Shown here one piece after another: positions 1 through 52,425 of a stretch of 52,425 bases of DNA. Every line of letters begins with the position of its first letter. Positions within the stretch are counted from its first letter, which is position 1. The DNA is from Patescibacteria group bacterium (lineage in GTDB: Bacteria; Patescibacteriota; Minisyncoccia; UBA6257; GWB1-50-10): the NCBI GenBank assembly GCA_038065455.1, contig JBBTQX010000009.1, forward strand, positions 1-52,425, given 5' to 3'. The notes under the pieces were generated by a model. The model saw only the letters and a program-made list of their open reading frames with translations. It made no database searches and was not told where the DNA came from. Made by a program: the position numbers and the translations under genes.

Positions 1-1177
1 CAAGGTAAGCGTCGCGGTCTATGTCCTGCTCAACGTAGAGGTCGGTTAGGCGGGCAATACGGGTGTCTATATCGGCTGTCCTTGCCCGTAGGGCTTGGAC
101 GGACGCCGATGCCACGCTTTCGGCCTCTACCGCGTCTTGATCGGTCATGGACAGTAATTCTTTGCCCCATTCTTGGGGCAGGACAAAGCGGGAGAGCAGG
201 GCGGATAGTTGGGCGGCTAACGCCTCCTCTCGGATATACGGCTCCGAGCAAGGGCCGCGCTTCCTCGTACAGCGATAGTAAATATGGCCTTTCTGCTTCT
301 CGGCGGTTATGGAGCAACCGCACTCGCCGCATTGTAAAAGGCGGCACAGGGCTTGCGATTCCTTTTTTGCTTTCTGCTTTCTGCCTCGCATTTCCAAAAC
401 GCGCTGAACTTTATCAAAAAGAGTTTTGGAAACGATAGGCGTGTGCGTTCCTTTGTGTATCTCTCCGGCGTATTCAAAATCGCCGTAGTAAAAGGTGTCG
501 GTAAGAACACGCTTCGCTCTGTTCTTTGACCACACCTTGCCGCCGCCGCTTCCGCTCCGGCTTCCGGTGCGTATGCCGTTGTCGGAAAAAAAGTTGGCGA
601 TGTCTTCCAAGCGCGACTGACCTTCGGCATATAACTCAAAGGCGCGAACGACAATAGGAGCTTTGCGTCTATCAACATCGTGCCGCTTTGTGTGCGGATT
701 GTTTATATAACCGACACGCGCGGGGCCGGGATATTCTCCGCGCCGCGCTTTCGCCCTCAATCCGCGTCGCGTGTTATACGCCAAGTCGCGGACGTATTGC
801 GTCGCCATGCCGAACTCAACGGCCATCAAAAGCACACTGTCTTTTGAGTAGTAGCTCCGCTCCGGCGTTTGTATGTGTTGGATTGCTCCCTGTTGGAGCA
901 ACCAACTGACTTGTCCGTTATCAACCGGATTGCGACCCAAGCGGTCAAGTTTCCAACAGACAACGCCCTGCGCTTCGCCGCGCTGTATTCGCTCAACCAT
1001 TTCGTTGAAGCGAGGACGGCCCGGCGTCTTGGCCGATTGCTTCTCCACAAACTCCGCCGCAATCTCCAAACCTTCGCGCTTGGCGAGCGAGCGCAATTCG
1101 GATAGTTGCGATTCTATGGAGAGGACTTGCTTGTCCTCAACATCGGTACTTTTTCGGGCGTAGAGAAAATAGCTCAT
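1..1177 (-). CDS. Large serine recombinase (resolvase + recombinase + zinc-ribbon domains), 3'-partial
   Basis: Manual translation from ATG 1177 stays open to the window edge: MSYFLYARKSTDVEDKQVLSIESQ (catalytic Ser), WKLDRLGRN, GEYPGPARVGY, HTPIVSKTLFDKVQ, zinc ribbon CGECG...YYRC...C, coiled coil RLTDLYVEQDIDRDAY. It is absent from the ORF track, probably because it has no stop codon in the window. Confidence 0.95.
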   Translation of the reverse strand, partial: MSYFLYARKSTDVEDKQVLSIESQLSELRSLAKREGLEIAAEFVEKQSAKTPGRPRFNEMVERIQRGEAQGVVCWKLDRLGRNPVDNGQVSWLLQQGAIQHIQTPERSYYSKDSVLLMAVEFGMATQYVRDLAYNTRRGLRAKARRGEYPGPARVGYINNPHTKRHDVDRRKAPIVVRAFELYAEGQSRLEDIANFFSDNGIRTGSRSGSGGGKVWSKNRAKRVLTDTFYYGDFEYAGEIHKGTHTPIVSKTLFDKVQRVLEMRGRKQKAKKESQALCRLLQCGECGCSITAEKQKGHIYYRCTRKRGPCSEPYIREEALAAQLSALLSRFVLPQEWGKELLSMTDQDAVEAESVASASVQALRARTADIDTRIARLTDLYVEQDIDRDAYL

Positions 1178-1178
1178 A

Positions 1179-1233
1179 TACGTATTGTAGTATACTACAA
1201 TACGTAGTGTAGAATACAATAACCAGTTATACT
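1179..1233. promoter_or_regulatory. Tandem operator (28-bp perfect palindrome plus degenerate copy) and divergent promoter region
   Basis: TACGTATTGTAGTATACTACAATACGTA (1179-1206) is a perfect palindrome. 1179-1200 and 1201-1222 are 22-bp direct repeats (18/22 identical). TATACT at 1228-1233 lies 7 nt before the XRE ATG. Confidence 0.75.
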
Positions 1234-1240
1234 ATGGGGA

Positions 1241-1447
1241 ATGAGCAACGAGGCGCAAAAATTAGGCCGAAACTTGAAACGAATACGAACGGAAAAAGGC
1301 ATATCGCAGGGCGATATTGTCCGTTCTCTCGGAATGGACAGGGCTTTTGTGAGCAACATAGAAAATGGAAAGACGAATCCCACGCTTGCGACGATTGCGA
1401 AGCTCGCAAAGGCACTCGGTGTTAAGATTGAGGAACTGATCAAATAA
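1241..1447 (+). CDS. XRE-family HTH regulator (RM controller protein-like)
   Basis: LKRIRTEKGISQGDI...SNIENGKTNPTLATIAKLAKALGV is a Cro/C1 HTH; the gene directly precedes mod. Confidence 0.92.
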   Translation: MSNEAQKLGRNLKRIRTEKGISQGDIVRSLGMDRAFVSNIENGKTNPTLATIAKLAKALGVKIEELIK

Positions 1448-1451
1448 TTTT

Positions 1452-3143
1452 ATGACTAAGAGCAATAAATACGATAATTATACAAAGGACGAGTTAATAG
1501 ATGAGTTAGAAACTCTGAAGAAAAAGAAGTATGGGTTGGTGTGGGACAAAAAGAACTCGCAAGAAATTCTTGACGCTTTTGTAAATTGGGAGAATGTCCC
1601 AGAAAATTTTGTGCCAAAACAGTTTCCGGTTTTAAAGGAAATTAAGAATAAAGAAATAAAAACAGACAAAACTAAACCAGTAAATCTCCTGATTGAGGGA
1701 GATAACTACCACTCACTCGCCGTATTGAATTTTACGCACCAAAGTAAAATTGACCTCATTTACATTGACCCACCCTATAACACAGGTAATGAAGATTTTA
1801 TTTATAATGACAAATTTATTGATAAAGAAGACCCATACCGACATTCAAAATGGCTCTCCTTTATGGACAAGCGTTTGCGTTTAGCTCTTGGTCTCTTAAA
1901 AGATACAGGGGCAATCTTTATTTCGATTGATGATAATGAACAAGCACAGTTGCGTTTATTGTGCGATGAAATTTTCGGAGAACAAAATTTTGTATCCACA
2001 ATAATTTGGCAAAGAGCATATAGTCCCAAGAACCAGTCGCGACATATTTCTATTGATCACGAATATATTTTAGTCTATGCAAAAGATATAGAACATCTAA
2101 ATGTTCGACTGCTACCCAGAACGGATAAGATGAATGCTCGTTATAAGAATCCAGATAATGACCCGCGCGGTGTGTGGAAGCCGGGCGATATAGTTGCCAA
2201 CGAGGAGCGAAAGACTGGGCACTACATCATTACAGGACCAAAGGGAGATAAATTTGATGCTCCTGCTGGTAAACATTGGTCATACGCACAAGACAACATG
2301 CTTGAGTTGCAAAAAGATAATCGACTTTATTTCGGCAAGAATGGGAATGCCTTCCCGTCTCTCAAGCAGTTTTTAGATGAAGTACAGCAAGGACGAAAAG
2401 CTTCTACGCTATTCTTCCATGAAGAGGTAGGACACAATGACGAGGCAAAAAAAGAGTTGAAAGATTTTTTTGAACAATCAGATGATCTATTTTCTACACC
2501 AAAACCGACTCGCTTAATCAAGCAGATACTCCGGTTGATTGGAGATAAAAATGCTGTTGTTCTGGATTTTATGGCTGGCTCGGGAACAACAGGCCAAGCT
2601 GTACTCGCTTTGAATGACGAAGATAGAGGGGAAAGGTCTTTTATTTTGTGTACAAACAATGGCGATGAAAAAGCAGAACACAAAATTGCTTCTGACATTT
2701 GCTACCCAAGAATTAAAAAATCAATTTTAGGCTATAAGAAAACTAAAGGGGATACGGAGAAAGGGCTTGGTGGGAACTTAAAATATTTTAAAACCGATTT
2801 TGTTGGTTCTGACGCAAACGATAAGAACAAGCGTGATTTAGTGAAGCAATCAACGGAAATGATCTGTATCAAAGAAGATGTTTTTGATTTGATGATTGAT
2901 GAAGGTTTTGATTTCAAGATTTATCAAAAGGGCAAAAAGTTTTTAGGTATCGTGTTTGATATGAGTATGTTAGAGGCCTTCAAAAAAGAGGCGGAAAAAC
3001 ATATAGGCGATTTTTCAGTCTATTGCTTCTCGTATAATGAGACTACGCCCGATAAAGAGTTTGTCGGTCTAAAAAATAAATATACTTTTAAGCCGATACC
3101 GGCAGTTATTTTGAAGGTATATTTAGAGATATTTAAAAAATGA
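1452..3143 (+). CDS. mod: Type III RM methyltransferase subunit (beta-class N6-adenine MTase)
   Basis: LIEGDN, IYIDPPYNTG (motif IV) placed before VLDFMAGSGTTG (motif I), TPKP; its stop overlaps the res start. Confidence 0.93.
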   Translation: MTKSNKYDNYTKDELIDELETLKKKKYGLVWDKKNSQEILDAFVNWENVPENFVPKQFPVLKEIKNKEIKTDKTKPVNLLIEGDNYHSLAVLNFTHQSKIDLIYIDPPYNTGNEDFIYNDKFIDKEDPYRHSKWLSFMDKRLRLALGLLKDTGAIFISIDDNEQAQLRLLCDEIFGEQNFVSTIIWQRAYSPKNQSRHISIDHEYILVYAKDIEHLNVRLLPRTDKMNARYKNPDNDPRGVWKPGDIVANEERKTGHYIITGPKGDKFDAPAGKHWSYAQDNMLELQKDNRLYFGKNGNAFPSLKQFLDEVQQGRKASTLFFHEEVGHNDEAKKELKDFFEQSDDLFSTPKPTRLIKQILRLIGDKNAVVLDFMAGSGTTGQAVLALNDEDRGERSFILCTNNGDEKAEHKIASDICYPRIKKSILGYKKTKGDTEKGLGGNLKYFKTDFVGSDANDKNKRDLVKQSTEMICIKEDVFDLMIDEGFDFKIYQKGKKFLGIVFDMSMLEAFKKEAEKHIGDFSVYCFSYNETTPDKEFVGLKNKYTFKPIPAVILKVYLEIFKK

Positions 3144-5377
3144 TTATGGAAACAAACTTACAATTAAAAGATTATCAAGAGGAAAAAGTTGAGGAGTTGA
3201 AAGATAAAGTCAACGAACTTTTGGAATTAGATGGAAATTCGCTTTGTATATTTGAAGCTCCTACCGGATCGGGCAAAACAGTCATGGCGGGAGAATTTCT
3301 CAAGCGTCTTGTAAATCCGATTGACCGAGAAGACGGCAAGCAGTTTTCTATAATTTGGATTTCCGTCCGCGACTTGCACAACCAAAGCAAAAAAGCACTA
3401 ACGAAGAATTTTGAAAATGATTTTCGCTATTCACATTTTGAAGACTTAAGAAGCAATGTAATCGGCAAAAACGAGATTTTGTTTTTGAACTGGGAGAAAA
3501 TCTACAACCAAGACAGGGTATATATTCGTGATAATGAGAAAGGGAAAAATCTCTCAAATATCGTTGAAAATACCAAGCAGGCCGGTAGAGATATTATTTT
3601 GGTAATTGACGAGAGCCATCATACGAGCTTGGGACCAAACGCAACAAGGGTGCGTGCCGATATTGCGGCGAAAATTACCCTTGAAGTTTCAGCTACACCT
3701 ATATTCAAAGACCCCGACGCTCATGTGAAAGTCCATTTTGAGAAGGTTATCGCCGACGGAATGATTAAGAAAGAAATTGCTATCAATCCCGAATTCAAAA
3801 AATTTAAGGTGGACGGCAAGAGCAGTCGGGAAATGGTGATAAACGCCGCAATCGCAAAACGCGAGGAACTTCTGAAAGCATATAAAGCCGAGGGGAGTAA
3901 TGTAAACCCACTTTTGCTTATCCAGTTACCCAACTTACAAAAAGGTATAAACGATTTAGATAAAGATGTTTTACTTGATGTTCAGAAAATCCTTAAAACG
4001 AAATATGACATAACCGAAGAAAACGAGCGGTTGGCAATCTGGCTCTCGGAAAATAAAACGCCGAATTTGGTGAATATTGAAAAACCAGCGAATGAGGTTG
4101 AGGTTTTGATTTTCAAACAGGCCATCGCACTTGGTTGGGATTGTCCTCGCGCACAAATACTGGTCATTTTTAGAGAAACTGGAAGCAGAGTATTTTTGAT
4201 ACAAACTGTCGGGCGCATAATGCGTATGCCCGAATTTAAACACTACAAAGATCACCCCGAATTAAATAAGGCGTATGTTTTTACAAACATCGGTGTTAAT
4301 GAAATAAAACTTGGAGATGAGATAGCTAAAGAATACTTTACTATTCAAGAAGCAAAACGCAGAGACAAAGTATATAAAGATATAAACCTACCCTCAATAC
4401 ATTTCAAAAGACAAAGAGAGAAAACAAGGTTGTCCGGTGCATTTACTACCATTTTTATGGATATTTCCGAGAAGCAGAAATTGAAAGAAAGATTAGATAT
4501 TAAGAAACGCGAAATCTCTAATGAAATAATGGTTGACGGAAAAGTAATCAACCTTGATAAAGCGCGGGAGATTCAGCACTCAATAATGAGCTATCACTCG
4601 CCAGCGATGGAAATACAAACCTACTATGATCTTTTCTGTAAAGCGAGTACGGGCGAATTCGCCCCAGTTGATTCAATGGACAGGATTAAAACGGCGTTAA
4701 ACAAATTCTTCGTCAAGGCGTTTAAATTTGAAAATGATGATCCAGAATTTCATAAAATAATTCTGAATCCATCTAATATAACAAAAGTAAGTGCGTCTTT
4801 AGTGTTAGCGAGAGAGGAATATAAGAGAGTGGTTGTTGCGAAAGACGAAGAAAGAGAAATGGAAAGTCTTGTTTGGAATGTACCAAAAATACTTAGCTAC
4901 AACAGCAAGTATAAAGCGAAAAATTACAAAAAAGCGGTAATGTCTCCATACTATTCAAAGTATGGAGAATCCAGTAAGGAGGAAGACAGTAATGTTGAAA
5001 TAGAATTCATCAAGTATCTTGAGAATTCTAAAGCGGTGGAGTGGTGGTTTAAAAACGGCTCCGGTGAAATAAATTATTTTGCTGTTCCTTATAAAGACAA
5101 ACACGGCAAAATGGCGGCGTTTTATGTTGACTTCGTTGTTCGTTTGAAGAATAGAGAAGTTTGGCTATTGGATACCAAAAAAGGACAAACGGCAGAAGAC
5201 GCAAAAGAACGGGCGGAGGGACTAGCGAAATATATAAAAGGACAAAAGAAAAAAGGAAAGAAATTGTCCGGCGGTATCGTCATTCCTGTTGACGATCAAT
5301 GGAGGTATAACGATAAAGAAAAATACGAGTACAATCCAAATGACCACAAGGACTGGAAAGTTTTGGATTTAAATTAA
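3140..5377 (+). CDS. res: Type III RM restriction subunit (SF2 helicase + PD-(D/E)XK nuclease)
   Basis: APTGSGKT, IDESHH, GWDCPRA, QTVGRIMR, C-terminal FYVDFVV...LDTK; ATGA coupling to mod. Confidence 0.92.
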   Translation: MIMETNLQLKDYQEEKVEELKDKVNELLELDGNSLCIFEAPTGSGKTVMAGEFLKRLVNPIDREDGKQFSIIWISVRDLHNQSKKALTKNFENDFRYSHFEDLRSNVIGKNEILFLNWEKIYNQDRVYIRDNEKGKNLSNIVENTKQAGRDIILVIDESHHTSLGPNATRVRADIAAKITLEVSATPIFKDPDAHVKVHFEKVIADGMIKKEIAINPEFKKFKVDGKSSREMVINAAIAKREELLKAYKAEGSNVNPLLLIQLPNLQKGINDLDKDVLLDVQKILKTKYDITEENERLAIWLSENKTPNLVNIEKPANEVEVLIFKQAIALGWDCPRAQILVIFRETGSRVFLIQTVGRIMRMPEFKHYKDHPELNKAYVFTNIGVNEIKLGDEIAKEYFTIQEAKRRDKVYKDINLPSIHFKRQREKTRLSGAFTTIFMDISEKQKLKERLDIKKREISNEIMVDGKVINLDKAREIQHSIMSYHSPAMEIQTYYDLFCKASTGEFAPVDSMDRIKTALNKFFVKAFKFENDDPEFHKIILNPSNITKVSASLVLAREEYKRVVVAKDEEREMESLVWNVPKILSYNSKYKAKNYKKAVMSPYYSKYGESSKEEDSNVEIEFIKYLENSKAVEWWFKNGSGEINYFAVPYKDKHGKMAAFYVDFVVRLKNREVWLLDTKKGQTAEDAKERAEGLAKYIKGQKKKGKKLSGGIVIPVDDQWRYNDKEKYEYNPNDHKDWKVLDLN

Positions 5378-5387
5378 ACAAAATATC

Positions 5388-6647
5388 ATGGCCAAGCAAG
5401 AAATAAAAGAAATTAAAGTAGACGAGCTACATCTTTGGTCAGAGAATCCACGTGATCCTATAGACCCAAAGAGCTCAGACTTCGACATAATCAAACGTGC
5501 CATTGACGAGAATCCGAGCGATTGGAACTTGGACAAGATGGTAAAGGAAATGGGTAATCATTATGATTTTAGTGAGATTCCGACAGTGGTGTACCTTGAG
5601 GGTGTTCCTGCTGTGTTCGACGGCAACCGTCGTATCGCTGTACTCAAATATCTTCAAGACAAAACACTCTATTCGTCGTTGACCGGCAAACTCTTCCCGA
5701 ATAGCGATGGCCCTAAAGAGCTTCAAGAACTTCTAGAAATACCTTGCAATGTATGCGATAAGGACACCGCACTAACCAACATTGAACGAAAGCATATCAG
5801 TAATGGCTCGTGGGGGACGCTCCAAAGAGAGTACTTTCTACATCGTCATCGCGGACAACCAAAGAGCTTATTCCTCATTCTCGAAGAACAGACCAAGCTC
5901 ATTAGCACTCACCCAGCTCTCAACCAAGGTTTTGTGAAGGACGAAGTATTCACGGAGAAGAATCTCAAGGAGATCGGCTTTGGAGTGCAGAGCGACCAAC
6001 TCGTTTCCAACTATGACGACGATGGACAAAAGAAAGTGCTAGAGCAAGCCAGCTCACTTGTTGAGAGCAAGGATATAACGACTCGCAAAAATCGAGGCTC
6101 ACTGAAGCAGACGCTGTTGCAAAAGTATCCAGAAAGCAAAAGCACTCTTACTACCTTTGATAGCACTAAAAAGGTTGAGGTGGTAGACCACGAGTTCACA
6201 ACACCGCCAGTTCGGAGAACACCGCGAGCGAATGGACAAGAACCCGAATTTTTCGGTAAACACTTATCACTAAAGACGGGCGAGACGAACAATCTCTACA
6301 GGGACATTACCGACCTGTATTCCTACTATCGAGACAACAAGACGACACTCTCAAAGAGCTTTTGCGCTCTGATACGGATGTCGCTCCGTTTGATCGTGGA
6401 ATCGGCGGCTACTAAAAAGATAGATGATTACGTTAAGCGTCATTTTGAGGCGGCTAAGAAGCAGCTCACCGCAGACCAAAAGACCACTCTCTCAACCCAA
6501 GAAGTGGATACTGCGGCGAAACTTACCAAGCTACTGCAAGTTGGTGCTCACAAGTACACAGCTTCGGCCAACATGGAGCAAACGATGGCCATGTCCATTA
6601 TTATTGGTGCTATGCTAGAAACAACTCATTCAAAAAAGAAGAAATGA
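5388..6647 (+). CDS. ParB/Srx-like N-terminal domain protein with helical (possibly HEPN-like) C-terminus
   Basis: LWSENPR and VFDGNRRIAVLK ParB/Srx motifs; C-terminal IRMSLRLIVE...LQVGAHK; ATGA overlap with the next gene. Confidence 0.7.
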   Translation: MAKQEIKEIKVDELHLWSENPRDPIDPKSSDFDIIKRAIDENPSDWNLDKMVKEMGNHYDFSEIPTVVYLEGVPAVFDGNRRIAVLKYLQDKTLYSSLTGKLFPNSDGPKELQELLEIPCNVCDKDTALTNIERKHISNGSWGTLQREYFLHRHRGQPKSLFLILEEQTKLISTHPALNQGFVKDEVFTEKNLKEIGFGVQSDQLVSNYDDDGQKKVLEQASSLVESKDITTRKNRGSLKQTLLQKYPESKSTLTTFDSTKKVEVVDHEFTTPPVRRTPRANGQEPEFFGKHLSLKTGETNNLYRDITDLYSYYRDNKTTLSKSFCALIRMSLRLIVESAATKKIDDYVKRHFEAAKKQLTADQKTTLSTQEVDTAAKLTKLLQVGAHKYTASANMEQTMAMSIIIGAMLETTHSKKKK

Positions 6648-7492
6648 TAAGGATACCTAATAAGCGCGGCCCAAGGTCTCATGTTAGTCCTCTGCGATAC
6701 CCCGGGGGCAAAACTTTTCTATTCCCTTTCTTTGAAAAGTTGATTAAGGAAAATAATCTCAAACATATTACATATGTTGAGCCATTCGCGGGTGGTGCAG
6801 GTGCGGCTCTCGCTCTGCTGTTGGCGGGAAAGGTTGATAAAATCGTTATCAACGATCTTGATAAGGCAATATTTTCTTTCTGGCAATCAGCCATTTTTAA
6901 TTCGGAGGAATTTGCGGAGAAAATACGCACGACCCCGATAACAGTTCGGGAGTGGAAAAAGCAAAGAGATATTTATAACAATCCGAAGTCGGAATGTTTT
7001 GATCTGGGTTTCGCCGCTTTTTTTCTGAACCGAACAAATGTTTCCGGTATTTTGGACGGAGGCCTCATAGGCGGTTTGGATCAATCAGGCACATATAAAA
7101 TAACGGCGAGATTTAACAAAGAAAGTCTGATAAAGAGAATACAGCGACTGGCTGTATACAAAGACAGAATCTCTATTTTTAACAGAGACGGGATATCATT
7201 GATTAAAGACTATCTGAACAAGAAAAATGTTTTTATATATCTTGACCCGCCTTATTATGACAAAGGGGCCAGCCTGTATCTTAACCACTACAAAAAGGAA
7301 AATCACGAGGCATTGGCAAGTGAGTTGAATGGGAACCCCAACGCTTTTTGGCTGCTTACATACGATAACAAGAAGCAAATCAAATCCTTATATCCGGACA
7401 GAGAAACTCACGGATTCTCCCTCAACTACAATGCTTATAAATCCCGCAAAGGTAAGGAAATTCTGATAATGTCAGATGCTTTTGCTGTATAA
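6644..7492 (+). CDS. Dam-like (D12 class) DNA adenine methyltransferase
   Basis: SPLRYPGGK, YVEPFAGG, INDLD, YLDPPYY, LTYD. Confidence 0.93.
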   Translation: MIRIPNKRGPRSHVSPLRYPGGKTFLFPFFEKLIKENNLKHITYVEPFAGGAGAALALLLAGKVDKIVINDLDKAIFSFWQSAIFNSEEFAEKIRTTPITVREWKKQRDIYNNPKSECFDLGFAAFFLNRTNVSGILDGGLIGGLDQSGTYKITARFNKESLIKRIQRLAVYKDRISIFNRDGISLIKDYLNKKNVFIYLDPPYYDKGASLYLNHYKKENHEALASELNGNPNAFWLLTYDNKKQIKSLYPDRETHGFSLNYNAYKSRKGKEILIMSDAFAV

Positions 7493-7584
7493 GGGAGTTT
7501 CGCCGACCTGCAAGCGGCGAAAAATATAACTCTTATAACACGCGCACGGGAGGGCTGGGGCAAGTGTTATATCTAAAAGTATTC

Positions 7585-7848
7585 GACCTCCCTCCAAAAA
7601 ATCCTCCCTCCAAAAATCTTCGGCTTTCGTATTTTGAACCTCACACTACAAGCGCGCGAAGGCTAAAGCATTGCTGTTTGTATCTAATCGCTTCGCTCTT
7701 AGACAAACAGGGAACGCGCGGCGTGCCCATGAATCCGTGGTTTTTCCTCGATGAGGAAAAACAAAAATTAGGGAAAATCCCTTTGAGTTCTATTCTGGTG
7801 TCTGTATTGTACCAAACTCGCACCTATTTCCAAAACAAAGTGAGGTAA
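7585..7848 (+). pseudogene. Decayed 3' end of a serine recombinase gene
   Basis: Frameshifted reading DLPSKKSSLQ-IFG..LNLTLQARE/[~55 nt hairpin insert 7661-7715]/RGVPMNPWF...SSILVSVLYQTRTYFQNK resembles CPR LSR C-termini as I recall them. Pattern recognition only, not a search result. Confidence 0.5.
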
Positions 7849-8111
7849 TGACTTCGCACGCTCCGCGTGCGTGGTGGCTTGAAACTGCCCCGTACGCTCG
7901 GAGAAAGCCCCACGCACTGGCGAGTACGCCAGCAACCCCGAAAGAAAAACACCCTTTCCTTTTTCAAAAGAAATTGGTCGCGCGCAAATCAGAAATCGCA
8001 AACAAAACTTTTCTTTGGCGTGGCGAGTGGTAGCGAGCGGCGGCGAGCTGGCTTCCTTGGTCAGTTTCGTTCAAAAAAGGTTCGCGCATTTTCAAACAAA
8101 GGGCACCAGAA
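7793..8111. repeat. ~320-bp unit bounded by inverted att-like arms
   Basis: TTCTGGTG (7793-7800) and CACCAGAA (8104-8111) form a perfect 8-bp IR. The arms continue as imperfect IR encoding LYQTRTYFQNK (+) and LFENARTFFERN* (-). Several internal hairpins. Confidence 0.6.
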
Positions 8112-8413
8112 GTAACTTTGATATATCCTTCATGTTAGCTGAATCAAATCAGCAGGGGAAGTTATTATTTTTAGAAAATAAGGATAGTATCGGAGCTATT
8201 CTGATGGACGGTAATTTGTCGGACGGAGATAGCCTGTCTCTCGTATCGGAAATAATCAACGAATATGATTTCCCGCCAGAGAAAATAATTTCTATATCCG
8301 GCAATGATTCAATCCAAAGAGAGATGAGATATATAGGATGCGGGGTTTGTCCCAAACCCTTTTCCCTGTATGATATTCTCAAAGCCATCCAAAAAGCGGC
8401 TACAGAATCTTAA
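8112..8413 (+). pseudogene. CheY-like response regulator receiver domain, 5'-truncated
   Basis: AILMDGNL (phospho-acceptor Asp), IISISG and PKPF are present. The beta1 acidic pocket and alpha1 are missing; the upstream part of ORF 8015..8413 is island-end sequence. Confidence 0.65.
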
Positions 8414-8423
8414 TAAGATAAAC

Positions 8424-8463
8424 AAAGGCTTTTCCAGAAAAATGGAAAAAGCCTTTATTTTTT
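8424..8463 (+). terminator. Intrinsic terminator
   Basis: AAAGGCTTTTCCA...TGGAAAAAGCCTTT stem followed by a T-tract. Confidence 0.7.
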
Positions 8464-8532
8464 CTTGCTTGCATTTGAAATATTTCCTATTCTGAAATCA
8501 GCCACTTATTAACCACAACCCGAGGAGGGAAC

Positions 8533-9348
8533 ATGAAACGAATTGCAATCCAGATCGCTTGCGCCGTTTTTTTCTTCTTTTTATCTTTTAAATTAACTAT
8601 TCGCACGCCAGCGCCGTCGGACAAGCGCGTAAAAACAATGAACGGGGGAATAGATTATGCCGCCAAATACGCAGGTATAAAAACCCGTAGGGAGTATTTC
8701 GCCGCCGTGTTTTCCGACCCCAGACTGCAAATCGACAGCGGCATCGTGAAAATGGCAAAAAGCAGAAATAAAGGGAAAGGAATTAATTATCAGTTTCTCT
8801 ATACCGAATCTTCAATCCAAGCTGGAAAAAGATTCATCGAGGATCGCGGCGAAGTTCTCGAGAAAGTCCGCCAAAAATACGGCGTGTCCCCGAACTTCAT
8901 CGCCGCCATTCTTCGGCTGGAAACGAACTTCGGCAGTTTTATCGGCAATCATCTCGCGGTGAACGCGCTTTATACCGTCGGATTGGCTTATCCGAAAAAA
9001 AGCCGCGATGCCCGCCGCCAACTCAATTCTTTCATCGATCTTTCGAGAAAGTATGGCTGGGACCCTTTCTCGATAAAAAGCTCTTGGGCCGGCGCTTTCG
9101 GCATCCCGCAATTTATGCCCGGTTCTTTTGCTTATGCGGTTGATGGCAATGGCGACGGAGTTATCGACTTATTCAATATGGACGATGCCGTTATGAGCGC
9201 GGGTAACTTTCTTAAAATCCACGGCTGGCGCAACAATGACCCTTTGGCGGAGAAAAATGCCTTAAGGAGTTATAATAGGGGAAGCTATGCGGATGCCATC
9301 ATTAAATATGCCGCTATGCTTAAGAAAAATAACAAACAAACCCGGTGA
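8533..9348 (+). CDS. Lytic murein transglycosylase, MltB/SLT_2 family
   Basis: N-terminal hydrophobic anchor; ILRLETNFG (catalytic Glu), SSWAGAFGIPQFMP, EF-hand DGNGDGVID, SYNR; RBS GAGGAGG. Confidence 0.9.
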   Translation: MKRIAIQIACAVFFFFLSFKLTIRTPAPSDKRVKTMNGGIDYAAKYAGIKTRREYFAAVFSDPRLQIDSGIVKMAKSRNKGKGINYQFLYTESSIQAGKRFIEDRGEVLEKVRQKYGVSPNFIAAILRLETNFGSFIGNHLAVNALYTVGLAYPKKSRDARRQLNSFIDLSRKYGWDPFSIKSSWAGAFGIPQFMPGSFAYAVDGNGDGVIDLFNMDDAVMSAGNFLKIHGWRNNDPLAEKNALRSYNRGSYADAIIKYAAMLKKNNKQTR

Positions 9349-9371
9349 AAAGATAACTTTGCCGGGTTTTT
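9338..9371 (+). terminator. Intrinsic terminator
   Basis: AAACCCGG...CCGGGTTTTT overlapping the stop codon. Confidence 0.65.
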
Positions 9372-9378
9372 ATATACC

Positions 9379-9407
9379 TTGACAAAATGAAAATAGCGTG
9401 CTAATCT
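9379..9407 (+). promoter_or_regulatory. Sigma70-type promoter
   Basis: TTGACA-17-TAATCT with extended TG. Confidence 0.6.
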
Positions 9408-9470
9408 ATAACCAAGCAATTTGAAATAACGTTTTAAAGTTTTAAATTAACTTTTTGAAAGGAGGCCGCT

Positions 9471-10094
9471 ATGACGGCTCTGTTCAACAATACCAGGATT
9501 TTACTTCTGCAATTTAATTTTTCGAATCCGAAATTGATTCCTTCGGGAATCCGTTTCGAACCCAATAAATCTGCGGAAGAGGAGAAAAAAACCGGCGGCG
9601 TAATGCTCATATCGCCGACTGAGGAAGCTTCGCTTTCACTTCTGCTCGATCAATTCGGAGAGGAGGGTTATGAGCTTACCGATGCATACTATCGGAGGCC
9701 AAATAATCCGAAAAATCCTGGCGGTAAGTTTAATTCCCTTTTCTTTATGTTTGCCAGTCATGAATATGCGAATATGACAGGGGAGTTTAAGAAAACCCGC
9801 GGGCTAGTCTATAAAGAACTCCGGAAGATCTGTGAGACGTCCATATGGACGGTCAAGATCTTTGAAAACCCCTTCTTTGAAAAAGAAGGGGAGGAGATTC
9901 CAGGTCAACACGCAATGATCGTCAATTGCGTGGCGCGAGTGCCACTGTTTCAGCCGGATGGAAATCCGGTTCTGGAATGGAAGAAGAATGAGCACGGCAA
10001 TCGGATAGGCGATAAGCCGGTCCCGATTGAGCCTGATAATTATGTCCTCGTGATTGACGAAAGCGAGGATAGGGATATGGCAGAAGCAGTATAA
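9471..10094 (+). CDS. Hypothetical protein
   Basis: 207-aa ORF with GGAGG RBS, its own promoter and a downstream hairpin; no family recognised. Confidence 0.8.
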   Translation: MTALFNNTRILLLQFNFSNPKLIPSGIRFEPNKSAEEEKKTGGVMLISPTEEASLSLLLDQFGEEGYELTDAYYRRPNNPKNPGGKFNSLFFMFASHEYANMTGEFKKTRGLVYKELRKICETSIWTVKIFENPFFEKEGEEIPGQHAMIVNCVARVPLFQPDGNPVLEWKKNEHGNRIGDKPVPIEPDNYVLVIDESEDRDMAEAV

Positions 10095-10098
10095 ATAT

Positions 10099-10140
10099 AT
10101 GGACCGAATGTGCAATATGCATTCGGTCCATTATCTTTTT
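10099..10140 (+). terminator. Intrinsic terminator
   Basis: ATGGACCGAATG...CATTCGGTCCAT stem followed by a T-rich tail. Confidence 0.65.
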
Positions 10141-10274
10141 ATAGCGAAAATGCCGCGATTTAAGCCCGCTAAAGCGGGTTTTTCGTTTGTTTTTGACCCT
10201 AAAATCTGATACAATTAAAGAGTAAATTAGACAGGAAAAATCAGCCCCAAGGCTGCATTTTCTTCTTGATTCCA

Positions 10275-13200
10275 ATGGCAAAAAACAAGGAAAACAAACC
10301 GAAAAAAGAGGTTTCTTATGACGCCAAAGACATCTATGTTCTTGAAGGTTTAGAGCCTGTTCGCAAGCGACCGGGAATGTATATCGGCTCCACGGGAGTC
10401 GAGGGATTGCACCATCTCATCTGGGAAGTTATGGACAACTCCATCGATGAGGCGATGGCCGGCTACGCCAAAAACATCCGCATCGAAATATTGAAAGGGG
10501 AGCGCATCGTGGTTGTGGACGACGGCCGCGGTATTCCCGTGGATATTCATCCGCAGACGAAGAAATCCGCGCTCGACACCGTCTTGACCACGCTTCACGC
10601 GGGCGGCAAGTTCGGCGGAGAATCATACAAAGTTTCGGGCGGTTTGCACGGCGTGGGCGTCTCGGTCGTGAACGCGCTTTCCAAATGGCTGAAAGTCGAA
10701 GTCTACCGGAACGGCGCGGTCTATACCCAGGAGTATGAGCGGGGCAAGCCGAAGTTCAACGTGAAAAAAGTCGGCACTTCGAAGCATACCGGCACGAAAG
10801 TCATCTTTGATGCCGATCCGGTAATTTTCCAAAAAATCGAGTACGACCGCAAAAAAATCCTGGACCATCTGCGCCAGCAAAGCTATCTCACGAAAGGCGT
10901 CCGCATCAGTTTCGTGGATGACCGCGACGAACATCCGTTCTACTACGGCTTTTATTTCGACGGCGGTTTGAAATCTTTCATCCATTATCTCATCGGCGAC
11001 GAGCCGACGCTCCAAGATGAGCCTTTTTACGCACACAAATTTTACGAAAATATAGAAGTGGAAGTCGTCTTCACATATGCGGACGACCAGGAAGCGAAGG
11101 AATTAAGTTTTGCAAACAACATCCATACGCCGGACGGCGGCATGCATTTGACGGGTTTGCGCTCGGCGATGACCCGCGTTTTGAACGATTATGCGCGGAA
11201 GGAAAATTATCTGAAAGAAAGCGAGGAGAATATTACCGGCGATGATATTCGCGAAGGCCTGGTCTCGATCGTTTCCATAAAGCTTCCCGAGCCGCAGTTC
11301 GAAGGCCAGACTAAGGCTCGCTTGGGCAATCCCGAAGCGCGTACCGCTGTCGAGATGGTGGTGAGTGAAACACTCAAAGAATTTTTGGAAAAGCACGGCT
11401 CGGACGGACGGAAGATAATCGAAAAGAATCTTTTAGCTGCGAAGGCCCGCAAGGCCGCTAAGGCCGCCAAAGACACCGTTCTCCGGAAAGGCGCTTTGGA
11501 GGGATTGACTCTGCCCGGCAAGCTCGCCGACTGTTCTTCCCGCAAAGCCGAAGACTCGGAATTATTCATAGTCGAGGGAGATAGTGCTGGGGGCTGTTGG
11601 TTTGGAAAAACTGAAGTTGCGTTGACGGACGGCAGAAATTTATCCTTCGAAAAAATAGTTGAAGAACACGATCAAGGTAAGAAAAATTATTGCTATACAA
11701 TAAAAAATAATGGCGACATTGGAGTTGAGTTGATAAGAAATCCGAGGAAGACGAAAAAGAATGCGGAAGTAATTAAGGTCATTTTGGACAATAACGAGGA
11801 GTTAATATGCACCCCCGATCACAAATTTATGCTGGCCGATGGCTCATATAAAGAAGCTCAAAACCTTCAGAAGAGCGACTCTTTGATGCCTTTGTATCGC
11901 CAATACTCGAAATTGGGTAAAAAAATCACGATCGAAGGATATGAGATGGTTTTTGATCCGGCGGAAAAGAGATGGATCTTCACCCATCTTCTCTCGGACA
12001 AATACAATTTGGAAAACGGGAAATATTCCGCGGTTAGCGGTTATTATCGCCATCACAAAGATTTCAACAAGTTGAACAATGATCCGGAGAATATTATGCG
12101 TTTATCCAATATGGCCGAAAAATTCTTGGAATTTTACAACTCCAACGAAGAATACCGGAAAAAGAACAATGAATTATTGGATGAAAGCCAGCGGGAATAT
12201 TGGAATAGTGAAGAAAACAGAAAAATCCAAGCGGAGCGGGTGAGGAATTTCTTTGCCGCGCATCCGGAGAGAGTAAGAGAATTTTCGGAACTCGCACAAG
12301 CTCAATGGCAGAATGAAGATTTGCGTAAATGGCGCTCGGAAAAGACCAAGGGTCAATGGACGCCGGAGTTCCGTGTGAAAAGGAAATACACTTATAACGA
12401 AACCTACCGTGAAAAAGCGATGCGGGTTTTGCGCGATTTATACGATCGTACCGGCGCGATTTCAATCGAGAAATACGACGAATTCCGCCGGAAGACGAAT
12501 GACAAATCCCTCCTGCGTTTTGATACCATTCTGAACAGGTTCTTCGAGGGTAGGAAGGAACGTCTTTTCGATGCGGTGATTCACTATAACCATAAAATTA
12601 TTCGCATCGAGAAAATGTCGGAAAGAATCGACGTCTACGATCTGGAAGTACCTGGCACGCACAATTTCGCTCTCGCAAGCGGCATATTCGTTCATAACAG
12701 CGCCAAGCAGGGCCGCGACCGGCACACTCAGGCCATCCTGCCTTTGAAGGGCAAGATCTTGAATGTGGAAAAATCCCGAATAGATAAGATGCTCGTGAAC
12801 AAGGAAATCCGTTCGCTCGTGATTGCCTTGGGTACCGCTATCTCGGATAACTTCGATATCGAGAAGCTCCGTTACCACAAAATAGTTTTGATGACTGATG
12901 CCGATGTGGACGGCGCGCACATTCGTACTTTGCTTTTGACGCTTTTCTTCCGCTACTTCCCGAAGATAATCGAGAATGGCCATTTATATATTGCCCAGCC
13001 GCCGCTTTTCCAATTACAGAAAGGGAAGGAGAGCCACTACGCGTACAGCGATGCCGAACGCGACAAGATCCATAAACAGATGGGGAGCGAGGGCATCAAC
13101 GTCCAGCGCTATAAGGGTCTCGGCGAAATGAATCCGAGCCAGCTTTGGGAAACTACGATGGATCCGGCGAAAAGGATATTGAAGCAAATCAATGTGGAAG

Positions 13201-13310
13201 ACGTGGTTGCGGCCGACAAGATGTTCGATATCCTGATGGGCGAAATCGTGGAACCCCGCAAGAATTTCATCCAGGCGCACGCTTTGACCGTGAAGAATCT
13301 GGATATCTAG
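10275..13310 (+). CDS. gyrB: DNA gyrase subunit B (intein-containing)
   Basis: EPVRKRPGMYIG, LHAGGKF, GGLHGVG, VEGDSAGG, PLKGKILN, TDADVDG, QRYKGLGEM; 643-aa extein after intein removal. Confidence 0.97.
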   Translation: MAKNKENKPKKEVSYDAKDIYVLEGLEPVRKRPGMYIGSTGVEGLHHLIWEVMDNSIDEAMAGYAKNIRIEILKGERIVVVDDGRGIPVDIHPQTKKSALDTVLTTLHAGGKFGGESYKVSGGLHGVGVSVVNALSKWLKVEVYRNGAVYTQEYERGKPKFNVKKVGTSKHTGTKVIFDADPVIFQKIEYDRKKILDHLRQQSYLTKGVRISFVDDRDEHPFYYGFYFDGGLKSFIHYLIGDEPTLQDEPFYAHKFYENIEVEVVFTYADDQEAKELSFANNIHTPDGGMHLTGLRSAMTRVLNDYARKENYLKESEENITGDDIREGLVSIVSIKLPEPQFEGQTKARLGNPEARTAVEMVVSETLKEFLEKHGSDGRKIIEKNLLAAKARKAAKAAKDTVLRKGALEGLTLPGKLADCSSRKAEDSELFIVEGDSAGGCWFGKTEVALTDGRNLSFEKIVEEHDQGKKNYCYTIKNNGDIGVELIRNPRKTKKNAEVIKVILDNNEELICTPDHKFMLADGSYKEAQNLQKSDSLMPLYRQYSKLGKKITIEGYEMVFDPAEKRWIFTHLLSDKYNLENGKYSAVSGYYRHHKDFNKLNNDPENIMRLSNMAEKFLEFYNSNEEYRKKNNELLDESQREYWNSEENRKIQAERVRNFFAAHPERVREFSELAQAQWQNEDLRKWRSEKTKGQWTPEFRVKRKYTYNETYREKAMRVLRDLYDRTGAISIEKYDEFRRKTNDKSLLRFDTILNRFFEGRKERLFDAVIHYNHKIIRIEKMSERIDVYDLEVPGTHNFALASGIFVHNSAKQGRDRHTQAILPLKGKILNVEKSRIDKMLVNKEIRSLVIALGTAISDNFDIEKLRYHKIVLMTDADVDGAHIRTLLLTLFFRYFPKIIENGHLYIAQPPLFQLQKGKESHYAYSDAERDKIHKQMGSEGINVQRYKGLGEMNPSQLWETTMDPAKRILKQINVEDVVAADKMFDILMGEIVEPRKNFIQAHALTVKNLDI
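11595..12698 (+). mobile_element. Intein (368 aa) with HNH-type endonuclease remnant
   Basis: EGDSAGG|CWFGKTEV..., block B CTPDHKF, C-terminal VYDLEVPGTHNFALASGIFVHN|SAKQ; internal HHKDFNKLNNDPEN. Confidence 0.95.
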
Positions 13311-13456
13311 GAATTGGAATTTTCTTTTCCCCTCAACCCGTTTCGCTCGTCCAGCGACTCGCTCGCTTGTCCTCGGCGGGCGGCCGTCGGAATATTAAAC
13401 GACGGACCATGCCCGCCCGCCTGCGGGGTTTCGGAGAAACAAGAATTCCAATTCTT
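13309..13456. repeat. Structured inverted-repeat element (MITE/REP-like)
   Basis: GAATTGGAATT/AATTCCAATTC arms extend imperfectly to ~30 bp and enclose the hairpin GGCGGGC-CCGTCG...CGACGG-GCCCGCC. Confidence 0.65.
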
Positions 13457-13458
13457 CG

Positions 13459-13486
13459 TTGACATTTATAATTGATTTGTTATGAT
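13459..13486 (+). promoter_or_regulatory. rplJL promoter
   Basis: TTGACA-16-TATGAT with extended TG. Confidence 0.7.
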
Positions 13487-13495
13487 AGTTTCAAT

Positions 13496-13569
13496 CCGTA
13501 GACAGTAGGCAGCCGAAAGGCAGAGGTCCTACCGAGGGAAAAAGCTTATGCTTTTTAACGCGTCTGCGG
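13496..13569 (+). ncRNA. Ribosomal protein L10 leader
   Basis: CCGTAGACAGTAGG...CCTACCGAGG...GTCTGCGG kink-turn-type leader directly upstream of rplJ. Confidence 0.85.
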
Positions 13570-13605
13570 CCCAAAAGGTCGTATTTTTATTTCTCGAACA
13601 AATTC

Positions 13606-14103
13606 ATGAAAACAAAAGAACAGAAAAAAGAGCAGGTTAAATTGGGAGAAGCGGAACTCGCCAAAAGCGAGACCGTCGTCATTACCGATTTCAACGGTCT
13701 TACGGCCAACAATATGAACGCGTTCCGGAAAGCGGTGCGCGGGCTGGGCGGCGTCGTGATGGTGATAAAGAAAAGACTTCTGAAGCTTGTTTTTGCCGCG
13801 AAGGGGATTGAGTTCAATCCCAAGGATTTCGCGGGTCAGGCGGGCGTCGTTTTCTCTCCGAAAGATATTGTGGAAACGGCGGGTGTCATCTACAAATTCG
13901 GCAAGCCTTTCGCCAAGAAAGACATCTTCAAAATCCTGGGCGGTTTTGAGATAAAAGCGAAGAAATTCATGGCGGGAGAAGAAGTGAAGATGATTGGACA
14001 GCTGCCCTCCAAAGAAGCGCTTCTCGGCCAGTTGGCTTTCATGCTTACCGTGCCAATTAAGAAACTACTCTTCGTAATGGATGCAAAAGTTAAAAAACAA
14101 TAA
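13606..14103 (+). CDS. rplJ: 50S ribosomal protein L10
   Basis: KTKEQK, TDFNGL, VIKKRL, LPSKEALLGQL; precedes rplL. Confidence 0.93.
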   Translation: MKTKEQKKEQVKLGEAELAKSETVVITDFNGLTANNMNAFRKAVRGLGGVVMVIKKRLLKLVFAAKGIEFNPKDFAGQAGVVFSPKDIVETAGVIYKFGKPFAKKDIFKILGGFEIKAKKFMAGEEVKMIGQLPSKEALLGQLAFMLTVPIKKLLFVMDAKVKKQ

Positions 14104-14144
14104 AAAGGTCGTCAAAAATAGAATAAAAAAATTGAAATATAAAC

Positions 14145-14510
14145 ATGGATAAATTCAAAGATATAATTGAAAAAGTAGAGAAGCTCTCGGTCCTGGAATT
14201 GGCCGAGCTCGTAAAGGCGCTCGAAGAAAAGTTCGGCGTCTCGGCCGCCGCGATGTCGGTGGCGGGTCCCGCGGCCGGTGCCGCGGCCGGAGAAGAGAAG
14301 TCCACCTACAACGTGGTCTTGAAGGCGGGCGGAGACCAGAAGATCAATGTCATCAAAGCGATTAAGGAAGCTACGGGCCTCGGCCTCAAGGAGTCCAAAG
14401 ATCTCGTGGATGGCGCTCCCAAGACCATCAAGGAAGGCTTGAAGAAAGAAGAAGCGGATGAGTTAAAGAAAAAACTCGAAGACGTTGGAGCCACCGTGGA
14501 GTTGCAATAA
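14145..14510 (+). CDS. rplL: 50S ribosomal protein L7/L12
   Basis: [48 protein letters not shown]. Confidence 0.98.
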
Positions 14511-14529
14511 AAGGCGAATGTGTTAATAT
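14502..14529 (+). promoter_or_regulatory. Promoter for a leaderless small ORF
   Basis: TTGCAA-16-TAATAT with extended TG; ATG 7 nt downstream. Confidence 0.55.
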
Positions 14530-14536
14530 TTTTCAA

Positions 14537-14617
14537 ATGGTCAGATTAACCTTATCGATATTGGTATTGCCGATTATCGTCCTCCTTTTGCCGGAGCGGA
14601 AGGTTAGTTTTGCATAA
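14537..14617 (+). CDS. 26-aa Leu/Ile/Val-rich peptide (attenuator leader or type I toxin-like)
   Basis: MVRLTLSILVLPIIVLLLPERKVSFA*; 14 of 26 residues are branched-chain; flanked by a promoter and a terminator. Confidence 0.55.
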   Translation: MVRLTLSILVLPIIVLLLPERKVSFA

Positions 14618-14639
14618 TCCATAGAATATCGACACTGAA

Positions 14640-14680
14640 CAAAACCAACCTTCCCTTAATAGGAAGGTTGGTTTTTTCTT
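14640..14680 (+). terminator. Intrinsic terminator with an alternative antiterminator pairing
   Basis: AAAACCAACCTTCC-CTTAATA-GGAAGGTTGGTTTTTT; its 5' arm is also complementary to GGAAGGTTAGTTTTG at ~14598-14612. Confidence 0.85.
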
Positions 14681-14891
14681 CAGCGTGTGGGGAAAATAGA
14701 TTGTCCCCGCGGCACCTTGAAAATCAAATCACCGATTTCATCAGCAAGCGTCAAATATGCCCATTGGATTGACGGAACTTTCTCCCATAGGCTGAAAACA
14801 TCGGCCAGGAGAACATCAAAGAGGAGGCGAGTCCATAAGATTCGCCTTTTCCTTTTGGATTGCAATCGAAAGAATATTTGTTTATGCTGAA
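14679..14891 (+). ncRNA. Candidate multi-hairpin structured RNA
   Basis: Five consecutive hairpins; the non-Watson-Crick pairs I checked read as G-U on the + strand. Confidence 0.35.
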
Positions 14892-14899
14892 TTTTAAAT

Positions 14900-14971
14900 G
14901 GGCGTTTAGTTCAGTGGTAGAACGTTGCATTCACATTGCAAAGATCGCTGGTTCGATCCCAGCAACGCCCA
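14900..14971 (+). tRNA. tRNA-Val(CAC)
   Basis: GGGCGTT/AACGCCC acceptor, TTGCA-TTCACAT-TGCAA anticodon arm, GTTCGATCC; upstream TTGCAA-17-TATGCT promoter; no encoded CCA. Confidence 0.95.
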
Positions 14972-15078
14972 CAAACGGAATAAATCCGGTTTCTCTTGAC
15001 GTTGAAAGCAATTAGTGAAAAACTCTTAGGAGTTCTTAAAATCACTTTTGTTAATAACTAAAAAAGAAAGGGTTAAAA

Positions 15079-15630
15079 ATGAACCTATATGTTCCTACCA
15101 AAATGTTCTTCACAAAAGGCGTTGGGCGACACAAGGATTATCTGCAATCATTCGAGTTGGCTCTTCGGAACGCCGGCATTGAGAAATGTAATCTCGTAAC
15201 CGTTTCGAGTATTTACCCTCCGAAATGCAAGCGTGTTTCGCCTGCCGATGGAATCAAATTTCTTGAAGCGGGTCAGATAACGTTTGTTGTTATGGCTAGG
15301 AATGCCACAAACGAACCAAATCGTTTGATTGCCGCTTCTATTGGCGTTGCTCAAGCAGCGGACGATTCCCAATATGGTTATCTTTCGGAACATCATCCGC
15401 ATGGAGAGACCGACGAGAAAGCCGGCGAATATTCCGAAGATCTCGCCGCAACCATGCTCGCGACGACGCTTGGCTTGGAATTCGATCCCAATCTAGCATG
15501 GGATGAACGGGAAAAGCATTTCAAAATGAGCGGGAAGATATTGAAGACTTTTAATATCACCCAATCCGCGCAAGGGGATAAGGATGGCAAATGGACAAGT
15601 GTGGTAGCCGCTGCGGTTCTTCTCCTTTGA
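15079..15630 (+). CDS. pdaD: Pyruvoyl-dependent arginine decarboxylase
   Basis: [24 protein letters not shown] (Ser-Ser self-cleavage site), [15 protein letters not shown]. Confidence 0.9.
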
Positions 15631-15750
15631 TGATTCCAATGGAAAATTCCATTGTCCCAATCCGAAGATTTATTTCGGATCGGGGCTTTTATTTTTAAAG
15701 TGGTATAATAATGACATAAATAAAAGGCCGTTAATTATTTTCTTAAAACA

Positions 15751-15999
15751 ATGAACTCAAAAAAGGTTATCTATATAATATTGGTGTTAATCGTGATTGC
15801 CGGTTTGGCGGTTTGGTTTTTCCAAAAGAAGAGCGCGGCGCCGGCATTTATCGGCGCGCCGGAGAATGAAGCCGGCTTAGGCGGAGATATTTATAATCAG
15901 GTCGCGCCGAAAACCGCAGGGAATCTTCCCGAAACCAATCCATTCAAGGCCGAAACCAATCCATTCAAGGCCGTTCAAACCAATCCTTTCGGACAATAA
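15751..15999 (+). CDS. Small membrane-anchored protein with TNPF repeats
   Basis: N-terminal TM helix; C-terminus ETNPFKA-ETNPFKA-VQTNPF; exact 21-bp tandem repeat at 15931-15972. Confidence 0.85.
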   Translation: MNSKKVIYIILVLIVIAGLAVWFFQKKSAAPAFIGAPENEAGLGGDIYNQVAPKTAGNLPETNPFKAETNPFKAVQTNPFGQ

Positions 16000-16004
16000 A
16001 AACA

Positions 16005-18101
16005 ATGAATAAAAAAACAATGAATAGCGTTCTTTCGGCTACTGTTACCATTACAGCAATTTTTACCTTCGCCGCTTCTGCCGGCGCGGTTAGTGAACAA
16101 GTTCAGGACATCACCCTAAAGCCGGGTGAAAGCTGGTCGGGAACAATTCCTTCGGCTTCAACCCTGTCTTTCGATGGGAGAATTATTTATTCAAACACAG
16201 CCGGAGCCAATTACGTTCTTCAGGTGAGTGTAAACGGTCAGATTATAACTTCTTCTCTTTTGAATAAAGGCCAAACATTTAAGTACAACGATGGTAGAAC
16301 ATTCAATTATAAATTAGGCAATGCGTGGATACTCTTCTATAGTCCCGATTATAGTGCGAACAATTCTTCGGCCGGAGGAGGCTATCAGGTTCTAACCAAT
16401 CCGGGACAGGCATACCGTTATAGTTGGGATATCTCCTCGATTACGGCCGGCAAAGAACAAGCGAATATCACGATTAAAAACGTGGGTCCGACTTATACAA
16501 TAACAGGACGGCTTATGTCCAAGGATGCAGTAATTTTCCCGATTAAGGAACTTGGAAATTGCACCGATCAGACGAGCTGTAAAGCATATTGCGGCGTAAC
16601 GGCCAATATGGCGGCTTGTCTGGATTATGCCCAGAGCCATAATCTAATGAAGCCGGAAGAAATAATCCAGGCGAGGAAAATGACTGCGATAGCGGAAACC
16701 GGCGGTCCGGGCGGATGTAAGGACAAGGATTCCTGCGCTACCTATTGCGAAAACAGCACGGACAATTTGAATGAGTGCGTGGCTTTTGCGGAAAAAAGCG
16801 GCATGGTTTCGGGGGATGTGCTAAAGGAAATGCAGAATATCCAAGGCGCTTTGAAAGCCGGCGGCCAGCTTCCCGGCGGATGTAAAAACAAAAACGATTG
16901 CCAAGTATATTGTTCCGCTTCCGCGCATATGGAAGAATGTATTGGTTTCGCGGAAAAAAGCGGCATGCTTAAGGGTAAAGAATTGGAGGAGGCGAAAAAA
17001 ATTCTGCCGTTCATTAAAAGCGGTGAGACACCGGGCGGCTGTACAACCAAAGAACAATGTCAGACTTATTGCGCCGATTCTTCGCGCGCCGTCGAATGCG
17101 TGAGTTTCGCCGAAAAAGCCGGTTTGATTTCCAAAGAAGAAGCTGATATGGCGAGAAAGACCGGCGGCAAAGGCCCGAATGGCTGTACCTCCAAAGAATC
17201 TTGCGATGCTTTCTGCAATCAAAAAGCGAATCAGCAATCCTGCCTCAATTTTGCGAAAGAACACGATTTGATTCCGGCGGAACAGCTTAAACAAATCGAG
17301 GAGGGGACGGCCCGGCTGAGAATGGGGCTTAGTCAATTCCCGGAAGAAATCGTCCAATGTTTGAAAGAAAAAGTGGGTCCGGATACCGTTGGAGAAATCG
17401 AGAGCGGAAATTTTGTTCCCAATAGGGAATTCGGTGAAACCATTCAAGGATGCTTTAACGCTTTCAAACCCAAGATGCAGGCCAAGATCCAGGAAGGTTT
17501 GAAATACGCCACGCCGGAAGTCACCGGTTGTTTGGAAACCGCTTTAGGTACGAGCGGGTTTCAGAAAATGCAGCAAGGCGATATCAGTTCTCCCGAAGAG
17601 GGTGATAAGGTCAAAGTTTGTTTCGAGAAAATGAAAGTTCAGGCGAAAGAACAAATGCAAAAAGGAGCGGAGCAGATGAATCAGATACCGGCCGAAGCGC
17701 GGGATTGCGTGAAACAAAAACTCGGGAGCGACATATTCAGTATTCTTGAATCCGGTGATGCGGAAAAAATGAAAAATGTCAGTCAAGGAGACATACAATC
17801 GGCCATTATGTCGTGCATAACCAAAAATATTCCAAGTGGCGGAAACGGAATGGGTCCCAGTCAGGAACAAATTCAGGAAATGATGAAGAGCGGCGCTCCT
17901 CCGAACCAGGAACAGATACAGGAAATGATTCAGAAAAATATTCCGTCGGGAGTTCCTCAAACGTCGGGAGGTATGCCATCGAATATTCCGGGAGCGCCGA
18001 CTCAGGAACAAATCCAGGAAATGATTCAGAAAAATATGCCGTCGGGAATACCGCAAGGTATGATGCCACCAAGCGGTTTTCCAACTCCAACATACCCATA
18101 A
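16005..18101 (+). CDS. Secreted cysteine-rich repeat protein
   Basis: Signal peptide, beta-rich domain, five GxC-x5-C-x3-C...C repeats, helical Cys repeats, and a P/Q/M-rich tail with QEQIQEM x3. Confidence 0.88.
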   Translation: MNKKTMNSVLSATVTITAIFTFAASAGAVSEQVQDITLKPGESWSGTIPSASTLSFDGRIIYSNTAGANYVLQVSVNGQIITSSLLNKGQTFKYNDGRTFNYKLGNAWILFYSPDYSANNSSAGGGYQVLTNPGQAYRYSWDISSITAGKEQANITIKNVGPTYTITGRLMSKDAVIFPIKELGNCTDQTSCKAYCGVTANMAACLDYAQSHNLMKPEEIIQARKMTAIAETGGPGGCKDKDSCATYCENSTDNLNECVAFAEKSGMVSGDVLKEMQNIQGALKAGGQLPGGCKNKNDCQVYCSASAHMEECIGFAEKSGMLKGKELEEAKKILPFIKSGETPGGCTTKEQCQTYCADSSRAVECVSFAEKAGLISKEEADMARKTGGKGPNGCTSKESCDAFCNQKANQQSCLNFAKEHDLIPAEQLKQIEEGTARLRMGLSQFPEEIVQCLKEKVGPDTVGEIESGNFVPNREFGETIQGCFNAFKPKMQAKIQEGLKYATPEVTGCLETALGTSGFQKMQQGDISSPEEGDKVKVCFEKMKVQAKEQMQKGAEQMNQIPAEARDCVKQKLGSDIFSILESGDAEKMKNVSQGDIQSAIMSCITKNIPSGGNGMGPSQEQIQEMMKSGAPPNQEQIQEMIQKNIPSGVPQTSGGMPSNIPGAPTQEQIQEMIQKNMPSGIPQGMMPPSGFPTPTYP

Positions 18102-18149
18102 ACACAACTGTGCATAAGTAGATTGTTTCGATATAGGTAATACCTATAC

Positions 18150-18176
18150 AAACGGCCCTAGGGGCCGTTTTTGTTT
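18150..18176 (+). terminator. Intrinsic terminator
   Basis: AAACGGCCC-TAG-GGGCCGTTT followed by T-rich sequence. Confidence 0.8.
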
Positions 18177-18177
18177 A

Positions 18178-18234
18178 GTGGGGGATATGGTATACTTTGT
18201 GTATGTAAGTGGGGAAAAGTGGATAAGTATGGGG
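18178..18234 (+). promoter_or_regulatory. mraZ promoter and MraZ-binding repeats
   Basis: TGGTATACT extended -10; GTGGG-like boxes at 10-nt spacing (18209, 18219, 18229). Confidence 0.8.
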
Positions 18235-18271
18235 ATAACCCTCGAATCTGGGGATAACATCAAAAATATTA

Positions 18272-18703
18272 ATGATACTCGGAGAATTTAAACATAGTCT
18301 GGATATCAAAGGCCGCTTAGCGGTCCCGGCCAAGTTCAGAGAAAAGTTAGGCGTCGGCGCCATCATTACTCGTGGTTTGGACAAATGTTTATTTATTTTC
18401 GGAGCGAACGAATGGGAAGTTCTGGTTCAGAAACTTATGAATCTTCCGCTCGCACAGGCGAATTCACGGGCTTTCGTCAGGTTGATGCTCGCGGGTGCGA
18501 GCGATGCAAAAGTGGATGCGCAAGGAAGAATATTAGTGCCGGATTATTTGAGAAAATACGCGGGTTTAAAAAAACAGGCGGTCGTGACCGGCCTCTATAA
18601 CCGAATGGAGGTTTGGGACGAAGGGGAGTGGCAGGCATACAAACAGAAGACGGAAGCCTCTTCGGACGAAATCGCCGAGAAGCTGGGCGAATTGGGAATA
18701 TAG
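18272..18703 (+). CDS. mraZ: Division/cell wall cluster regulator MraZ
   Basis: GEFKHSLDIKGRLAVPAKFR, DAQGRILVP, RMEVW. Confidence 0.97.
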   Translation: MILGEFKHSLDIKGRLAVPAKFREKLGVGAIITRGLDKCLFIFGANEWEVLVQKLMNLPLAQANSRAFVRLMLAGASDAKVDAQGRILVPDYLRKYAGLKKQAVVTGLYNRMEVWDEGEWQAYKQKTEASSDEIAEKLGELGI

Positions 18704-18714
18704 AATCGGAAATT

Positions 18715-19650
18715 ATGAACAAAACTTTAAACATCGATTCGTTATTCATGATTCATAATGCGAATCATATTTCCGTTCTTTTGAACGATGTTTTGAAAGC
18801 GCTTGATCCGCAACCCGGAGAATTTTTTATCGACGGCACGCTGGGCGCCGGCGGACACGCGAAAGCAGTATTGGAAAAAATAAAATCCCGCGGTACGCTT
18901 TTGGGACTCGATTGGGATCAAAGGAATCTGGAAGATTTCCGCCGGGAAAATCCGGAGATGAAAGGCAAGCTGATTTTAATCCACGAGAACTATGCGAACC
19001 TGCCTGAAATATTGGAGAAGCACCGGTTGGCGAAAGCCGACGGATTGCTGTTGGATTTGGGATTCTCGAGCGACCAGCTGGAACATTCCGGCCGGGGTTT
19101 CAGTTTTCTGAAGAACGAGCCGCTCGATATGCGTTACAATCCAGGCGATGAAGACCGGCCGACGGCGGCCAGTATCGTGAACGGACGGAACGAAGCGGAG
19201 CTAGCTGACATCATTTATCGGTACGGCGAAGAAAGATTATCGAGGCGGATTGCGAAAAAGATAGTCGAACGGCGGAGAGAACGGAGAATCGGAACGACGG
19301 ATGAACTCGCGGAAATTATTCGAAGCGCCGTTCCCAAGAATTACGAGCGCGGCCGCATCCATCCCGCAACGAGAACTTTCCAGGCTCTTAGGATATTTGT
19401 GAACGACGAGTTGGGGAACTTGGAGAGTATTTTGAAAAACCTTCCGGAAATAATCGGAAAGGACGGTCGAATCGCGATTATATCGTTTCATTCGCTGGAA
19501 GACCGCATGGTCAAACAATGCTTTCAAAACCTCGTAAAAGAAAAAAAAGCCCGATTTATAATCAAAAAACCAACGACAGCCGGCCGGGAAGAAAGCAAAA
19601 CAAACTCAAAAAGTCGCTCGGCCAAACTAAGAGCCATCGCAATCATATGA
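18715..19650 (+). CDS. rsmH: 16S rRNA C1402 N4-methyltransferase (start 18715 or 18748)
   Basis: HISVLL, DGTLGAGGH, DLGFSS, RGFSF, PLDMR, HPATRTFQALRI, SFHSLEDR, SRSAKLR. Confidence 0.96.
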   Translation: MNKTLNIDSLFMIHNANHISVLLNDVLKALDPQPGEFFIDGTLGAGGHAKAVLEKIKSRGTLLGLDWDQRNLEDFRRENPEMKGKLILIHENYANLPEILEKHRLAKADGLLLDLGFSSDQLEHSGRGFSFLKNEPLDMRYNPGDEDRPTAASIVNGRNEAELADIIYRYGEERLSRRIAKKIVERRRERRIGTTDELAEIIRSAVPKNYERGRIHPATRTFQALRIFVNDELGNLESILKNLPEIIGKDGRIAIISFHSLEDRMVKQCFQNLVKEKKARFIIKKPTTAGREESKTNSKSRSAKLRAIAII

Positions 19651-19964
19651 CAATAATCAAACCCATCGAAGCCAAAAACAATCTCCGTTTCCTGATTTTG
19701 TTTTTCGTCGCAATATTCGCGAGTGGAATTTTCTATGTCTTGGAGTATAATTCTCTTGTAAACGCCCGTTATCAGGCGAGTTCGCTCAAAAAACAGATAG
19801 CGGATGCCACGGCGGCCAACGCGGACCTCAAAAATAATCTTTATAAAATGACGGATCCGGTTAAATTGGATTTATTGGCCAAAGAGCATCACCTGATCCT
19901 GGAACGGAAACCGCAGTATATCAACCAATACCAATGGGTGTCCGATTCCTCTTACTCACGTTAA
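19647..19964 (+). CDS. ftsL: FtsL-like cell division protein
   Basis: TM helix plus coiled coil between rsmH and ftsI; ATGA overlap. Confidence 0.65.
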   Translation: MTIIKPIEAKNNLRFLILFFVAIFASGIFYVLEYNSLVNARYQASSLKKQIADATAANADLKNNLYKMTDPVKLDLLAKEHHLILERKPQYINQYQWVSDSSYSR

Positions 19965-21535
19965 TATTCGGCGTATTGTTCGGCCTTTTGGGCTTCCATT
20001 TATACACCCTTCAAATCCAGCAAAGCGATTATTATTTCAATAAAGTTCAAGCAAGAAGCGAGGCTTTGGCGCAACTCCAGATGCGCCGAGGCCAGATTTT
20101 TTTTACGGACCGCGCCGATACCCGCATCACGGTCGCTTTCAACAAGGATTACCCGATAATCTACGGCGTGCCGAAGGAAGTGGCTGATTCAAAAAAAACC
20201 GCTGAAGCGCTCTCGCCGATTCTGAATCTTCCGGCCGAATTGCTTAAGGGATATTTGAGCGATTCTAAAAGCCTTTTTCGTATGATTGCCGAGAAGGCGA
20301 CGCCCGAACAGCTCGATGTAATCGGGAAACTTAATCTTCAGGGAATATACGAAGACACCAAGCAATATCGTTTCTATCCGTTCGAAAAGCTCGGCAGCCA
20401 GATATTGGGATTTGTGGGAGTGAACAAAGATACGAACGCGCCCAAAGGGCTTTATGGCGCGGAAAAATATTATAACGATGCGCTCGCGGACGGCCGCGAT
20501 ATCGGGCTTACCATCGATCGTAGCCTTCAGGCCCAGGCGGAAGAAACCATCGCGAAGCTCGTCACGGAGCATGCCGCCGTGAGCGGAAATATCATTATCG
20601 AGGAGCCGCAAACAGGCAAGATTCTCGCGATGGCCAGGTATCCCAATTTCGATCCGAACGATTACAAGAATTATCCGCTTGGAGATTTTATCAACTCCGC
20701 CGTCCAACTGATCTACGAGCCCGGCTCGGTCTTTAAGCCGATTACGATGGCGGCGGGCATCGATGCCGGCATTCTGACGCCGGACACGACCTACACTGAC
20801 AAAGGTTCGATTACATTGAATGGCAAAAAAATCACCAATTGGGATCATAAGACCTACGGTCCGGGCACTACGATGACGACTGTCATAGAGCGTTCCATAA
20901 ACACCGGTGCAGTTTTCGCGGAACAGAAAATCGGTCGGAAGATATTTTACGAATATCTGAAAAATTTCGGTTTCGGCGCGAAGAGCGGCGTCGATTTGCC
21001 GGATGAAGTCATGGGCAGTTTGGCAAACTTGGAGCGCAAGAATGCCCAGGACATCGATTATGCCACGGCGGCCTATGGCCAGGGCACGTCCGTCACTCCG
21101 CTTCAGATGATTAATGCCTTTTCCGTTTTCGCGAACGGCGGCCTTCTGATGCGTCCCTATATCAACCAAGATTCGAAGCCTTATGTGATTCGACGGGCAG
21201 TGAGCGAAGATACGGCCCGAAAAGTGAAGGAAATGATGCATTCGGCGGCCACCAAGGGCGGTGTGGCGACTATCCCTCAGTTCAATGTCGCGGGAAAGAC
21301 AGGTACGGCTTACATTCCGACGCGCGGCGGCTATCTGCCGGATGATTTTATCCATACTTTCATCGGGATGGCCCCGGCTTCGAATCCTCGATTCGTCATT
21401 CTCGTGAAATTGGAAAAGCCGGAAATTGGGAAAGAACTCGCGGCCCTGACTGTCGTGCCGGCTTTCCGGGAACTCGCCACCTTCGCCTTGAGTTATTTAA
21501 ATGTCGCTCCGGATAATCTGACTCAGTCAAAATGA
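19934..21535 (+). CDS. ftsI: Class B penicillin-binding protein (FtsI-like)
   Basis: N-terminal TM, RGQI, RFYP, EPGSVFK (SxxK), SIN, GKTGTA. Confidence 0.9.
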   Translation: MGVRFLLLTLIFGVLFGLLGFHLYTLQIQQSDYYFNKVQARSEALAQLQMRRGQIFFTDRADTRITVAFNKDYPIIYGVPKEVADSKKTAEALSPILNLPAELLKGYLSDSKSLFRMIAEKATPEQLDVIGKLNLQGIYEDTKQYRFYPFEKLGSQILGFVGVNKDTNAPKGLYGAEKYYNDALADGRDIGLTIDRSLQAQAEETIAKLVTEHAAVSGNIIIEEPQTGKILAMARYPNFDPNDYKNYPLGDFINSAVQLIYEPGSVFKPITMAAGIDAGILTPDTTYTDKGSITLNGKKITNWDHKTYGPGTTMTTVIERSINTGAVFAEQKIGRKIFYEYLKNFGFGAKSGVDLPDEVMGSLANLERKNAQDIDYATAAYGQGTSVTPLQMINAFSVFANGGLLMRPYINQDSKPYVIRRAVSEDTARKVKEMMHSAATKGGVATIPQFNVAGKTGTAYIPTRGGYLPDDFIHTFIGMAPASNPRFVILVKLEKPEIGKELAALTVVPAFRELATFALSYLNVAPDNLTQSK

Positions 21536-22845
21536 TGATGAAAAACATTATTCTAAAAATTCTGATATGGAAACTGAGCTTGATCGCGAGGCTCACGATT
21601 AAGCGCTACAAGCCGGCCGTAATCGGCGTAACGGGCAATGTCGGCAAAACATCCGCTAAAATGGCCATTGCCGCGGCACTTTCGGGAGAACGGAGTGTTC
21701 GCGCTTCTTCCAATAATTTCAACAACGAATTGGGTCTGCCACTCAATATCATCGGTGACTGGGAAAAGACGGGCGGCGCTTTCTTCTGGCTGAAGGCCGT
21801 TCTCTTCGGTGTTTTCCAGCTTATCGTGAAAAATCCGCGGTATCCGGAAATACTCGTCCTTGAGTACGGCGTGGATAGGCCGAATGATATGAATTATCTT
21901 CTGGACATTGCCCGGGCGCAGATCGGCGTAATCACGGCGATCGGGAATGTGCCGGTGCACGTGGAATTCTTTTCGGGGCCCGACGGGGTGGCGAAAGAAA
22001 AAGCGAAACTTATCGCCCAATTACCCGCGACCGGTTTTGCGATACTGAATGCCGACGATCCGAAGGTACTTAAAATGGCGGAGGACACGCGCGGACGCGT
22101 CATCACTTACGGCATATCGGACAAAGCGGATATCAAAATAATAAATTTCAGAAACCAATTGGATGCGGAAACCGGCGAGGCTGGAATTTCTTTTAAAATC
22201 GGTTATAACGGAAACGTCGTTCCCTTCAGAATACCGGGCGTTTTGGGCAAGACCGCCGCTTATGCCTCGGCTGTGGGTATTGCCGTGGGAATGACTTTCG
22301 GCATCAATCTCGTGAAAATCGCGGATAATCTGGTGAAGGCGGAGAAACCAACCGGCCGCTTGCGGGTTTTGCGCGGGCTCAAAGGCTCGATTGTAATCGA
22401 CGATACCTATAATGCCTCGCCGCTCGCGATGCGGGAGGCGCTCGAGATATTCAAAACGCTCAAAGCAAAACGCAAGATCGCCGTTCTGGGAGATATGTTA
22501 GAAATCGGAAAATATACAATGGAGGCCCACGAGGAAATCGGCGCGCTGGCCGCGAAGCGCGCGGATCTACTAATTACGGTTGGTTTGCGCGGCAAGCTCA
22601 TTGCCGAGGGCGCGTTTAAAAATAGAATGGCGAAAAATTCGATATTTTCCTTCGATAATATCCACGAAGCCGGCCGATTCCTGCAGGATAAATTAAAAGC
22701 GGGAGATATCGTGCTTTTGAAAGCTTCGCAGGGAGTGCGGCTGGAAAAAGTGGTGAAGGAGATAATGGCCGAACCGCTCCGCTCCAAAGAACTTTTGGTT
22801 CGCCAAGACAAGGCGTGGCTTGAAAAGGAGGGGATTTATGAGTAA
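21532..22845 (+). CDS. murF: UDP-MurNAc-tripeptide:D-Ala-D-Ala ligase
   Basis: GVTGNVGKTS, NFNNELGLP, VLEYG, DDTYNASP, LGDMLEIG, LKAS. Confidence 0.93.
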   Translation: MMMKNIILKILIWKLSLIARLTIKRYKPAVIGVTGNVGKTSAKMAIAAALSGERSVRASSNNFNNELGLPLNIIGDWEKTGGAFFWLKAVLFGVFQLIVKNPRYPEILVLEYGVDRPNDMNYLLDIARAQIGVITAIGNVPVHVEFFSGPDGVAKEKAKLIAQLPATGFAILNADDPKVLKMAEDTRGRVITYGISDKADIKIINFRNQLDAETGEAGISFKIGYNGNVVPFRIPGVLGKTAAYASAVGIAVGMTFGINLVKIADNLVKAEKPTGRLRVLRGLKGSIVIDDTYNASPLAMREALEIFKTLKAKRKIAVLGDMLEIGKYTMEAHEEIGALAAKRADLLITVGLRGKLIAEGAFKNRMAKNSIFSFDNIHEAGRFLQDKLKAGDIVLLKASQGVRLEKVVKEIMAEPLRSKELLVRQDKAWLEKEGIYE

Positions 22846-22857
22846 GGTATAGCCATT

Positions 22858-22928
22858 GGCCCTATCGTCTAGTGGTAGGACATAGCGTTCTCATCGCTAA
22901 AACCGGAGTTCAATTCTCCGTGGGGCTA
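22858..22928 (+). tRNA. tRNA-Glu(CTC)
   Basis: GGCCCTA/TGGGGCT acceptor, TAGCG-TTCTCAT-CGCTA, CGGAG-TTCAATT-CTCCG. Confidence 0.95.
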
Positions 22929-22984
22929 CACTCAAGATTGCTAAATGACGGCGAGAGGTGCGGGCGATCCTCCGTGGGGCTACA
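22916..22984 (+). repeat. 15-bp direct repeat of the tRNA-Glu 3' end
   Basis: CTCCGTGGGGCTACA at 22916-22930 and 22970-22984, with a 39-nt spacer. Confidence 0.85.
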
Positions 22985-23043
22985 TGAAAATAGGCTTTTT
23001 GTTTTCCGGGGCAAATTTTCCCCATTTGTTGTAAAATAAAGGT

Positions 23044-23502
23044 ATGGAAGACTGCATTTTCTGCAAAATCGCCAAAGGGGAGTTGCCGGCCCATAAATTC
23101 TGGGAAGACGCGAAGCATATGGCTTTTCTTTCCATCTTTCCGAATACGGAGGGTTTTTCCGTCGTTATCACGAAAGAGCACTATTCGAGCTACGCTTTCG
23201 ACTTGCCGAAAGACGCGCTTGTTGGGCTTGTTGCCGCGGCGGGGGAAGCCGCCAAGCTTTTGGATAAAGCATTCGGGGATGTAGCGCGCACCGGAATGAT
23301 ATTCGAGGGTTTCGGCGTAGACCACGTGCACGCGAAGCTTTTTCCGATGCACGGGACGGAGGCGGCGGATTGGAAGCCGCTCCATTCGAATGTGGACAAG
23401 TATTTCGAAAAATACGAGGGCTACATCTCGTCCCACGACTACAATCGCGCGGACGACACCCAGCTCGCCGCCTTGGCGGAAAAGATCAAAAATGCCAAGT
23501 AA
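23044..23502 (+). CDS. HIT family protein
   Basis: DCIFCKI, AFLSIFP, VDHVHAKL (HxHxK variant). Confidence 0.9.
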   Translation: MEDCIFCKIAKGELPAHKFWEDAKHMAFLSIFPNTEGFSVVITKEHYSSYAFDLPKDALVGLVAAAGEAAKLLDKAFGDVARTGMIFEGFGVDHVHAKLFPMHGTEAADWKPLHSNVDKYFEKYEGYISSHDYNRADDTQLAALAEKIKNAK

Positions 23503-23842
23503 ACTGATGACTATCTTCCGCGAAAAAATCCTTCTTATTCTCATCGGCATCTCGACCGCGCTTTTTGCCGCCAGCCTTCTTTTGACTTTTTTCCGGCTGA
23601 ACGGACTCTCTTATCCGGTTATTCTCCATTTTGACGCCTTTCGAGGCGTGGATTTCGTGGGCAATTTGGCGGATTTTTGGACCATCTGGGCGGGCGGTAT
23701 CATAATCGCGGCCACGAATCTCTGGCTCGCCGTTTCGCTCTTCCATCGCGAGCGCTTTCTTTCCTATCTTTTCGTTTCGGCTAACGTGCTCATCGCGCTT
23801 CTTACGCTTATAATTACGGGAGTAGTGGCGAGCGCGAATTAA
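23492..23842 (+). CDS. Small three-TM membrane protein
   Basis: Three hydrophobic helices with a PVILHFDAFRGVD loop; start placed at ATG 23492 or 23507. Confidence 0.8.
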   Translation: MPSKLMTIFREKILLILIGISTALFAASLLLTFFRLNGLSYPVILHFDAFRGVDFVGNLADFWTIWAGGIIIAATNLWLAVSLFHRERFLSYLFVSANVLIALLTLIITGVVASAN

Positions 23843-23982
23843 CCGGGTAGTAGAAATGCGATTATATAAAATTCAAATCATAAGATATTATTTTGAAATA
23901 AATACAAATCATGGAAGGTTATCAAAGTCCCCATAAAACTATTTATTTAATCGCGATTTGCAATCGCATTTTCACTACCCGG
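23843..23982. mobile_element. MITE-like element (140 bp)
   Basis: 21-bp terminal inverted repeats (CCGGGTAGTAGAAATGCGATT vs CCGGGTAGTGAAAATGCGATT), TAA on both flanks, AT-rich non-coding interior. Confidence 0.75.
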
Positions 23983-23989
23983 TAAACCA

Positions 23990-25048
23990 ATGGATACAAT
24001 CACAATCGCTTTAATAGTTGTCGTCGCAATATTGCTCGGTCTTTCCTGGCTCGTTTTTTTGCTCATCAAAAAGATTAAAGAGCCTAAAGAAGATAACCAA
24101 GCTTTTTCGATGCTTTTAAATCAGATGAACGAAATGCGGAATATGGTGGACAAGAAAATGGGCGAATCGAATACTTTCGTCCAGAGCCAGCTTGGCCAGA
24201 GCGCGAAGATAATCCGAGACGTGACAGAAAAACTTGTGCGCCTAGATGAAACGAATAAGCAGGTTGTGAACTTCGCCGACCAGCTTAAAAGCCTGCAGGA
24301 CATCCTCAAAAATCCGAAGCAACGCGGCATATTGGGGGAGTATTATCTTGAGACCGTTCTTAAAAACGTTCTTCCGCCCGGCTCCTATAAAATGCAGTAT
24401 CCCTTCAAAGATGGAGTGATAGTGGATGCGGCGGTTTTTGTGGACAAACGGATAATTCCGATAGATTCCAAATTCAGCTTGGAAAACTACAACCGGATAC
24501 TGGAAGCGCGCGAAGATTCGGAGAGAAAGAAATACGAGTCCGCCTTCATTTCCGATTTGAAAATCAGAATCGATGAAACTTCGAAATACGTTAAACCCGA
24601 AGAAAATACGATGGATTTCGCTTTTATGTTCATACCGTCGGAGGCGGTCTATTACGATTTGCTCATAAACAAGGTTGGAGCGGTGACCGACGATACGAAG
24701 AATTTGATAAATTACGCCTATCAAAAAAAAGTGGTCGTAGTTTCACCGACTTCTTTTATGGCATATCTTCAAACCGTGCTTCAGGGGCTTAAAAATCAGA
24801 AGATTTCCGAACAAGCTCAGGTTATCATCAAACAAGTGATAAACCTCGAGAAACATATCGTGAATTATGACGAATATTTCAAAAAATTGGGAAGGAATCT
24901 AGGCACGACGGTGAATATGTATAACAGCGCCAACAAGGAACTTGGAAAAATAGACAAGGATTTTCTCAAAATTACCGGCGAAACAGCGGGAATAAAGCCG
25001 ATGATTTTGGAGGGTCCGGAAAACGAAAATGAGGGAAACGAGTCATAA
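23990..25048 (+). CDS. rmuC: DNA recombination protein RmuC
   Basis: N-terminal TM, coiled coil, KQRGILGE, IPIDSKF, DFAFMFIPSE, VSPTS. Confidence 0.94.
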   Translation: MDTITIALIVVVAILLGLSWLVFLLIKKIKEPKEDNQAFSMLLNQMNEMRNMVDKKMGESNTFVQSQLGQSAKIIRDVTEKLVRLDETNKQVVNFADQLKSLQDILKNPKQRGILGEYYLETVLKNVLPPGSYKMQYPFKDGVIVDAAVFVDKRIIPIDSKFSLENYNRILEAREDSERKKYESAFISDLKIRIDETSKYVKPEENTMDFAFMFIPSEAVYYDLLINKVGAVTDDTKNLINYAYQKKVVVVSPTSFMAYLQTVLQGLKNQKISEQAQVIIKQVINLEKHIVNYDEYFKKLGRNLGTTVNMYNSANKELGKIDKDFLKITGETAGIKPMILEGPENENEGNES

Positions 25049-25700
25049 TCCTCTGGACGCGCTCCGCCAAAAACTTATTTTGGACGTCAAGTGGCGGAAA
25101 CTTTTGAAACTCGCCAAGTGGTTCCGTTGTGCGCCTTTCGTCCAATTCGTGCTCGCGAGCGATTCGATGGCACTCGGCACCGTGAACAAGAATTCGGATT
25201 TCGACGTTATAATTTCCGTGCGGGAAGGGCGCATCTTCACCGCCCGGTATTTCATTAATTTTATCTTCTCCATATTGCGGGCGCGCCGGTTGAATGATGT
25301 GAAAGGGAGTAGCCCCGATAAATTCTGCTTCAGCCACTTCATTACGCCCGCGTCTTTCAAAAAATCCGGCCTGGACGATTACGGCCGGGAGATCTACCGC
25401 CATCTCGTGCCGATCTGCGGCGACGGAAAATCGATAGAGGAGTTTTTCGAAGCGAACAGGGAGCTCGGAATAAAATCGGAAACCAAGTTGGATGATTTGC
25501 GCTTTTCGGACTCCGGGCCGAACTTCATCGGAAAAACTTTTGAATTTCTTTTGGGGGGCCGGTTGGGAAATATTATCGAGAAGAAAATCGCGGAGCCCGT
25601 CGCTCGACGTCGGCTTGCCCGGTATGTGGAAAAAAAGTCCAAACGGGACCGGGTGATAATCTCGGCCCAGGAGCTCGAATTCCACTTTGACCTGAAATGA
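25029..25700 (+). CDS. Nucleotidyltransferase-fold protein
   Basis: VLASDSMALG...SDFDVII...GRIFTAR...DKFC, Pol-beta-like motif with DS in place of GS. Confidence 0.65.
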   Translation: MRETSHNPLDALRQKLILDVKWRKLLKLAKWFRCAPFVQFVLASDSMALGTVNKNSDFDVIISVREGRIFTARYFINFIFSILRARRLNDVKGSSPDKFCFSHFITPASFKKSGLDDYGREIYRHLVPICGDGKSIEEFFEANRELGIKSETKLDDLRFSDSGPNFIGKTFEFLLGGRLGNIIEKKIAEPVARRRLARYVEKKSKRDRVIISAQELEFHFDLK

Positions 25701-25701
25701 T

Positions 25702-25843
25702 TTGCTTTTTTCCAAAAAGCGTGCTAGAGTGCCTTTGTGTGTGTGCAGAGTTTTCCCCGTCTTCAATTCCGGCGCAAGCTGGAAGCGAAGAAATCCGAGG
25801 AAAGCCTTTCCAATCCTCCCCGGCGCAAGCCGGGAGGTTTTTT
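25702..25843 (+). ncRNA. Candidate ~105-nt small RNA or leader with its own promoter and terminator
   Basis: TTGCTT-17-TAGAGT; hairpin 25752-25803 with GCAA loop; terminator CCTCCCCGGC-GCAA-GCCGGGAGG-T6. Confidence 0.45.
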
Positions 25844-25966
25844 GTTAGGGGTTTTATTAATAGTGAAATTGCTTTATTCTAGATGACAGGCGGGTGGATT
25901 GAGCACTCACACAACAATTAAAAAATTGGAGGTCACCGCCACCCGCCTACCTCCAAAACTCCATAT

Positions 25967-28504
25967 ATGGCTTCATTTTTATCGAAAATATTTCCCAATG
26001 CCGCTCTTTCGGGCTACCAGAAAAAGGTGGCTCTTATAAACTCGCTCGAATCCGAAATCCAAAAACTGTCCAATGAGGAGATTTTGGGAGAATCCCGGAA
26101 GCTGGGCGAAGAGGCCAGGAATGGCGCTGATTTGAACGAAATCCTGCCGCGCGCTTTTGCGCTCGTACGGGAAACGGGCAAACGAGTTTTGAATCAAAGG
26201 CATTTTGACGTCCAGCTTATAGGCGGTATGGCGCTTCACGACGGCAAAATCGCCGAGATGATGACCGGCGAGGGCAAGACGCTCGCCGCCACGCTCCCGG
26301 CCTATCTGAACGGCTTGACCGGCAAAGGCGCGCACGTCGTTACCGTGAACGACTATCTCGCGAAGCGCGACGCCGTCTGGATGGGTCAGATTTATCACGC
26401 CCTGGGACTTACCGTTTCCTGCCTGCTCCACGACGCGGCTTATCGCTATGACCCGTCATTCGAAGCCGATTCCGAAGCCGACAAGGAGCGGGATATGTTC
26501 GGCAATTTTAAAGTCGTCGAAAAATTCCTCCGGCCGATAACCAGGAAGGAGGCCTACGCCTGCGATATCACCTACGGCACAAACCATGAATTCGGCTTCG
26601 ATTTCCTGCGCGATAATCTTTCGAGCAGAATGGAAGACCGCGTTCAGCGCCAATATAATTTCGTCATCATCGACGAGGTGGACAGTATTCTGATAGACGA
26701 AGCGCGCACGCCTTTGATTATCGCCGCGCCCGACACCCAAGCCAGCGAATTCTATAAAACTTTTGCCAAGGTGGCGGAAAAACTCGAACCGGAAATCGAC
26801 TATATGACGGACGAAAAAATGAAAGCGGTTAACATCACCGAGTCCGGCATCGATAAAATGGAAAAAATGACGGGCATCCAGAATATCTATGCTCCCGAAA
26901 ATCTGCGCCTTGTCCATTTCCTCCAGGAGAGCCTCAAGGCCAAAGCGCTCTTCAAGTTGGACCGCGATTATATCGTCCAGAACGGGGAAGTGGTTATCGT
27001 GGACGAATTCACGGGCCGGATGCTTTTCGGCCGCCGGTATTCGGGCGGCTTGCACCAAGCCATCGAAGCCAAGGAAGGCGTTCAGGTGAAAGACGAAAAT
27101 CGCACCTACGCCCAGGTGACCATCCAAAATTATTTCCGCCTTTATAAAAAAATCGCCGGTATGACCGGCACAGCCCAGACCTCCGCCGAGGAGTTCCATA
27201 AGGTTTATAATCTCGATGTGATAAGCATCCCGCCCAACCGGCCGATGATCCGCGAAGATATGGCCGATATGATTTACAAAACGAAAGACGGAAAATACAA
27301 AGCAGCGGTGGAAGATATTAAAGTCCAGAGGGAAAAAGGGCGGCCGATTCTGGTCGGTACGACTTCCATCGTGAACAACGAAATAATTTCCGAATATCTG
27401 CGGAAGGCCGGCATATCCCACGAAGTCTTGAACGCCAAAAATCATGAGCGCGAGGGCGCCATTATCGCTCAAGCCGGCCGAGCCGGTTCGGTCACGGTCG
27501 CGACCAATATGGCCGGCCGCGGCGTGGACATCGTGCTGGGCGGGAATCCCTCGACTCCCGAAGAAGCCCAGAAAGTAAAGGATGCGGGCGGGCTTTATGT
27601 GATGGGCACCGAGCGGCACGAAGCGCGGCGCATAGACAACCAATTGCGCGGGCGTTCCGGCCGGCAGGGCGACCCCGGCTCCACCCAATTTTTTCTATCA
27701 TTGGAAGACGATTTATTGAGAATATTCGGCGGCGACCGGATAAAGAGTTTGATGGAAACTTTGAAATATCCGGAGGATATGCCGATCCAGTCGGGCGTCG
27801 TCGCCAAGGTGGTGAACCAGGCACAGGCAAAAGTGGAGGGCGCGAACTTCGACATCCGCAAGCATCTTTTGGATTTCGACGATGTGCTTAACAAACAAAG
27901 GACAGCCATCTACGGGCGACGGAGAAAAATATTGGAAGCGGGAGAAAAGAACGAAATTTTGCCGATACTGAAAGAAACGCTGGAACATTTCGCGGCAGAT
28001 TACAAAACCGGCCTGGAAAATGAAATCCAAACGAATCCCGAAAAGCGGGAGGAGTTGGAAAAGCAGATTTCGCATTTGGACGAACACTTGGCGAAGATTC
28101 CGACGGCGCTTGAACCGGAAAGAGCCGTCATTATCGGCCGGCATCTCACGCGCATAATGGATACGCTTTGGATAGACCATTTGGAAAATCTGGAACAGCT
28201 CCGCGAATCCGTGAATATCCGCGCCTACGGCCAGCACGAACCGCTTGTGGAATACCGCCGCGAGGCCCATATGCTTTATAGGCAATTCCAAAACGCCTTT
28301 GAATCACTTACTTTCAACACCATCTTCGCCATCTTCCAATTGGATTTGAATAACATCCAATCCCAATTGGAACAGAGCCAGAAACAGGCTCCGCCCCCGC
28401 CGGAACACAAAGACATCGGCCGCAACGACCCCTGCTGGTGCGGAGCGAAAAAATCGGACGGAACTCCGATAAAGTACAAACATTGCCACGGAAAAAATGC
28501 TTAA
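25967..28504 (+). CDS. secA: Preprotein translocase ATPase SecA
   Basis: EMMTGEGKT, VTVNDYLA, DEVDSILIDEARTPL, TNMAGRG, RRIDNQLRGRSGRQGD, SEC-C GRNDPCWCG...KHCHG. Confidence 0.98.
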   Translation: MASFLSKIFPNAALSGYQKKVALINSLESEIQKLSNEEILGESRKLGEEARNGADLNEILPRAFALVRETGKRVLNQRHFDVQLIGGMALHDGKIAEMMTGEGKTLAATLPAYLNGLTGKGAHVVTVNDYLAKRDAVWMGQIYHALGLTVSCLLHDAAYRYDPSFEADSEADKERDMFGNFKVVEKFLRPITRKEAYACDITYGTNHEFGFDFLRDNLSSRMEDRVQRQYNFVIIDEVDSILIDEARTPLIIAAPDTQASEFYKTFAKVAEKLEPEIDYMTDEKMKAVNITESGIDKMEKMTGIQNIYAPENLRLVHFLQESLKAKALFKLDRDYIVQNGEVVIVDEFTGRMLFGRRYSGGLHQAIEAKEGVQVKDENRTYAQVTIQNYFRLYKKIAGMTGTAQTSAEEFHKVYNLDVISIPPNRPMIREDMADMIYKTKDGKYKAAVEDIKVQREKGRPILVGTTSIVNNEIISEYLRKAGISHEVLNAKNHEREGAIIAQAGRAGSVTVATNMAGRGVDIVLGGNPSTPEEAQKVKDAGGLYVMGTERHEARRIDNQLRGRSGRQGDPGSTQFFLSLEDDLLRIFGGDRIKSLMETLKYPEDMPIQSGVVAKVVNQAQAKVEGANFDIRKHLLDFDDVLNKQRTAIYGRRRKILEAGEKNEILPILKETLEHFAADYKTGLENEIQTNPEKREELEKQISHLDEHLAKIPTALEPERAVIIGRHLTRIMDTLWIDHLENLEQLRESVNIRAYGQHEPLVEYRREAHMLYRQFQNAFESLTFNTIFAIFQLDLNNIQSQLEQSQKQAPPPPEHKDIGRNDPCWCGAKKSDGTPIKYKHCHGKNA

Positions 28505-28518
28505 TTATTATAATTTGA

Positions 28519-28830
28519 TTACCCCGATTGGCGGCTGGACAAAGAAGGCGCCTGGCTCCGCCTGCGCGACGAAGGGGTCGGTCGGGGAATCGGTTTTTTA
28601 AAGCCGTGTTTTATAGCAACGACCGATTTTTTGGCCAGTCCGGATCTTTTACTGGTATCACGCAAACTCTTTCCTTGGTCCAGCCAATAAAGCGCAAATA
28701 ATCTCTTTTCTAGAATAGCAATTTCGGTTTCCGTCAGAAATTTTTTGGCGTTTTGCTCACGCCAAAAAACAGCCCAAATCTTTTCACGGATTCCATTATT
28801 AACGATATTTCTTTTGGCGATATTGGACAT
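28519..28830 (-). CDS. TrpR/YerC-like HTH protein
   Basis: FLTETEIAILEKRL...LDQGKSLRDTSKRSGLAKKSV matches the Trp-repressor family pattern. Confidence 0.7.
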   Translation of the reverse strand: MSNIAKRNIVNNGIREKIWAVFWREQNAKKFLTETEIAILEKRLFALYWLDQGKSLRDTSKRSGLAKKSVVAIKHGFKKPIPRPTPSSRRRSQAPSLSSRQSG

Positions 28831-28908
28831 ATGGTGGTGTCTTTAAGTATACCACCTTGCCTCCGAAAATCCGAGGCAATATAATGACGTTGGTAATAAA
28901 AACGGCTA

Positions 28909-29877
28909 ATGACAAGGAAAAGCATCATTATAATCGTTTCTCCGATTGTCGTAATCGGCGGGCTGTATTATTTGTTTTTTTCGGCGCCGGGGGGGAATAG
29001 CGAACCGGAAAGATTCGTGGTGCCGCTTAACGCCACCCGCTCCCAGACTATAAAATCGCTCTCCGACCAGAGATTCATAAAAACCTCGCTTGGTGTGAAT
29101 ATTGCCCTTCTGACGCGCGGGAAATTCGGCACGATTGCGCCGGGCGGATACAAAATATCCAAGAATCAAAATGCTTTTCAAACCGCCGGAATTTTAACCA
29201 AAGAGCCGTATATGAAATGGGCGGTGATTCCGGAAGGGGAAAGGAAGGAACAGATTGCGAACCAGCTTTCAAAGATACTCGGCTGGAACAACGAAACGAA
29301 AAATGAATTTTTGAACGGCTATATGAAAATCGGGCAGGATTATAAGGAAGGGGTTTATTTTCCCGACACTTATCTTCTGCCCAAGGACGAAACGGGGGAG
29401 GAAATCGCGCTCCGCTTCATTGCCCATTTCCAAAACAAGTTCGGCCCGCTTTATCCCCAATTCACGAAAGATAATGTCAGGTGGCCGACGGCCATAAAAA
29501 TCGCCTCGCTTATCGAGCGGGAAGCGGGCAAGAACGAAGAAATGCCGCTTGTGGCGGGAATTATCTGGAACCGCCTGCTTCAGGGAATGCCTTTGGCGAT
29601 AGATGCGACGATTCAATACGCGAAAGGGAATGCGGAAAATGGCTGGTGGACGCCGCTTGTAAAAGGCGATACCAAATTAGATTCCTTATATAACACATAT
29701 TTTTACAAAGGCCTGCCGCCCACACCCATTTCTAATCCAGGCCTGCCGGCAATCGAGGCGGTGCTAAAACCGGAAAAAACCTCTTGCTTGTATTATCTCC
29801 ACGATAATGACGGTATAATCCATTGCTCGAAGACCTATGCCGAACACCAGGCGAATATCGAAAAATATTTGAAATGA
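28909..29877 (+). CDS. mltG: Endolytic transglycosylase MltG
   Basis: TM, IPEG, EGVYFPDTY, ASLIEREA, NRL..GMPLAIDATIQY, YNTY..GLPPTPISNPG. Confidence 0.94.
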   Translation: MTRKSIIIIVSPIVVIGGLYYLFFSAPGGNSEPERFVVPLNATRSQTIKSLSDQRFIKTSLGVNIALLTRGKFGTIAPGGYKISKNQNAFQTAGILTKEPYMKWAVIPEGERKEQIANQLSKILGWNNETKNEFLNGYMKIGQDYKEGVYFPDTYLLPKDETGEEIALRFIAHFQNKFGPLYPQFTKDNVRWPTAIKIASLIEREAGKNEEMPLVAGIIWNRLLQGMPLAIDATIQYAKGNAENGWWTPLVKGDTKLDSLYNTYFYKGLPPTPISNPGLPAIEAVLKPEKTSCLYYLHDNDGIIHCSKTYAEHQANIEKYLK

Positions 29878-30548
29878 ACGGCAATCTGTTTATCGTCGCG
29901 ACGCCAATCGGCAATTTGAAGGACATTACTTTGCGGGCGATTGAAACGCTCAAAAGCGCCAATTTGATACTCGCCGAAGATACGCGCGTAACCAAAAAAC
30001 TTCTCGACCGATTTGAAATTTCTAAACCGGTCTGGCGATACGACGAGTACGCCAATAAAATCCTTTACAATAAAATCAGCGAAATGCTTTCGGAGGGGAA
30101 GGATATCGCCCTCGTGACGGATGCCGGCACCCCCGCCATTGCCGATCCGTGTTCAAAACTCACGGCTTTCATCAGAAAAGAAATGCCGGAAACGAAGATA
30201 ATCCCGATCCCGGGACCGTCGGCCATTATTACCGTGCTTTCGGCTTCCGGCTTGAACGCGGACCAATTCACATTCCTGGGATATCCGCCCCACAAGAAGG
30301 GAAGACAAACGTTTTTCAGGGAGTTGAAGGAAATTAAAGTTCGGCCGATAGTTTTTTACGAATCTCCCCACCGGGCGGAAAAAGCCTTTAAAGCTATTGA
30401 AGAAACTTTCGGAAGTGAAACGGATATAGTCGTGGGACGCGAACTTACGAAAATCCACGAGGAGATTTGGCACGGCACCGCGAAAGAAGCTCAGAACTAT
30501 TTCAAAGGCGAAAAAAAGAAAGGCGAATTCGCGGTTATAATTCCATAA
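29874..30548 (+). CDS. rsmI: 16S rRNA C1402 2'-O-methyltransferase
   Basis: VATPIGNLKDIT, AEDTR, TDAGTPAIADP, PIPGPSA, YESPHR, RELTKIHEE. Confidence 0.96.
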   Translation: MNGNLFIVATPIGNLKDITLRAIETLKSANLILAEDTRVTKKLLDRFEISKPVWRYDEYANKILYNKISEMLSEGKDIALVTDAGTPAIADPCSKLTAFIRKEMPETKIIPIPGPSAIITVLSASGLNADQFTFLGYPPHKKGRQTFFRELKEIKVRPIVFYESPHRAEKAFKAIEETFGSETDIVVGRELTKIHEEIWHGTAKEAQNYFKGEKKKGEFAVIIP

Positions 30549-30625
30549 ACGCTGATATATTAATTCTTGGTGCTATAGTTGACGATAGCACCCAAACGAC
30601 GGCTGATGATTAGATTTTAATACAA

Positions 30626-31216
30626 ATGATAAAAAGGATTTTGGATATTATTGCTTCCGTCTGCGGGCTGGTTTTTATCCTGCCTTTCACGCCGTTTATA
30701 GCCCTGGCGATTTACCTTGAAAGCGGAGCACCGGCATTCGTGAAACTGGACCGGGTAAGCGAAGGAAGAGTCATTAAGGCATATAAATTCCGGAGTATGG
30801 TCCAAAATGCCGCCAAGATGAAAGAACAATTGAGGCACCTGAATGAAAGAAAAGATGGACCGCTCTTTAAACTGAAAAACGATCCGCGGCTCACGAGAAC
30901 CGGAAAATTCCTCCGAAAATTAAGATTGGATGAGTTTCCGCAATTCCTGAATGTTTTGAAAGGCGAATTGTCGCTCGTGGGCCCGCGTCCCCACGAGCCG
31001 GAAGAAATGAACCAATATCCGCCGGAATTCAAGAAACTTTATTATGCAAAAGGGGGACTGACAGGACTCTCACAGATAATGGGCGCTTCGCTTCTGCCCT
31101 TTAAAAAAGAATTGGAATACGACTTGTACTATTTGGAATACCAATCGCTTTGGCTGGATTTGAAAATACTCGCGAAAACAATTTGGATATTCTTCTCCGA
31201 CCCGACGGGAGTGTAG
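30626..31216 (+). CDS. Bacterial sugar transferase (priming phosphoglycosyltransferase)
   Basis: KRILD, YKFRSM, DPRLT, LDEFPQ, LSLVGPRP, LTGLSQ. Confidence 0.93.
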   Translation: MIKRILDIIASVCGLVFILPFTPFIALAIYLESGAPAFVKLDRVSEGRVIKAYKFRSMVQNAAKMKEQLRHLNERKDGPLFKLKNDPRLTRTGKFLRKLRLDEFPQFLNVLKGELSLVGPRPHEPEEMNQYPPEFKKLYYAKGGLTGLSQIMGASLLPFKKELEYDLYYLEYQSLWLDLKILAKTIWIFFSDPTGV

Positions 31217-31259
31217 AAAAGAATAGGAAATTCCGGAAACTTAAGATAAAATCAGGGTA

Positions 31260-32363
31260 ATGCGTATTGCCATTACCCACGATTATTTGAACCAGTTCGG
31301 GGGAGCGGAGAGGGTACTGAAAGTGCTTTTGGAAATGTTTCCGACCGCCGACCTCTATACGCTCCTCTATGACAAAGAAAAGACCAACGGGATTTTCGAG
31401 GGCCGGGTGAAAGGCACGAGCTTTTTGGATGTGCCGAGTGTGAAGAATCGGCATCGCGCTTTCATTCCATTAATGCCCTTTGCCGCGGCTTTTTTAAGAC
31501 CAAAAAAAGAATACGATATTCTAATTTCCTCCACCGCCGGTTATGGCAAGGGAATTTCCGTGAAAGCCGATTACCATATCAGTTATTGCCATAGCCCGCT
31601 CCGATATGCCTGGGAGATAGATTATCTCAAGAATCTGCCCTTTTCGCCCTGGCCGCTTTCGCACTACGTTTCGCATCCGATCGCCCGCCTGCTTCGAAAT
31701 TGGGACAAAAAAGCCGCCCAAAAGGTGAATGTGTTCGTGGCAAATTCAGATTTCATCAAAAGCAAAATCAAATCATACTACGGCCGCGATGCCATCACGG
31801 TCTATCCGCCGGTCGACACTGAAACTTTCCATATCGAACCGGAAACCAAACAAAAAGATTATTATCTGATGGTCGGCCGCCTCCTGTATTACAAAGGCTT
31901 CGATCTCGGCATAACGGCTTTCAATCAATTGCGGAAACCTTTGAAGATTGTCGGACGAGGACCGGAATTGGAAAAGCTCAAAAAACTCGCTAAATCCCCC
32001 CTCATTGAATTCATAACTTCCAATCCGAACGACCGCGAACTCCGGAAAATATATAACGAAGCTAAAGCACTTATCTTTCCCCAAATCGAGGATTTCGGAT
32101 TAGTGGCGGCCGAAGCCCAATCCTGCGGACTACCCGTCATCGCTTTCGACCAGGGCGGGGGACGAGAAATAGTGAAAGACAGGAAAACGGGTTTGCTTTT
32201 CAAAGAACAGTCGCCGGAGGCAATCATAAAATCCGTGAAAAATTTTGAAAATTTGCCGTTCAGCCGGGAATCAATCGCCAAATCAGCCGAACGCTTTTCA
32301 AAAGACAATTTCCGGATAAATTTCATCACGGCCGCCGCCCAATCGGGGATAAAGTTGGATTAG
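31260..32363 (+). CDS. Glycosyltransferase, GT4 family
   Basis: HDYLNQFGGAERV, HSPLRYAW, EDFGLVAAEAQSCG. Confidence 0.93.
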   Translation: MRIAITHDYLNQFGGAERVLKVLLEMFPTADLYTLLYDKEKTNGIFEGRVKGTSFLDVPSVKNRHRAFIPLMPFAAAFLRPKKEYDILISSTAGYGKGISVKADYHISYCHSPLRYAWEIDYLKNLPFSPWPLSHYVSHPIARLLRNWDKKAAQKVNVFVANSDFIKSKIKSYYGRDAITVYPPVDTETFHIEPETKQKDYYLMVGRLLYYKGFDLGITAFNQLRKPLKIVGRGPELEKLKKLAKSPLIEFITSNPNDRELRKIYNEAKALIFPQIEDFGLVAAEAQSCGLPVIAFDQGGGREIVKDRKTGLLFKEQSPEAIIKSVKNFENLPFSRESIAKSAERFSKDNFRINFITAAAQSGIKLD

Positions 32364-32365
32364 AC

Positions 32366-33511
32366 ATGCGCACCTTCATCGATATCCGTTCGCTCGACAC
32401 GAAGCAGATGACCGGCGTGCCGGAATACGTCCGCCTGCTCACGGAACATATCCTCAAAGAAGCGCCGCAAGACGAATATGTTTTTTTCGCCAACAGTTGG
32501 GGACGACGGCTCGAGAAAACTGATCTGCTTCAGAAAGAAAGGCGGGATTGGGTGAACTTCGGCATCCCCAATCGGCTTTTTGATATCTCAAACCGCCTTC
32601 TCAATTTTCCCAAAATAGACAAGCTTATTCCCGCCGATGTCTTTTACAGCCCCCATTTCAATATCTTGTCATTCGAAAATCCCAAGAAGCACGTTTTGAC
32701 CATCCACGACATTTCTTTCGTTCATTACCCGGAATTTTTTTCTCCGCGCAAAAAACTCTGGCACTGGCAGCAGAATTGGCAAAAGCAGATAAAAGAGGCC
32801 GGCAGTATAATCACGAATGCCGAATATACCCGCGATGATTTGATATCCACCTTCGAATTGGACGAGAAAAAAGTTAAAAGGATATATGCCGGCGTGGACC
32901 CAACGTATAAAAAGATTCCCAAGAACGATACGGAGCTAATCCGTTTTCGGAATGAAAAAAGCCTCACTAGGCCCTTTCTGCTCTCAATCGGCACGATTGA
33001 ACCGAGAAAGAATATCACCGCCACCATCCGGGCTTTCAACATCCTGAAAAATTCCTCGGCTTTCAAAGATTTGGAGCTTATTATCGTTGGTTCTTACGGC
33101 TGGCTCTATGATAAAATTCTGAAAGAGGCCGATTGTTCGCCTTATCGCAAAAGCATCAGATTTTGGGGCAGGTCAACGCCGAAAGAGAATCACCTTCTTT
33201 ATAATCTGGCTTCGGTATTTGTCTTCCCGTCGTTCCTCGAAGGCATCGGTTTTCCGCCGCTTGAAGCCCAGGCCTGCGGATTGCCCGTCGTCGCTTCCGA
33301 CCGTTCGTCTTTTCCCGAAATGCTAGGGAGTTCCGCGCTTCTCGTCGACCCGTGGAAAATCGGCGAGCTGGCTCTCGCGATAGAAGGAATAATGAAAGAC
33401 GGCAAATTGAGGGGGGAATTGACGGAAAAAGGAATAAGAAACGCGGCGCGCTTCCAGTGGGAAGATGCCGCGAAAGACGTAATCAAGATATTAAAAGAAA
33501 ATAATGGCTAA
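32366..33511 (+). CDS. Glycosyltransferase, GT4 family
   Basis: TIHDIS, GTIEPRKN, FVFPSFLEGIGFPPLEAQACG. Confidence 0.93.
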   Translation: MRTFIDIRSLDTKQMTGVPEYVRLLTEHILKEAPQDEYVFFANSWGRRLEKTDLLQKERRDWVNFGIPNRLFDISNRLLNFPKIDKLIPADVFYSPHFNILSFENPKKHVLTIHDISFVHYPEFFSPRKKLWHWQQNWQKQIKEAGSIITNAEYTRDDLISTFELDEKKVKRIYAGVDPTYKKIPKNDTELIRFRNEKSLTRPFLLSIGTIEPRKNITATIRAFNILKNSSAFKDLELIIVGSYGWLYDKILKEADCSPYRKSIRFWGRSTPKENHLLYNLASVFVFPSFLEGIGFPPLEAQACGLPVVASDRSSFPEMLGSSALLVDPWKIGELALAIEGIMKDGKLRGELTEKGIRNAARFQWEDAAKDVIKILKENNG

Positions 33512-35615
33512 AAAAACCGTTCCCAGAAAAAACATCGAGCCGATCGTTCTGGATATCCGGAAGCCGGATTTCAACTATGGAAGATTGAGAAATTCGGAAA
33601 AACTGAATCTAGCGAAAATGCCGCGTTCGGCTCCGCCCCGCTTTCCCGTTCTCAAAAAAATGCTTCTCGGCCTGCTTTTCGCCGGTCTTTTTTCCATCGT
33701 CGCTTTTCTTCTTGTTGTGATTTTCAATCTGAATTCCGTCAAAGCGACTTTGTCCCAAAGTGGCGGCCGAATAATCGATAATTTTAATTCATCCGCCACG
33801 GCTCTAAAGGATTTCGAGCCAGCCGTGGCCGCGGGATACCTGAAAAATAACGACAAAACGCTTGCCGACATCAATAGCTTGGCGGGCAGTGGCGCCGGAC
33901 GCTCTATTTTGGAAACCATTGGAAACGCCGTGCCGATAGTGAAAAGTGCCTTTGGTTTTCTCGGCCAAGTTACGAATTTGAACCTGACATTCCTTCAAAT
34001 CGCCGGTAACCTTCAAAGTCTGCAATCCAATGGCTTCAAATATTTTCAAGAGGATGGGAATAAACTCGTCGCGCTTCTCGAAGATATTCGGAAACTGGTG
34101 GCGAAGGTAAACGACGAAACCCAGAAGATAAAGAACAACACTTCCGAACTCAAAAATCTTTCGCCGTTTTTCGGCAAAATCGACGACAATATCGGCGACC
34201 AGTATCTGAAATATTCCAGCGAGCTTTATAACTGGGACAACGCGCTTCAAAACTTGATTAATCTTCTTTCGGCATCGGGTGGCCGGCATATCTTGGTCTT
34301 TTTCCAAAATCCTTCGGAAATCCGCCCGGGCGGCGGCTTCATCGGCAGTTATGCCGATATCACTGTGGAAAATGGCCAGATGAAGAATATGGATGTGCGG
34401 GATATCTATGATCCCGACGGCCAACTGGCCATCAAGATAATACCGCCGGAACAGCTCCAAACGGTCACGACCGATTGGGGAGCGCGCGACGCCAATTGGT
34501 TTTTTGATTTTCCTACTTCCGCCAAGACCATCGTGAATTTCCTCGAAATGTCCAAAATGTATTCGGAAAAGAATGTGACATTCGATGCGGCTATCGCTTT
34601 AAACATCGATATTATCGAGACTCTTCTCGGCATTACGGGGCCTATAAAACTTGCCGATTATAATCTTACGATAGACAAAGACAATCTTCTTTATGAAGTC
34701 CAGCATTCGGTTGAAGCCGGCGCGGACAAGAAAGCGGGCGAACCCAAAAAAATCTTGAAGGTGCTCGCGCCTATCCTGCTTCAGAAACTCGGCGAACTGG
34801 CTCCCGAGAAACAAAAAGAACTCTTTGATAGCGTGAAAAAACACGCCGATAAAAAAGATCTGATGGTATATGCCAAAGATCCCGGCCTCGCGGGTTTTCT
34901 CGCGGGAAGCGCGCTCGACGGCTCCGTTTACGGCCTGCCGAACGGCTTTTGGGGAAGCTATCTCGCCGTCGTGAACGCGAATATCGCGGGCGGGAAAAGC
35001 GACGCTTTTATTGCGGAAAACGTTTTCGCGAATCTGGATATGGATACGAATGGGAATGTCTTTACTAATCTGACGGTTACCCGAACCCATAATGGCGACA
35101 AGGAAGTTGACCCGTGGTGGAAAGCGACCAATAAGGATTTTATCCGGATATTCACCGAACCCGGCGCCTCGCTCGTTTCCATTTCGGGCAACGACGCAAA
35201 GCCGAAGTACCAGACGATGAATTACGCGAATTCCAACTATGTGACAAACCCGGATATCGCGGCAATCGAGAAAAGTGAAGTTCTGATAAGTAATTATAAA
35301 ACTTGGTCGCGGCAGGAATCCGGCAAGAACGTTTTCGCCACCTGGCTGATGCTCCCGGCCGGCAAAAGCAAAGCGTTGAATTTGCGCTACCAAACCAAAG
35401 GCGACCCGGCCATCTTCGGGCCCGATCGTGCTTACATTTTTATTTTTGAGAGACAGGCGGGCGTCAAAAATTCACTGGATGTGACGGTGAACGCTCCTTT
35501 CAGATACTATTGGGCGGAGTCGGGGAACTCGGCATTTTCATATCACAGCGATGACCCGGACAAGAGAATAATGCTCACGCTTACCCTGAAAAAACAATCG
35601 GATGAACAATATTAG
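33504..35615 (+). CDS. DUF4012 domain membrane-anchored protein
   Basis: TM, coiled coil, FQNPSEIRPGGGFIGSY, RDANWFFDFP, NANIAGGKSD. Confidence 0.88.
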   Translation: MAKKTVPRKNIEPIVLDIRKPDFNYGRLRNSEKLNLAKMPRSAPPRFPVLKKMLLGLLFAGLFSIVAFLLVVIFNLNSVKATLSQSGGRIIDNFNSSATALKDFEPAVAAGYLKNNDKTLADINSLAGSGAGRSILETIGNAVPIVKSAFGFLGQVTNLNLTFLQIAGNLQSLQSNGFKYFQEDGNKLVALLEDIRKLVAKVNDETQKIKNNTSELKNLSPFFGKIDDNIGDQYLKYSSELYNWDNALQNLINLLSASGGRHILVFFQNPSEIRPGGGFIGSYADITVENGQMKNMDVRDIYDPDGQLAIKIIPPEQLQTVTTDWGARDANWFFDFPTSAKTIVNFLEMSKMYSEKNVTFDAAIALNIDIIETLLGITGPIKLADYNLTIDKDNLLYEVQHSVEAGADKKAGEPKKILKVLAPILLQKLGELAPEKQKELFDSVKKHADKKDLMVYAKDPGLAGFLAGSALDGSVYGLPNGFWGSYLAVVNANIAGGKSDAFIAENVFANLDMDTNGNVFTNLTVTRTHNGDKEVDPWWKATNKDFIRIFTEPGASLVSISGNDAKPKYQTMNYANSNYVTNPDIAAIEKSEVLISNYKTWSRQESGKNVFATWLMLPAGKSKALNLRYQTKGDPAIFGPDRAYIFIFERQAGVKNSLDVTVNAPFRYYWAESGNSAFSYHSDDPDKRIMLTLTLKKQSDEQY

Positions 35616-37395
35616 AAATTTCTGTATCATCGCCCACATTGACCATGGTAAGAGCACCCTGGCCGACCGATTTCTCGAAATCACGGGCACGGTCGAGAAG
35701 CGGAATATGCGGGCACAATATTTGGACCAGCTGGAGTTGGAACGGGAGCGGGGTATTACCATAAAAATGGCGCCCGTTCGGATGGAATATTTGGGTTATA
35801 TTTTGAATCTTATCGACACGCCAGGACACTCGGATTTTGGCTATGAGGTATCACGCGCGCTTGCGGCTGTCGAGGGCGGAATACTTCTCGTGGATGCCAC
35901 TCAGGGCATCCAAGCCCAAACGCTCGCCAATTTCCGAGCGGCCAAAGCTTCGGGCCTGACCGTTTTGGGCGCAATAAACAAAATAGATTTGTTCAAAAAC
36001 GCAGGAGATCAAGAAACTATATCCCGCCTCCGCAAAGAAGTGGTGGAACTTATCGGCGGAAAAGAGGAGGAAATTTTCATGATATCCGGCAAGACGGGCG
36101 AAAGAGTCGAAGAAATGTTGAATGAAATTATCCGACGCGTGCCGCCGCCTCGGGAAAACAACATAAAGAATTTGAACCGCGCCCTCATCTTCGATTCATT
36201 CTACGACGACCATAAAGGCGTAATGGCTTCGGTCCGCGTCTTCGATGGCGAGATAGATCCCAATGAGAATGTCTACCTGGCCGCGCCTGACACGGTCTCC
36301 AAAATAAAAGAAGTCGGCTATTTCAAGCCGCAGATAAAAGCGGCCAAAAGCCTCAAGACTGGCGAAATCGGCTACATCGCGACCGGCATTAAGGATACCT
36401 CGCTCATAAAGATAGGGGACACGGCCATCTCCGCCGCCCATCATCCGGACAAAATAAAATCTTTTATCCTGCCGGGATACAAAGAGCCGCGTCCGGTCGT
36501 CTTTGTTTCTTTTTATCCGGAAGAAAACGACGATTACGAACTGCTGAAGAAAAGCTTGGAGAAGCTGAAATTAAGCGACTCGGCGCTCACAATCGAGCCG
36601 GATCAGAACGAAGTATTGGGCCGAGGATACAAGGTCGGATTTCTTGGCCGACTCCATTTCGAGATTACCGCCGAACGGCTAAAGCGAGAATATAAGGTAG
36701 ATACCGTGAGTACTTTTCCATCGGTTATATATAAAATAAAAAACAAAGGAAATTGGCAAACAATAATTAAACCCGAAGAACTTCCGATGGAATACGAAGA
36801 AATCTGGGAACCGATGGTGAAAATAACGATTCTCGTGCCGCCGAAATATCTCCAGAGCGTTTATCCGCTCCAGGCGCGCTTCCGCTTCAGGGATATTATG
36901 ACGGAAACTTTCCAAGACCAGACGGAGCTTAAGGCAATAATGCCGCTGGCCGAACTCGTGAGCGATTTCGACGACCAGTTGAAATCCGCGACTGCCGGTT
37001 TCGCTTCGTTCAGCTATGAACTGGCGGATTATGCGAAAGCAAACATCGTGAAAACGGATATTTTGGTGGCAGGGGAGATAGTGCCGGGTCTTTCACGATT
37101 TCTGCCTACGGAAACCGTCGAGAAGGAGTCGCGGCGAATGGTGATAAAACTCAAAGAAATTCTGCCTCATCAGCAATTCGCCCAGCCCATTCAAGCCCGC
37201 GTCGGAGGCAAATTCATCGCCCGCGAAGACATTCCCGCGGTAAAAAAACAACTCGGGAATTTCGGCAAGAACGGCGGCGATCGCACCCGGAAAATGAAAC
37301 TCTGGGCCAAGCAGAAGAGGGGAAAGGAAAGGCTCCAGTCGCGCGCCCAAGTCCGCATCAGCCCAGCCATATTCAAAGAACTAATAAAAAAATAA
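35602..37395 (+). CDS. lepA: Elongation factor 4 (LepA)
   Basis: [55 protein letters not shown]. Confidence 0.97.
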   Translation: [597 protein letters not shown]

Positions 37396-37413
37396 ATGAG
37401 ATATAATTAAGAG

Positions 37414-37719
37414 ATGACAACGGATACCTGGAGGTGGGCAATATTCGGAGCGGCAATCACTTTGATAGGCTGGGGACTTTTCCGGCTTATAGATTCGAAA
37501 GGCGAGTTGAAATCCGAAATATCAGAACTTTCCGCCAAATCGGCCGACCTTACGGAAGAAAACCGCAAGCTGGCCGACCAGATTGATTATTTCAAGAATC
37601 CGACTAATCTTTTGAACGAAGCCAAGAAACAGACGAATTATCGCCTGCCAGACGAGAAGCTGATAATCATCGTGCCCGGAACGGCGAGCAGTTCCCCGAC
37701 AAGCACCGGTAAAAATTAA
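37414..37719 (+). CDS. Septum formation initiator (FtsB/DivIC-like)
   Basis: TM, coiled coil, EAKKQTNYRLPDEKLIII. Confidence 0.75.
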   Translation: MTTDTWRWAIFGAAITLIGWGLFRLIDSKGELKSEISELSAKSADLTEENRKLADQIDYFKNPTNLLNEAKKQTNYRLPDEKLIIIVPGTASSSPTSTGKN

Positions 37720-37725
37720 ATACGG

Positions 37726-37796
37726 TGCGGGTAAGGAGAATTGAACTCCTGTATCTTGCTTGGGAAGCAAGCATATTACCACTATACTATACCCGC
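37726..37796 (-). tRNA. tRNA-Gly(CCC)
   Basis: Minus strand: GCGGGTA/TACCCGC acceptor, CTTGC-TTCCCAA-GCAAG, AGGAG-TTCAATT-CTCCT. Confidence 0.95.
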
Positions 37797-37907
37797 AATG
37801 ACGTTTTTATAGTATCATATTATAGGAGCAAGTAAGTATAGAATACGGGCCTGCCCCCACACCTATGCATATCAAGAAGTTTCTTATATAATATAAATGA
37901 CATAATT

Positions 37908-40595
37908 ATGGAATTTTTTAATTTCAACCGCGGAGAAATGGAGGACGCGAAAATAACCTCGGAAACTAACACGGAGAGGGAGGTTGGTAAGCCTCCGGAA
38001 AAATCGAAAGAGGAGGCGCTTGATGAAAAAATTATTTCATTTGAATCTCTTTATGGCATAAAAAGAGAGGAACTCGAATCAATCGAAAGCTTTAACGGTC
38101 TGACCGACGGGCAAAAAGCCATTGCGCTTGAAAATTTCAGTCAATTCGGACTTAAAAAAATAACCGAGCAGGCCATAATCCGGCAAACCGAAGGAAAAGA
38201 AAAAGCAAATATATTCGGAAAAATATATCGGGGCGTTTTTGCCAATCAATATTTAAAGTACGCCGAGAAAGAAGAAACGGATATCTTCGTAAGAGGGGGA
38301 TTGGAATCGCATAAAAGCATAATCGAAAAAATCTCAGAGCAGATGAAAGACAGTAAGGTTGACGCGGATATCAATCCCGACGGTTCCTTAAACATTTATT
38401 TCGCAGAACGCGATATTAAAAATTTGAATCCCAAAGAACGGGAAAAAATGAATGAATTCAACGAAGCGGCGCGAATTTTCGCGACTACGCCCGCCGAATG
38501 GCAATACAGCGGAAGAGAACAGGATAAATTTACCGGAATAAAAGAGCGTTATGAGAAATCCCTGGAAGGATATATCGGGGTAAAAAGAGCGCACTCTAAA
38601 AACGACGGGGAAGCCGCAATCAGCGCGGCGGAAACAGACCAAGCGGTTCACATGCACCAGCTTTTAAACACGGATAAAGACGTGGAAAAATATATTCGTT
38701 CCATCGCCTCGGAATCATCGATTAAAACATTCTTCCGTTCGGCGGCAAGCCAAAATATCGGATTTACTCTTTTGGGCGGCGGAATACGCTCCGCAACCGT
38801 GGCCGCATGGGGATTAATCGCCGCTCCGTTTGTCGCCGCCGGCATGGGCGCATTTTTGTCGCGAAAACGCGCTATTTTAGAACTTCAACAAGAAGCTGTT
38901 TTGGCGCGCAGTGGGAAAGAAACGAAGATAAAAAGAAAAACTAAAGGAATTAAAATTAAGGGGGTTGAATTAGGCGAAAAAGAAGTTTCGGCTCTTAATT
39001 TTGTCGACGCCAAATCCCTTACTCAAAAGATTGACAAGCTTTACTGGCAAATTGCTTCCGTTGAAGCCGACAATAATAAAAAGGATGGGGAGAGAAAAAA
39101 TGAAATCGCCGAATTGCGCGAAGAACTCGCGACGCGGCTTCTCTACACCGACATAAAAATGGAAAGAGGGCTGGTAAATTACGGCTCAACTAATGACCGG
39201 CTCGCCAATCAATACGCTCTTTTGAAATCTCGAAGCATGGCGGCCGTCGAAACAATGAAAAATGAAAAAGAGGGAGATGAAAATAAAACCGAAAACATCG
39301 CCATGGAGCGCCTTGAATCGTTTTTAGAGATGAAGAATGACAAAGCCCACGCTCACGTCCGGAGAGCGGCGATGCGTGGAGCTTATATGGGCGCCGGTTT
39401 CGCTCTGCTCGGCTATGAAATCCGCGACGCGTTTTCCGGATTTTCAGGAACTAAAAATGCCGTGGAATTTTTCAAACATACTTTTAATATCGGGCACGAG
39501 ACGACTGCCGCAGTCGCCGCTATGCCGGGAATAACTCCGGCGCTGGATACCACCCACATCCCGCCAATTGCCGAAAAAACAGAAATAGCAAATCAAGAAA
39601 CGCCCGCGCCGGCACCGGAGGGACGCGCGCTTGCGTTCATTGAGAAAAAAGGAAGTATTTGGCAAGCGGCGCGCAATCTCGTAAACCGCCGCGCGATATC
39701 AGAAAAAGAATTTCAAGCGGCTTGGGAAAATCCCAAATCGACCGTAAAACTTCCAAATGGCGCGACTCATCATATTTCGGAGATAGGCTTATCCCATGAA
39801 GGCGACGAGGTTATATTTATGAAAGAGAAGGACGGCGTGCCGGCTCATTTTGAATTCGTAGCCGACAGCAAAAAAACCGCCGGCACCGATAAAGACCTCA
39901 TGGAAGTTTTCGCTAAAAAACGCGTAAAAATTCCCAAATGGCTTGAATCTCGCATGGATGCGGAGGAGCATGCGATTCCATCATCCGATATCTATCCAAT
40001 GAAACCGATGCCGCTCCATCTATATCCGACCGGCCACGTATTCGAGCCGAAGGTTAATCCCACGAGCGGATCGAAGACAAATTATCTGCCCCCAGATTTC
40101 TTAGAATTAAAACATGAGCCTCAAATACCGGAAATCGGAGCTAAGAACGCACCGCCGATTGAGCACGCTATTCCCGACAAGAGCGGCAATATTATTGAAC
40201 AAATAGAACCTGGTAAAATAAAGATTGGAGAAAAAAATATGTGGGGAATTATCAAATTTAATTATAACGACTCGAATCACTCTATAAATCTGGATGAAAC
40301 ATATTTTAAAAATTTAAGTGGGAATGAAGTCTTGAAATACAAACATTATGAAATATTGAAAGAAAAAATAATCGCAGAACGTATGTCTACTGAAATATCC
40401 GAATCTTACAATAATATGACAGTTGATGGCTTAAGACTCAACAAATATTTAAAAGTATACGAGAGCATCTCAAAGAATCCGACTTATACCAAAGAAACTT
40501 CCCTTGTCGCCAGTTCGATAAAATTTATGATAAGAGAAATGATCAAAAAATATGGCGATGTTATTGACCCGAATATAAAATACTTCCGATATTGA
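37908..40595 (+). CDS. Large hypothetical protein with Gly/Ala-rich hydrophobic segments
   Basis: 895-aa ORF; helical N-terminus, two glycine-zipper-like segments, Pro-rich linkers; no family recognised with certainty. Confidence 0.85.
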   Translation: MEFFNFNRGEMEDAKITSETNTEREVGKPPEKSKEEALDEKIISFESLYGIKREELESIESFNGLTDGQKAIALENFSQFGLKKITEQAIIRQTEGKEKANIFGKIYRGVFANQYLKYAEKEETDIFVRGGLESHKSIIEKISEQMKDSKVDADINPDGSLNIYFAERDIKNLNPKEREKMNEFNEAARIFATTPAEWQYSGREQDKFTGIKERYEKSLEGYIGVKRAHSKNDGEAAISAAETDQAVHMHQLLNTDKDVEKYIRSIASESSIKTFFRSAASQNIGFTLLGGGIRSATVAAWGLIAAPFVAAGMGAFLSRKRAILELQQEAVLARSGKETKIKRKTKGIKIKGVELGEKEVSALNFVDAKSLTQKIDKLYWQIASVEADNNKKDGERKNEIAELREELATRLLYTDIKMERGLVNYGSTNDRLANQYALLKSRSMAAVETMKNEKEGDENKTENIAMERLESFLEMKNDKAHAHVRRAAMRGAYMGAGFALLGYEIRDAFSGFSGTKNAVEFFKHTFNIGHETTAAVAAMPGITPALDTTHIPPIAEKTEIANQETPAPAPEGRALAFIEKKGSIWQAARNLVNRRAISEKEFQAAWENPKSTVKLPNGATHHISEIGLSHEGDEVIFMKEKDGVPAHFEFVADSKKTAGTDKDLMEVFAKKRVKIPKWLESRMDAEEHAIPSSDIYPMKPMPLHLYPTGHVFEPKVNPTSGSKTNYLPPDFLELKHEPQIPEIGAKNAPPIEHAIPDKSGNIIEQIEPGKIKIGEKNMWGIIKFNYNDSNHSINLDETYFKNLSGNEVLKYKHYEILKEKIIAERMSTEISESYNNMTVDGLRLNKYLKVYESISKNPTYTKETSLVASSIKFMIREMIKKYGDVIDPNIKYFRY

Positions 40596-40626
40596 TTTCT
40601 AACGTCATGCTCCACTCTTGAGAATC

Positions 40627-42636
40627 ATGAATGATTTTCAATTAATTTCAAAAAATAAGCCCGCGGGAGATCAGCCGAGGGCGATAAAGGAATTGGTTTC
40701 CGGCCTCAAAAAAGATTACAAAAACCAGACGCTTTTGGGCGTCACGGGCTCCGGTAAGACCTTCACAATTGCGAACGTGATAGCCGAAATCCAGAAGCCG
40801 ACGCTCGTCATCGCCCATAACAAGACCTTGGCCGCCCAGCTTACGAACGAATTTCGCGAGCTTTTTCCGAATAACTCGGTGAACTACTTCGTTTCTTATT
40901 ACGATTATTATCAGCCGGAGGCCTATATGCCTTCGTCCGACACTTATATCGAGAAGGAGGCGATGATAAACGACGAGATAGACAAGCTCCGCCACGCGGC
41001 GACGGCGGCTCTTTTGACGCGCAAAGACGTTATCGTAGTTGCTTCCGTCTCTTGCATCTACGGCCTGGGTTCGCCTAAAGCATACCGCGAAAATATTTTC
41101 CATTTGAAACCCGGCGATCGGCTGGAACGCGATGAATTCATCAAAAAGCTCGTGGAACTCCAATTCACCCGGACGAACTCCGACCTGAAGCGGGCGACCT
41201 TCCGCGTGCGGGGCGACAACTGGGAAATAATGGCGCCGGACCGCGATGTTATCTATAACTTCCAAATAAGAAACGGTGCTATCAATAAAATATACGAGGT
41301 GGAGCCGGCCAAGGGATTTCGGCCGGGCAAGACGCCGGAATTGCCGGAAATATATATCGCGCCGGCCAAGCACTTCATCACGCCGCCCGACGACCGCGAC
41401 CGGGCACTCAAAGCCATCAAAGAGGAGTTGAAAAGCCAATTGAAAAAATTCGAAAAAGAAAAGAAATTTCTGGAGGCGGAGCGGATAGAACGCCGCACCA
41501 AAGCCGACATGGCGATGATGAAGGAGGTTGGGTACTGCCACGGCATCGAAAATTATTCCCGCCATCTTTCCGGACGTGACACAGGAGAGCCGCCCGCCAC
41601 GCTTCTGGATTATTTCCCGAGTTCATCGAACGGCGGATTTTTGACCGTGATAGACGAATCCCACGTGACCATCCCGCAGCTGGGAGGAATGTTCGCGGGC
41701 GACGCTTCGCGCAAAAAGACGCTTATAGACTACGGCTTCCGCCTGCCTTCGGCATCCGATAATCGGCCGCTGACCTTCAAAGAATTCGAATCTCGGGTTG
41801 GCCAGACGATTTACACCTCGGCTACGCCTGCTCCTTTTGAAATAAACAAGAGCGACCCTTCGAAGCACTCAGGGCAAGGGAAAATCGTGGAGCAAATCAT
41901 CCGGCCGACGGGGCTCGTGGATCCCGCGATAACCATAAAGCCGGTCAAAGGGCAGATAGACGATTTGATTGTGAGAATAAAAGACCGAATCGAAAAGAAG
42001 GAGCGCGTGCTCGTGACTACCCTCACAAAGCGGATGGCGGAAGATTTGAGCGCGTACCTGGAAGAATTGAAAATCAAAGTGAATTACCTTCACAGCGATG
42101 TGAAAACATTGGATCGCATCCGCATCCTCACCGATTTGCGGAAGGGGAAGATAGAAGTGCTCGTGGGCGTAAACCTTCTGCGGGAAGGCTTGGATTTGCC
42201 CGAGGTTTCACTCGTCGCGATTCTCGATGCCGACAAGGAGGGTTTTTTGCGAAGCGAAGTATCGCTCATTCAGACTATCGGCCGGGCGGCCAGAAATGAG
42301 AAAGGGGAGGTGCTGATGTATGCCGACAATATCACGGGCTCCATCAGGCGCGCCGTGAGCGAAACCGACCGCCGCCGGAAAATCCAGCTGGCTTACAATA
42401 AAAAACACGGCATCACGCCCAAAACTATCATCAGGGAAATTAGGGACATTCTGCCGGTCGAGGATATTCTGAATCTGGAAACGAAGATACTACCGAAATC
42501 CAAATCGGTCTTGGAAGAGCTTATGAAGCAAAAAGAGAAGGAGATGAAAGAAGCGGCGAAGAATTTGGACTTCGAACTAGCCGCCCTCCTTCGGGATGAA
42601 ATTAAAATATTGAGTAAGAAGACTAAAAACCACTAG
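40627..42636 (+). CDS. uvrB: Excinuclease ABC subunit B
   Basis: GVTGSGKT, HNKTLAAQL, YYDYYQPEAY, DESH, NLLREGLD, QTIGRAARN, C-terminal UVR domain. Confidence 0.98.
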   Translation: MNDFQLISKNKPAGDQPRAIKELVSGLKKDYKNQTLLGVTGSGKTFTIANVIAEIQKPTLVIAHNKTLAAQLTNEFRELFPNNSVNYFVSYYDYYQPEAYMPSSDTYIEKEAMINDEIDKLRHAATAALLTRKDVIVVASVSCIYGLGSPKAYRENIFHLKPGDRLERDEFIKKLVELQFTRTNSDLKRATFRVRGDNWEIMAPDRDVIYNFQIRNGAINKIYEVEPAKGFRPGKTPELPEIYIAPAKHFITPPDDRDRALKAIKEELKSQLKKFEKEKKFLEAERIERRTKADMAMMKEVGYCHGIENYSRHLSGRDTGEPPATLLDYFPSSSNGGFLTVIDESHVTIPQLGGMFAGDASRKKTLIDYGFRLPSASDNRPLTFKEFESRVGQTIYTSATPAPFEINKSDPSKHSGQGKIVEQIIRPTGLVDPAITIKPVKGQIDDLIVRIKDRIEKKERVLVTTLTKRMAEDLSAYLEELKIKVNYLHSDVKTLDRIRILTDLRKGKIEVLVGVNLLREGLDLPEVSLVAILDADKEGFLRSEVSLIQTIGRAARNEKGEVLMYADNITGSIRRAVSETDRRRKIQLAYNKKHGITPKTIIREIRDILPVEDILNLETKILPKSKSVLEELMKQKEKEMKEAAKNLDFELAALLRDEIKILSKKTKNH

Positions 42637-42718
42637 GCAACCAAAAAAGTGTGCGCTCCGGGGCGCTAGCCCAAGTCTTACCCACTTTTTCTGATTGCCT
42701 AGTGGTTTTTTTGACTTC
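42618..42718. repeat. ~100-bp inverted-repeat element overlapping the uvrB stop
   Basis: ~34-bp arms AAAAACCACTAGGCAA..AAAAAGTG and CACTTTTT..TTGCCTAGTGGTTTTT around a GC-rich ~31-nt loop. Confidence 0.75.
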
Positions 42719-42791
42719 GGTTAATCTTTATTCTAAATTGGATGTACTATCCCTAGTGAACCGAACTAGAGGCCTTTCCCCATATATGGGG

Positions 42792-42924
42792 AAATTCGAA
42801 GCACGAAATCCGAAATCCTAAACAAATCCCAATATTTAAGTACTGAATACTAAAACACGTTTAGAATTTTTGGATATTTGAATTTAGTATTTGTTTCGTA
42901 TTTCGATATTCGGATTTAGAATTT
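42792..42924. repeat. Heptamer-periodic imperfect hairpin
   Basis: Left arm AAATTCG-AAGCACG-AAATCCG-AAATCCT..., right arm ...TATTTCG-ATATTCG-GATTTAG-AATTT as approximate reverse complement. Confidence 0.75.
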
Positions 42925-42933
42925 TATATTCCA

Positions 42934-45561
42934 ATGCAAAACAAAATTATCATCAAGGGCGCCCGCGAGCACAACCTGAAAAATATAAATTTAGAAATCC
43001 CCAGGGATAAGATGGTGGTCTTTACGGGCCTTTCCGGCTCCGGCAAATCTTCCTTAGCTTTCGATACCATCTTCGCCGAGGGCCAACGCCGATATATCGA
43101 GTCACTCTCGGCCTATGCCCGCCAGTTTTTGGGCAAATTGGACAAGCCGGACGTAGATGAAATCGAGGGCCTTTCGCCGGCTATCTCTATCGATCAGAAG
43201 CACCACTCGGCGAATCCGCGCTCCACGGTCGCAACCATTACCGAAATTTACGATTATCTGCGGGTGCTTTTTGCGCGCGCCGGCAAGCCCTATTGCCCCA
43301 AGTGCGGGAAAGAAATAAAAAAGATGACGACGGATGAGATTGTGGATGTCGCCATTCAAATCTCGAATGAAAACAAAGAAAAAGAGGGGAGAAATATGGT
43401 AATATTGGCGCCGGTCGTCCGCGGCCGGAAAGGGGAGTACTACCAGATGCTTTACGATTTTCTGAACGCCGGCTTCTCTGAAATCCGGATAGACGGCCAA
43501 TTCATGAGTCTGCGCGAACGGATAGAATTATCGCGCTACAAACAGCACACGATAGACTTGGTAGTGGACCGCCTGCCGGCCGGCGTGGACTTCACCGACA
43601 AGGACAAGCGCTTGCGGCTCGCGGAAGCTATCGAATCCGCTTTGAAATACGGCCATGATGTAGTGACACTCATCACCGACAAAGAAACTTCGCTTTCGGC
43701 TCAGTACACCTGCCCCGAAGACGGCTTCTCTTTTCCGGAAATAGAGCCACGGCTCTTCTCTTTCAACAGCCCTTTCGGCGCCTGTCCGAATTGCCACGGC
43801 TTGGGCACGGAAAGCGTCTGGTCCGAAAATATCTGTCCGGTCTGCCTGGGAAAAAGATTAAAGGAAGAAAGTCTGAATGTTCTGATAGAAAACAAGAATA
43901 TTTGGAACGTCACGGAATTTTCCATCGCGGATGCGCTCGCGTTTTTCTCCAAGGTTGAAGAAAAAATAAGAAAGAATAAAAACCTCGCCCAGGTGGCCGA
44001 GGTGCCGCTCCGTGAAATCAAGAACCGCCTGAAATTCATGGCCGATGTCGGTCTGGAATATCTCACGCTCGGCCGGAAGGCGGGTACGCTTTCGGGCGGA
44101 GAATCCCAACGCATCCGACTGGCATCGCAAATCGGCTCGCGCCTCGTTGGCACGCTTTATATTCTGGACGAACCGACTATTGGGTTACACCAGCGCGACA
44201 ACGACAAACTCATTAAAACCCTGCATAATTTGAGGGATTTAGGGAACACCATCATAGTTGTGGAACACGACGAAGAGACTATCCGTTCGGGCGACTGGCT
44301 CGTGGACATCGGCCCGGGCGCGGGCATCCACGGCGGGTATATTGTGGCCGCAGGCCCCATTCCGGAAATAATTGCCAAGGAACCAATGTTCCCGTCCTCA
44401 TCCCGAACTGCGAAGCAGGAGGTTAAGGGATGCAATCCCGCCCACGTAAGTGTGGCGGGGCCGGAAATAATCAAAGATAAGAGCCAGAATTCGCTCACAC
44501 TCGAATATCTTCGCGGAAAAAGATTCATCGAGGTGCCGAAAAAGCGCCGCTCGGTGGGGAAGAATCAGGAATCCATTAAAATCAGGGGCGCGACGGAAAA
44601 TAATCTCAAAAATTTGAACTTAGATATTCCACTCAAGAAATTCACGGCCGTGACCGGCGTTTCCGGCTCCGGCAAAAGCACCTTGGTCTACGATGTGCTC
44701 TACAAAACGCTTGCCAACAGATTCAACGGCGCGGCCTACAAGCCCGGCGCGCATAAGAGCATTTCGGGAACCGAGAGCATAAACCGCGTCATTAATGTCG
44801 ACCAATCGCCGATCGGCCGGACGCCGCGCTCCAATCCGGCAACTTACGTAGGCGCTTGGACTTTTATCCGCGATCTCTTCGCCGCGAGCCCAGATGCGCG
44901 CGTGCGCGGATACAAGGCCGGACGCTTCAGCTTCAATGTGCGGGGCGGCCGATGCGATAACTGCGAAGGTCACGGCCTTATCGCCATCGAGATGCATTTC
45001 CTGCCGACGGTCTACGTGGAGTGCGAAATCTGCAAAGGTAAGCGCTTCAATCGCGAAACGCTGGCGGTGGATTACAACGGCAAAAATATCTACGAAGTTC
45101 TGGAAATGACCATAGAGGAATCGGTGAAATTTTTTGAAGACATTCCCTGGCTTTACGAGCGGCTGAAAATAATCGAGGAGGTCGGCTTAAGCTACATCAA
45201 GCTCGGCCAATCCGCCACGACCCTGTCCGGCGGCGAAGCGCAAAGAATCAAACTCTCGGCGGAGCTCGGCAAGCGCGACACGCACCGCACGCTCTATCTT
45301 CTGGACGAACCAACGACCGGTCTTCATTTCGCCGATGTGGACCAGCTTTTGAAAGTACTCCAGCGGCTCGTGGACAGGGGGAACACCATTGTCGTCATCG
45401 AGCACAATCTGGATGTCATTAAAACGGCCGACTGGGTAATAGACTTGGGACCGGAAGGTGGGGAAAAAGGCGGAGAGATAATCGTGGCCGGCACGCCCGA
45501 AGATATCGCACGGAAGGCCAAGAGCGCCACAGGCTCCTATCTCCGGAAAGTGCTGAAATAG
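42934..45561 (+). CDS. uvrA: Excinuclease ABC subunit A (insertion domain absent)
   Basis: [57 protein letters not shown]. Confidence 0.98.
44362..44471 (+). repeat. 99-nt in-frame palindromic insertion with 11-bp direct repeats in uvrA
   Basis: CCGGAAATAAT at 44362-44372 and 44461-44471; three hairpins lie between them. Confidence 0.8.
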
Positions 45562-45650
45562 ATTGACACAAACCGGCGCGGAAGCATATCTTAAAAGGAG
45601 TTTCAGTTAACAAACTATTTTCCCAAACAATTCCATTTGGAGGGTTTCTT

Positions 45651-46025
45651 ATGGGACAGCAATTCTATTATTACTTCGAGCCGGGAGACACCAACACAGA
45701 CAGGTGTCTTGCGGATTTTTTAACCGAGGATTCCCGCCGGGAAAAAGCGGAAGTTCTGGAAAAATCGCACATTCGTAAAACGATGCTATTTGAAACCGCG
45801 GATTTGGAATCCATCAGAAAAATCAATGCGAGCAGAAGGCAAAATCTGATGAAATTCAAAATTTTCCGCGGCAATATCGATAAGCAAGTGATTCCGATTC
45901 CGTTCAAATTGATGGACCCTAAAGTCCGCAAAAAAATGAAGACGGCGCATACGGCCAGAAAACTTCGGCAAATACGCAACATCGGAGCCCATATGATGTA
46001 CGGACCGGGAAACATCGCCCATTAG
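45651..46025 (+). CDS. Hypothetical basic protein
   Basis: 124-aa ORF with upstream TTGACA...TATCTT promoter, GGAGG RBS and downstream terminator. Confidence 0.75.
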   Translation: MGQQFYYYFEPGDTNTDRCLADFLTEDSRREKAEVLEKSHIRKTMLFETADLESIRKINASRRQNLMKFKIFRGNIDKQVIPIPFKLMDPKVRKKMKTAHTARKLRQIRNIGAHMMYGPGNIAH

Positions 46026-46042
46026 CGAAAAAAGCAATTCAT

Positions 46043-46080
46043 AAGCCATTCTCAAAACATCGGGAATGGCTTTTTTATTT
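46043..46080 (+). terminator. Intrinsic terminator
   Basis: AAGCCATTCTC...GGGAATGGCTT followed by a T-tract. Confidence 0.75.
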
Positions 46081-46181
46081 ACCCATTCTATTATTATGGG
46101 CGCTACAATTGATTGTAACGCCTTAATTATCATTATTTATCTGTATAATTCTTTGGAATACGTATAGAATAATGATCAAAA

Positions 46182-47378
46182 GTGAAAAGGAATTTATATA
46201 AAAATCTTCCCGAGACGCCTGGAGTCTACCTTTTCAAAGACGGAAAAGGGAGATTGCTTTATGTCGGCAAGGCGGGGAATTTAAAACGGCGCGTGTCGTC
46301 TTATTTTCTGCGACCGCATGATTATCGCATCCAGAAATTGGCGAGTGAAATAAGAAAAATTGAAGTAAGAAAAACCGACACGGCCATCGAGGCGCTTATT
46401 CTGGAAGCGGAATTCATTAAAAAATACCAGCCGCCCTACAATATCCGCGAAAAAGACGACAAGAGCTTTCTTTATGTCGAGATTACCAAAGACATATTCC
46501 CCAGAGTTTTATTGGTACGAGGCAAAGAAAAGATAAAAGGCAAGAGATATGGGCCGTTTACCTCTTCTTCCCAGGCGCGCGAGGCGCTCAAAATCATCCG
46601 CCGTATCTTCCCGTTCAGCACCCACGAGACCAGCGGTCCATTGAGACGTCCTTGTTTTGATTATCAAATAGGACTTTGTCCCGGAACATGCACCGGAAAC
46701 TTCAGCCGAACGGAGTATTTGGAGAATATAAAAAATCTGGAGCTTTTCTTCGAGGGAAAAAAGAAAAAAATCATCGGCAATCTCAAAAAAGACATGGCGA
46801 AGGCGAGTCGGAAAACGGAGTATGAGAAAGCCGACAAGATAAAACATCAGCTCTTCTCTTTACAGCATATTCAGGATGTGGCAGTCATCTCCGATGACAA
46901 ATTCCAAAATCCAAATGCCAAATTCCAAACAAAACGAATTGAGGGTTACGATATATCGAACATATCGGGAAAATTTGCCGTAGGAAGCATGGTGGTTTTT
47001 AAAGACAATGAACCGGACAAAAACGAGTATCGGAAATTCAGGATAAAAACGGTTTTTGGGCCGAATGACACCGGAATGATAAAAGAGATTTTTACCCGCC
47101 GCTTTCGCAATTCCTGGCGCAAACCTGACTTGATTCTCATAGACGGGGGACGGGGACAGGTGAATGCCGCTCGCGAAATACTCCGCAAATTCAAACTAGG
47201 AATTCCGCTCGTCGGCTTGGCCAAGGGACTAGAAAGGAAAAGAAACGACATAATCGGGAAAATCCCCGAATTCACCGACTTGAAGACGCTTATCCGAGTC
47301 CGCGACGAGGCCCATCGCTTTGCCATTGCCTATCACAAAAAAATCAGGAAGGCAGAATTCATAGGGCATAAATCTTGA
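46182..47378 (+). CDS. uvrC: Excinuclease ABC subunit C (short, no C-terminal HhH2)
   Basis: PGVY...YVGKA..LKRRVSSYF (GIY-YIG), UVR, RIEGYDISN, IDGGRGQ, RDEAHRFA. Confidence 0.95.
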   Translation: MKRNLYKNLPETPGVYLFKDGKGRLLYVGKAGNLKRRVSSYFLRPHDYRIQKLASEIRKIEVRKTDTAIEALILEAEFIKKYQPPYNIREKDDKSFLYVEITKDIFPRVLLVRGKEKIKGKRYGPFTSSSQAREALKIIRRIFPFSTHETSGPLRRPCFDYQIGLCPGTCTGNFSRTEYLENIKNLELFFEGKKKKIIGNLKKDMAKASRKTEYEKADKIKHQLFSLQHIQDVAVISDDKFQNPNAKFQTKRIEGYDISNISGKFAVGSMVVFKDNEPDKNEYRKFRIKTVFGPNDTGMIKEIFTRRFRNSWRKPDLILIDGGRGQVNAAREILRKFKLGIPLVGLAKGLERKRNDIIGKIPEFTDLKTLIRVRDEAHRFAIAYHKKIRKAEFIGHKS

Positions 47379-47562
47379 AATATAGGAATAATATCTTTTG
47401 CAAATAGACGGCCTCCGAATTCTAAAATCGTCTTCGCTTTGTCGCTATTAGCCACCCTGCTCGCCTTACGGCGGGGGTCCTGGCTCATTTCACGCGAGTC
47501 GCTCAGTGATTTTAACGAATTCTCCGGTTTTATATTCGCTCAAAATATTATTCCTATATTTC
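47377..47562. repeat. 186-bp long inverted-repeat element
   Basis: Perfect 18-bp terminal IR GAAATATAGGAATAATAT, continuing imperfectly (GAATTC-TAAAATC / GATTTTA-GAATTC), with an apical CGCC-TTAC-GGCG hairpin. Confidence 0.75.
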
Positions 47563-47578
47563 CTATTTATTCTTAAGA

Positions 47579-47726
47579 GCTCCGCCTGTGTTCCCGAAAA
47601 CAAATCTCGGAGGCGAAAAAGCTCGGTTCCCGAGAGAATTCGAGGGATTTTTCGCCGAGAGCTTAGTGGTGCGTTCCGTCGCTGGAACGGAACGACACCC
47701 GGTGATTTAGGGAATACAGGCGGAGC
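47579..47726 (+). repeat. 148-bp three-way-junction structured element
   Basis: Closing stem GCTCCGCCTGTGTTCCC/GGGAATACAGGCGGAGC enclosing two long hairpins. Confidence 0.7.
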
Positions 47727-47776
47727 GAATTATTTTATTTGCGGATATCCGAAATTTTTGATAGGATAGGTTTTCT

Positions 47777-48793
47777 ATGCCTATGAAAACGAAAATTATC
47801 GCCACCATCGGTCCGAGCTCCGATTCATACGAAACCATCTACAAAATGATAGAGGCGGGGATGAGTATCGCCCGAATGAACTTCTCCCACTGCACCTATC
47901 CCGAGTATCTCGAGCGGAAACGGCACATTCAGAAAGCTTCGAAGAAACTCAAAAAAAGTGTGCAAATCCTCCAAGACCTTCAAGGTCCCCGAATTCGCGT
48001 GGGCGAAATGCCCAAAGAGGGATTGGAACTCAAGGAGGGGGATTTGGTGATTTTTTCCACGAATAGGAAAAAGAACGACGCGATTTTCGTGGACAACCCG
48101 TATCTCCACTTGGATATCAAGCCAGGTCATCCGATTTATCTCGCGAGCGGCGACATGGAACTCATCGTAAAAAAGAAAAAAGACTCCGAAATATACGCGG
48201 AAGTCGTGAGAGGCGGCATTCTCTATTCCCGGAAGGGCGTGAATGTTCCGCACACCAAACTCACCACGTCGGGAATTACTCGAAAGGATATAAAAGACCT
48301 GAAATTCGGCTTAAAGCAGAAAACGGATTATGTCGCCATTTCATTCGTCCAATCGGCCGAAGATATCCTAAGAGCCCGAAAAATCATCGGTAATAAGGCA
48401 AAAATCATCGCGAAGATAGAGAGTGCCCAAGCCTTGAAGAATATCGATGCCATCATCCAGGCTTCCGATGGAGTGATGATCGCACGGGGCGATTTAGGAA
48501 TAGAAATACCTTATGAAAAACTTCCTTTTATCCAGAAAAATATCATCCGGCACGCGGCTTGGCACCGGAAGCCATCCATTACCGCTACCCAAATGCTGAC
48601 TTCAATGATTAACCACGATCATCCGACCCGAGCCGAAGTCTCGGATATCGCGAACGCCGTTTGGGACGGCACGGATGCCGTAATGCTTTCGGATGAAACC
48701 GCTTCCGGCAAATATCCGATACGCTCCGTGAAAGCCATGGCTAAGGTGGCAAAGCAAGCCGAGGAAACGAAAAACCAAACAAACTGGCTTTAA
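47777..48793 (+). CDS. pyk: Pyruvate kinase (no C-terminal regulatory domain)
   Basis: TKIIATIGP, RMNFSH, DLQGPRIR, IAKIE, MIARGDLG, ATQML, PTRAEVSD, DAVMLS. Confidence 0.95.
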   Translation: MPMKTKIIATIGPSSDSYETIYKMIEAGMSIARMNFSHCTYPEYLERKRHIQKASKKLKKSVQILQDLQGPRIRVGEMPKEGLELKEGDLVIFSTNRKKNDAIFVDNPYLHLDIKPGHPIYLASGDMELIVKKKKDSEIYAEVVRGGILYSRKGVNVPHTKLTTSGITRKDIKDLKFGLKQKTDYVAISFVQSAEDILRARKIIGNKAKIIAKIESAQALKNIDAIIQASDGVMIARGDLGIEIPYEKLPFIQKNIIRHAAWHRKPSITATQMLTSMINHDHPTRAEVSDIANAVWDGTDAVMLSDETASGKYPIRSVKAMAKVAKQAEETKNQTNWL

Positions 48794-48952
48794 TTAAATT
48801 TTTGAAACGGTTTTGGCAAGTATCTCATCTATGGTCTCTATAAATGTACCGATTACTTACCCTGACGATTTGTTATATGACGGATCGAAAGAATCGGTGG
48901 AATTAACTCTTAAACCGCTTCTTGATTTTACCATAAAGTGTATAATCGGGGT

Positions 48953-49645
48953 ATGAGGATTAATCGCTATCTGGCGCTCAATAAGTTCGCAAGCCGGCGC
49001 GAGGCGGACAGACTGATAGAAAAAGGACAAGTCTTAATAAACGGCAAACCCGCCGTTCTGGGTGCAATCGTGAAGGAAGATGATAAAGTAACCCTCAAAT
49101 TAGGATTTAAAAAAATGGAAAGGGAGAGGGTTTATATCGCCTTCAATAAGCCCATCGGCATCGTCACGCATAGTCCGGAAAAAAACCAAAAAAGCATCGC
49201 GGATGTTTTCAAATACAAAACCCGCGTTTTCCCGATAGGCCGTCTGGATAAGGATTCCCACGGGCTCATTATTCTTACGAACGACGGGCGCGTGACCGGA
49301 CGCCTGCTCGATCCGGACTCCGGCCATGAGAAGGAGTATCTCATTGAAACGAATGAACCGCTTCAAACAAATTTTTTAAGAAAAATGGCGAAAGGGGTGA
49401 GAATCGGCGATTATACAACCAAGCCTTGCCAGGTAAAATCCATCGGCTCGAAAAAGTTTCGGATTATCATTACCGAAGGCAAGAAAAGACAAATAAGGAG
49501 GATGTGCTTGGCTTTGAATCATAACGTGGCCGACCTGGAACGGATCCGGATATTGAATATTACCATCGGCAACCTTAAACCGGGTGGACATCGGCTTATT
49601 GAAGGCAAAGAACTGGAAACCCTTTTGGCAAAAATCGGCTTATGA
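48953..49645 (+). CDS. rRNA pseudouridine synthase (RsuA/RluB/RluF family)
   Basis: S4 domain SRREAD, NKPIG, GRLDKDSHGL, EKEY, EGKKRQIRRM. Confidence 0.94.
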   Translation: MRINRYLALNKFASRREADRLIEKGQVLINGKPAVLGAIVKEDDKVTLKLGFKKMERERVYIAFNKPIGIVTHSPEKNQKSIADVFKYKTRVFPIGRLDKDSHGLIILTNDGRVTGRLLDPDSGHEKEYLIETNEPLQTNFLRKMAKGVRIGDYTTKPCQVKSIGSKKFRIIITEGKKRQIRRMCLALNHNVADLERIRILNITIGNLKPGGHRLIEGKELETLLAKIGL

Positions 49646-49737
49646 TACAATAATCCCTACAAGACAAAGAGTGATATAAGCAGGAACCGGCGCGCGTGAG
49701 GCACGTCGGTTTTTGTTTTTATAGTATAATTGTTCCA

Positions 49738-50343
49738 ATGCCTCCGGAATTGGTTTCATTCATCGGCGAGTACGGCTATGCCGCCATCTTCCTTTTGGTT
49801 TTCCTCCAGGAAATCGGCGTACCGAATCCCGTTCCCAATGAACTGGTGCTTTTGTTTTCCGGCTATCTCGCTTCGACGGGCGTGCTTCAATTTCCGCTGG
49901 TTTTTCTATCCGCCGTTTCGGCCGATTTCATCGGCACTTCTTTGCTTTACTCCGTTTTCTATTTTTCAGGCCAATATATCCTAGACCATAAGCCGCGCTG
50001 GCTACCGATTTCGCATTCCAATATCGACAGGCTTTCCGGAAAAATATCCCGCCGGGGCCGCTGGGGAATATTCCTCGGCCGCCTCGTTCCGTATCTCCGG
50101 GGCTACGTTTCGGTGGCGGCCGGCCTTCTGCAAATAAAACCAAATGTATTTTTGACATCAGTCATCGTCTCCGCCCTGATCTGGAGCGGGGGATACGTCT
50201 TCGCGGGAAAACTGATGGGACCGTACTGGGACCGCTTCACGGATGCTATCGGCGGCATCAACATTGCCCTGCTCGCCATCATCGGAATAATCATAGCGGT
50301 ATATCTTTTCCGCTATTTCAGGCAAAAACGCCACCAAATATGA
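49738..50343 (+). CDS. DedA family membrane protein
   Basis: LQEIGVPNPVPNELVLLFSG, GRLVPYLR, SVAAG. Confidence 0.92.
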   Translation: MPPELVSFIGEYGYAAIFLLVFLQEIGVPNPVPNELVLLFSGYLASTGVLQFPLVFLSAVSADFIGTSLLYSVFYFSGQYILDHKPRWLPISHSNIDRLSGKISRRGRWGIFLGRLVPYLRGYVSVAAGLLQIKPNVFLTSVIVSALIWSGGYVFAGKLMGPYWDRFTDAIGGINIALLAIIGIIIAVYLFRYFRQKRHQI

Positions 50344-51038
50344 AATTTTCCGTCATAATACCCGCCTATAACGAAAGTGGGCACATCGCGAACGCGATTA
50401 AGAGCATTCTTGCTCAAGATGCCGGCCGCCGGAATTTCGAAGTTATCGTCGCGGACAATAATTCAACCGATGAAACCAGCCGAGCGGCGCGCGAGGCCGG
50501 CGCCGATAAAGTCGTTTTGGAAACGGAGCAAGGAACGAACATGGCGAGAAATGCCGGATACAAGGCCTCGAAGGGCGAAATCATCGTCTTTATGGACGCT
50601 GATTGCATCGCTCCGCCCGATTGGTTGTCGAGAATCGGCCGACTGCTCGAGAATTCTTCCCTTGCGATGGTTTCGGGTCCGTATGATTACGGTTTTTCCG
50701 GAATCAGGGCTTTCTTGGATGAAATCTGGACCGGGAAGATGTTTCCCAAAGCGCCGGCACTTTTGGAATTTTTATTCGGGAAAAAAGCGGGGATTATCAT
50801 CGAGGGGAATTTCGCCGCTCCGCGCGCGACCATCGAGGCGATCGGCGGCATCCCACTCATCAAATTCTGGGGCGACGGTCCGGCGATGGCCATACCGGCA
50901 AGCCGGAAAGTCGGCAAAGTTTTTTTCGATCCAACTCTGAAAATAAAAAGCTCGCCCCGAAGATTGGGGAAAAGCAATTTTATTATAACGACGTTGAAAT
51001 ACGCCTGGGTTTACCTCAAAACGTATTTCACCATTTAA
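50340..51038 (+). CDS. Glycosyltransferase family 2
   Basis: SVIIPAYNE, ADNNSTD, ARNAG, FMDAD, SSPRR. Confidence 0.93.
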   Translation: MKFSVIIPAYNESGHIANAIKSILAQDAGRRNFEVIVADNNSTDETSRAAREAGADKVVLETEQGTNMARNAGYKASKGEIIVFMDADCIAPPDWLSRIGRLLENSSLAMVSGPYDYGFSGIRAFLDEIWTGKMFPKAPALLEFLFGKKAGIIIEGNFAAPRATIEAIGGIPLIKFWGDGPAMAIPASRKVGKVFFDPTLKIKSSPRRLGKSNFIITTLKYAWVYLKTYFTI

Positions 51039-51556
51039 CTCTGCGGTCGGTTGAAAATATGGGGAACGATGGCTTTCAAAGCCAGCACGCCAGTTAAGGC
51101 GCCAAGAATGCCGAAGATCATATCGCCGATGGTATCCCCATTGCCCGGCTGAGCCAATTGATTGAAGGAAGGTGGAATATGATTGAGGAAACTGGCCGCG
51201 AAATTGTCCAAAATGAATTCGTACAGTTCCCAAATGACGGCAAAGAAGGCGACGGCCATCACGATAATCAGCGCATTTTTCCAAAACCGATTGTGGAGAA
51301 TATTCAAATGGAGATATTTTTCCCCAATCCAGACGACAAGCATTGCCTCAAAAACGCCGCCGAAAAAATGAACCACGATGTCATAACCAAGAAAGCCCGC
51401 GTTGCATCCCAGATAATGGAAACATCGGGAATTTTCTATCAACCAGAAAGAGGAGTCGGCAAAAAATTCCGCGGCGGCGAAAAGCAGAGTGGAAAAGAAG
51501 AAAGCGATATCCAGCCTTGAAGCTTTGAAAAAATCGGGACTAAACGCCATATGCAT
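51035..51556 (-). CDS. Integral membrane protein (DxxxH...WExxE...DTxxD motif)
   Basis: Four TM segments; DIVVHFFGG, IWELYEF, DTIGDM; upstream TGGTATAAT. Confidence 0.85.
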   Translation of the reverse strand: MHMAFSPDFFKASRLDIAFFFSTLLFAAAEFFADSSFWLIENSRCFHYLGCNAGFLGYDIVVHFFGGVFEAMLVVWIGEKYLHLNILHNRFWKNALIIVMAVAFFAVIWELYEFILDNFAASFLNHIPPSFNQLAQPGNGDTIGDMIFGILGALTGVLALKAIVPHIFNRPQS

Positions 51557-51688
51557 ATGGAAGAAATTATACCAATACGGATGGGATTATTCAAAGGAAA
51601 AATAAATTATCTTAGAATTGAGTTTTCCGGGAATCTTATTCGTTATAAAACTACCGCTTAAAGGTAGGGTAAATGCTATGATTAAATA

Positions 51689-52366
51689 ATGGCCTATGTG
51701 TCTTGGAATAAAGGATTAAATAAAAAAAACCATCCTGGATTAGCAAAAATTGCCAAAGCTAGAAGCAAAAGAAATAATTTCGCACAATGGCAAAAAAACC
51801 ATCCAATTAAATATGCTTCATTACATAAAAGTTCGGAGCTCGCCGAATTTTATGGAACAATGTTGGGAGATGGCTGTATAGAAAAGTTCGCTAGAACCGA
51901 AAAGTTATCCGTCAGCTTTAATTCCAAAGAAACTCAACACATTCGACATGTTAAAAAAATGATTAGTGACATATTTCTAAAGGAACCTGCGGCACAAATA
52001 CGTAATTATTCTCACTGCATTAATTTAACTCTCTATCAGAAAAACTTAAGCAGTAGATTGAAATTTCCAACCGGCGAAAAACAACTCCATCCACTGGGTA
52101 TTCCTCATTGGATTAGGGAAAACGAAAAATTCCTGATCAAGTGTCTGAAGGGCCTTTTTGAAACAGATGGCGATTGGGTCATCGACAAAAAATACGGTAT
52201 GAATGTCATGAAATTCACCAATGTCATACCGGAACTACTTAAAGACGTTCACAAATCGTTAATAGGACTCGGGTTTACCGCCCATCTCGGTAAAAGACGG
52301 GTTACAATCAGTAGAAAATCAGAAACTAAAAAATTTGCCGAAATGATAAAATTTAGGCTATATTAG
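51689..52366 (+). CDS. Free-standing double-motif LAGLIDADG endonuclease-like protein
   Basis: LAEFYGTMLGDGCI and LKGLFETDGD; N-terminal WNKG; no intein splice motifs. Confidence 0.88.
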   Translation: MAYVSWNKGLNKKNHPGLAKIAKARSKRNNFAQWQKNHPIKYASLHKSSELAEFYGTMLGDGCIEKFARTEKLSVSFNSKETQHIRHVKKMISDIFLKEPAAQIRNYSHCINLTLYQKNLSSRLKFPTGEKQLHPLGIPHWIRENEKFLIKCLKGLFETDGDWVIDKKYGMNVMKFTNVIPELLKDVHKSLIGLGFTAHLGKRRVTISRKSETKKFAEMIKFRLY

Positions 52367-52372
52367 AATTAT

Positions 52373-52425
52373 TGCGGGATCGTCTAAAGGTAGGACGTCG
52401 CTCTCTGAAAGCGAAAATTTTGGTT
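52373..52425 (+). tRNA. tRNA-Gln(CTG), 3'-partial
   Basis: TGCGGGA, D-arm GTCTAAAGGTAGGAC, TCGCT-CTCTGAA-AGCGA, start of the T-arm at the window edge. Confidence 0.88.

What the first reader, a model, noticed from the sequence alone, without database searches (positions are those of the whole stretch)
7793..8111. ~320-bp unit with inverted att-like arms, each encoding an alternative recombinase C-terminus
Seen: both ends read TTCTGGTG inward, followed 18 or 19 nt later by CGCACCTATTTCCAA or CGAACCTTTTTTGAA. These translate as paralogous tails LYQTRTYFQNK (+) and LFENARTFFERN* (-). The interior is hairpin-rich (CGCACG/CGTGCG, CTGGCG/CGCCAG). Known: LSR attP sites consist of two inverted arms, and att sites inside integrase genes can swap C-termini and set directionality. 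Inference: either a non-autonomous mini-element whose circle rebuilds attP, or an invertible switch that changes the recombinase tail, possibly carrying a structured RNA. TGGTG also matches the reverse complement of a tRNA CACCA end.
Basis: partly seen in the sequence, partly recalled or inferred. Interest (0 to 1): 0.78.

Follow-up and report, generated by a model that had tools for sequence, protein, structure and literature searches.

The report
Empty cargo bay of recombinase island
The two inverted arms are the tail-end halves of attachment sites of a gene island moved by a serine recombinase that inserts at the ends of tRNA genes and carries its recombination site inside its own gene, and the 320 bases between them are the almost empty slot where related islands hold cargo genes.

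Summary
TTCTGGTG sits inverted at 7793-7800 and 8104-8111, each followed by a short reading frame of the [LIV][YFL]xxxRT[YFH]F type.

These frames are the native C-terminal tails of large serine recombinases (LSRs) whose attP lies in the last codons of their own gene. These LSRs integrate at the CCA end of tRNA genes (TGGTG is the reverse complement of CACCA).

The window is a defence island with this order:
- LSR at 1219..2 (-), continuing on another contig into antisense tRNA-Leu(gag)
- type III RM and PD-Lambda-5-like cargo
- an inverted duplicate of the LSR 3' end at 7584-7800, joined to its native tail (the left arm)
- the island's terminal junction (the right arm, core at 8104-8108)

In 80 related loci, 59 of the 62 whose LSR end could be read run into an antisense tRNA. 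An inverted copy of the LSR's own 3' end lies upstream in 55 of the 69 loci holding the LSR 3' region. Eleven loci show converging tails around 2.9-8.3 kb of cargo.

The 320-bp unit is therefore an empty cargo bay. It is not a mini-element, a single attP or an RNA gene. Inversion is untested. I found no description of this architecture in six literature searches.

The parts
2..1219 (-). Large serine recombinase LSR1, first 406 codons of the open frame. The gene runs off the contig start. After a 108-nt gap it continues on G000:C5:1-245, which abuts antisense tRNA-Leu(gag).
   Evidence: Pfam Resolvase, Recombinase and Zn_ribbon_recom all score above their cut-offs. P0001 (100% identical, 464 aa) ends with the peptide encoded at C5:1-110. 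tRNA-Leu(gag) lies at C5 c[243,329].
1452..5377 (+). Cargo: type III restriction-modification genes, Mod (1452-3143) and Res (3140-5377).
   Evidence: Pfam N6_N4_Mtase and ResIII. PADLOC MTase_III at 1.6e-105 and REase_III at 4.2e-12.
5388..7492 (+). Cargo: a PD-Lambda-5-like pair, A-like (5388-6647) and B-like / D12 adenine methylase (6644-7492).
   Evidence: PADLOC PD-Lambda-5_A at 9.7e-11 and PD-Lambda-5_B at 1.8e-110. Pfam MethyltransfD12.
7584..7800 (+). dP: an inverted duplicate of the 3' end (P arm) of LSR1, without the rest of the gene. It is interrupted by the same 53-nt hairpin insert (7662-7714) as the real LSR1 3' end.
   Evidence: 94% identical to C5:36-245. The frame MNPWFFLDEEKQKLGKIPLSSILV aligns to residues 480-515 of the full-length LSR P0026 (58% identity, E 8e-7). 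Three-frame comparison.
7796..7800 (+). Core (TGGVG-type, here TGGTG) of the internal attP-like site. The crossover region corresponds to the reverse complement of a tRNA 3' end.
   Evidence: The homology breakpoint between window and C5 lies here. Three-way junction comparisons in seven related loci show shared cores of 3-5 nt.
7801..7962 (+). Left arm: a subfamily-B P' arm. It holds the native tail SVLYQTRTYFQNKVR* (7801-7848), then a conserved post-stop hairpin (7853-7869) and a second hairpin (7917-7932).
   Evidence: Homologous arms in G017, G018, G035, G048, G050 and G057, each with a different left flank. The same tail ends the full-length LSR P0026.
7955..8103 (-). Right arm: a subfamily-D P' arm. 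It holds the tail CPLFENARTFFERN* (8105..8061 on the minus strand) and about 100 nt of conserved downstream sequence.
   Evidence: 96% identical to both ends of the 2.8-kb bay on G000:C6 (25076-25123 and 27875-27924). Homologues occur in G003, G018, G022 and G023. Translation.
8104..8108 (-). Core (CACCA on the + strand) of the island's terminal junction. Unique chromosomal flank begins at about 8110.
   Evidence: Own-genome homology ends at 8106-8108. Single long contigs of runs X1 and X5 start at 8079 and run beyond 9500.

Best explanation
**What the unit is.** The window holds an integrated genomic island of a Patescibacteria-wide family of large serine recombinases (LSRs). In this family attP lies in the last codons of the recombinase gene. 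The P arm is the gene's 3' end. The core is the codon pair that reads TGG+2-3 nt, the reverse complement of a tRNA's discriminator and CCA. The P' arm is the last 13-17 codons (the 'tail', consensus [LIV][YFL]xxxRT[YFH]F) plus downstream DNA.

**What integration does.** Integration at the 3' end of a tRNA gene leaves the LSR reading into the antisense tRNA. It moves the native tail to the far end of the island.

**The family's second site.** The family also keeps a second, inverted attP-like copy upstream of the LSR gene. This copy comprises about 140-170 nt of the LSR's own 3' end, the core and the tail. Cargo therefore sits in a bay bounded by two converging tails.

**How the window maps onto this.** The right arm (8111 to 7955) is the terminal junction: P', core, chromosomal flank. 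The left arm (7793-7962), together with 7584-7800, is the internal inverted attP-like copy. The 320-bp unit is the bay with no cargo left, just two arms abutting. The defence cargo sits between the inverted copy and the LSR.

**Shown:** the homologies, the junctions, and the family-wide architecture.

**Inferred:**
- that the LSR catalyses these joints
- that the GAACC motif in P' mimics the tRNA T-loop as a zinc-ribbon-domain contact
- that 8110 onward is the former downstream flank of tRNA-Leu(gag)
- that the two unlike arms (subfamilies B and D) reflect two successive elements at the same tRNA, followed by deletion

This copy of the island is probably immobile. A 53-nt insert stops LSR1 about 50 codons early.
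For: **1. The tails are LSR C-termini.**
- The left-arm frame aligns to the last 36 residues of the 515-aa LSR P0026.
- Nine of 120 listed homologues end in such tails, and 77 end in antisense-tRNA read-through such as GFEP or GLEP.
- In G023, one LSR ends ...AKSTIW|RRGWESNP inside tRNA-Ser, and a fragment beside it ends ...AKSTIW|RSFLIDVRTFFEQNPD*.

**2. The target is tRNA.** Of 62 loci where the LSR stop lies within the locus:
- 49 read into an ARAGORN tRNA, covering 14 amino-acid identities
- 10 have the antisense T-arm signature only
- 2 have native tails
- 1 falls in none of these classes

**3. The window LSR continues to tRNA-Leu(gag) on C5**.

**4. The inverted copy is a family trait.**
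- It is present in 55 of 69 loci, at 72-100% identity, 124-8995 nt upstream of the LSR start.
- Eleven of the 22 loci with enough room show the second, converging P' arm. These arms are 106-356 nt long and 77-100% identical, and they enclose bays of 2.9-8.3 kb.
- Locus L103 has a second empty bay, 340 nt long.

**5. Three-way junction comparisons share a 3-5 nt core** in seven loci.

**6. GAACC spacing.** GAACC lies exactly 4 nt farther from the breakpoint in P' than in the tRNA half-site in 20 of 22 measurable loci, out of 40 examined. For the Listeria phage integrase, the zinc-ribbon motif of attB is shifted 5 bp toward the centre relative to attP (PMC3783163, passages read).

**7. Codon usage in 32 tails shows coding constraint as well as DNA constraint.** Arg is encoded by CGA 16, AGA 12, CGT 3 and CGC 1, and never by a non-Arg codon.

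**8. The island is variable.** Runs X9 and X10 hold the right flank (depth 120 and 11) but almost none of 1586-7291.
Against: - The two arms belong to different subfamilies. The subfamily-D tail is out of frame with the LSR1-type P arm: the joined reading would be ...SILVPFV*. In seven pairs the two tails are identical in five (L047, L050, L052, L058, L060) and differ in two (L066, L104).
- The identity of the right flank as the former tRNA-Leu(gag) downstream region is not shown. The flank genes have no DNA or protein match in the relatives searched (0 of 40; 1 of 12, at 36% identity).
- In G022, subfamily-D arms bound 14.4 kb. The left arm sits 13 nt after tRNA-Leu(gag) in sense orientation, and no LSR is found on the 35.7-kb contig. 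The simple model does not predict this.
- The P and dP copies are repeats longer than assembly words. Assemblers could mis-join them, and 28 of the 55 loci end within 300 nt of the copy.
- No recombination product (attP circle, empty attB, inverted form) was observed for this locus. Only contigs could be laid, not raw reads.
- No function is shown for the inverted copy.
Confidence: 0.78

Rival explanations
1. The unit is an invertible switch. The LSR flips the 320-bp segment, or the LSR segment between the inverted copy and the tRNA junction. On excision or inversion the recombinase then acquires one or the other tail.
For: - The cores are inverted and each is followed inward by a tail, and the two tails differ.
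- The inverted attP-like copy is conserved in 55 of 69 loci and evolves in concert with the LSR 3' end, often at 97-100% identity, while LSRs of different genomes are 50-60% identical.
- The same 53-nt insert sits in both copies in this genome.
Against: - No inverted form was seen. Only contigs broken at the repeats could be laid, so this is no test.
- The P arm beside the unit is a fragment, and LSR1 itself is truncated.
- The D tail would be out of frame.
- Serine integrases are reported to pair attP with attB and to recombine other pairings inefficiently (PMC3783163, passages read).
- In 59 of 62 loci the LSR is in the tRNA-fused state, and the mirror state was not found.
- The related elements L047 and L050 have their bays in the same orientation.
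Confidence: 0.1
2. The juxtaposition is accidental: two decayed elements of different subfamilies lie tail to tail, and the bay has no designed role.
For: - The arms are of types B and D. Type D arms occur without any LSR on a 35.7-kb contig in G022 and on the 12 kb of G018:C7 that I scanned.
- Tandem remnants exist elsewhere. L103 has an LSR-3'-fragment|tRNA-Ile junction 2.5 kb downstream of an LSR that keeps its native tail.
Against: - The same order (flank | tail, bay, inverted tail with dP, LSR, tRNA) recurs in 11 loci with long, near-identical arms. The inverted copy recurs in 55 of 69 loci.
- This reading differs from the best explanation only in history, not in what the arms are.
Confidence: 0.08
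3. The unit is a non-autonomous miniature element (MITE-like) mobilised in trans, or a gene for a structured RNA.
For: - The termini are inverted, the unit is small, and the interior is rich in hairpins.
- The + strand folds somewhat better than shuffles (z -2.45).
Against: - The whole unit occurs once in the genome. Only its parts recur, separately and in other combinations.
- LSR homology runs on to the left of the left terminus.
- There is no Rfam match, even at E up to 10, beyond chance hits.
- The minus strand has z -1.02.
- Only 3 of 17 predicted pairs show compensatory change, among 4 sequences.
Confidence: 0.03

Closest known systems
Large serine integrases of phages and mobile elements (phiC31, Bxb1, A118/LI, SPbeta, TnpX/TndX, CcrAB)
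   Same: - The domain set is the same: resolvase, recombinase and zinc ribbon.
- The sites are short, with half-sites around a small core.
- A sequence motif sits farther from the centre in the element half-site than in the host half-site: +4 nt here, against 5 bp for LI integrase in PMC3783163.
   Different: - attP lies inside the recombinase's own last codons.
- The target is the CCA and T-loop end of many different tRNA genes. Serine integrases are generally described as using protein-coding or intergenic sites (recalled); the Islander abstract ascribes tDNA islands to tyrosine integrases (search listing).
- A conserved inverted duplicate of attP lies upstream of the gene.
- The family is almost absent from the viral contig collection, which gave one weak locus.
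SSV-type 'suicidal' tyrosine integrases of archaea
   Same: The recombination site lies within the integrase gene, so integration changes the gene. The target is a tRNA gene (recalled for SSV1). The review PMC8371274 describes the gene being fragmented on integration (passages read).
   Different: - Those are tyrosine recombinases, and the gene is split into two substantial parts.
- Here it is a serine recombinase in bacteria, and only the last 13-17 codons are exchanged for antisense-tRNA codons.
- The review states that recombinases disrupting their own gene are found only in archaea.
Integration-dependent immunity of mycobacteriophages such as BPs and Brujita (recalled, not looked up)
   Same: attP lies inside a coding region, so integration changes a protein's C-terminus and with it the protein's behaviour.
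   Different: There attP lies in the repressor gene and the integrase is a tyrosine recombinase. Here any regulatory effect of the tail swap is only a hypothesis.
Yeast 2-micron plasmid FLP/FRT inverted repeats, and Gin/Hin-type invertible segments (recalled)
   Same: There are two long inverted repeats, each holding a recombinase site. They divide the element into a recombinase segment and a second segment. In Gin and Cin systems, alternative 3' coding ends lie at the ends of the invertible segment.
   Different: No inversion has been observed here. The recombinase is a large serine integrase, which is expected to reject attP x attP. The elements are integrated islands.

Membership tests
Large serine recombinase (LSR / serine integrase) | N-terminal resolvase catalytic domain, recombinase domain and zinc-ribbon domain | tested here: met
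   Pfam PF00239 (77.3 bits), PF07508 (57.1 bits) and PF13408 (35.4 bits), all above their curated cut-offs. The YxRKST motif and the Cys columns are invariant in the 30-sequence alignment A1.
Large serine recombinase (LSR / serine integrase) | Integration by attP x attB, giving two hybrid junctions that share a short core | tested here: met
   By sequence comparison only. Three-way comparison of flank|P', dP|P' and P|tRNA shows 3-5 nt common cores in seven loci. The window, C5 and window junctions share GTG/TGGTG. No biochemical test was done.
Large serine recombinase (LSR / serine integrase) | Element half-sites longer than host half-sites (outer motif shifted by about half a helical turn) | tested here: met
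   GAACC lies 4 nt farther out in P' than in the tRNA half-site in 20 of 22 measurable loci. In the window the shift is +4 (as a GCACC variant) for the left arm and +5 for the right arm, relative to C5. That this motif is the zinc-ribbon contact is an inference.
Large serine recombinase (LSR / serine integrase) | A recombination directionality factor for excision | not tested
   I did not search for a candidate.
Self-disrupting ('suicidal') integrase | att site inside the integrase's own open reading frame | tested here: met
   Full-length LSRs carry the tail in frame (P0026 and eight others). Fifty-nine of 62 integrated copies read into tRNA instead.
Self-disrupting ('suicidal') integrase | Tyrosine recombinase of the SSV type, with the gene split into two parts | tested here: not met
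   This is a serine recombinase, and only the last 13-17 codons are displaced.
Site-specific invertible segment (Hin/Gin-like switch) | Both orientations present in a population | tested here: inconclusive
   Only Logan contigs were available. They break at the repeats, and no contig spans the unit.
MITE / non-autonomous element | Multiple full-length copies with matching terminal inverted repeats and target duplications | tested here: not met
   There is one copy of the whole unit in G000. The arms are of two subfamilies and recur only separately.
Known RNA family (Rfam 15) | Match at the gathering score | tested here: not met
   No match in 7400-8250 at gathering threshold. Only chance-level matches (E 3.8-7.8) appeared at E up to 10.

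The most novel reading that the evidence does not exclude
The conserved inverted attP duplicate makes these islands two-state devices. Recombination between the inverted copy and the LSR/tRNA junction, or within the 140-170-bp inverted P arms, would flip the recombinase segment. This would toggle the enzyme between a tRNA-fused, locked form and a native-tailed, integration-competent form. It would also leave the cargo bay as an exchangeable, invertible slot. That would be a self-contained directionality control for a serine integrase without a separate directionality factor, and it would be widespread in Patescibacteria.
Probability: 0.18. Interest if true: 0.85.

Novelty: new variant of a known kind. 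Interest (0 to 1): 0.68.

Why it matters
- **Scale.** This LSR family is very large. It appears to be a main vehicle of island exchange, defence systems included, in the small genomes of Patescibacteria.
- **Unusual site design.** Three features are unusual for serine integrases: attP inside the enzyme's own last codons, a target made of the universal CCA/T-loop end of tRNA genes, and a P' arm that mimics the T-loop 4 nt farther out. This contradicts the statement in a review that self-disrupting recombinases are confined to archaea.
- **Natural comparative data.** The family offers a natural series of integrases with related but distinct tRNA targets for studying site recognition.
- **Open question.** The conserved inverted attP copy is unexplained and can be tested directly.
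- **Annotation.** These repeats break assemblies: 28 of 55 loci end at them, as do several contig ends of this genome. They also produce recombinase genes annotated with spurious C-termini.

Tried and rejected
- **Rfam.** Searches of the whole window at gathering threshold and of 7400-8250 at E up to 10 found nothing for the region. ARAGORN found no tRNA or tmRNA there.
- **RNA structure.** The folds gave z -2.45 (+) and -1.02 (-). An alignment fold of four B-type arms gave 17 pairs, 3 of them with compensatory change. I rejected the RNA-gene reading. The hairpin after the stop codon looks like a local terminator-type stem.
- **Read evidence for inversion or excision.** The look-up of sequencing runs returned 24 runs, all kept as contigs. 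I laid four of the 24 (X1, X5, X9, X10) on window 1-9500. No contig spans the unit, so absence of inverted or circular joints says nothing.
- **Empty site in relatives.** The DNA of 8112-9400 matched 0 of 40 relatives. The SLT-domain protein matched 1 of 12, at 36% identity, and not in the same genus. I could not confirm the right flank as the tRNA-Leu downstream region. A resemblance to the flank after tRNA-Leu(gag) in G018 that I noted early turned out to rest on a wrong orientation, and I dropped it.
- **Viral origin.** The scan of the viral contig collection gave one weak locus. I rejected the prophage reading for the family.
- **Circular forms.** The two loci with native-tailed LSRs (L063, L103) have no terminal direct repeat.
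- **My guess that contig C5's end joins contig C6's end.** I abandoned it. C5 42330-45010 is its own bay with type-E tails. The LSR starting at the C5 end may instead lead to tRNA-Ser at the start of C2. This is unproven.
- **Bay cargo.** I sent 10 of the 42 non-overlapping ORFs of at least 100 aa listed in the eleven bays to Pfam. They are mixed: DUF2130, M23 and M78 peptidases, a class II aminoacyl-tRNA synthetase, DUF2207, and three with no match. There is no common function.
- **Literature.** Six searches listed no paper on tRNA-targeting serine recombinases of Patescibacteria or on an inverted duplicate of a recombinase 3' end. This covers only the held library. Supplementary files were not consulted.
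- **What I read of papers.** Passages of PMC3783163, PMC8371274 and the preprint 10.1101/2020.12.28.424599 (not relevant). All other papers were seen as search listings only.
Full report
**1. The observation**

- TTCTGGTG lies at 7793-7800 and its reverse complement at 8104-8111.
- Eighteen nt inward from the left copy is CGCACCTATTTCCAA. Nineteen nt inward from the right copy, on the minus strand, is CGAACCTTTTTTGAA.
- The frames read ...LVSVLYQTRTYFQNKVR* and FWCPLFENARTFFERN*.

An 8-nt inverted repeat is not remarkable by itself. There were 36 inverted pairs of at least 8 nt in 901 nt, and this one was not among the 25 longest.

The tails are remarkable. RT[FY]F[EQ] occurs ten times in the six frames of the 654-kb genome, always within 13 codons of a stop. 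Thirty dinucleotide shuffles gave a mean of 0.7 such near-stop hits and at most 3.

**2. Setting**

The window is contig C9 of a 654-kb, 10-contig genome. Record titles of related loci name Patescibacteria lineages. The gene order is:
- 2-1219 (-): a large serine recombinase cut by the contig start, with Resolvase, Recombinase and zinc-ribbon domains
- 1452-5377: type III modification and restriction genes
- 5388-7492: a PD-Lambda-5-like pair
- 7493-8132: 640 nt with no gene and no Rfam, tRNA or tmRNA match
- a small receiver-like ORF and an SLT-domain gene

**3. The non-coding stretch is a mosaic of repeats**

Within the genome:
- 7584-7800 is 94% identical to C5:36-245. That copy ends at a tRNA gene.
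- 8059-8108 is 96% identical to two inverted copies on C6 (25076-25123 and 27875-27924). These are the tips of inverted repeats of about 160-185 nt around 2.7 kb.

Across 61 genomes including G000, 23 had matches to parts of the 640 nt. The matches were often at contig ends and often multi-copy. One was a 55-nt, 100% match in another family of the same order.

In four metagenome runs, summed contig depth over 7609-8242 is about 10-70 times that of the flanks. Unique contigs resume at 8079.

**4. What the tails are**

*The G023 example.* In G023 a 517-aa LSR ends ...AKSTIW|RRGWESNPQ, which is the antisense reading of tRNA-Ser. Beside it, an LSR C-terminal fragment ends ...AKSTIW|RSFLIDVRTFFEQNPD*.

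*Homologues of the window LSR.* A search gave 2223 homologues at E 1e-20 or better. Of the 120 listed:
- 77 end in antisense T-arm peptides such as GFEP, GLEP or GIEP
- 9 end in native tails
- 22 stop before the junction
- 12 fall in none of these classes

P0026 is among the native-tailed proteins. It ends ...LSTLLVSLLYQTRTYFQNK, nearly the window's left tail. The window frame 7729-7848 aligns to P0026 residues 480-515 (58% identity, E 8e-7).

*Conclusion.* The tails are the native C-termini of this LSR family. TGGTG is the reverse complement of the tRNA 3' end, and attP lies in the gene's last codons.

**5. The window's own LSR**
- P0001 is 100% identical to LSR1 and 464 aa long. It ends ...DAQMLGEILKTDDLPSKKSSLQKIFGSNLTLQAREG. 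That peptide is encoded at C5:1-110.
- So LSR1 continues, after a 108-nt gap, onto the start of C5. Its 3' end abuts antisense tRNA-Leu(gag) at C5 c[243,329].
- 7584-7800 is therefore an inverted duplicate of LSR1's own 3' end, joined in frame to the native tail.
- Both copies carry the same 53-nt hairpin insert (window 7662-7714). The insert shifts the frame and stops LSR1 after QAREG, about 50 codons short of the family length.
- Contigs lacking exactly these 53 nt exist in runs X5 and X9.

**6. Family survey**

Of these, 590 were confirmed as relatives, and the best 80 loci were kept.

*State of the LSR 3' end.* In 18 loci the LSR is cut by the locus end. Of the other 62:
- 49 read into an ARAGORN-called antisense tRNA. 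The identities are Val, Cys, Leu, Gly, Gln, Glu, Tyr, Asn, Thr, Arg, Lys, Ile, Pro and, in G023, Ser.
- 10 carry the signature only
- 2 keep native tails
- 1 is otherwise

*The inverted copy.* I tested the 69 loci that hold the LSR 3' region; 11 were dropped because they lack it.
- 55 have an inverted copy of the LSR's last 140-170 nt upstream of the gene, at 72-100% identity.
- The copy lies 124-8995 nt from the LSR start (median 1314).
- It is followed, across the core, by a native tail. Thirty-two tails could be read in the 55 loci.

*The bays.* Of the 22 loci with at least 1500 nt beyond the copy, 11 have a second P' arm in the opposite orientation. These arms are 106-356 nt long and 77-100% identical. 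They bound bays of 2.9-8.3 kb.

*Assembly breaks.* Twenty-eight of the 55 loci end within 300 nt of the copy. These repeats break assemblies, as they do in this genome: C2 starts exactly at the CCA of tRNA-Ser, C1 starts 78 nt before tRNA-Tyr with an LSR P arm, and both ends of C5 are affected.

**7. The sites**

Three-way comparisons of flank|P', dP|P' and P|tRNA share cores of 3-5 nt (GGTGA, GTGA, GCTC, GAG, TGGAG, TGGAG, GGTG) in seven loci.

GAACC, the reverse complement of the T-loop GGTTC, lies 13-15 nt from the breakpoint in the tRNA half-site and 17-19 nt in P'. The difference is exactly 4 in 20 of 22 measurable loci, out of 40 examined. The two exceptions are +9 and +20, the latter because the first motif there is a variant.

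In the window the distances from the breakpoint are:

| Half-site | Distance to motif | Motif |
|---|---|---|
| C5 tRNA | 15 nt | GAACC |
| Left arm P' | 19 nt | GCACC |
| Right arm P' | 20 nt | GAACC |

This matches the published picture for LI integrase, in which the zinc-ribbon motif of attB lies 5 bp nearer the centre than in attP (PMC3783163). That GAACC is that contact here is my inference.

Codon usage in the 32 tails shows both a DNA constraint (ACC 26 of 32; TAT 23) and a coding constraint (Arg by CGA, AGA, CGT or CGC, never another residue).

**8. Reading the unit**

In LSR orientation the family order is:

flank | tail -> bay <- tail-core-dP | LSR -> P-core | antisense tRNA

The window fits this, read on its minus strand:
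- flank (from 8110) | D-type tail and arm (8105 to 7955)
- B-type arm and tail (7962 to 7801)
- core (7800-7796)
- dP (7800 to 7584)
- defence cargo (7492 to 1452)
- LSR1 (1219 to 2, then C5) | tRNA-Leu(gag)

The 320-bp unit is thus a bay reduced to its two arms. L103 has another such bay of 340 nt. Cargo between the inverted copy and the LSR, as here, also occurs elsewhere, with distances up to 9 kb.

The arms here are of two subfamilies, and the D tail would be out of frame with LSR1's P arm.

D-type P arms also read into tRNA-Leu(gag): G018 has ...NCESIIW|CAGQELN, my reading of the sequence printed. One possible history is therefore two successive elements at this tRNA, followed by deletion. 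That history is not shown.

**9. What remains unexplained**
- The function of the conserved inverted copy.
- The long conserved arms beyond the half-site.
- The G022 case: D arms around 14.4 kb, the left arm 13 nt after a sense tRNA-Leu(gag), a 10-bp palindrome at that joint, and no LSR on the contig.

Inversion, alternative integration through the second site, cargo exchange and RNA-level regulation are all conceivable. None was tested.

**10. Comparison with what is known, and novelty**

The enzyme is a member of the large serine recombinases. The site design (attP in its own last codons, a tRNA CCA/T-loop target, an inverted attP duplicate) is not described in any paper that six searches of the held library listed.

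The nearest analogue in logic is the archaeal SSV-type integrase. A review says that kind of self-disruption is exclusive to archaea (PMC8371274).

I rate the finding a new variant of a known kind.

Noticed in passing
window 7662-7714 (also G000:C5 about 107-160): A 53-nt hairpin insert (stem CTGTTTGT...ACAAACAG) interrupts both copies of the LSR 3' end and truncates LSR1. Contigs lacking exactly these 53 nt occur in runs X5 and X9. Matches of 42-47 nt at 95-96% identity occur in G026 and G005. It may be a tiny mobile insert.
   Followed up: partly
G000:C5 42330-42500 and 44837-45010; C5 end 45139-45189: A second bay in the same genome. Inverted repeats of 174 nt (97.7% identical) with type-E tails flank methylase-type genes. 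They sit just upstream of an LSR start (MNNQTKKFFIYTRKSTD) that is cut by the contig end.
   Followed up: partly
G000:C6 25076-27924: A third bay. Inverted arms of 160 nt (98% identical) with type-D tails flank four genes: an HTH protein, a J-domain-like protein and two of unknown function. The contig ends 95 nt beyond, within an LSR-type P arm.
   Followed up: partly
G000 contig ends C1:1-164, C2:1-90, C4:1-116: C2 begins exactly at the CCA complement of tRNA-Ser(gga). C1 begins with an LSR P arm reading into tRNA-Tyr. C4 begins next to a further tail (LNKIRTFFETNPDEEI*). Most assembly breaks of this genome seem to lie at these elements.
   Followed up: partly
window 10266-13310: The GyrB ORF is 1014 aa long with an inserted block of about 400 residues beginning ...GGCWFGKTEV and ending ...VHNSAKQG. 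By eye this looks like an intein.
   Followed up: no
window 8112-10094: The genes right of the island (a receiver-like ORF, an SLT-domain protein and a 207-aa ORF without a Pfam match) have no DNA match in 40 relatives. The SLT protein has one match in 12 relatives. This flank may itself be variable.
   Followed up: partly
L104 3985-5268 (bay 2445-9648): One bay bounded by converging tails holds a class II Asp/Lys/Asn-type aminoacyl-tRNA synthetase gene. Bays can therefore carry housekeeping-type genes.
   Followed up: no
L024 2596-2740 (G022:C37): tRNA-Leu(gag) is followed by a perfect 10-bp palindrome (GCACAACGTT-A-AACGTTGTGC), whose right half runs into a D-type tail. It could be a terminator stem or the scar of a lost inverted-repeat segment.
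   Followed up: no
window 1-9500 in runs X9 and X10: The right flank (8135-9500) is present at depth 120 and 11. The island (1586-7291) has depth 0-4, so relatives without this island exist.
   Followed up: partly

Follow-up and report, generated by a model that had tools for sequence, protein, structure and literature searches.

Architecture of the region downstream of rplL

The window analyzed here comprises positions 1 to 52,425 of contig JBBTQX010000009.1 from a Patescibacteria genome designated G000, and the features described below lie on its forward strand. The ribosomal protein gene rplL (L7/L12; 14145-14510), recognized by the Pfam families Ribosomal_L12 and Ribosomal_L12_N, is followed by a compact element that extends to position 14682. 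A promoter-like site at 14502-14529 is composed of TTGCAA (14502-14507), a 16-nt spacer and TGT-TAATAT, in which the -10 hexamer occupies 14524-14529 and the preceding TGT resembles an extended -10. The site is absent from the list produced by our consensus promoter scan because it has 8 of 12 matches and the threshold of the scan is 9. The ATG (14537) of a 26-aa leader-peptide ORF, MVRLTLSILVLPIIVLLLPERKVSFA (14537-14617, stop codon at 14615-14617), is located 7 nt downstream of the end of the -10, a spacing that predicts a leaderless or almost leaderless mRNA. The predicted peptide contains 7 Leu, 3 Ile and 4 Val residues, and 12 Leu/Ile/Val residues fall within codons 4-18. A previous, sequence-only reading of this DNA had drawn attention to the promoter-like site, the 7-nt distance to the ATG, the 26-aa ORF and its Leu/Ile/Val content, and each was found exactly where that reading had placed it. 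As there is no hairpin between the rplL stop codon and the short ORF, rplL transcripts run into the element.

Four segments capable of alternative base pairing overlap or follow the ORF. Segment 1 (14538-14557) covers codons 1-8, includes GATTAACCTT at 14544-14553, and pairs with segment 2 in the minimum-energy fold. Segment 2 (about 14597-14613) lies within the final codons of the ORF, 2 nt short of the stop codon, and is an imperfect copy of segment 4; it has two possible partners, segment 1 and segment 3, and pairing with the latter forms an anti-terminator. In the minimum-energy fold, segment 3 (14640-14654) is the 5' arm of a terminator and segment 4 (14662-14682) supplies its 3' arm (14662-14675) together with a T-rich tail (TTCTT). 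No gene lies between 14682 and a tRNA-Val(CAC) gene at 14900-14972, which is outside the switch and appears to have a promoter-like site of its own at 14865-14893, read by eye and unlisted by the promoter scan. A DNA search of the G000 genome revealed no second copy of the element. Elsewhere in the window, at 13478-13598, a separate match to the L10 leader (RF00557) scores 39.9 bits, short of its gathering score of 44.

Predicted folding and proposed ribosome-dependent switching

The whole region is predicted to fold at -54.9 kcal/mol (z = -4.1), and none of 200 shuffled sequences folded as well. The minimum-energy fold of the G000 region combines pairings 1:2 and 3:4, with -13.6 kcal/mol for the 1:2 duplex, -22.9 kcal/mol for the 1:2 domain, and -20 to -22 kcal/mol for the 14-bp, T-tailed 3:4 terminator stem. 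The anti-terminator (2:3) consists of 14 pairs at -17.5 to -19.4 kcal/mol. Compared with 200 dinucleotide shuffles of the upstream part, the 2:3 duplex has an energy of -17.5 versus -6.5 kcal/mol (z = -5.75; p = 0.005, the floor for 200 shuffles). An equally strong upstream complement was found for only 0 to 5 of 629 terminator-like hairpins in the same genome, depending on where the boundaries of segment 3 are set, which ranks the element among the top 1% genome-wide. The three pairings and the T-tailed terminator proposed in the sequence-only reading are thus present and exceed what chance provides, whether judged against shuffles or against the hairpins of the genome.

These values bear on the simplest account of the element, namely that it just terminates rplJL transcription, the ORF and the upstream complementarity being fortuitous. 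Such an account suits the position of the element immediately behind rplL, where rplJL transcripts have to be stopped. Moreover, in a set of 100 rplL-downstream regions (G000, 19 relative loci and 80 metagenome loci, 29 of them shortened by contig ends), a simple terminator was found 10-60 nt after rplL in most of the 81 regions with at least 120 nt. Nevertheless, we regard this account as extremely improbable, given the strength of the 2:3 duplex, a homologue that precedes a gene, and the recurrence of the architecture before one gene family in unrelated contexts, the latter two of which are described below.

We propose that a dedicated promoter and a leaderless 26-aa ORF are combined in the element with four segments, which would adopt either the 1:2 plus 3:4 form or the 2:3 form. 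A ribosome at the last codons or the stop codon would cover segment 2, such that 3:4 would form and transcription would stop at about 14680. A ribosome held within codons 1-17, which are rich in Leu, Ile and Val, would instead let segment 2 sequester segment 3, resulting in read-through. The supply of Leu/Ile/Val would then be the signal sensed in G000, although most members of the family described below have Trp/Tyr/His/Phe/Met clusters instead. In a model that masks the ribosome footprint, passage of the A site beyond codon 17 lowers the pairing of segment 3 in G000 from 0.9 to 0.1. In an equilibrium model of the full leader, the probability of the G000 terminator is 0.8 at every ribosome position and is never lowered, hence the switch would have to be kinetic. 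The equilibrium terminator model was likewise flat for L115, L122, L146 and G244, and it was treated as uninformative on kinetics. Finally, a shortened-transcript model left segment 3 0.92 paired without any ribosome and therefore fails to reproduce the default in which no translation gives termination.

A homologue in the same genus and the loss of gene X

In G001, a genome of the same genus, a homologous 26-aa leader and attenuator are located directly after rplL and upstream of a gene referred to here as gene X, which is itself preceded by a GAAGGAGG ribosome-binding site. The G001 -10 box lies 8 nt ahead of the leader ATG. Identity between the two genomes is limited to 81 of 161 aligned columns, and the leader peptides share 7 of 26 residues; the G001 peptide keeps the core LSIL, and 13 of its 26 residues are Leu, Ile or Val. 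The sequence of the terminator stem has changed in G001, and an A to G change in segment 2 is matched by a U to C change in segment 3 (by eye). The G001 2:3 duplex again has 14 pairs (-20.3 kcal/mol), and the minimum-energy fold of G001 is the 2:3 form. MAFFT sets segment 3 of the two genomes one column apart, and the stems were therefore compared genome by genome; for the main 1:2 helix, RNAalifold on the G000/G001 pair reported changes on both sides in 3 of 11 pairs.

The sequence-only reading had suggested that rplL-downstream regions of relatives be searched for codon conservation and stem covariation. In G001 the ORF is conserved and the stems co-vary. A blastn search of the element against the 100 rplL-downstream regions, on the other hand, yielded no homologue, its only results being self-matches (G000, L008) and matches of 12-22 nt (E 0.07-0.95). 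The same search missed the known G000-G001 homology, and it gave no further copy.

Gene X of G001 runs onto a second contig and ends ahead of the same tRNA-Val gene, which is conserved 3' of it. The stretch of G000 from 14767 to 14905 aligns with the 3' end of G001 gene X through the tRNA-Val (score 66; shuffle maximum 36), and within it 14767-14795 corresponds to the last codons of gene X, with a TGA stop at 14793-14795. This is followed at 14821-14851 by a second T-tailed hairpin, the former terminator of gene X. The intervening 14683-14766 aligns weakly with the G001 gene X 5'UTR (score 32, reached by 3 of 200 shuffles) and is probably a remnant of that 5'UTR, albeit a doubtful one. Gene X was not found anywhere in the G000 genome. 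The comparison indicates that the body of gene X has been deleted from G000, leaving the leader, the doubtful 5'UTR remnant and the last bases.

In the sister species G004, the leader has been lost as well: rplL (14509) is joined directly to position 14791 of G000 numbering, the same neighbors are kept, and the 14821-14851 hairpin is the sole hairpin after rplL. This joined form also occurs in three of four groundwater runs, and in three runs it coexists with the G000 form; the run X6 showed the G000 form only. X8, X9 and X11 share one identical 413-nt contig that contains the element, a longer X6 contig covers the element without differences, and no sequence variants were seen inside the element among the groundwater-run contigs. 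A single genus displays three stages of decay, in which the locus is intact (G001), has lost its regulated gene (G000), or has lost everything (G004). The case warns that even a switch that looks perfect may be a relic.

The sequence-only reading had noted as unusual that no biosynthetic or synthetase gene follows the element. This observation is correct for G000, and the deletion of gene X, known from G001, explains it. The same reading had proposed a branched-chain amino acid starvation switch controlling an RNA output, and this proposal is not upheld, as the deletion of gene X accounts for the gap, the tRNA-Val gene appears to have its own promoter-like site, and G004 has lost the element. 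A related possibility is that the element still works as a stand-alone switch, in which Leu/Ile/Val-dependent read-through would control the second hairpin, the tRNA-Val and an arginine decarboxylase, or in which the leader RNA or peptide would act in trans. It is true that every part of the attenuator is intact in a streamlined genome of 654 kb and that the element is unchanged across the X6, X8, X9 and X11 contigs. As a precedent, the trpL attenuator of Sinorhizobium is reported to release RNA and leader peptide that act in trans (PMC6614838, PMC7298713). We nonetheless judge a stand-alone switch unlikely: the regulated gene is demonstrably deleted, the terminator-like hairpin at 14821-14851 intervenes between the element and the tRNA-Val, the tRNA-Val appears to have its own promoter-like site, G004 has lost the whole element but keeps the same neighbors, and neither another copy nor an obvious target was found in the G000 genome.

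The G000 element has an ORF with putative sensor codons, mutually exclusive 1:2, 2:3 and 3:4 pairings, the geometry of an attenuator, and relatives in which the ORF is conserved and the stems co-vary, but it has no regulated gene directly downstream. Because of this last point, we class it as an orphaned relic and not as a working attenuator. Our preferred interpretation, which we consider likely, is that 14502-14682 holds all the parts of a ribosome-mediated transcription attenuator, orphaned by the deletion of the gene that it regulated, gene X. At present, it would lack a regulated target and probably acts only as the rplJL terminator.

Leaders upstream of gene X across Patescibacteria

The product of gene X appears from structural modeling to be an uncharacterized ATP-grasp-like ligase. 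The structure model (pLDDT 80, pTM 0.84) retrieved YjfC (7uk6; E 1.4e-7, TM 0.49) in Foldseek, followed by the glutathione synthetases 2hgs and 1m0w. Sequence-based searches gave fainter signals, namely a below-cut-off Pfam match to ATPgrasp_ST (E 0.0088), DcsG in a PDB profile search (E 0.13), and, in the ESM Atlas, only "hypothetical protein" clusters with ATP-grasp leads. Pfam and NCBIfam provided no family name for gene X, and PADLOC matched it to no defense-system model. In Patescibacteria, an amidohydrolase is usually located 3' of gene X, and in most loci a short ORF lies directly 5' of the ATP-grasp enzyme and peptidase. The partner enzymes are of the M20, C26 or Ntn type.

A total of 34 distinct gene X loci was assembled (32 collected loci, G001 and G244). 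Immediately upstream of gene X, 26 of the 34 have an ATG ORF of 17-45 aa with its stop codon 15-58 nt before a T-tailed hairpin, often with an anti-terminator as well, and 4 further loci have a candidate farther upstream, ahead of the first gene of the operon. The genomic contexts of these leaders are unrelated. Leaders were chosen by eye from a script listing, the start codons of L116, L118a and L135 are uncertain, and the counts over 28 leaders that follow come from a small sample in which sequences from related genomes are not independent. Of 28 leaders, 16 show 2:3 complementarity stronger than that of 200 dinucleotide shuffles at p<=0.05, and 10 do so at p<=0.01; the other 12 do not rise above the shuffles. 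The 3:4 helix of four Saccharibacteria leaders reaches 96% pairing and includes 3 compensatory pairs; for 2:3 the figures are 89% and 2, and slid controls do not exceed 69%. The attenuator interpretation advanced in the sequence-only reading is supported in that the architecture recurs with co-varying stems in G001 and, with unrelated sequence, upstream of one gene family across Patescibacteria.

Several properties of the family connect the ORF to the switch. The stop codon recurs at or adjoining segment 2, and most leaders have a Trp/Tyr/Phe/His/Met cluster at the predicted switch point. The cluster is frame-specific, with 4.5 such residues per 8-aa window versus 2.2 and 2.8 in the other frames, and Trp is present in 24 of 28 leaders versus 258 of 700 control ORFs. 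In the footprint-masking model, segment 3 was sequestered until the ribosome cleared the aromatic cluster. The leaderless character claimed for G000 likewise recurs, as -10 boxes are found just before the ATG: a -10 box ending 4-12 nt before the ATG was present in 10 of 28 leaders versus 1.2% of control ATGs when a promoter of at least 9/12 was required, and in 16 of 28 versus 4.8% of 1915 control ATGs at 8/12 or better. A terminator and anti-terminator that are real but set by a protein, tRNA or metabolite, with an incidental ORF, would need no ribosome to alternate between 2:3 and 3:4. We find this very improbable in view of the recurrent ORF and the position of its stop codon relative to segment 2, the frame-specific residues, the short fixed distance from -10 box to ATG, and the lack of any Rfam family match at the leaders.

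Alternatively, the peptide itself could be functional, either as a substrate or precursor of the ATP-grasp ligase (RiPP-like or carrier-like) or as a small membrane peptide or type I toxin, the last of which the sequence-only reading had offered as its own alternative. The peptide gene directly precedes the ATP-grasp enzyme and peptidase in most loci, the G000 and G001 peptides are hydrophobic, and RiPP clusters commonly have precursor genes with a leaky terminator behind them. However, the stems encode the C-terminal halves of the peptides, which change along with them, few residues are shared even between the two leaders of this genus, and many family peptides (e.g., those of L129, L140 and L146) are not hydrophobic. 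In the four farther-upstream candidates the ORF precedes a gene other than gene X, a functional peptide would leave the 2:3 complementarity without a role, and gene X matched no defense-system model. A toxin in particular is at odds with the lack of peptide conservation and with an element that occurs once in the genome and for which no antisense partner was found by sequence. A functional peptide is accordingly quite improbable, and the toxin alternative is not supported.

We return to the attenuator, which in Patescibacteria would control gene X. The G000 and G001 leaders lack the family's Trp-centered cluster and are low in identity, so the membership of G000 rests on position, architecture and the link through G001. 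Searches of Rfam gave no match at the leaders of 20 family loci, and over the G000 element the best were PyrR (22.3 bits; gathering 54) and a minus-strand Phe_leader (19 bits; gathering 55). The family was found neither in Rfam nor in full-text term searches of the literature, and no ribosome-mediated attenuator was found in these sources for Patescibacteria, which are ultra-small and auxotrophic for amino acids. Should the family prove real, these bacteria would monitor aminoacyl-tRNA supply directly through leaderless leader ORFs, and a first functional handle would be available on the ATP-grasp ligase and hydrolase cassette, which would be induced by scarcity of certain amino acids. A more ambitious, joint reading would posit a Patescibacteria-wide class of leaderless attenuators gauging scarce aminoacyl-tRNAs (Trp/Tyr/His/Phe/Met in most lineages, Leu/Ile/Val in this genus) and switching on the ligase and amidohydrolase cassette, with the G000 orphan kept because it still works, whether as a starvation gate on rplJL read-through or as a source of free, trans-acting leader RNA or peptide. 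Taken as a whole, this combination strikes us as decidedly unlikely.

Comparison with known systems

Ribosome-mediated attenuation is textbook for the amino-acid operons of Proteobacteria and some other phyla. The enterobacterial ilvGMEDA, ilvBN and leu attenuators have a Leu/Ile/Val-rich leader ORF, alternative 1:2, 2:3 and 3:4 pairings, and a T-tailed 3:4 terminator. The G000 element shares these features, and its stop codon is likewise placed such that a terminating ribosome would cover segment 2. It differs in that its ATG is leaderless and not led by a Shine-Dalgarno sequence, and in that the host belongs to the Patescibacteria (Minisyncoccia) and has no biosynthetic operon. Further, the target of the family is an ATP-grasp-like ligase with an amidohydrolase, most members have Trp/Tyr/His/Phe/Met clusters, the G000 copy is without a target gene, and no sequence or Rfam relationship to the ilv/leu attenuators was found. 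Type I toxin mRNAs are highly folded and encode a short hydrophobic peptide, as would the G000 transcript. Unlike in those systems, no antisense RNA was found by sequence, the peptide family is unconserved, the element is single-copy, and the terminator/anti-terminator logic explains the architecture.

The leaderless polycysteine short ORFs of mycobacteria, reported to act as cysteine-responsive attenuators (bioRxiv 10.1101/834739), are similar in that a leaderless ORF forms the first cistron and the supply of the encoded amino acid tunes the operon. They belong to another phylum and use other residues, and the G000 element has an explicit intrinsic terminator and anti-terminator. The trpL attenuator of Sinorhizobium is reported to release a terminated leader RNA and peptide, the trans-acting rnTrpL and peTrpL (PMC6614838, PMC7298713), and is the sole precedent known to us for an RNA output; it still controls trpE(G), whereas any trans function or target of the G000 element would be hypothetical. 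Lastly, the L10 leader (RF00557) and the transcription attenuation of Bacillus subtilis rplJL (PMC4538822) are likewise tied to the rplJL operon. The L10 leader is located upstream of rplJ and is controlled by protein, whereas the G000 element is found 3' of rplL and bears no relation to the L10 leader.

The attenuator-like element behind rplL

The source contig (C9) belongs to a 654-kb genome in 10 contigs. An L10-leader-like RNA (13478-13598; 39.9 bits, under the gathering score of 44) lies upstream of rplJ (13606-14103) and rplL (14145-14510), both assigned by Pfam. All parts described in the sequence-only reading are present after rplL: a promoter-like site (TTGCAA at 14502-14507 and, after a 16-nt spacer, TGT-TAATAT, whose -10 spans 14524-14529), an ATG at 14537, 7 nt past the -10, which opens a 26-aa ORF ending at 14617 (7 Leu, 3 Ile, 4 Val), and segments 1 (14544-14553), 2 (14598-14612), 3 (14640-14654) and 4 (14662-14675), the last followed by a T-rich tail. 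Their alternative pairings are 1:2, 2:3 (anti-terminator) and 3:4 (terminator). Farther on are tRNA-Val(CAC) (14900-14972) and a pyruvoyl arginine decarboxylase gene (15079-15630). A further TTGCAA, 17 nt, TATGCT site (14865-14893), ~11 nt before tRNA-Val, is read as the tRNA's own promoter; it has 8 of 12 consensus matches, is kept in the same-genus relative G004 and is absent from the consensus promoter scan list. In the gyrB ORF (10266-13310, 1014 aa), an intein (Pfam Intein_splicing, residues 453-811) sits between the GyrB and Toprim domains.

The 180-nt region has a minimum free energy of -54.9 kcal/mol (z = -4.1), equaled by none of 200 shuffles, and its minimum-energy structure consists of 1:2 and a 14-bp terminator. 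Domain energies for 1:2, 2:3 and 3:4 were -22.9, -16.0 and -22.0 kcal/mol, respectively. As a duplex, 2:3 reached -17.5 to -19.4 kcal/mol; dinucleotide-shuffling the upstream part 200 times gives it a z of -5.75. Genome-wide, an equally strong upstream complement occurs in 0 to 5 of 629 terminator-like hairpins, depending on the bounds given to segment 3.

Relatives and the loss of a downstream gene

A DNA search found rplL in 23 of 40 relatives (24 of 41 genomes with G000, the genome of the window), and past rplL it matched only in G004. In G002 and G003, what follows rplL is a simple hairpin and tRNA-Val. In a second same-genus relative, G001, a homologous unit occupies this position behind rplL: TTGAAC, 17 nt, TAGAAT, 8 nt and the ATG of a 26-aa ORF, MYQSNLSILLVLISLIGRRVGLASIV. 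The two leaders share 81 of 161 aligned columns, and in a two-sequence RNAalifold comparison the main 1:2 helix has 11 pairs, of which 3 are changed on both sides. The terminator stem of G001 differs from that of G000 at two positions, one of which is matched, by eye, by a change in segment 2. Its 2:3 duplex has 14 pairs (-20.3 kcal/mol), and the 2:3 form is its minimum-energy fold.

The G001 unit is followed by ~100 nt, a GAAGGAGG ribosome-binding site and the ORF of an uncharacterized ATP-grasp-like ligase, here called gene X. Gene X exits its contig and resumes on a second, where its end is followed by a hairpin, a tRNA-Val read by eye as identical to that of G000, a TspO-family ORF and arginine decarboxylase. 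G000 14767-14905 aligns at score 66 (maximum of 200 shuffles, 36) with the stretch running from the 3′ end of gene X through tRNA-Val, and 14676-14766 aligns weakly with the G001 5′UTR (score 32, reached by 3 of 200 shuffles). A search of the G000 genome found gene X nowhere. In G004, rplL (90% identical) is fused directly to window 14791-14891 (99% identical), and 14516-14790 is absent. The simplest history suggested by these sequences has three stages: G001 intact, G000 without the body of gene X, and G004 without the leader too, so that the former gene X terminator (14821-14851) would have become the hairpin after rplL. In groundwater, contigs of all four runs showed the G000 form without differences (in X8, X9 and X11 the same 413-nt contig, in X6 a longer one), and a G004-like joined form appeared in three of the four.

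G004 (L002:1290-1391) also has a different tRNA-Val(CAC) gene, followed at once by a 30-nt copy of the G000-type tRNA-Val 3′ end, a mosaic suggestive of a replacement or integration event at the tRNA gene. The 100 nt ahead of it are 99% identical to G000, and rplL just 90%.

That no biosynthetic gene follows, as the sequence-only reading observed, holds for G000 and is explained by deletion of the regulated gene X. The RNA output proposed on that ground was not borne out; the element is better explained as a leader orphaned by deletion of the gene it regulated. The alternative of a type I toxin-like peptide found no support. For the time being the orphaned leader is probably retained for the role of its terminator in ending the rplJL transcript.

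Gene X and the leaders that precede it

Gene X is unnamed by Pfam, NCBIfam and PADLOC, and all nine matches in a word-indexed search are unnamed or "hypothetical". Its AlphaFold model (pLDDT 80, pTM 0.84, from an 11-sequence alignment) best resembles E. coli YjfC (E 1.4e-7, TM 0.49) and also matches human and yeast glutathione synthetases and a putative gamma-glutamylcysteine synthetase; from these matches, the predicted product is an ATP-grasp-type carboxylate-amine ligase. Gene X is rare (3 of 401 genomes sampled in the order). Across Patescibacteria, 32 loci emerged from a pattern scan run on species-representative genomes; one of them, L144, is from the same genome as G187. The gene directly 3′ was an amidohydrolase in all 10 cases tested (M20 peptidase in six, class-II GATase-like in two, class-I GATase/C26 in two); the partner is M20 in G244 and GATase_4 in G187. 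This ligase-hydrolase cassette (gene X ~300 aa; L115-L146, L112, L113) is conserved and confined mostly to Patescibacteria.

A short ORF and T-tailed hairpin again precede gene X in G244 and G187. Leaders were chosen by eye from a script listing; tests of anti-terminator, promoter spacing, residue content and reading frame played no part in selection. Just upstream of gene X, 24 of the 32 loci have an ATG ORF of 17-45 aa that stops 18-58 nt short of a T-tailed hairpin (26 of 34 with G001 and G244). Candidates farther upstream, at the head of a longer operon (L117, L127, L128, L134), raise this to 30 of 34; L119, L124, L126 and L142 have none, upstream of the operon included. Of 28 leaders, 16 have 2:3 complementarity above that of shuffles at p<=0.05 (10 of them at p<=0.01) and 12 do not. 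A -35/-10 pair placed so that the -10 stops 4-12 nt short of the ATG scored at least 9/12 in 10 of 28 leaders vs 1.2% of 1915 control ATGs, and at least 8/12 in 16 vs 4.8%. Of the 28 leaders, 24 contain Trp, against 258 of 700 control ORFs (Fisher p = 2.5e-7). In the 8-residue window richest in Trp/Tyr/Phe/His/Met, leaders hold 4.5 such residues, controls 2.5, and the same regions read in the other two frames 2.2 and 2.8 (Wilcoxon p = 2e-5, 1.5e-4). Some starts are uncertain: a later ATG better fits the promoter in L116, L118a and L135, and in L135 would drop its Trp. In four Saccharibacteria leaders, 3:4 was 96% paired with three compensatory pairs (slid controls <=69%), and 2:3 was 89% paired with two (<=64%).

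Individual loci vary. L118 (2030-2281) has two leader-attenuator units in tandem before a single gene X, with peptides containing ...CKFWHYTFLNGR and ...CQYWFTYHFLKKGGISVA and a CCUCCC/GGGAGG terminator in each. A GGAGG-like (Shine-Dalgarno-like) sequence is frequent in segments 2 and 4, and a CCUCC-like one in segment 3 (L118, L121, L132, L137, L139, G000, G001), which may just be a preference for stable G-C stems. In L128 (905-1094) and L127 (1190-1220) the leader candidate comes first in the operon, then M20 peptidase and then gene X; the L128 candidate peptide has a Met run, KMMMVMMN, in place of the aromatic cluster. In L135 (Saccharimonadales, 657-2402), leader and gene X likewise lie downstream of rplJL (L10 leader 657-820, 61.7 bits; rplL end near 1794; leader ORF start 2257). 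This second lineage with the cassette behind rplL may be coincidence.

The proposed switch and known systems

Taken together, the G001 homologue, the recurring family leaders and 2:3 pairing beyond shuffles uphold the attenuator reading in kind. With a 30-nt ribosome footprint and a transcript ending at segment 3, modeled segment 3 is sequestered with the A site at or before the aromatic cluster and freed as the ribosome advances, directly past a Trp codon in L120, L133, L138, L141 and L123. In this model, segment 3 pairing falls from 0.9 to 0.1 past codon 17 in G000, the end of the IIVLLL run, and drops past codon 14 in G001. Segment 2 lies between -28 and +17 nt relative to the stop codon in 14 of the 16 leaders with p<=0.05 (exceptions L129 and L118b), so that a terminating ribosome would cover it. 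A ribosome stalled at or before the cluster would thus leave segment 3 held by segment 2, and one past the cluster would release it; we infer classical attenuator logic from this modeled behavior. Leu/Ile/Val is a plausible signal in this genus. Two model results call for caution. Segment 3 is already paired without a ribosome in the truncated-transcript model. In an equilibrium model of the full G000 leader, no ribosome position lowered the terminator probability (0.8 throughout), and kinetic control must therefore be assumed.

No Rfam family matches the G000 element or the leaders of 20 family loci, and full-text literature searches found no paper joining leader peptide, attenuation and Patescibacteria; among the papers listed for Candidate Phyla Radiation and for Saccharibacteria, none contains the name of the group. 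The main interest of the element is as a lead to a Patescibacteria family of leaderless attenuators and the ligase-hydrolase cassette they would regulate. Closest to it among known systems are the ilv and leu leaders of enterobacteria. Mycobacteria offer a further near precedent in leaderless polycysteine ORFs that act as attenuators (bioRxiv 10.1101/834739), and Sinorhizobium another in the free RNA and peptide derived from trpL (PMC6614838, PMC7298713).
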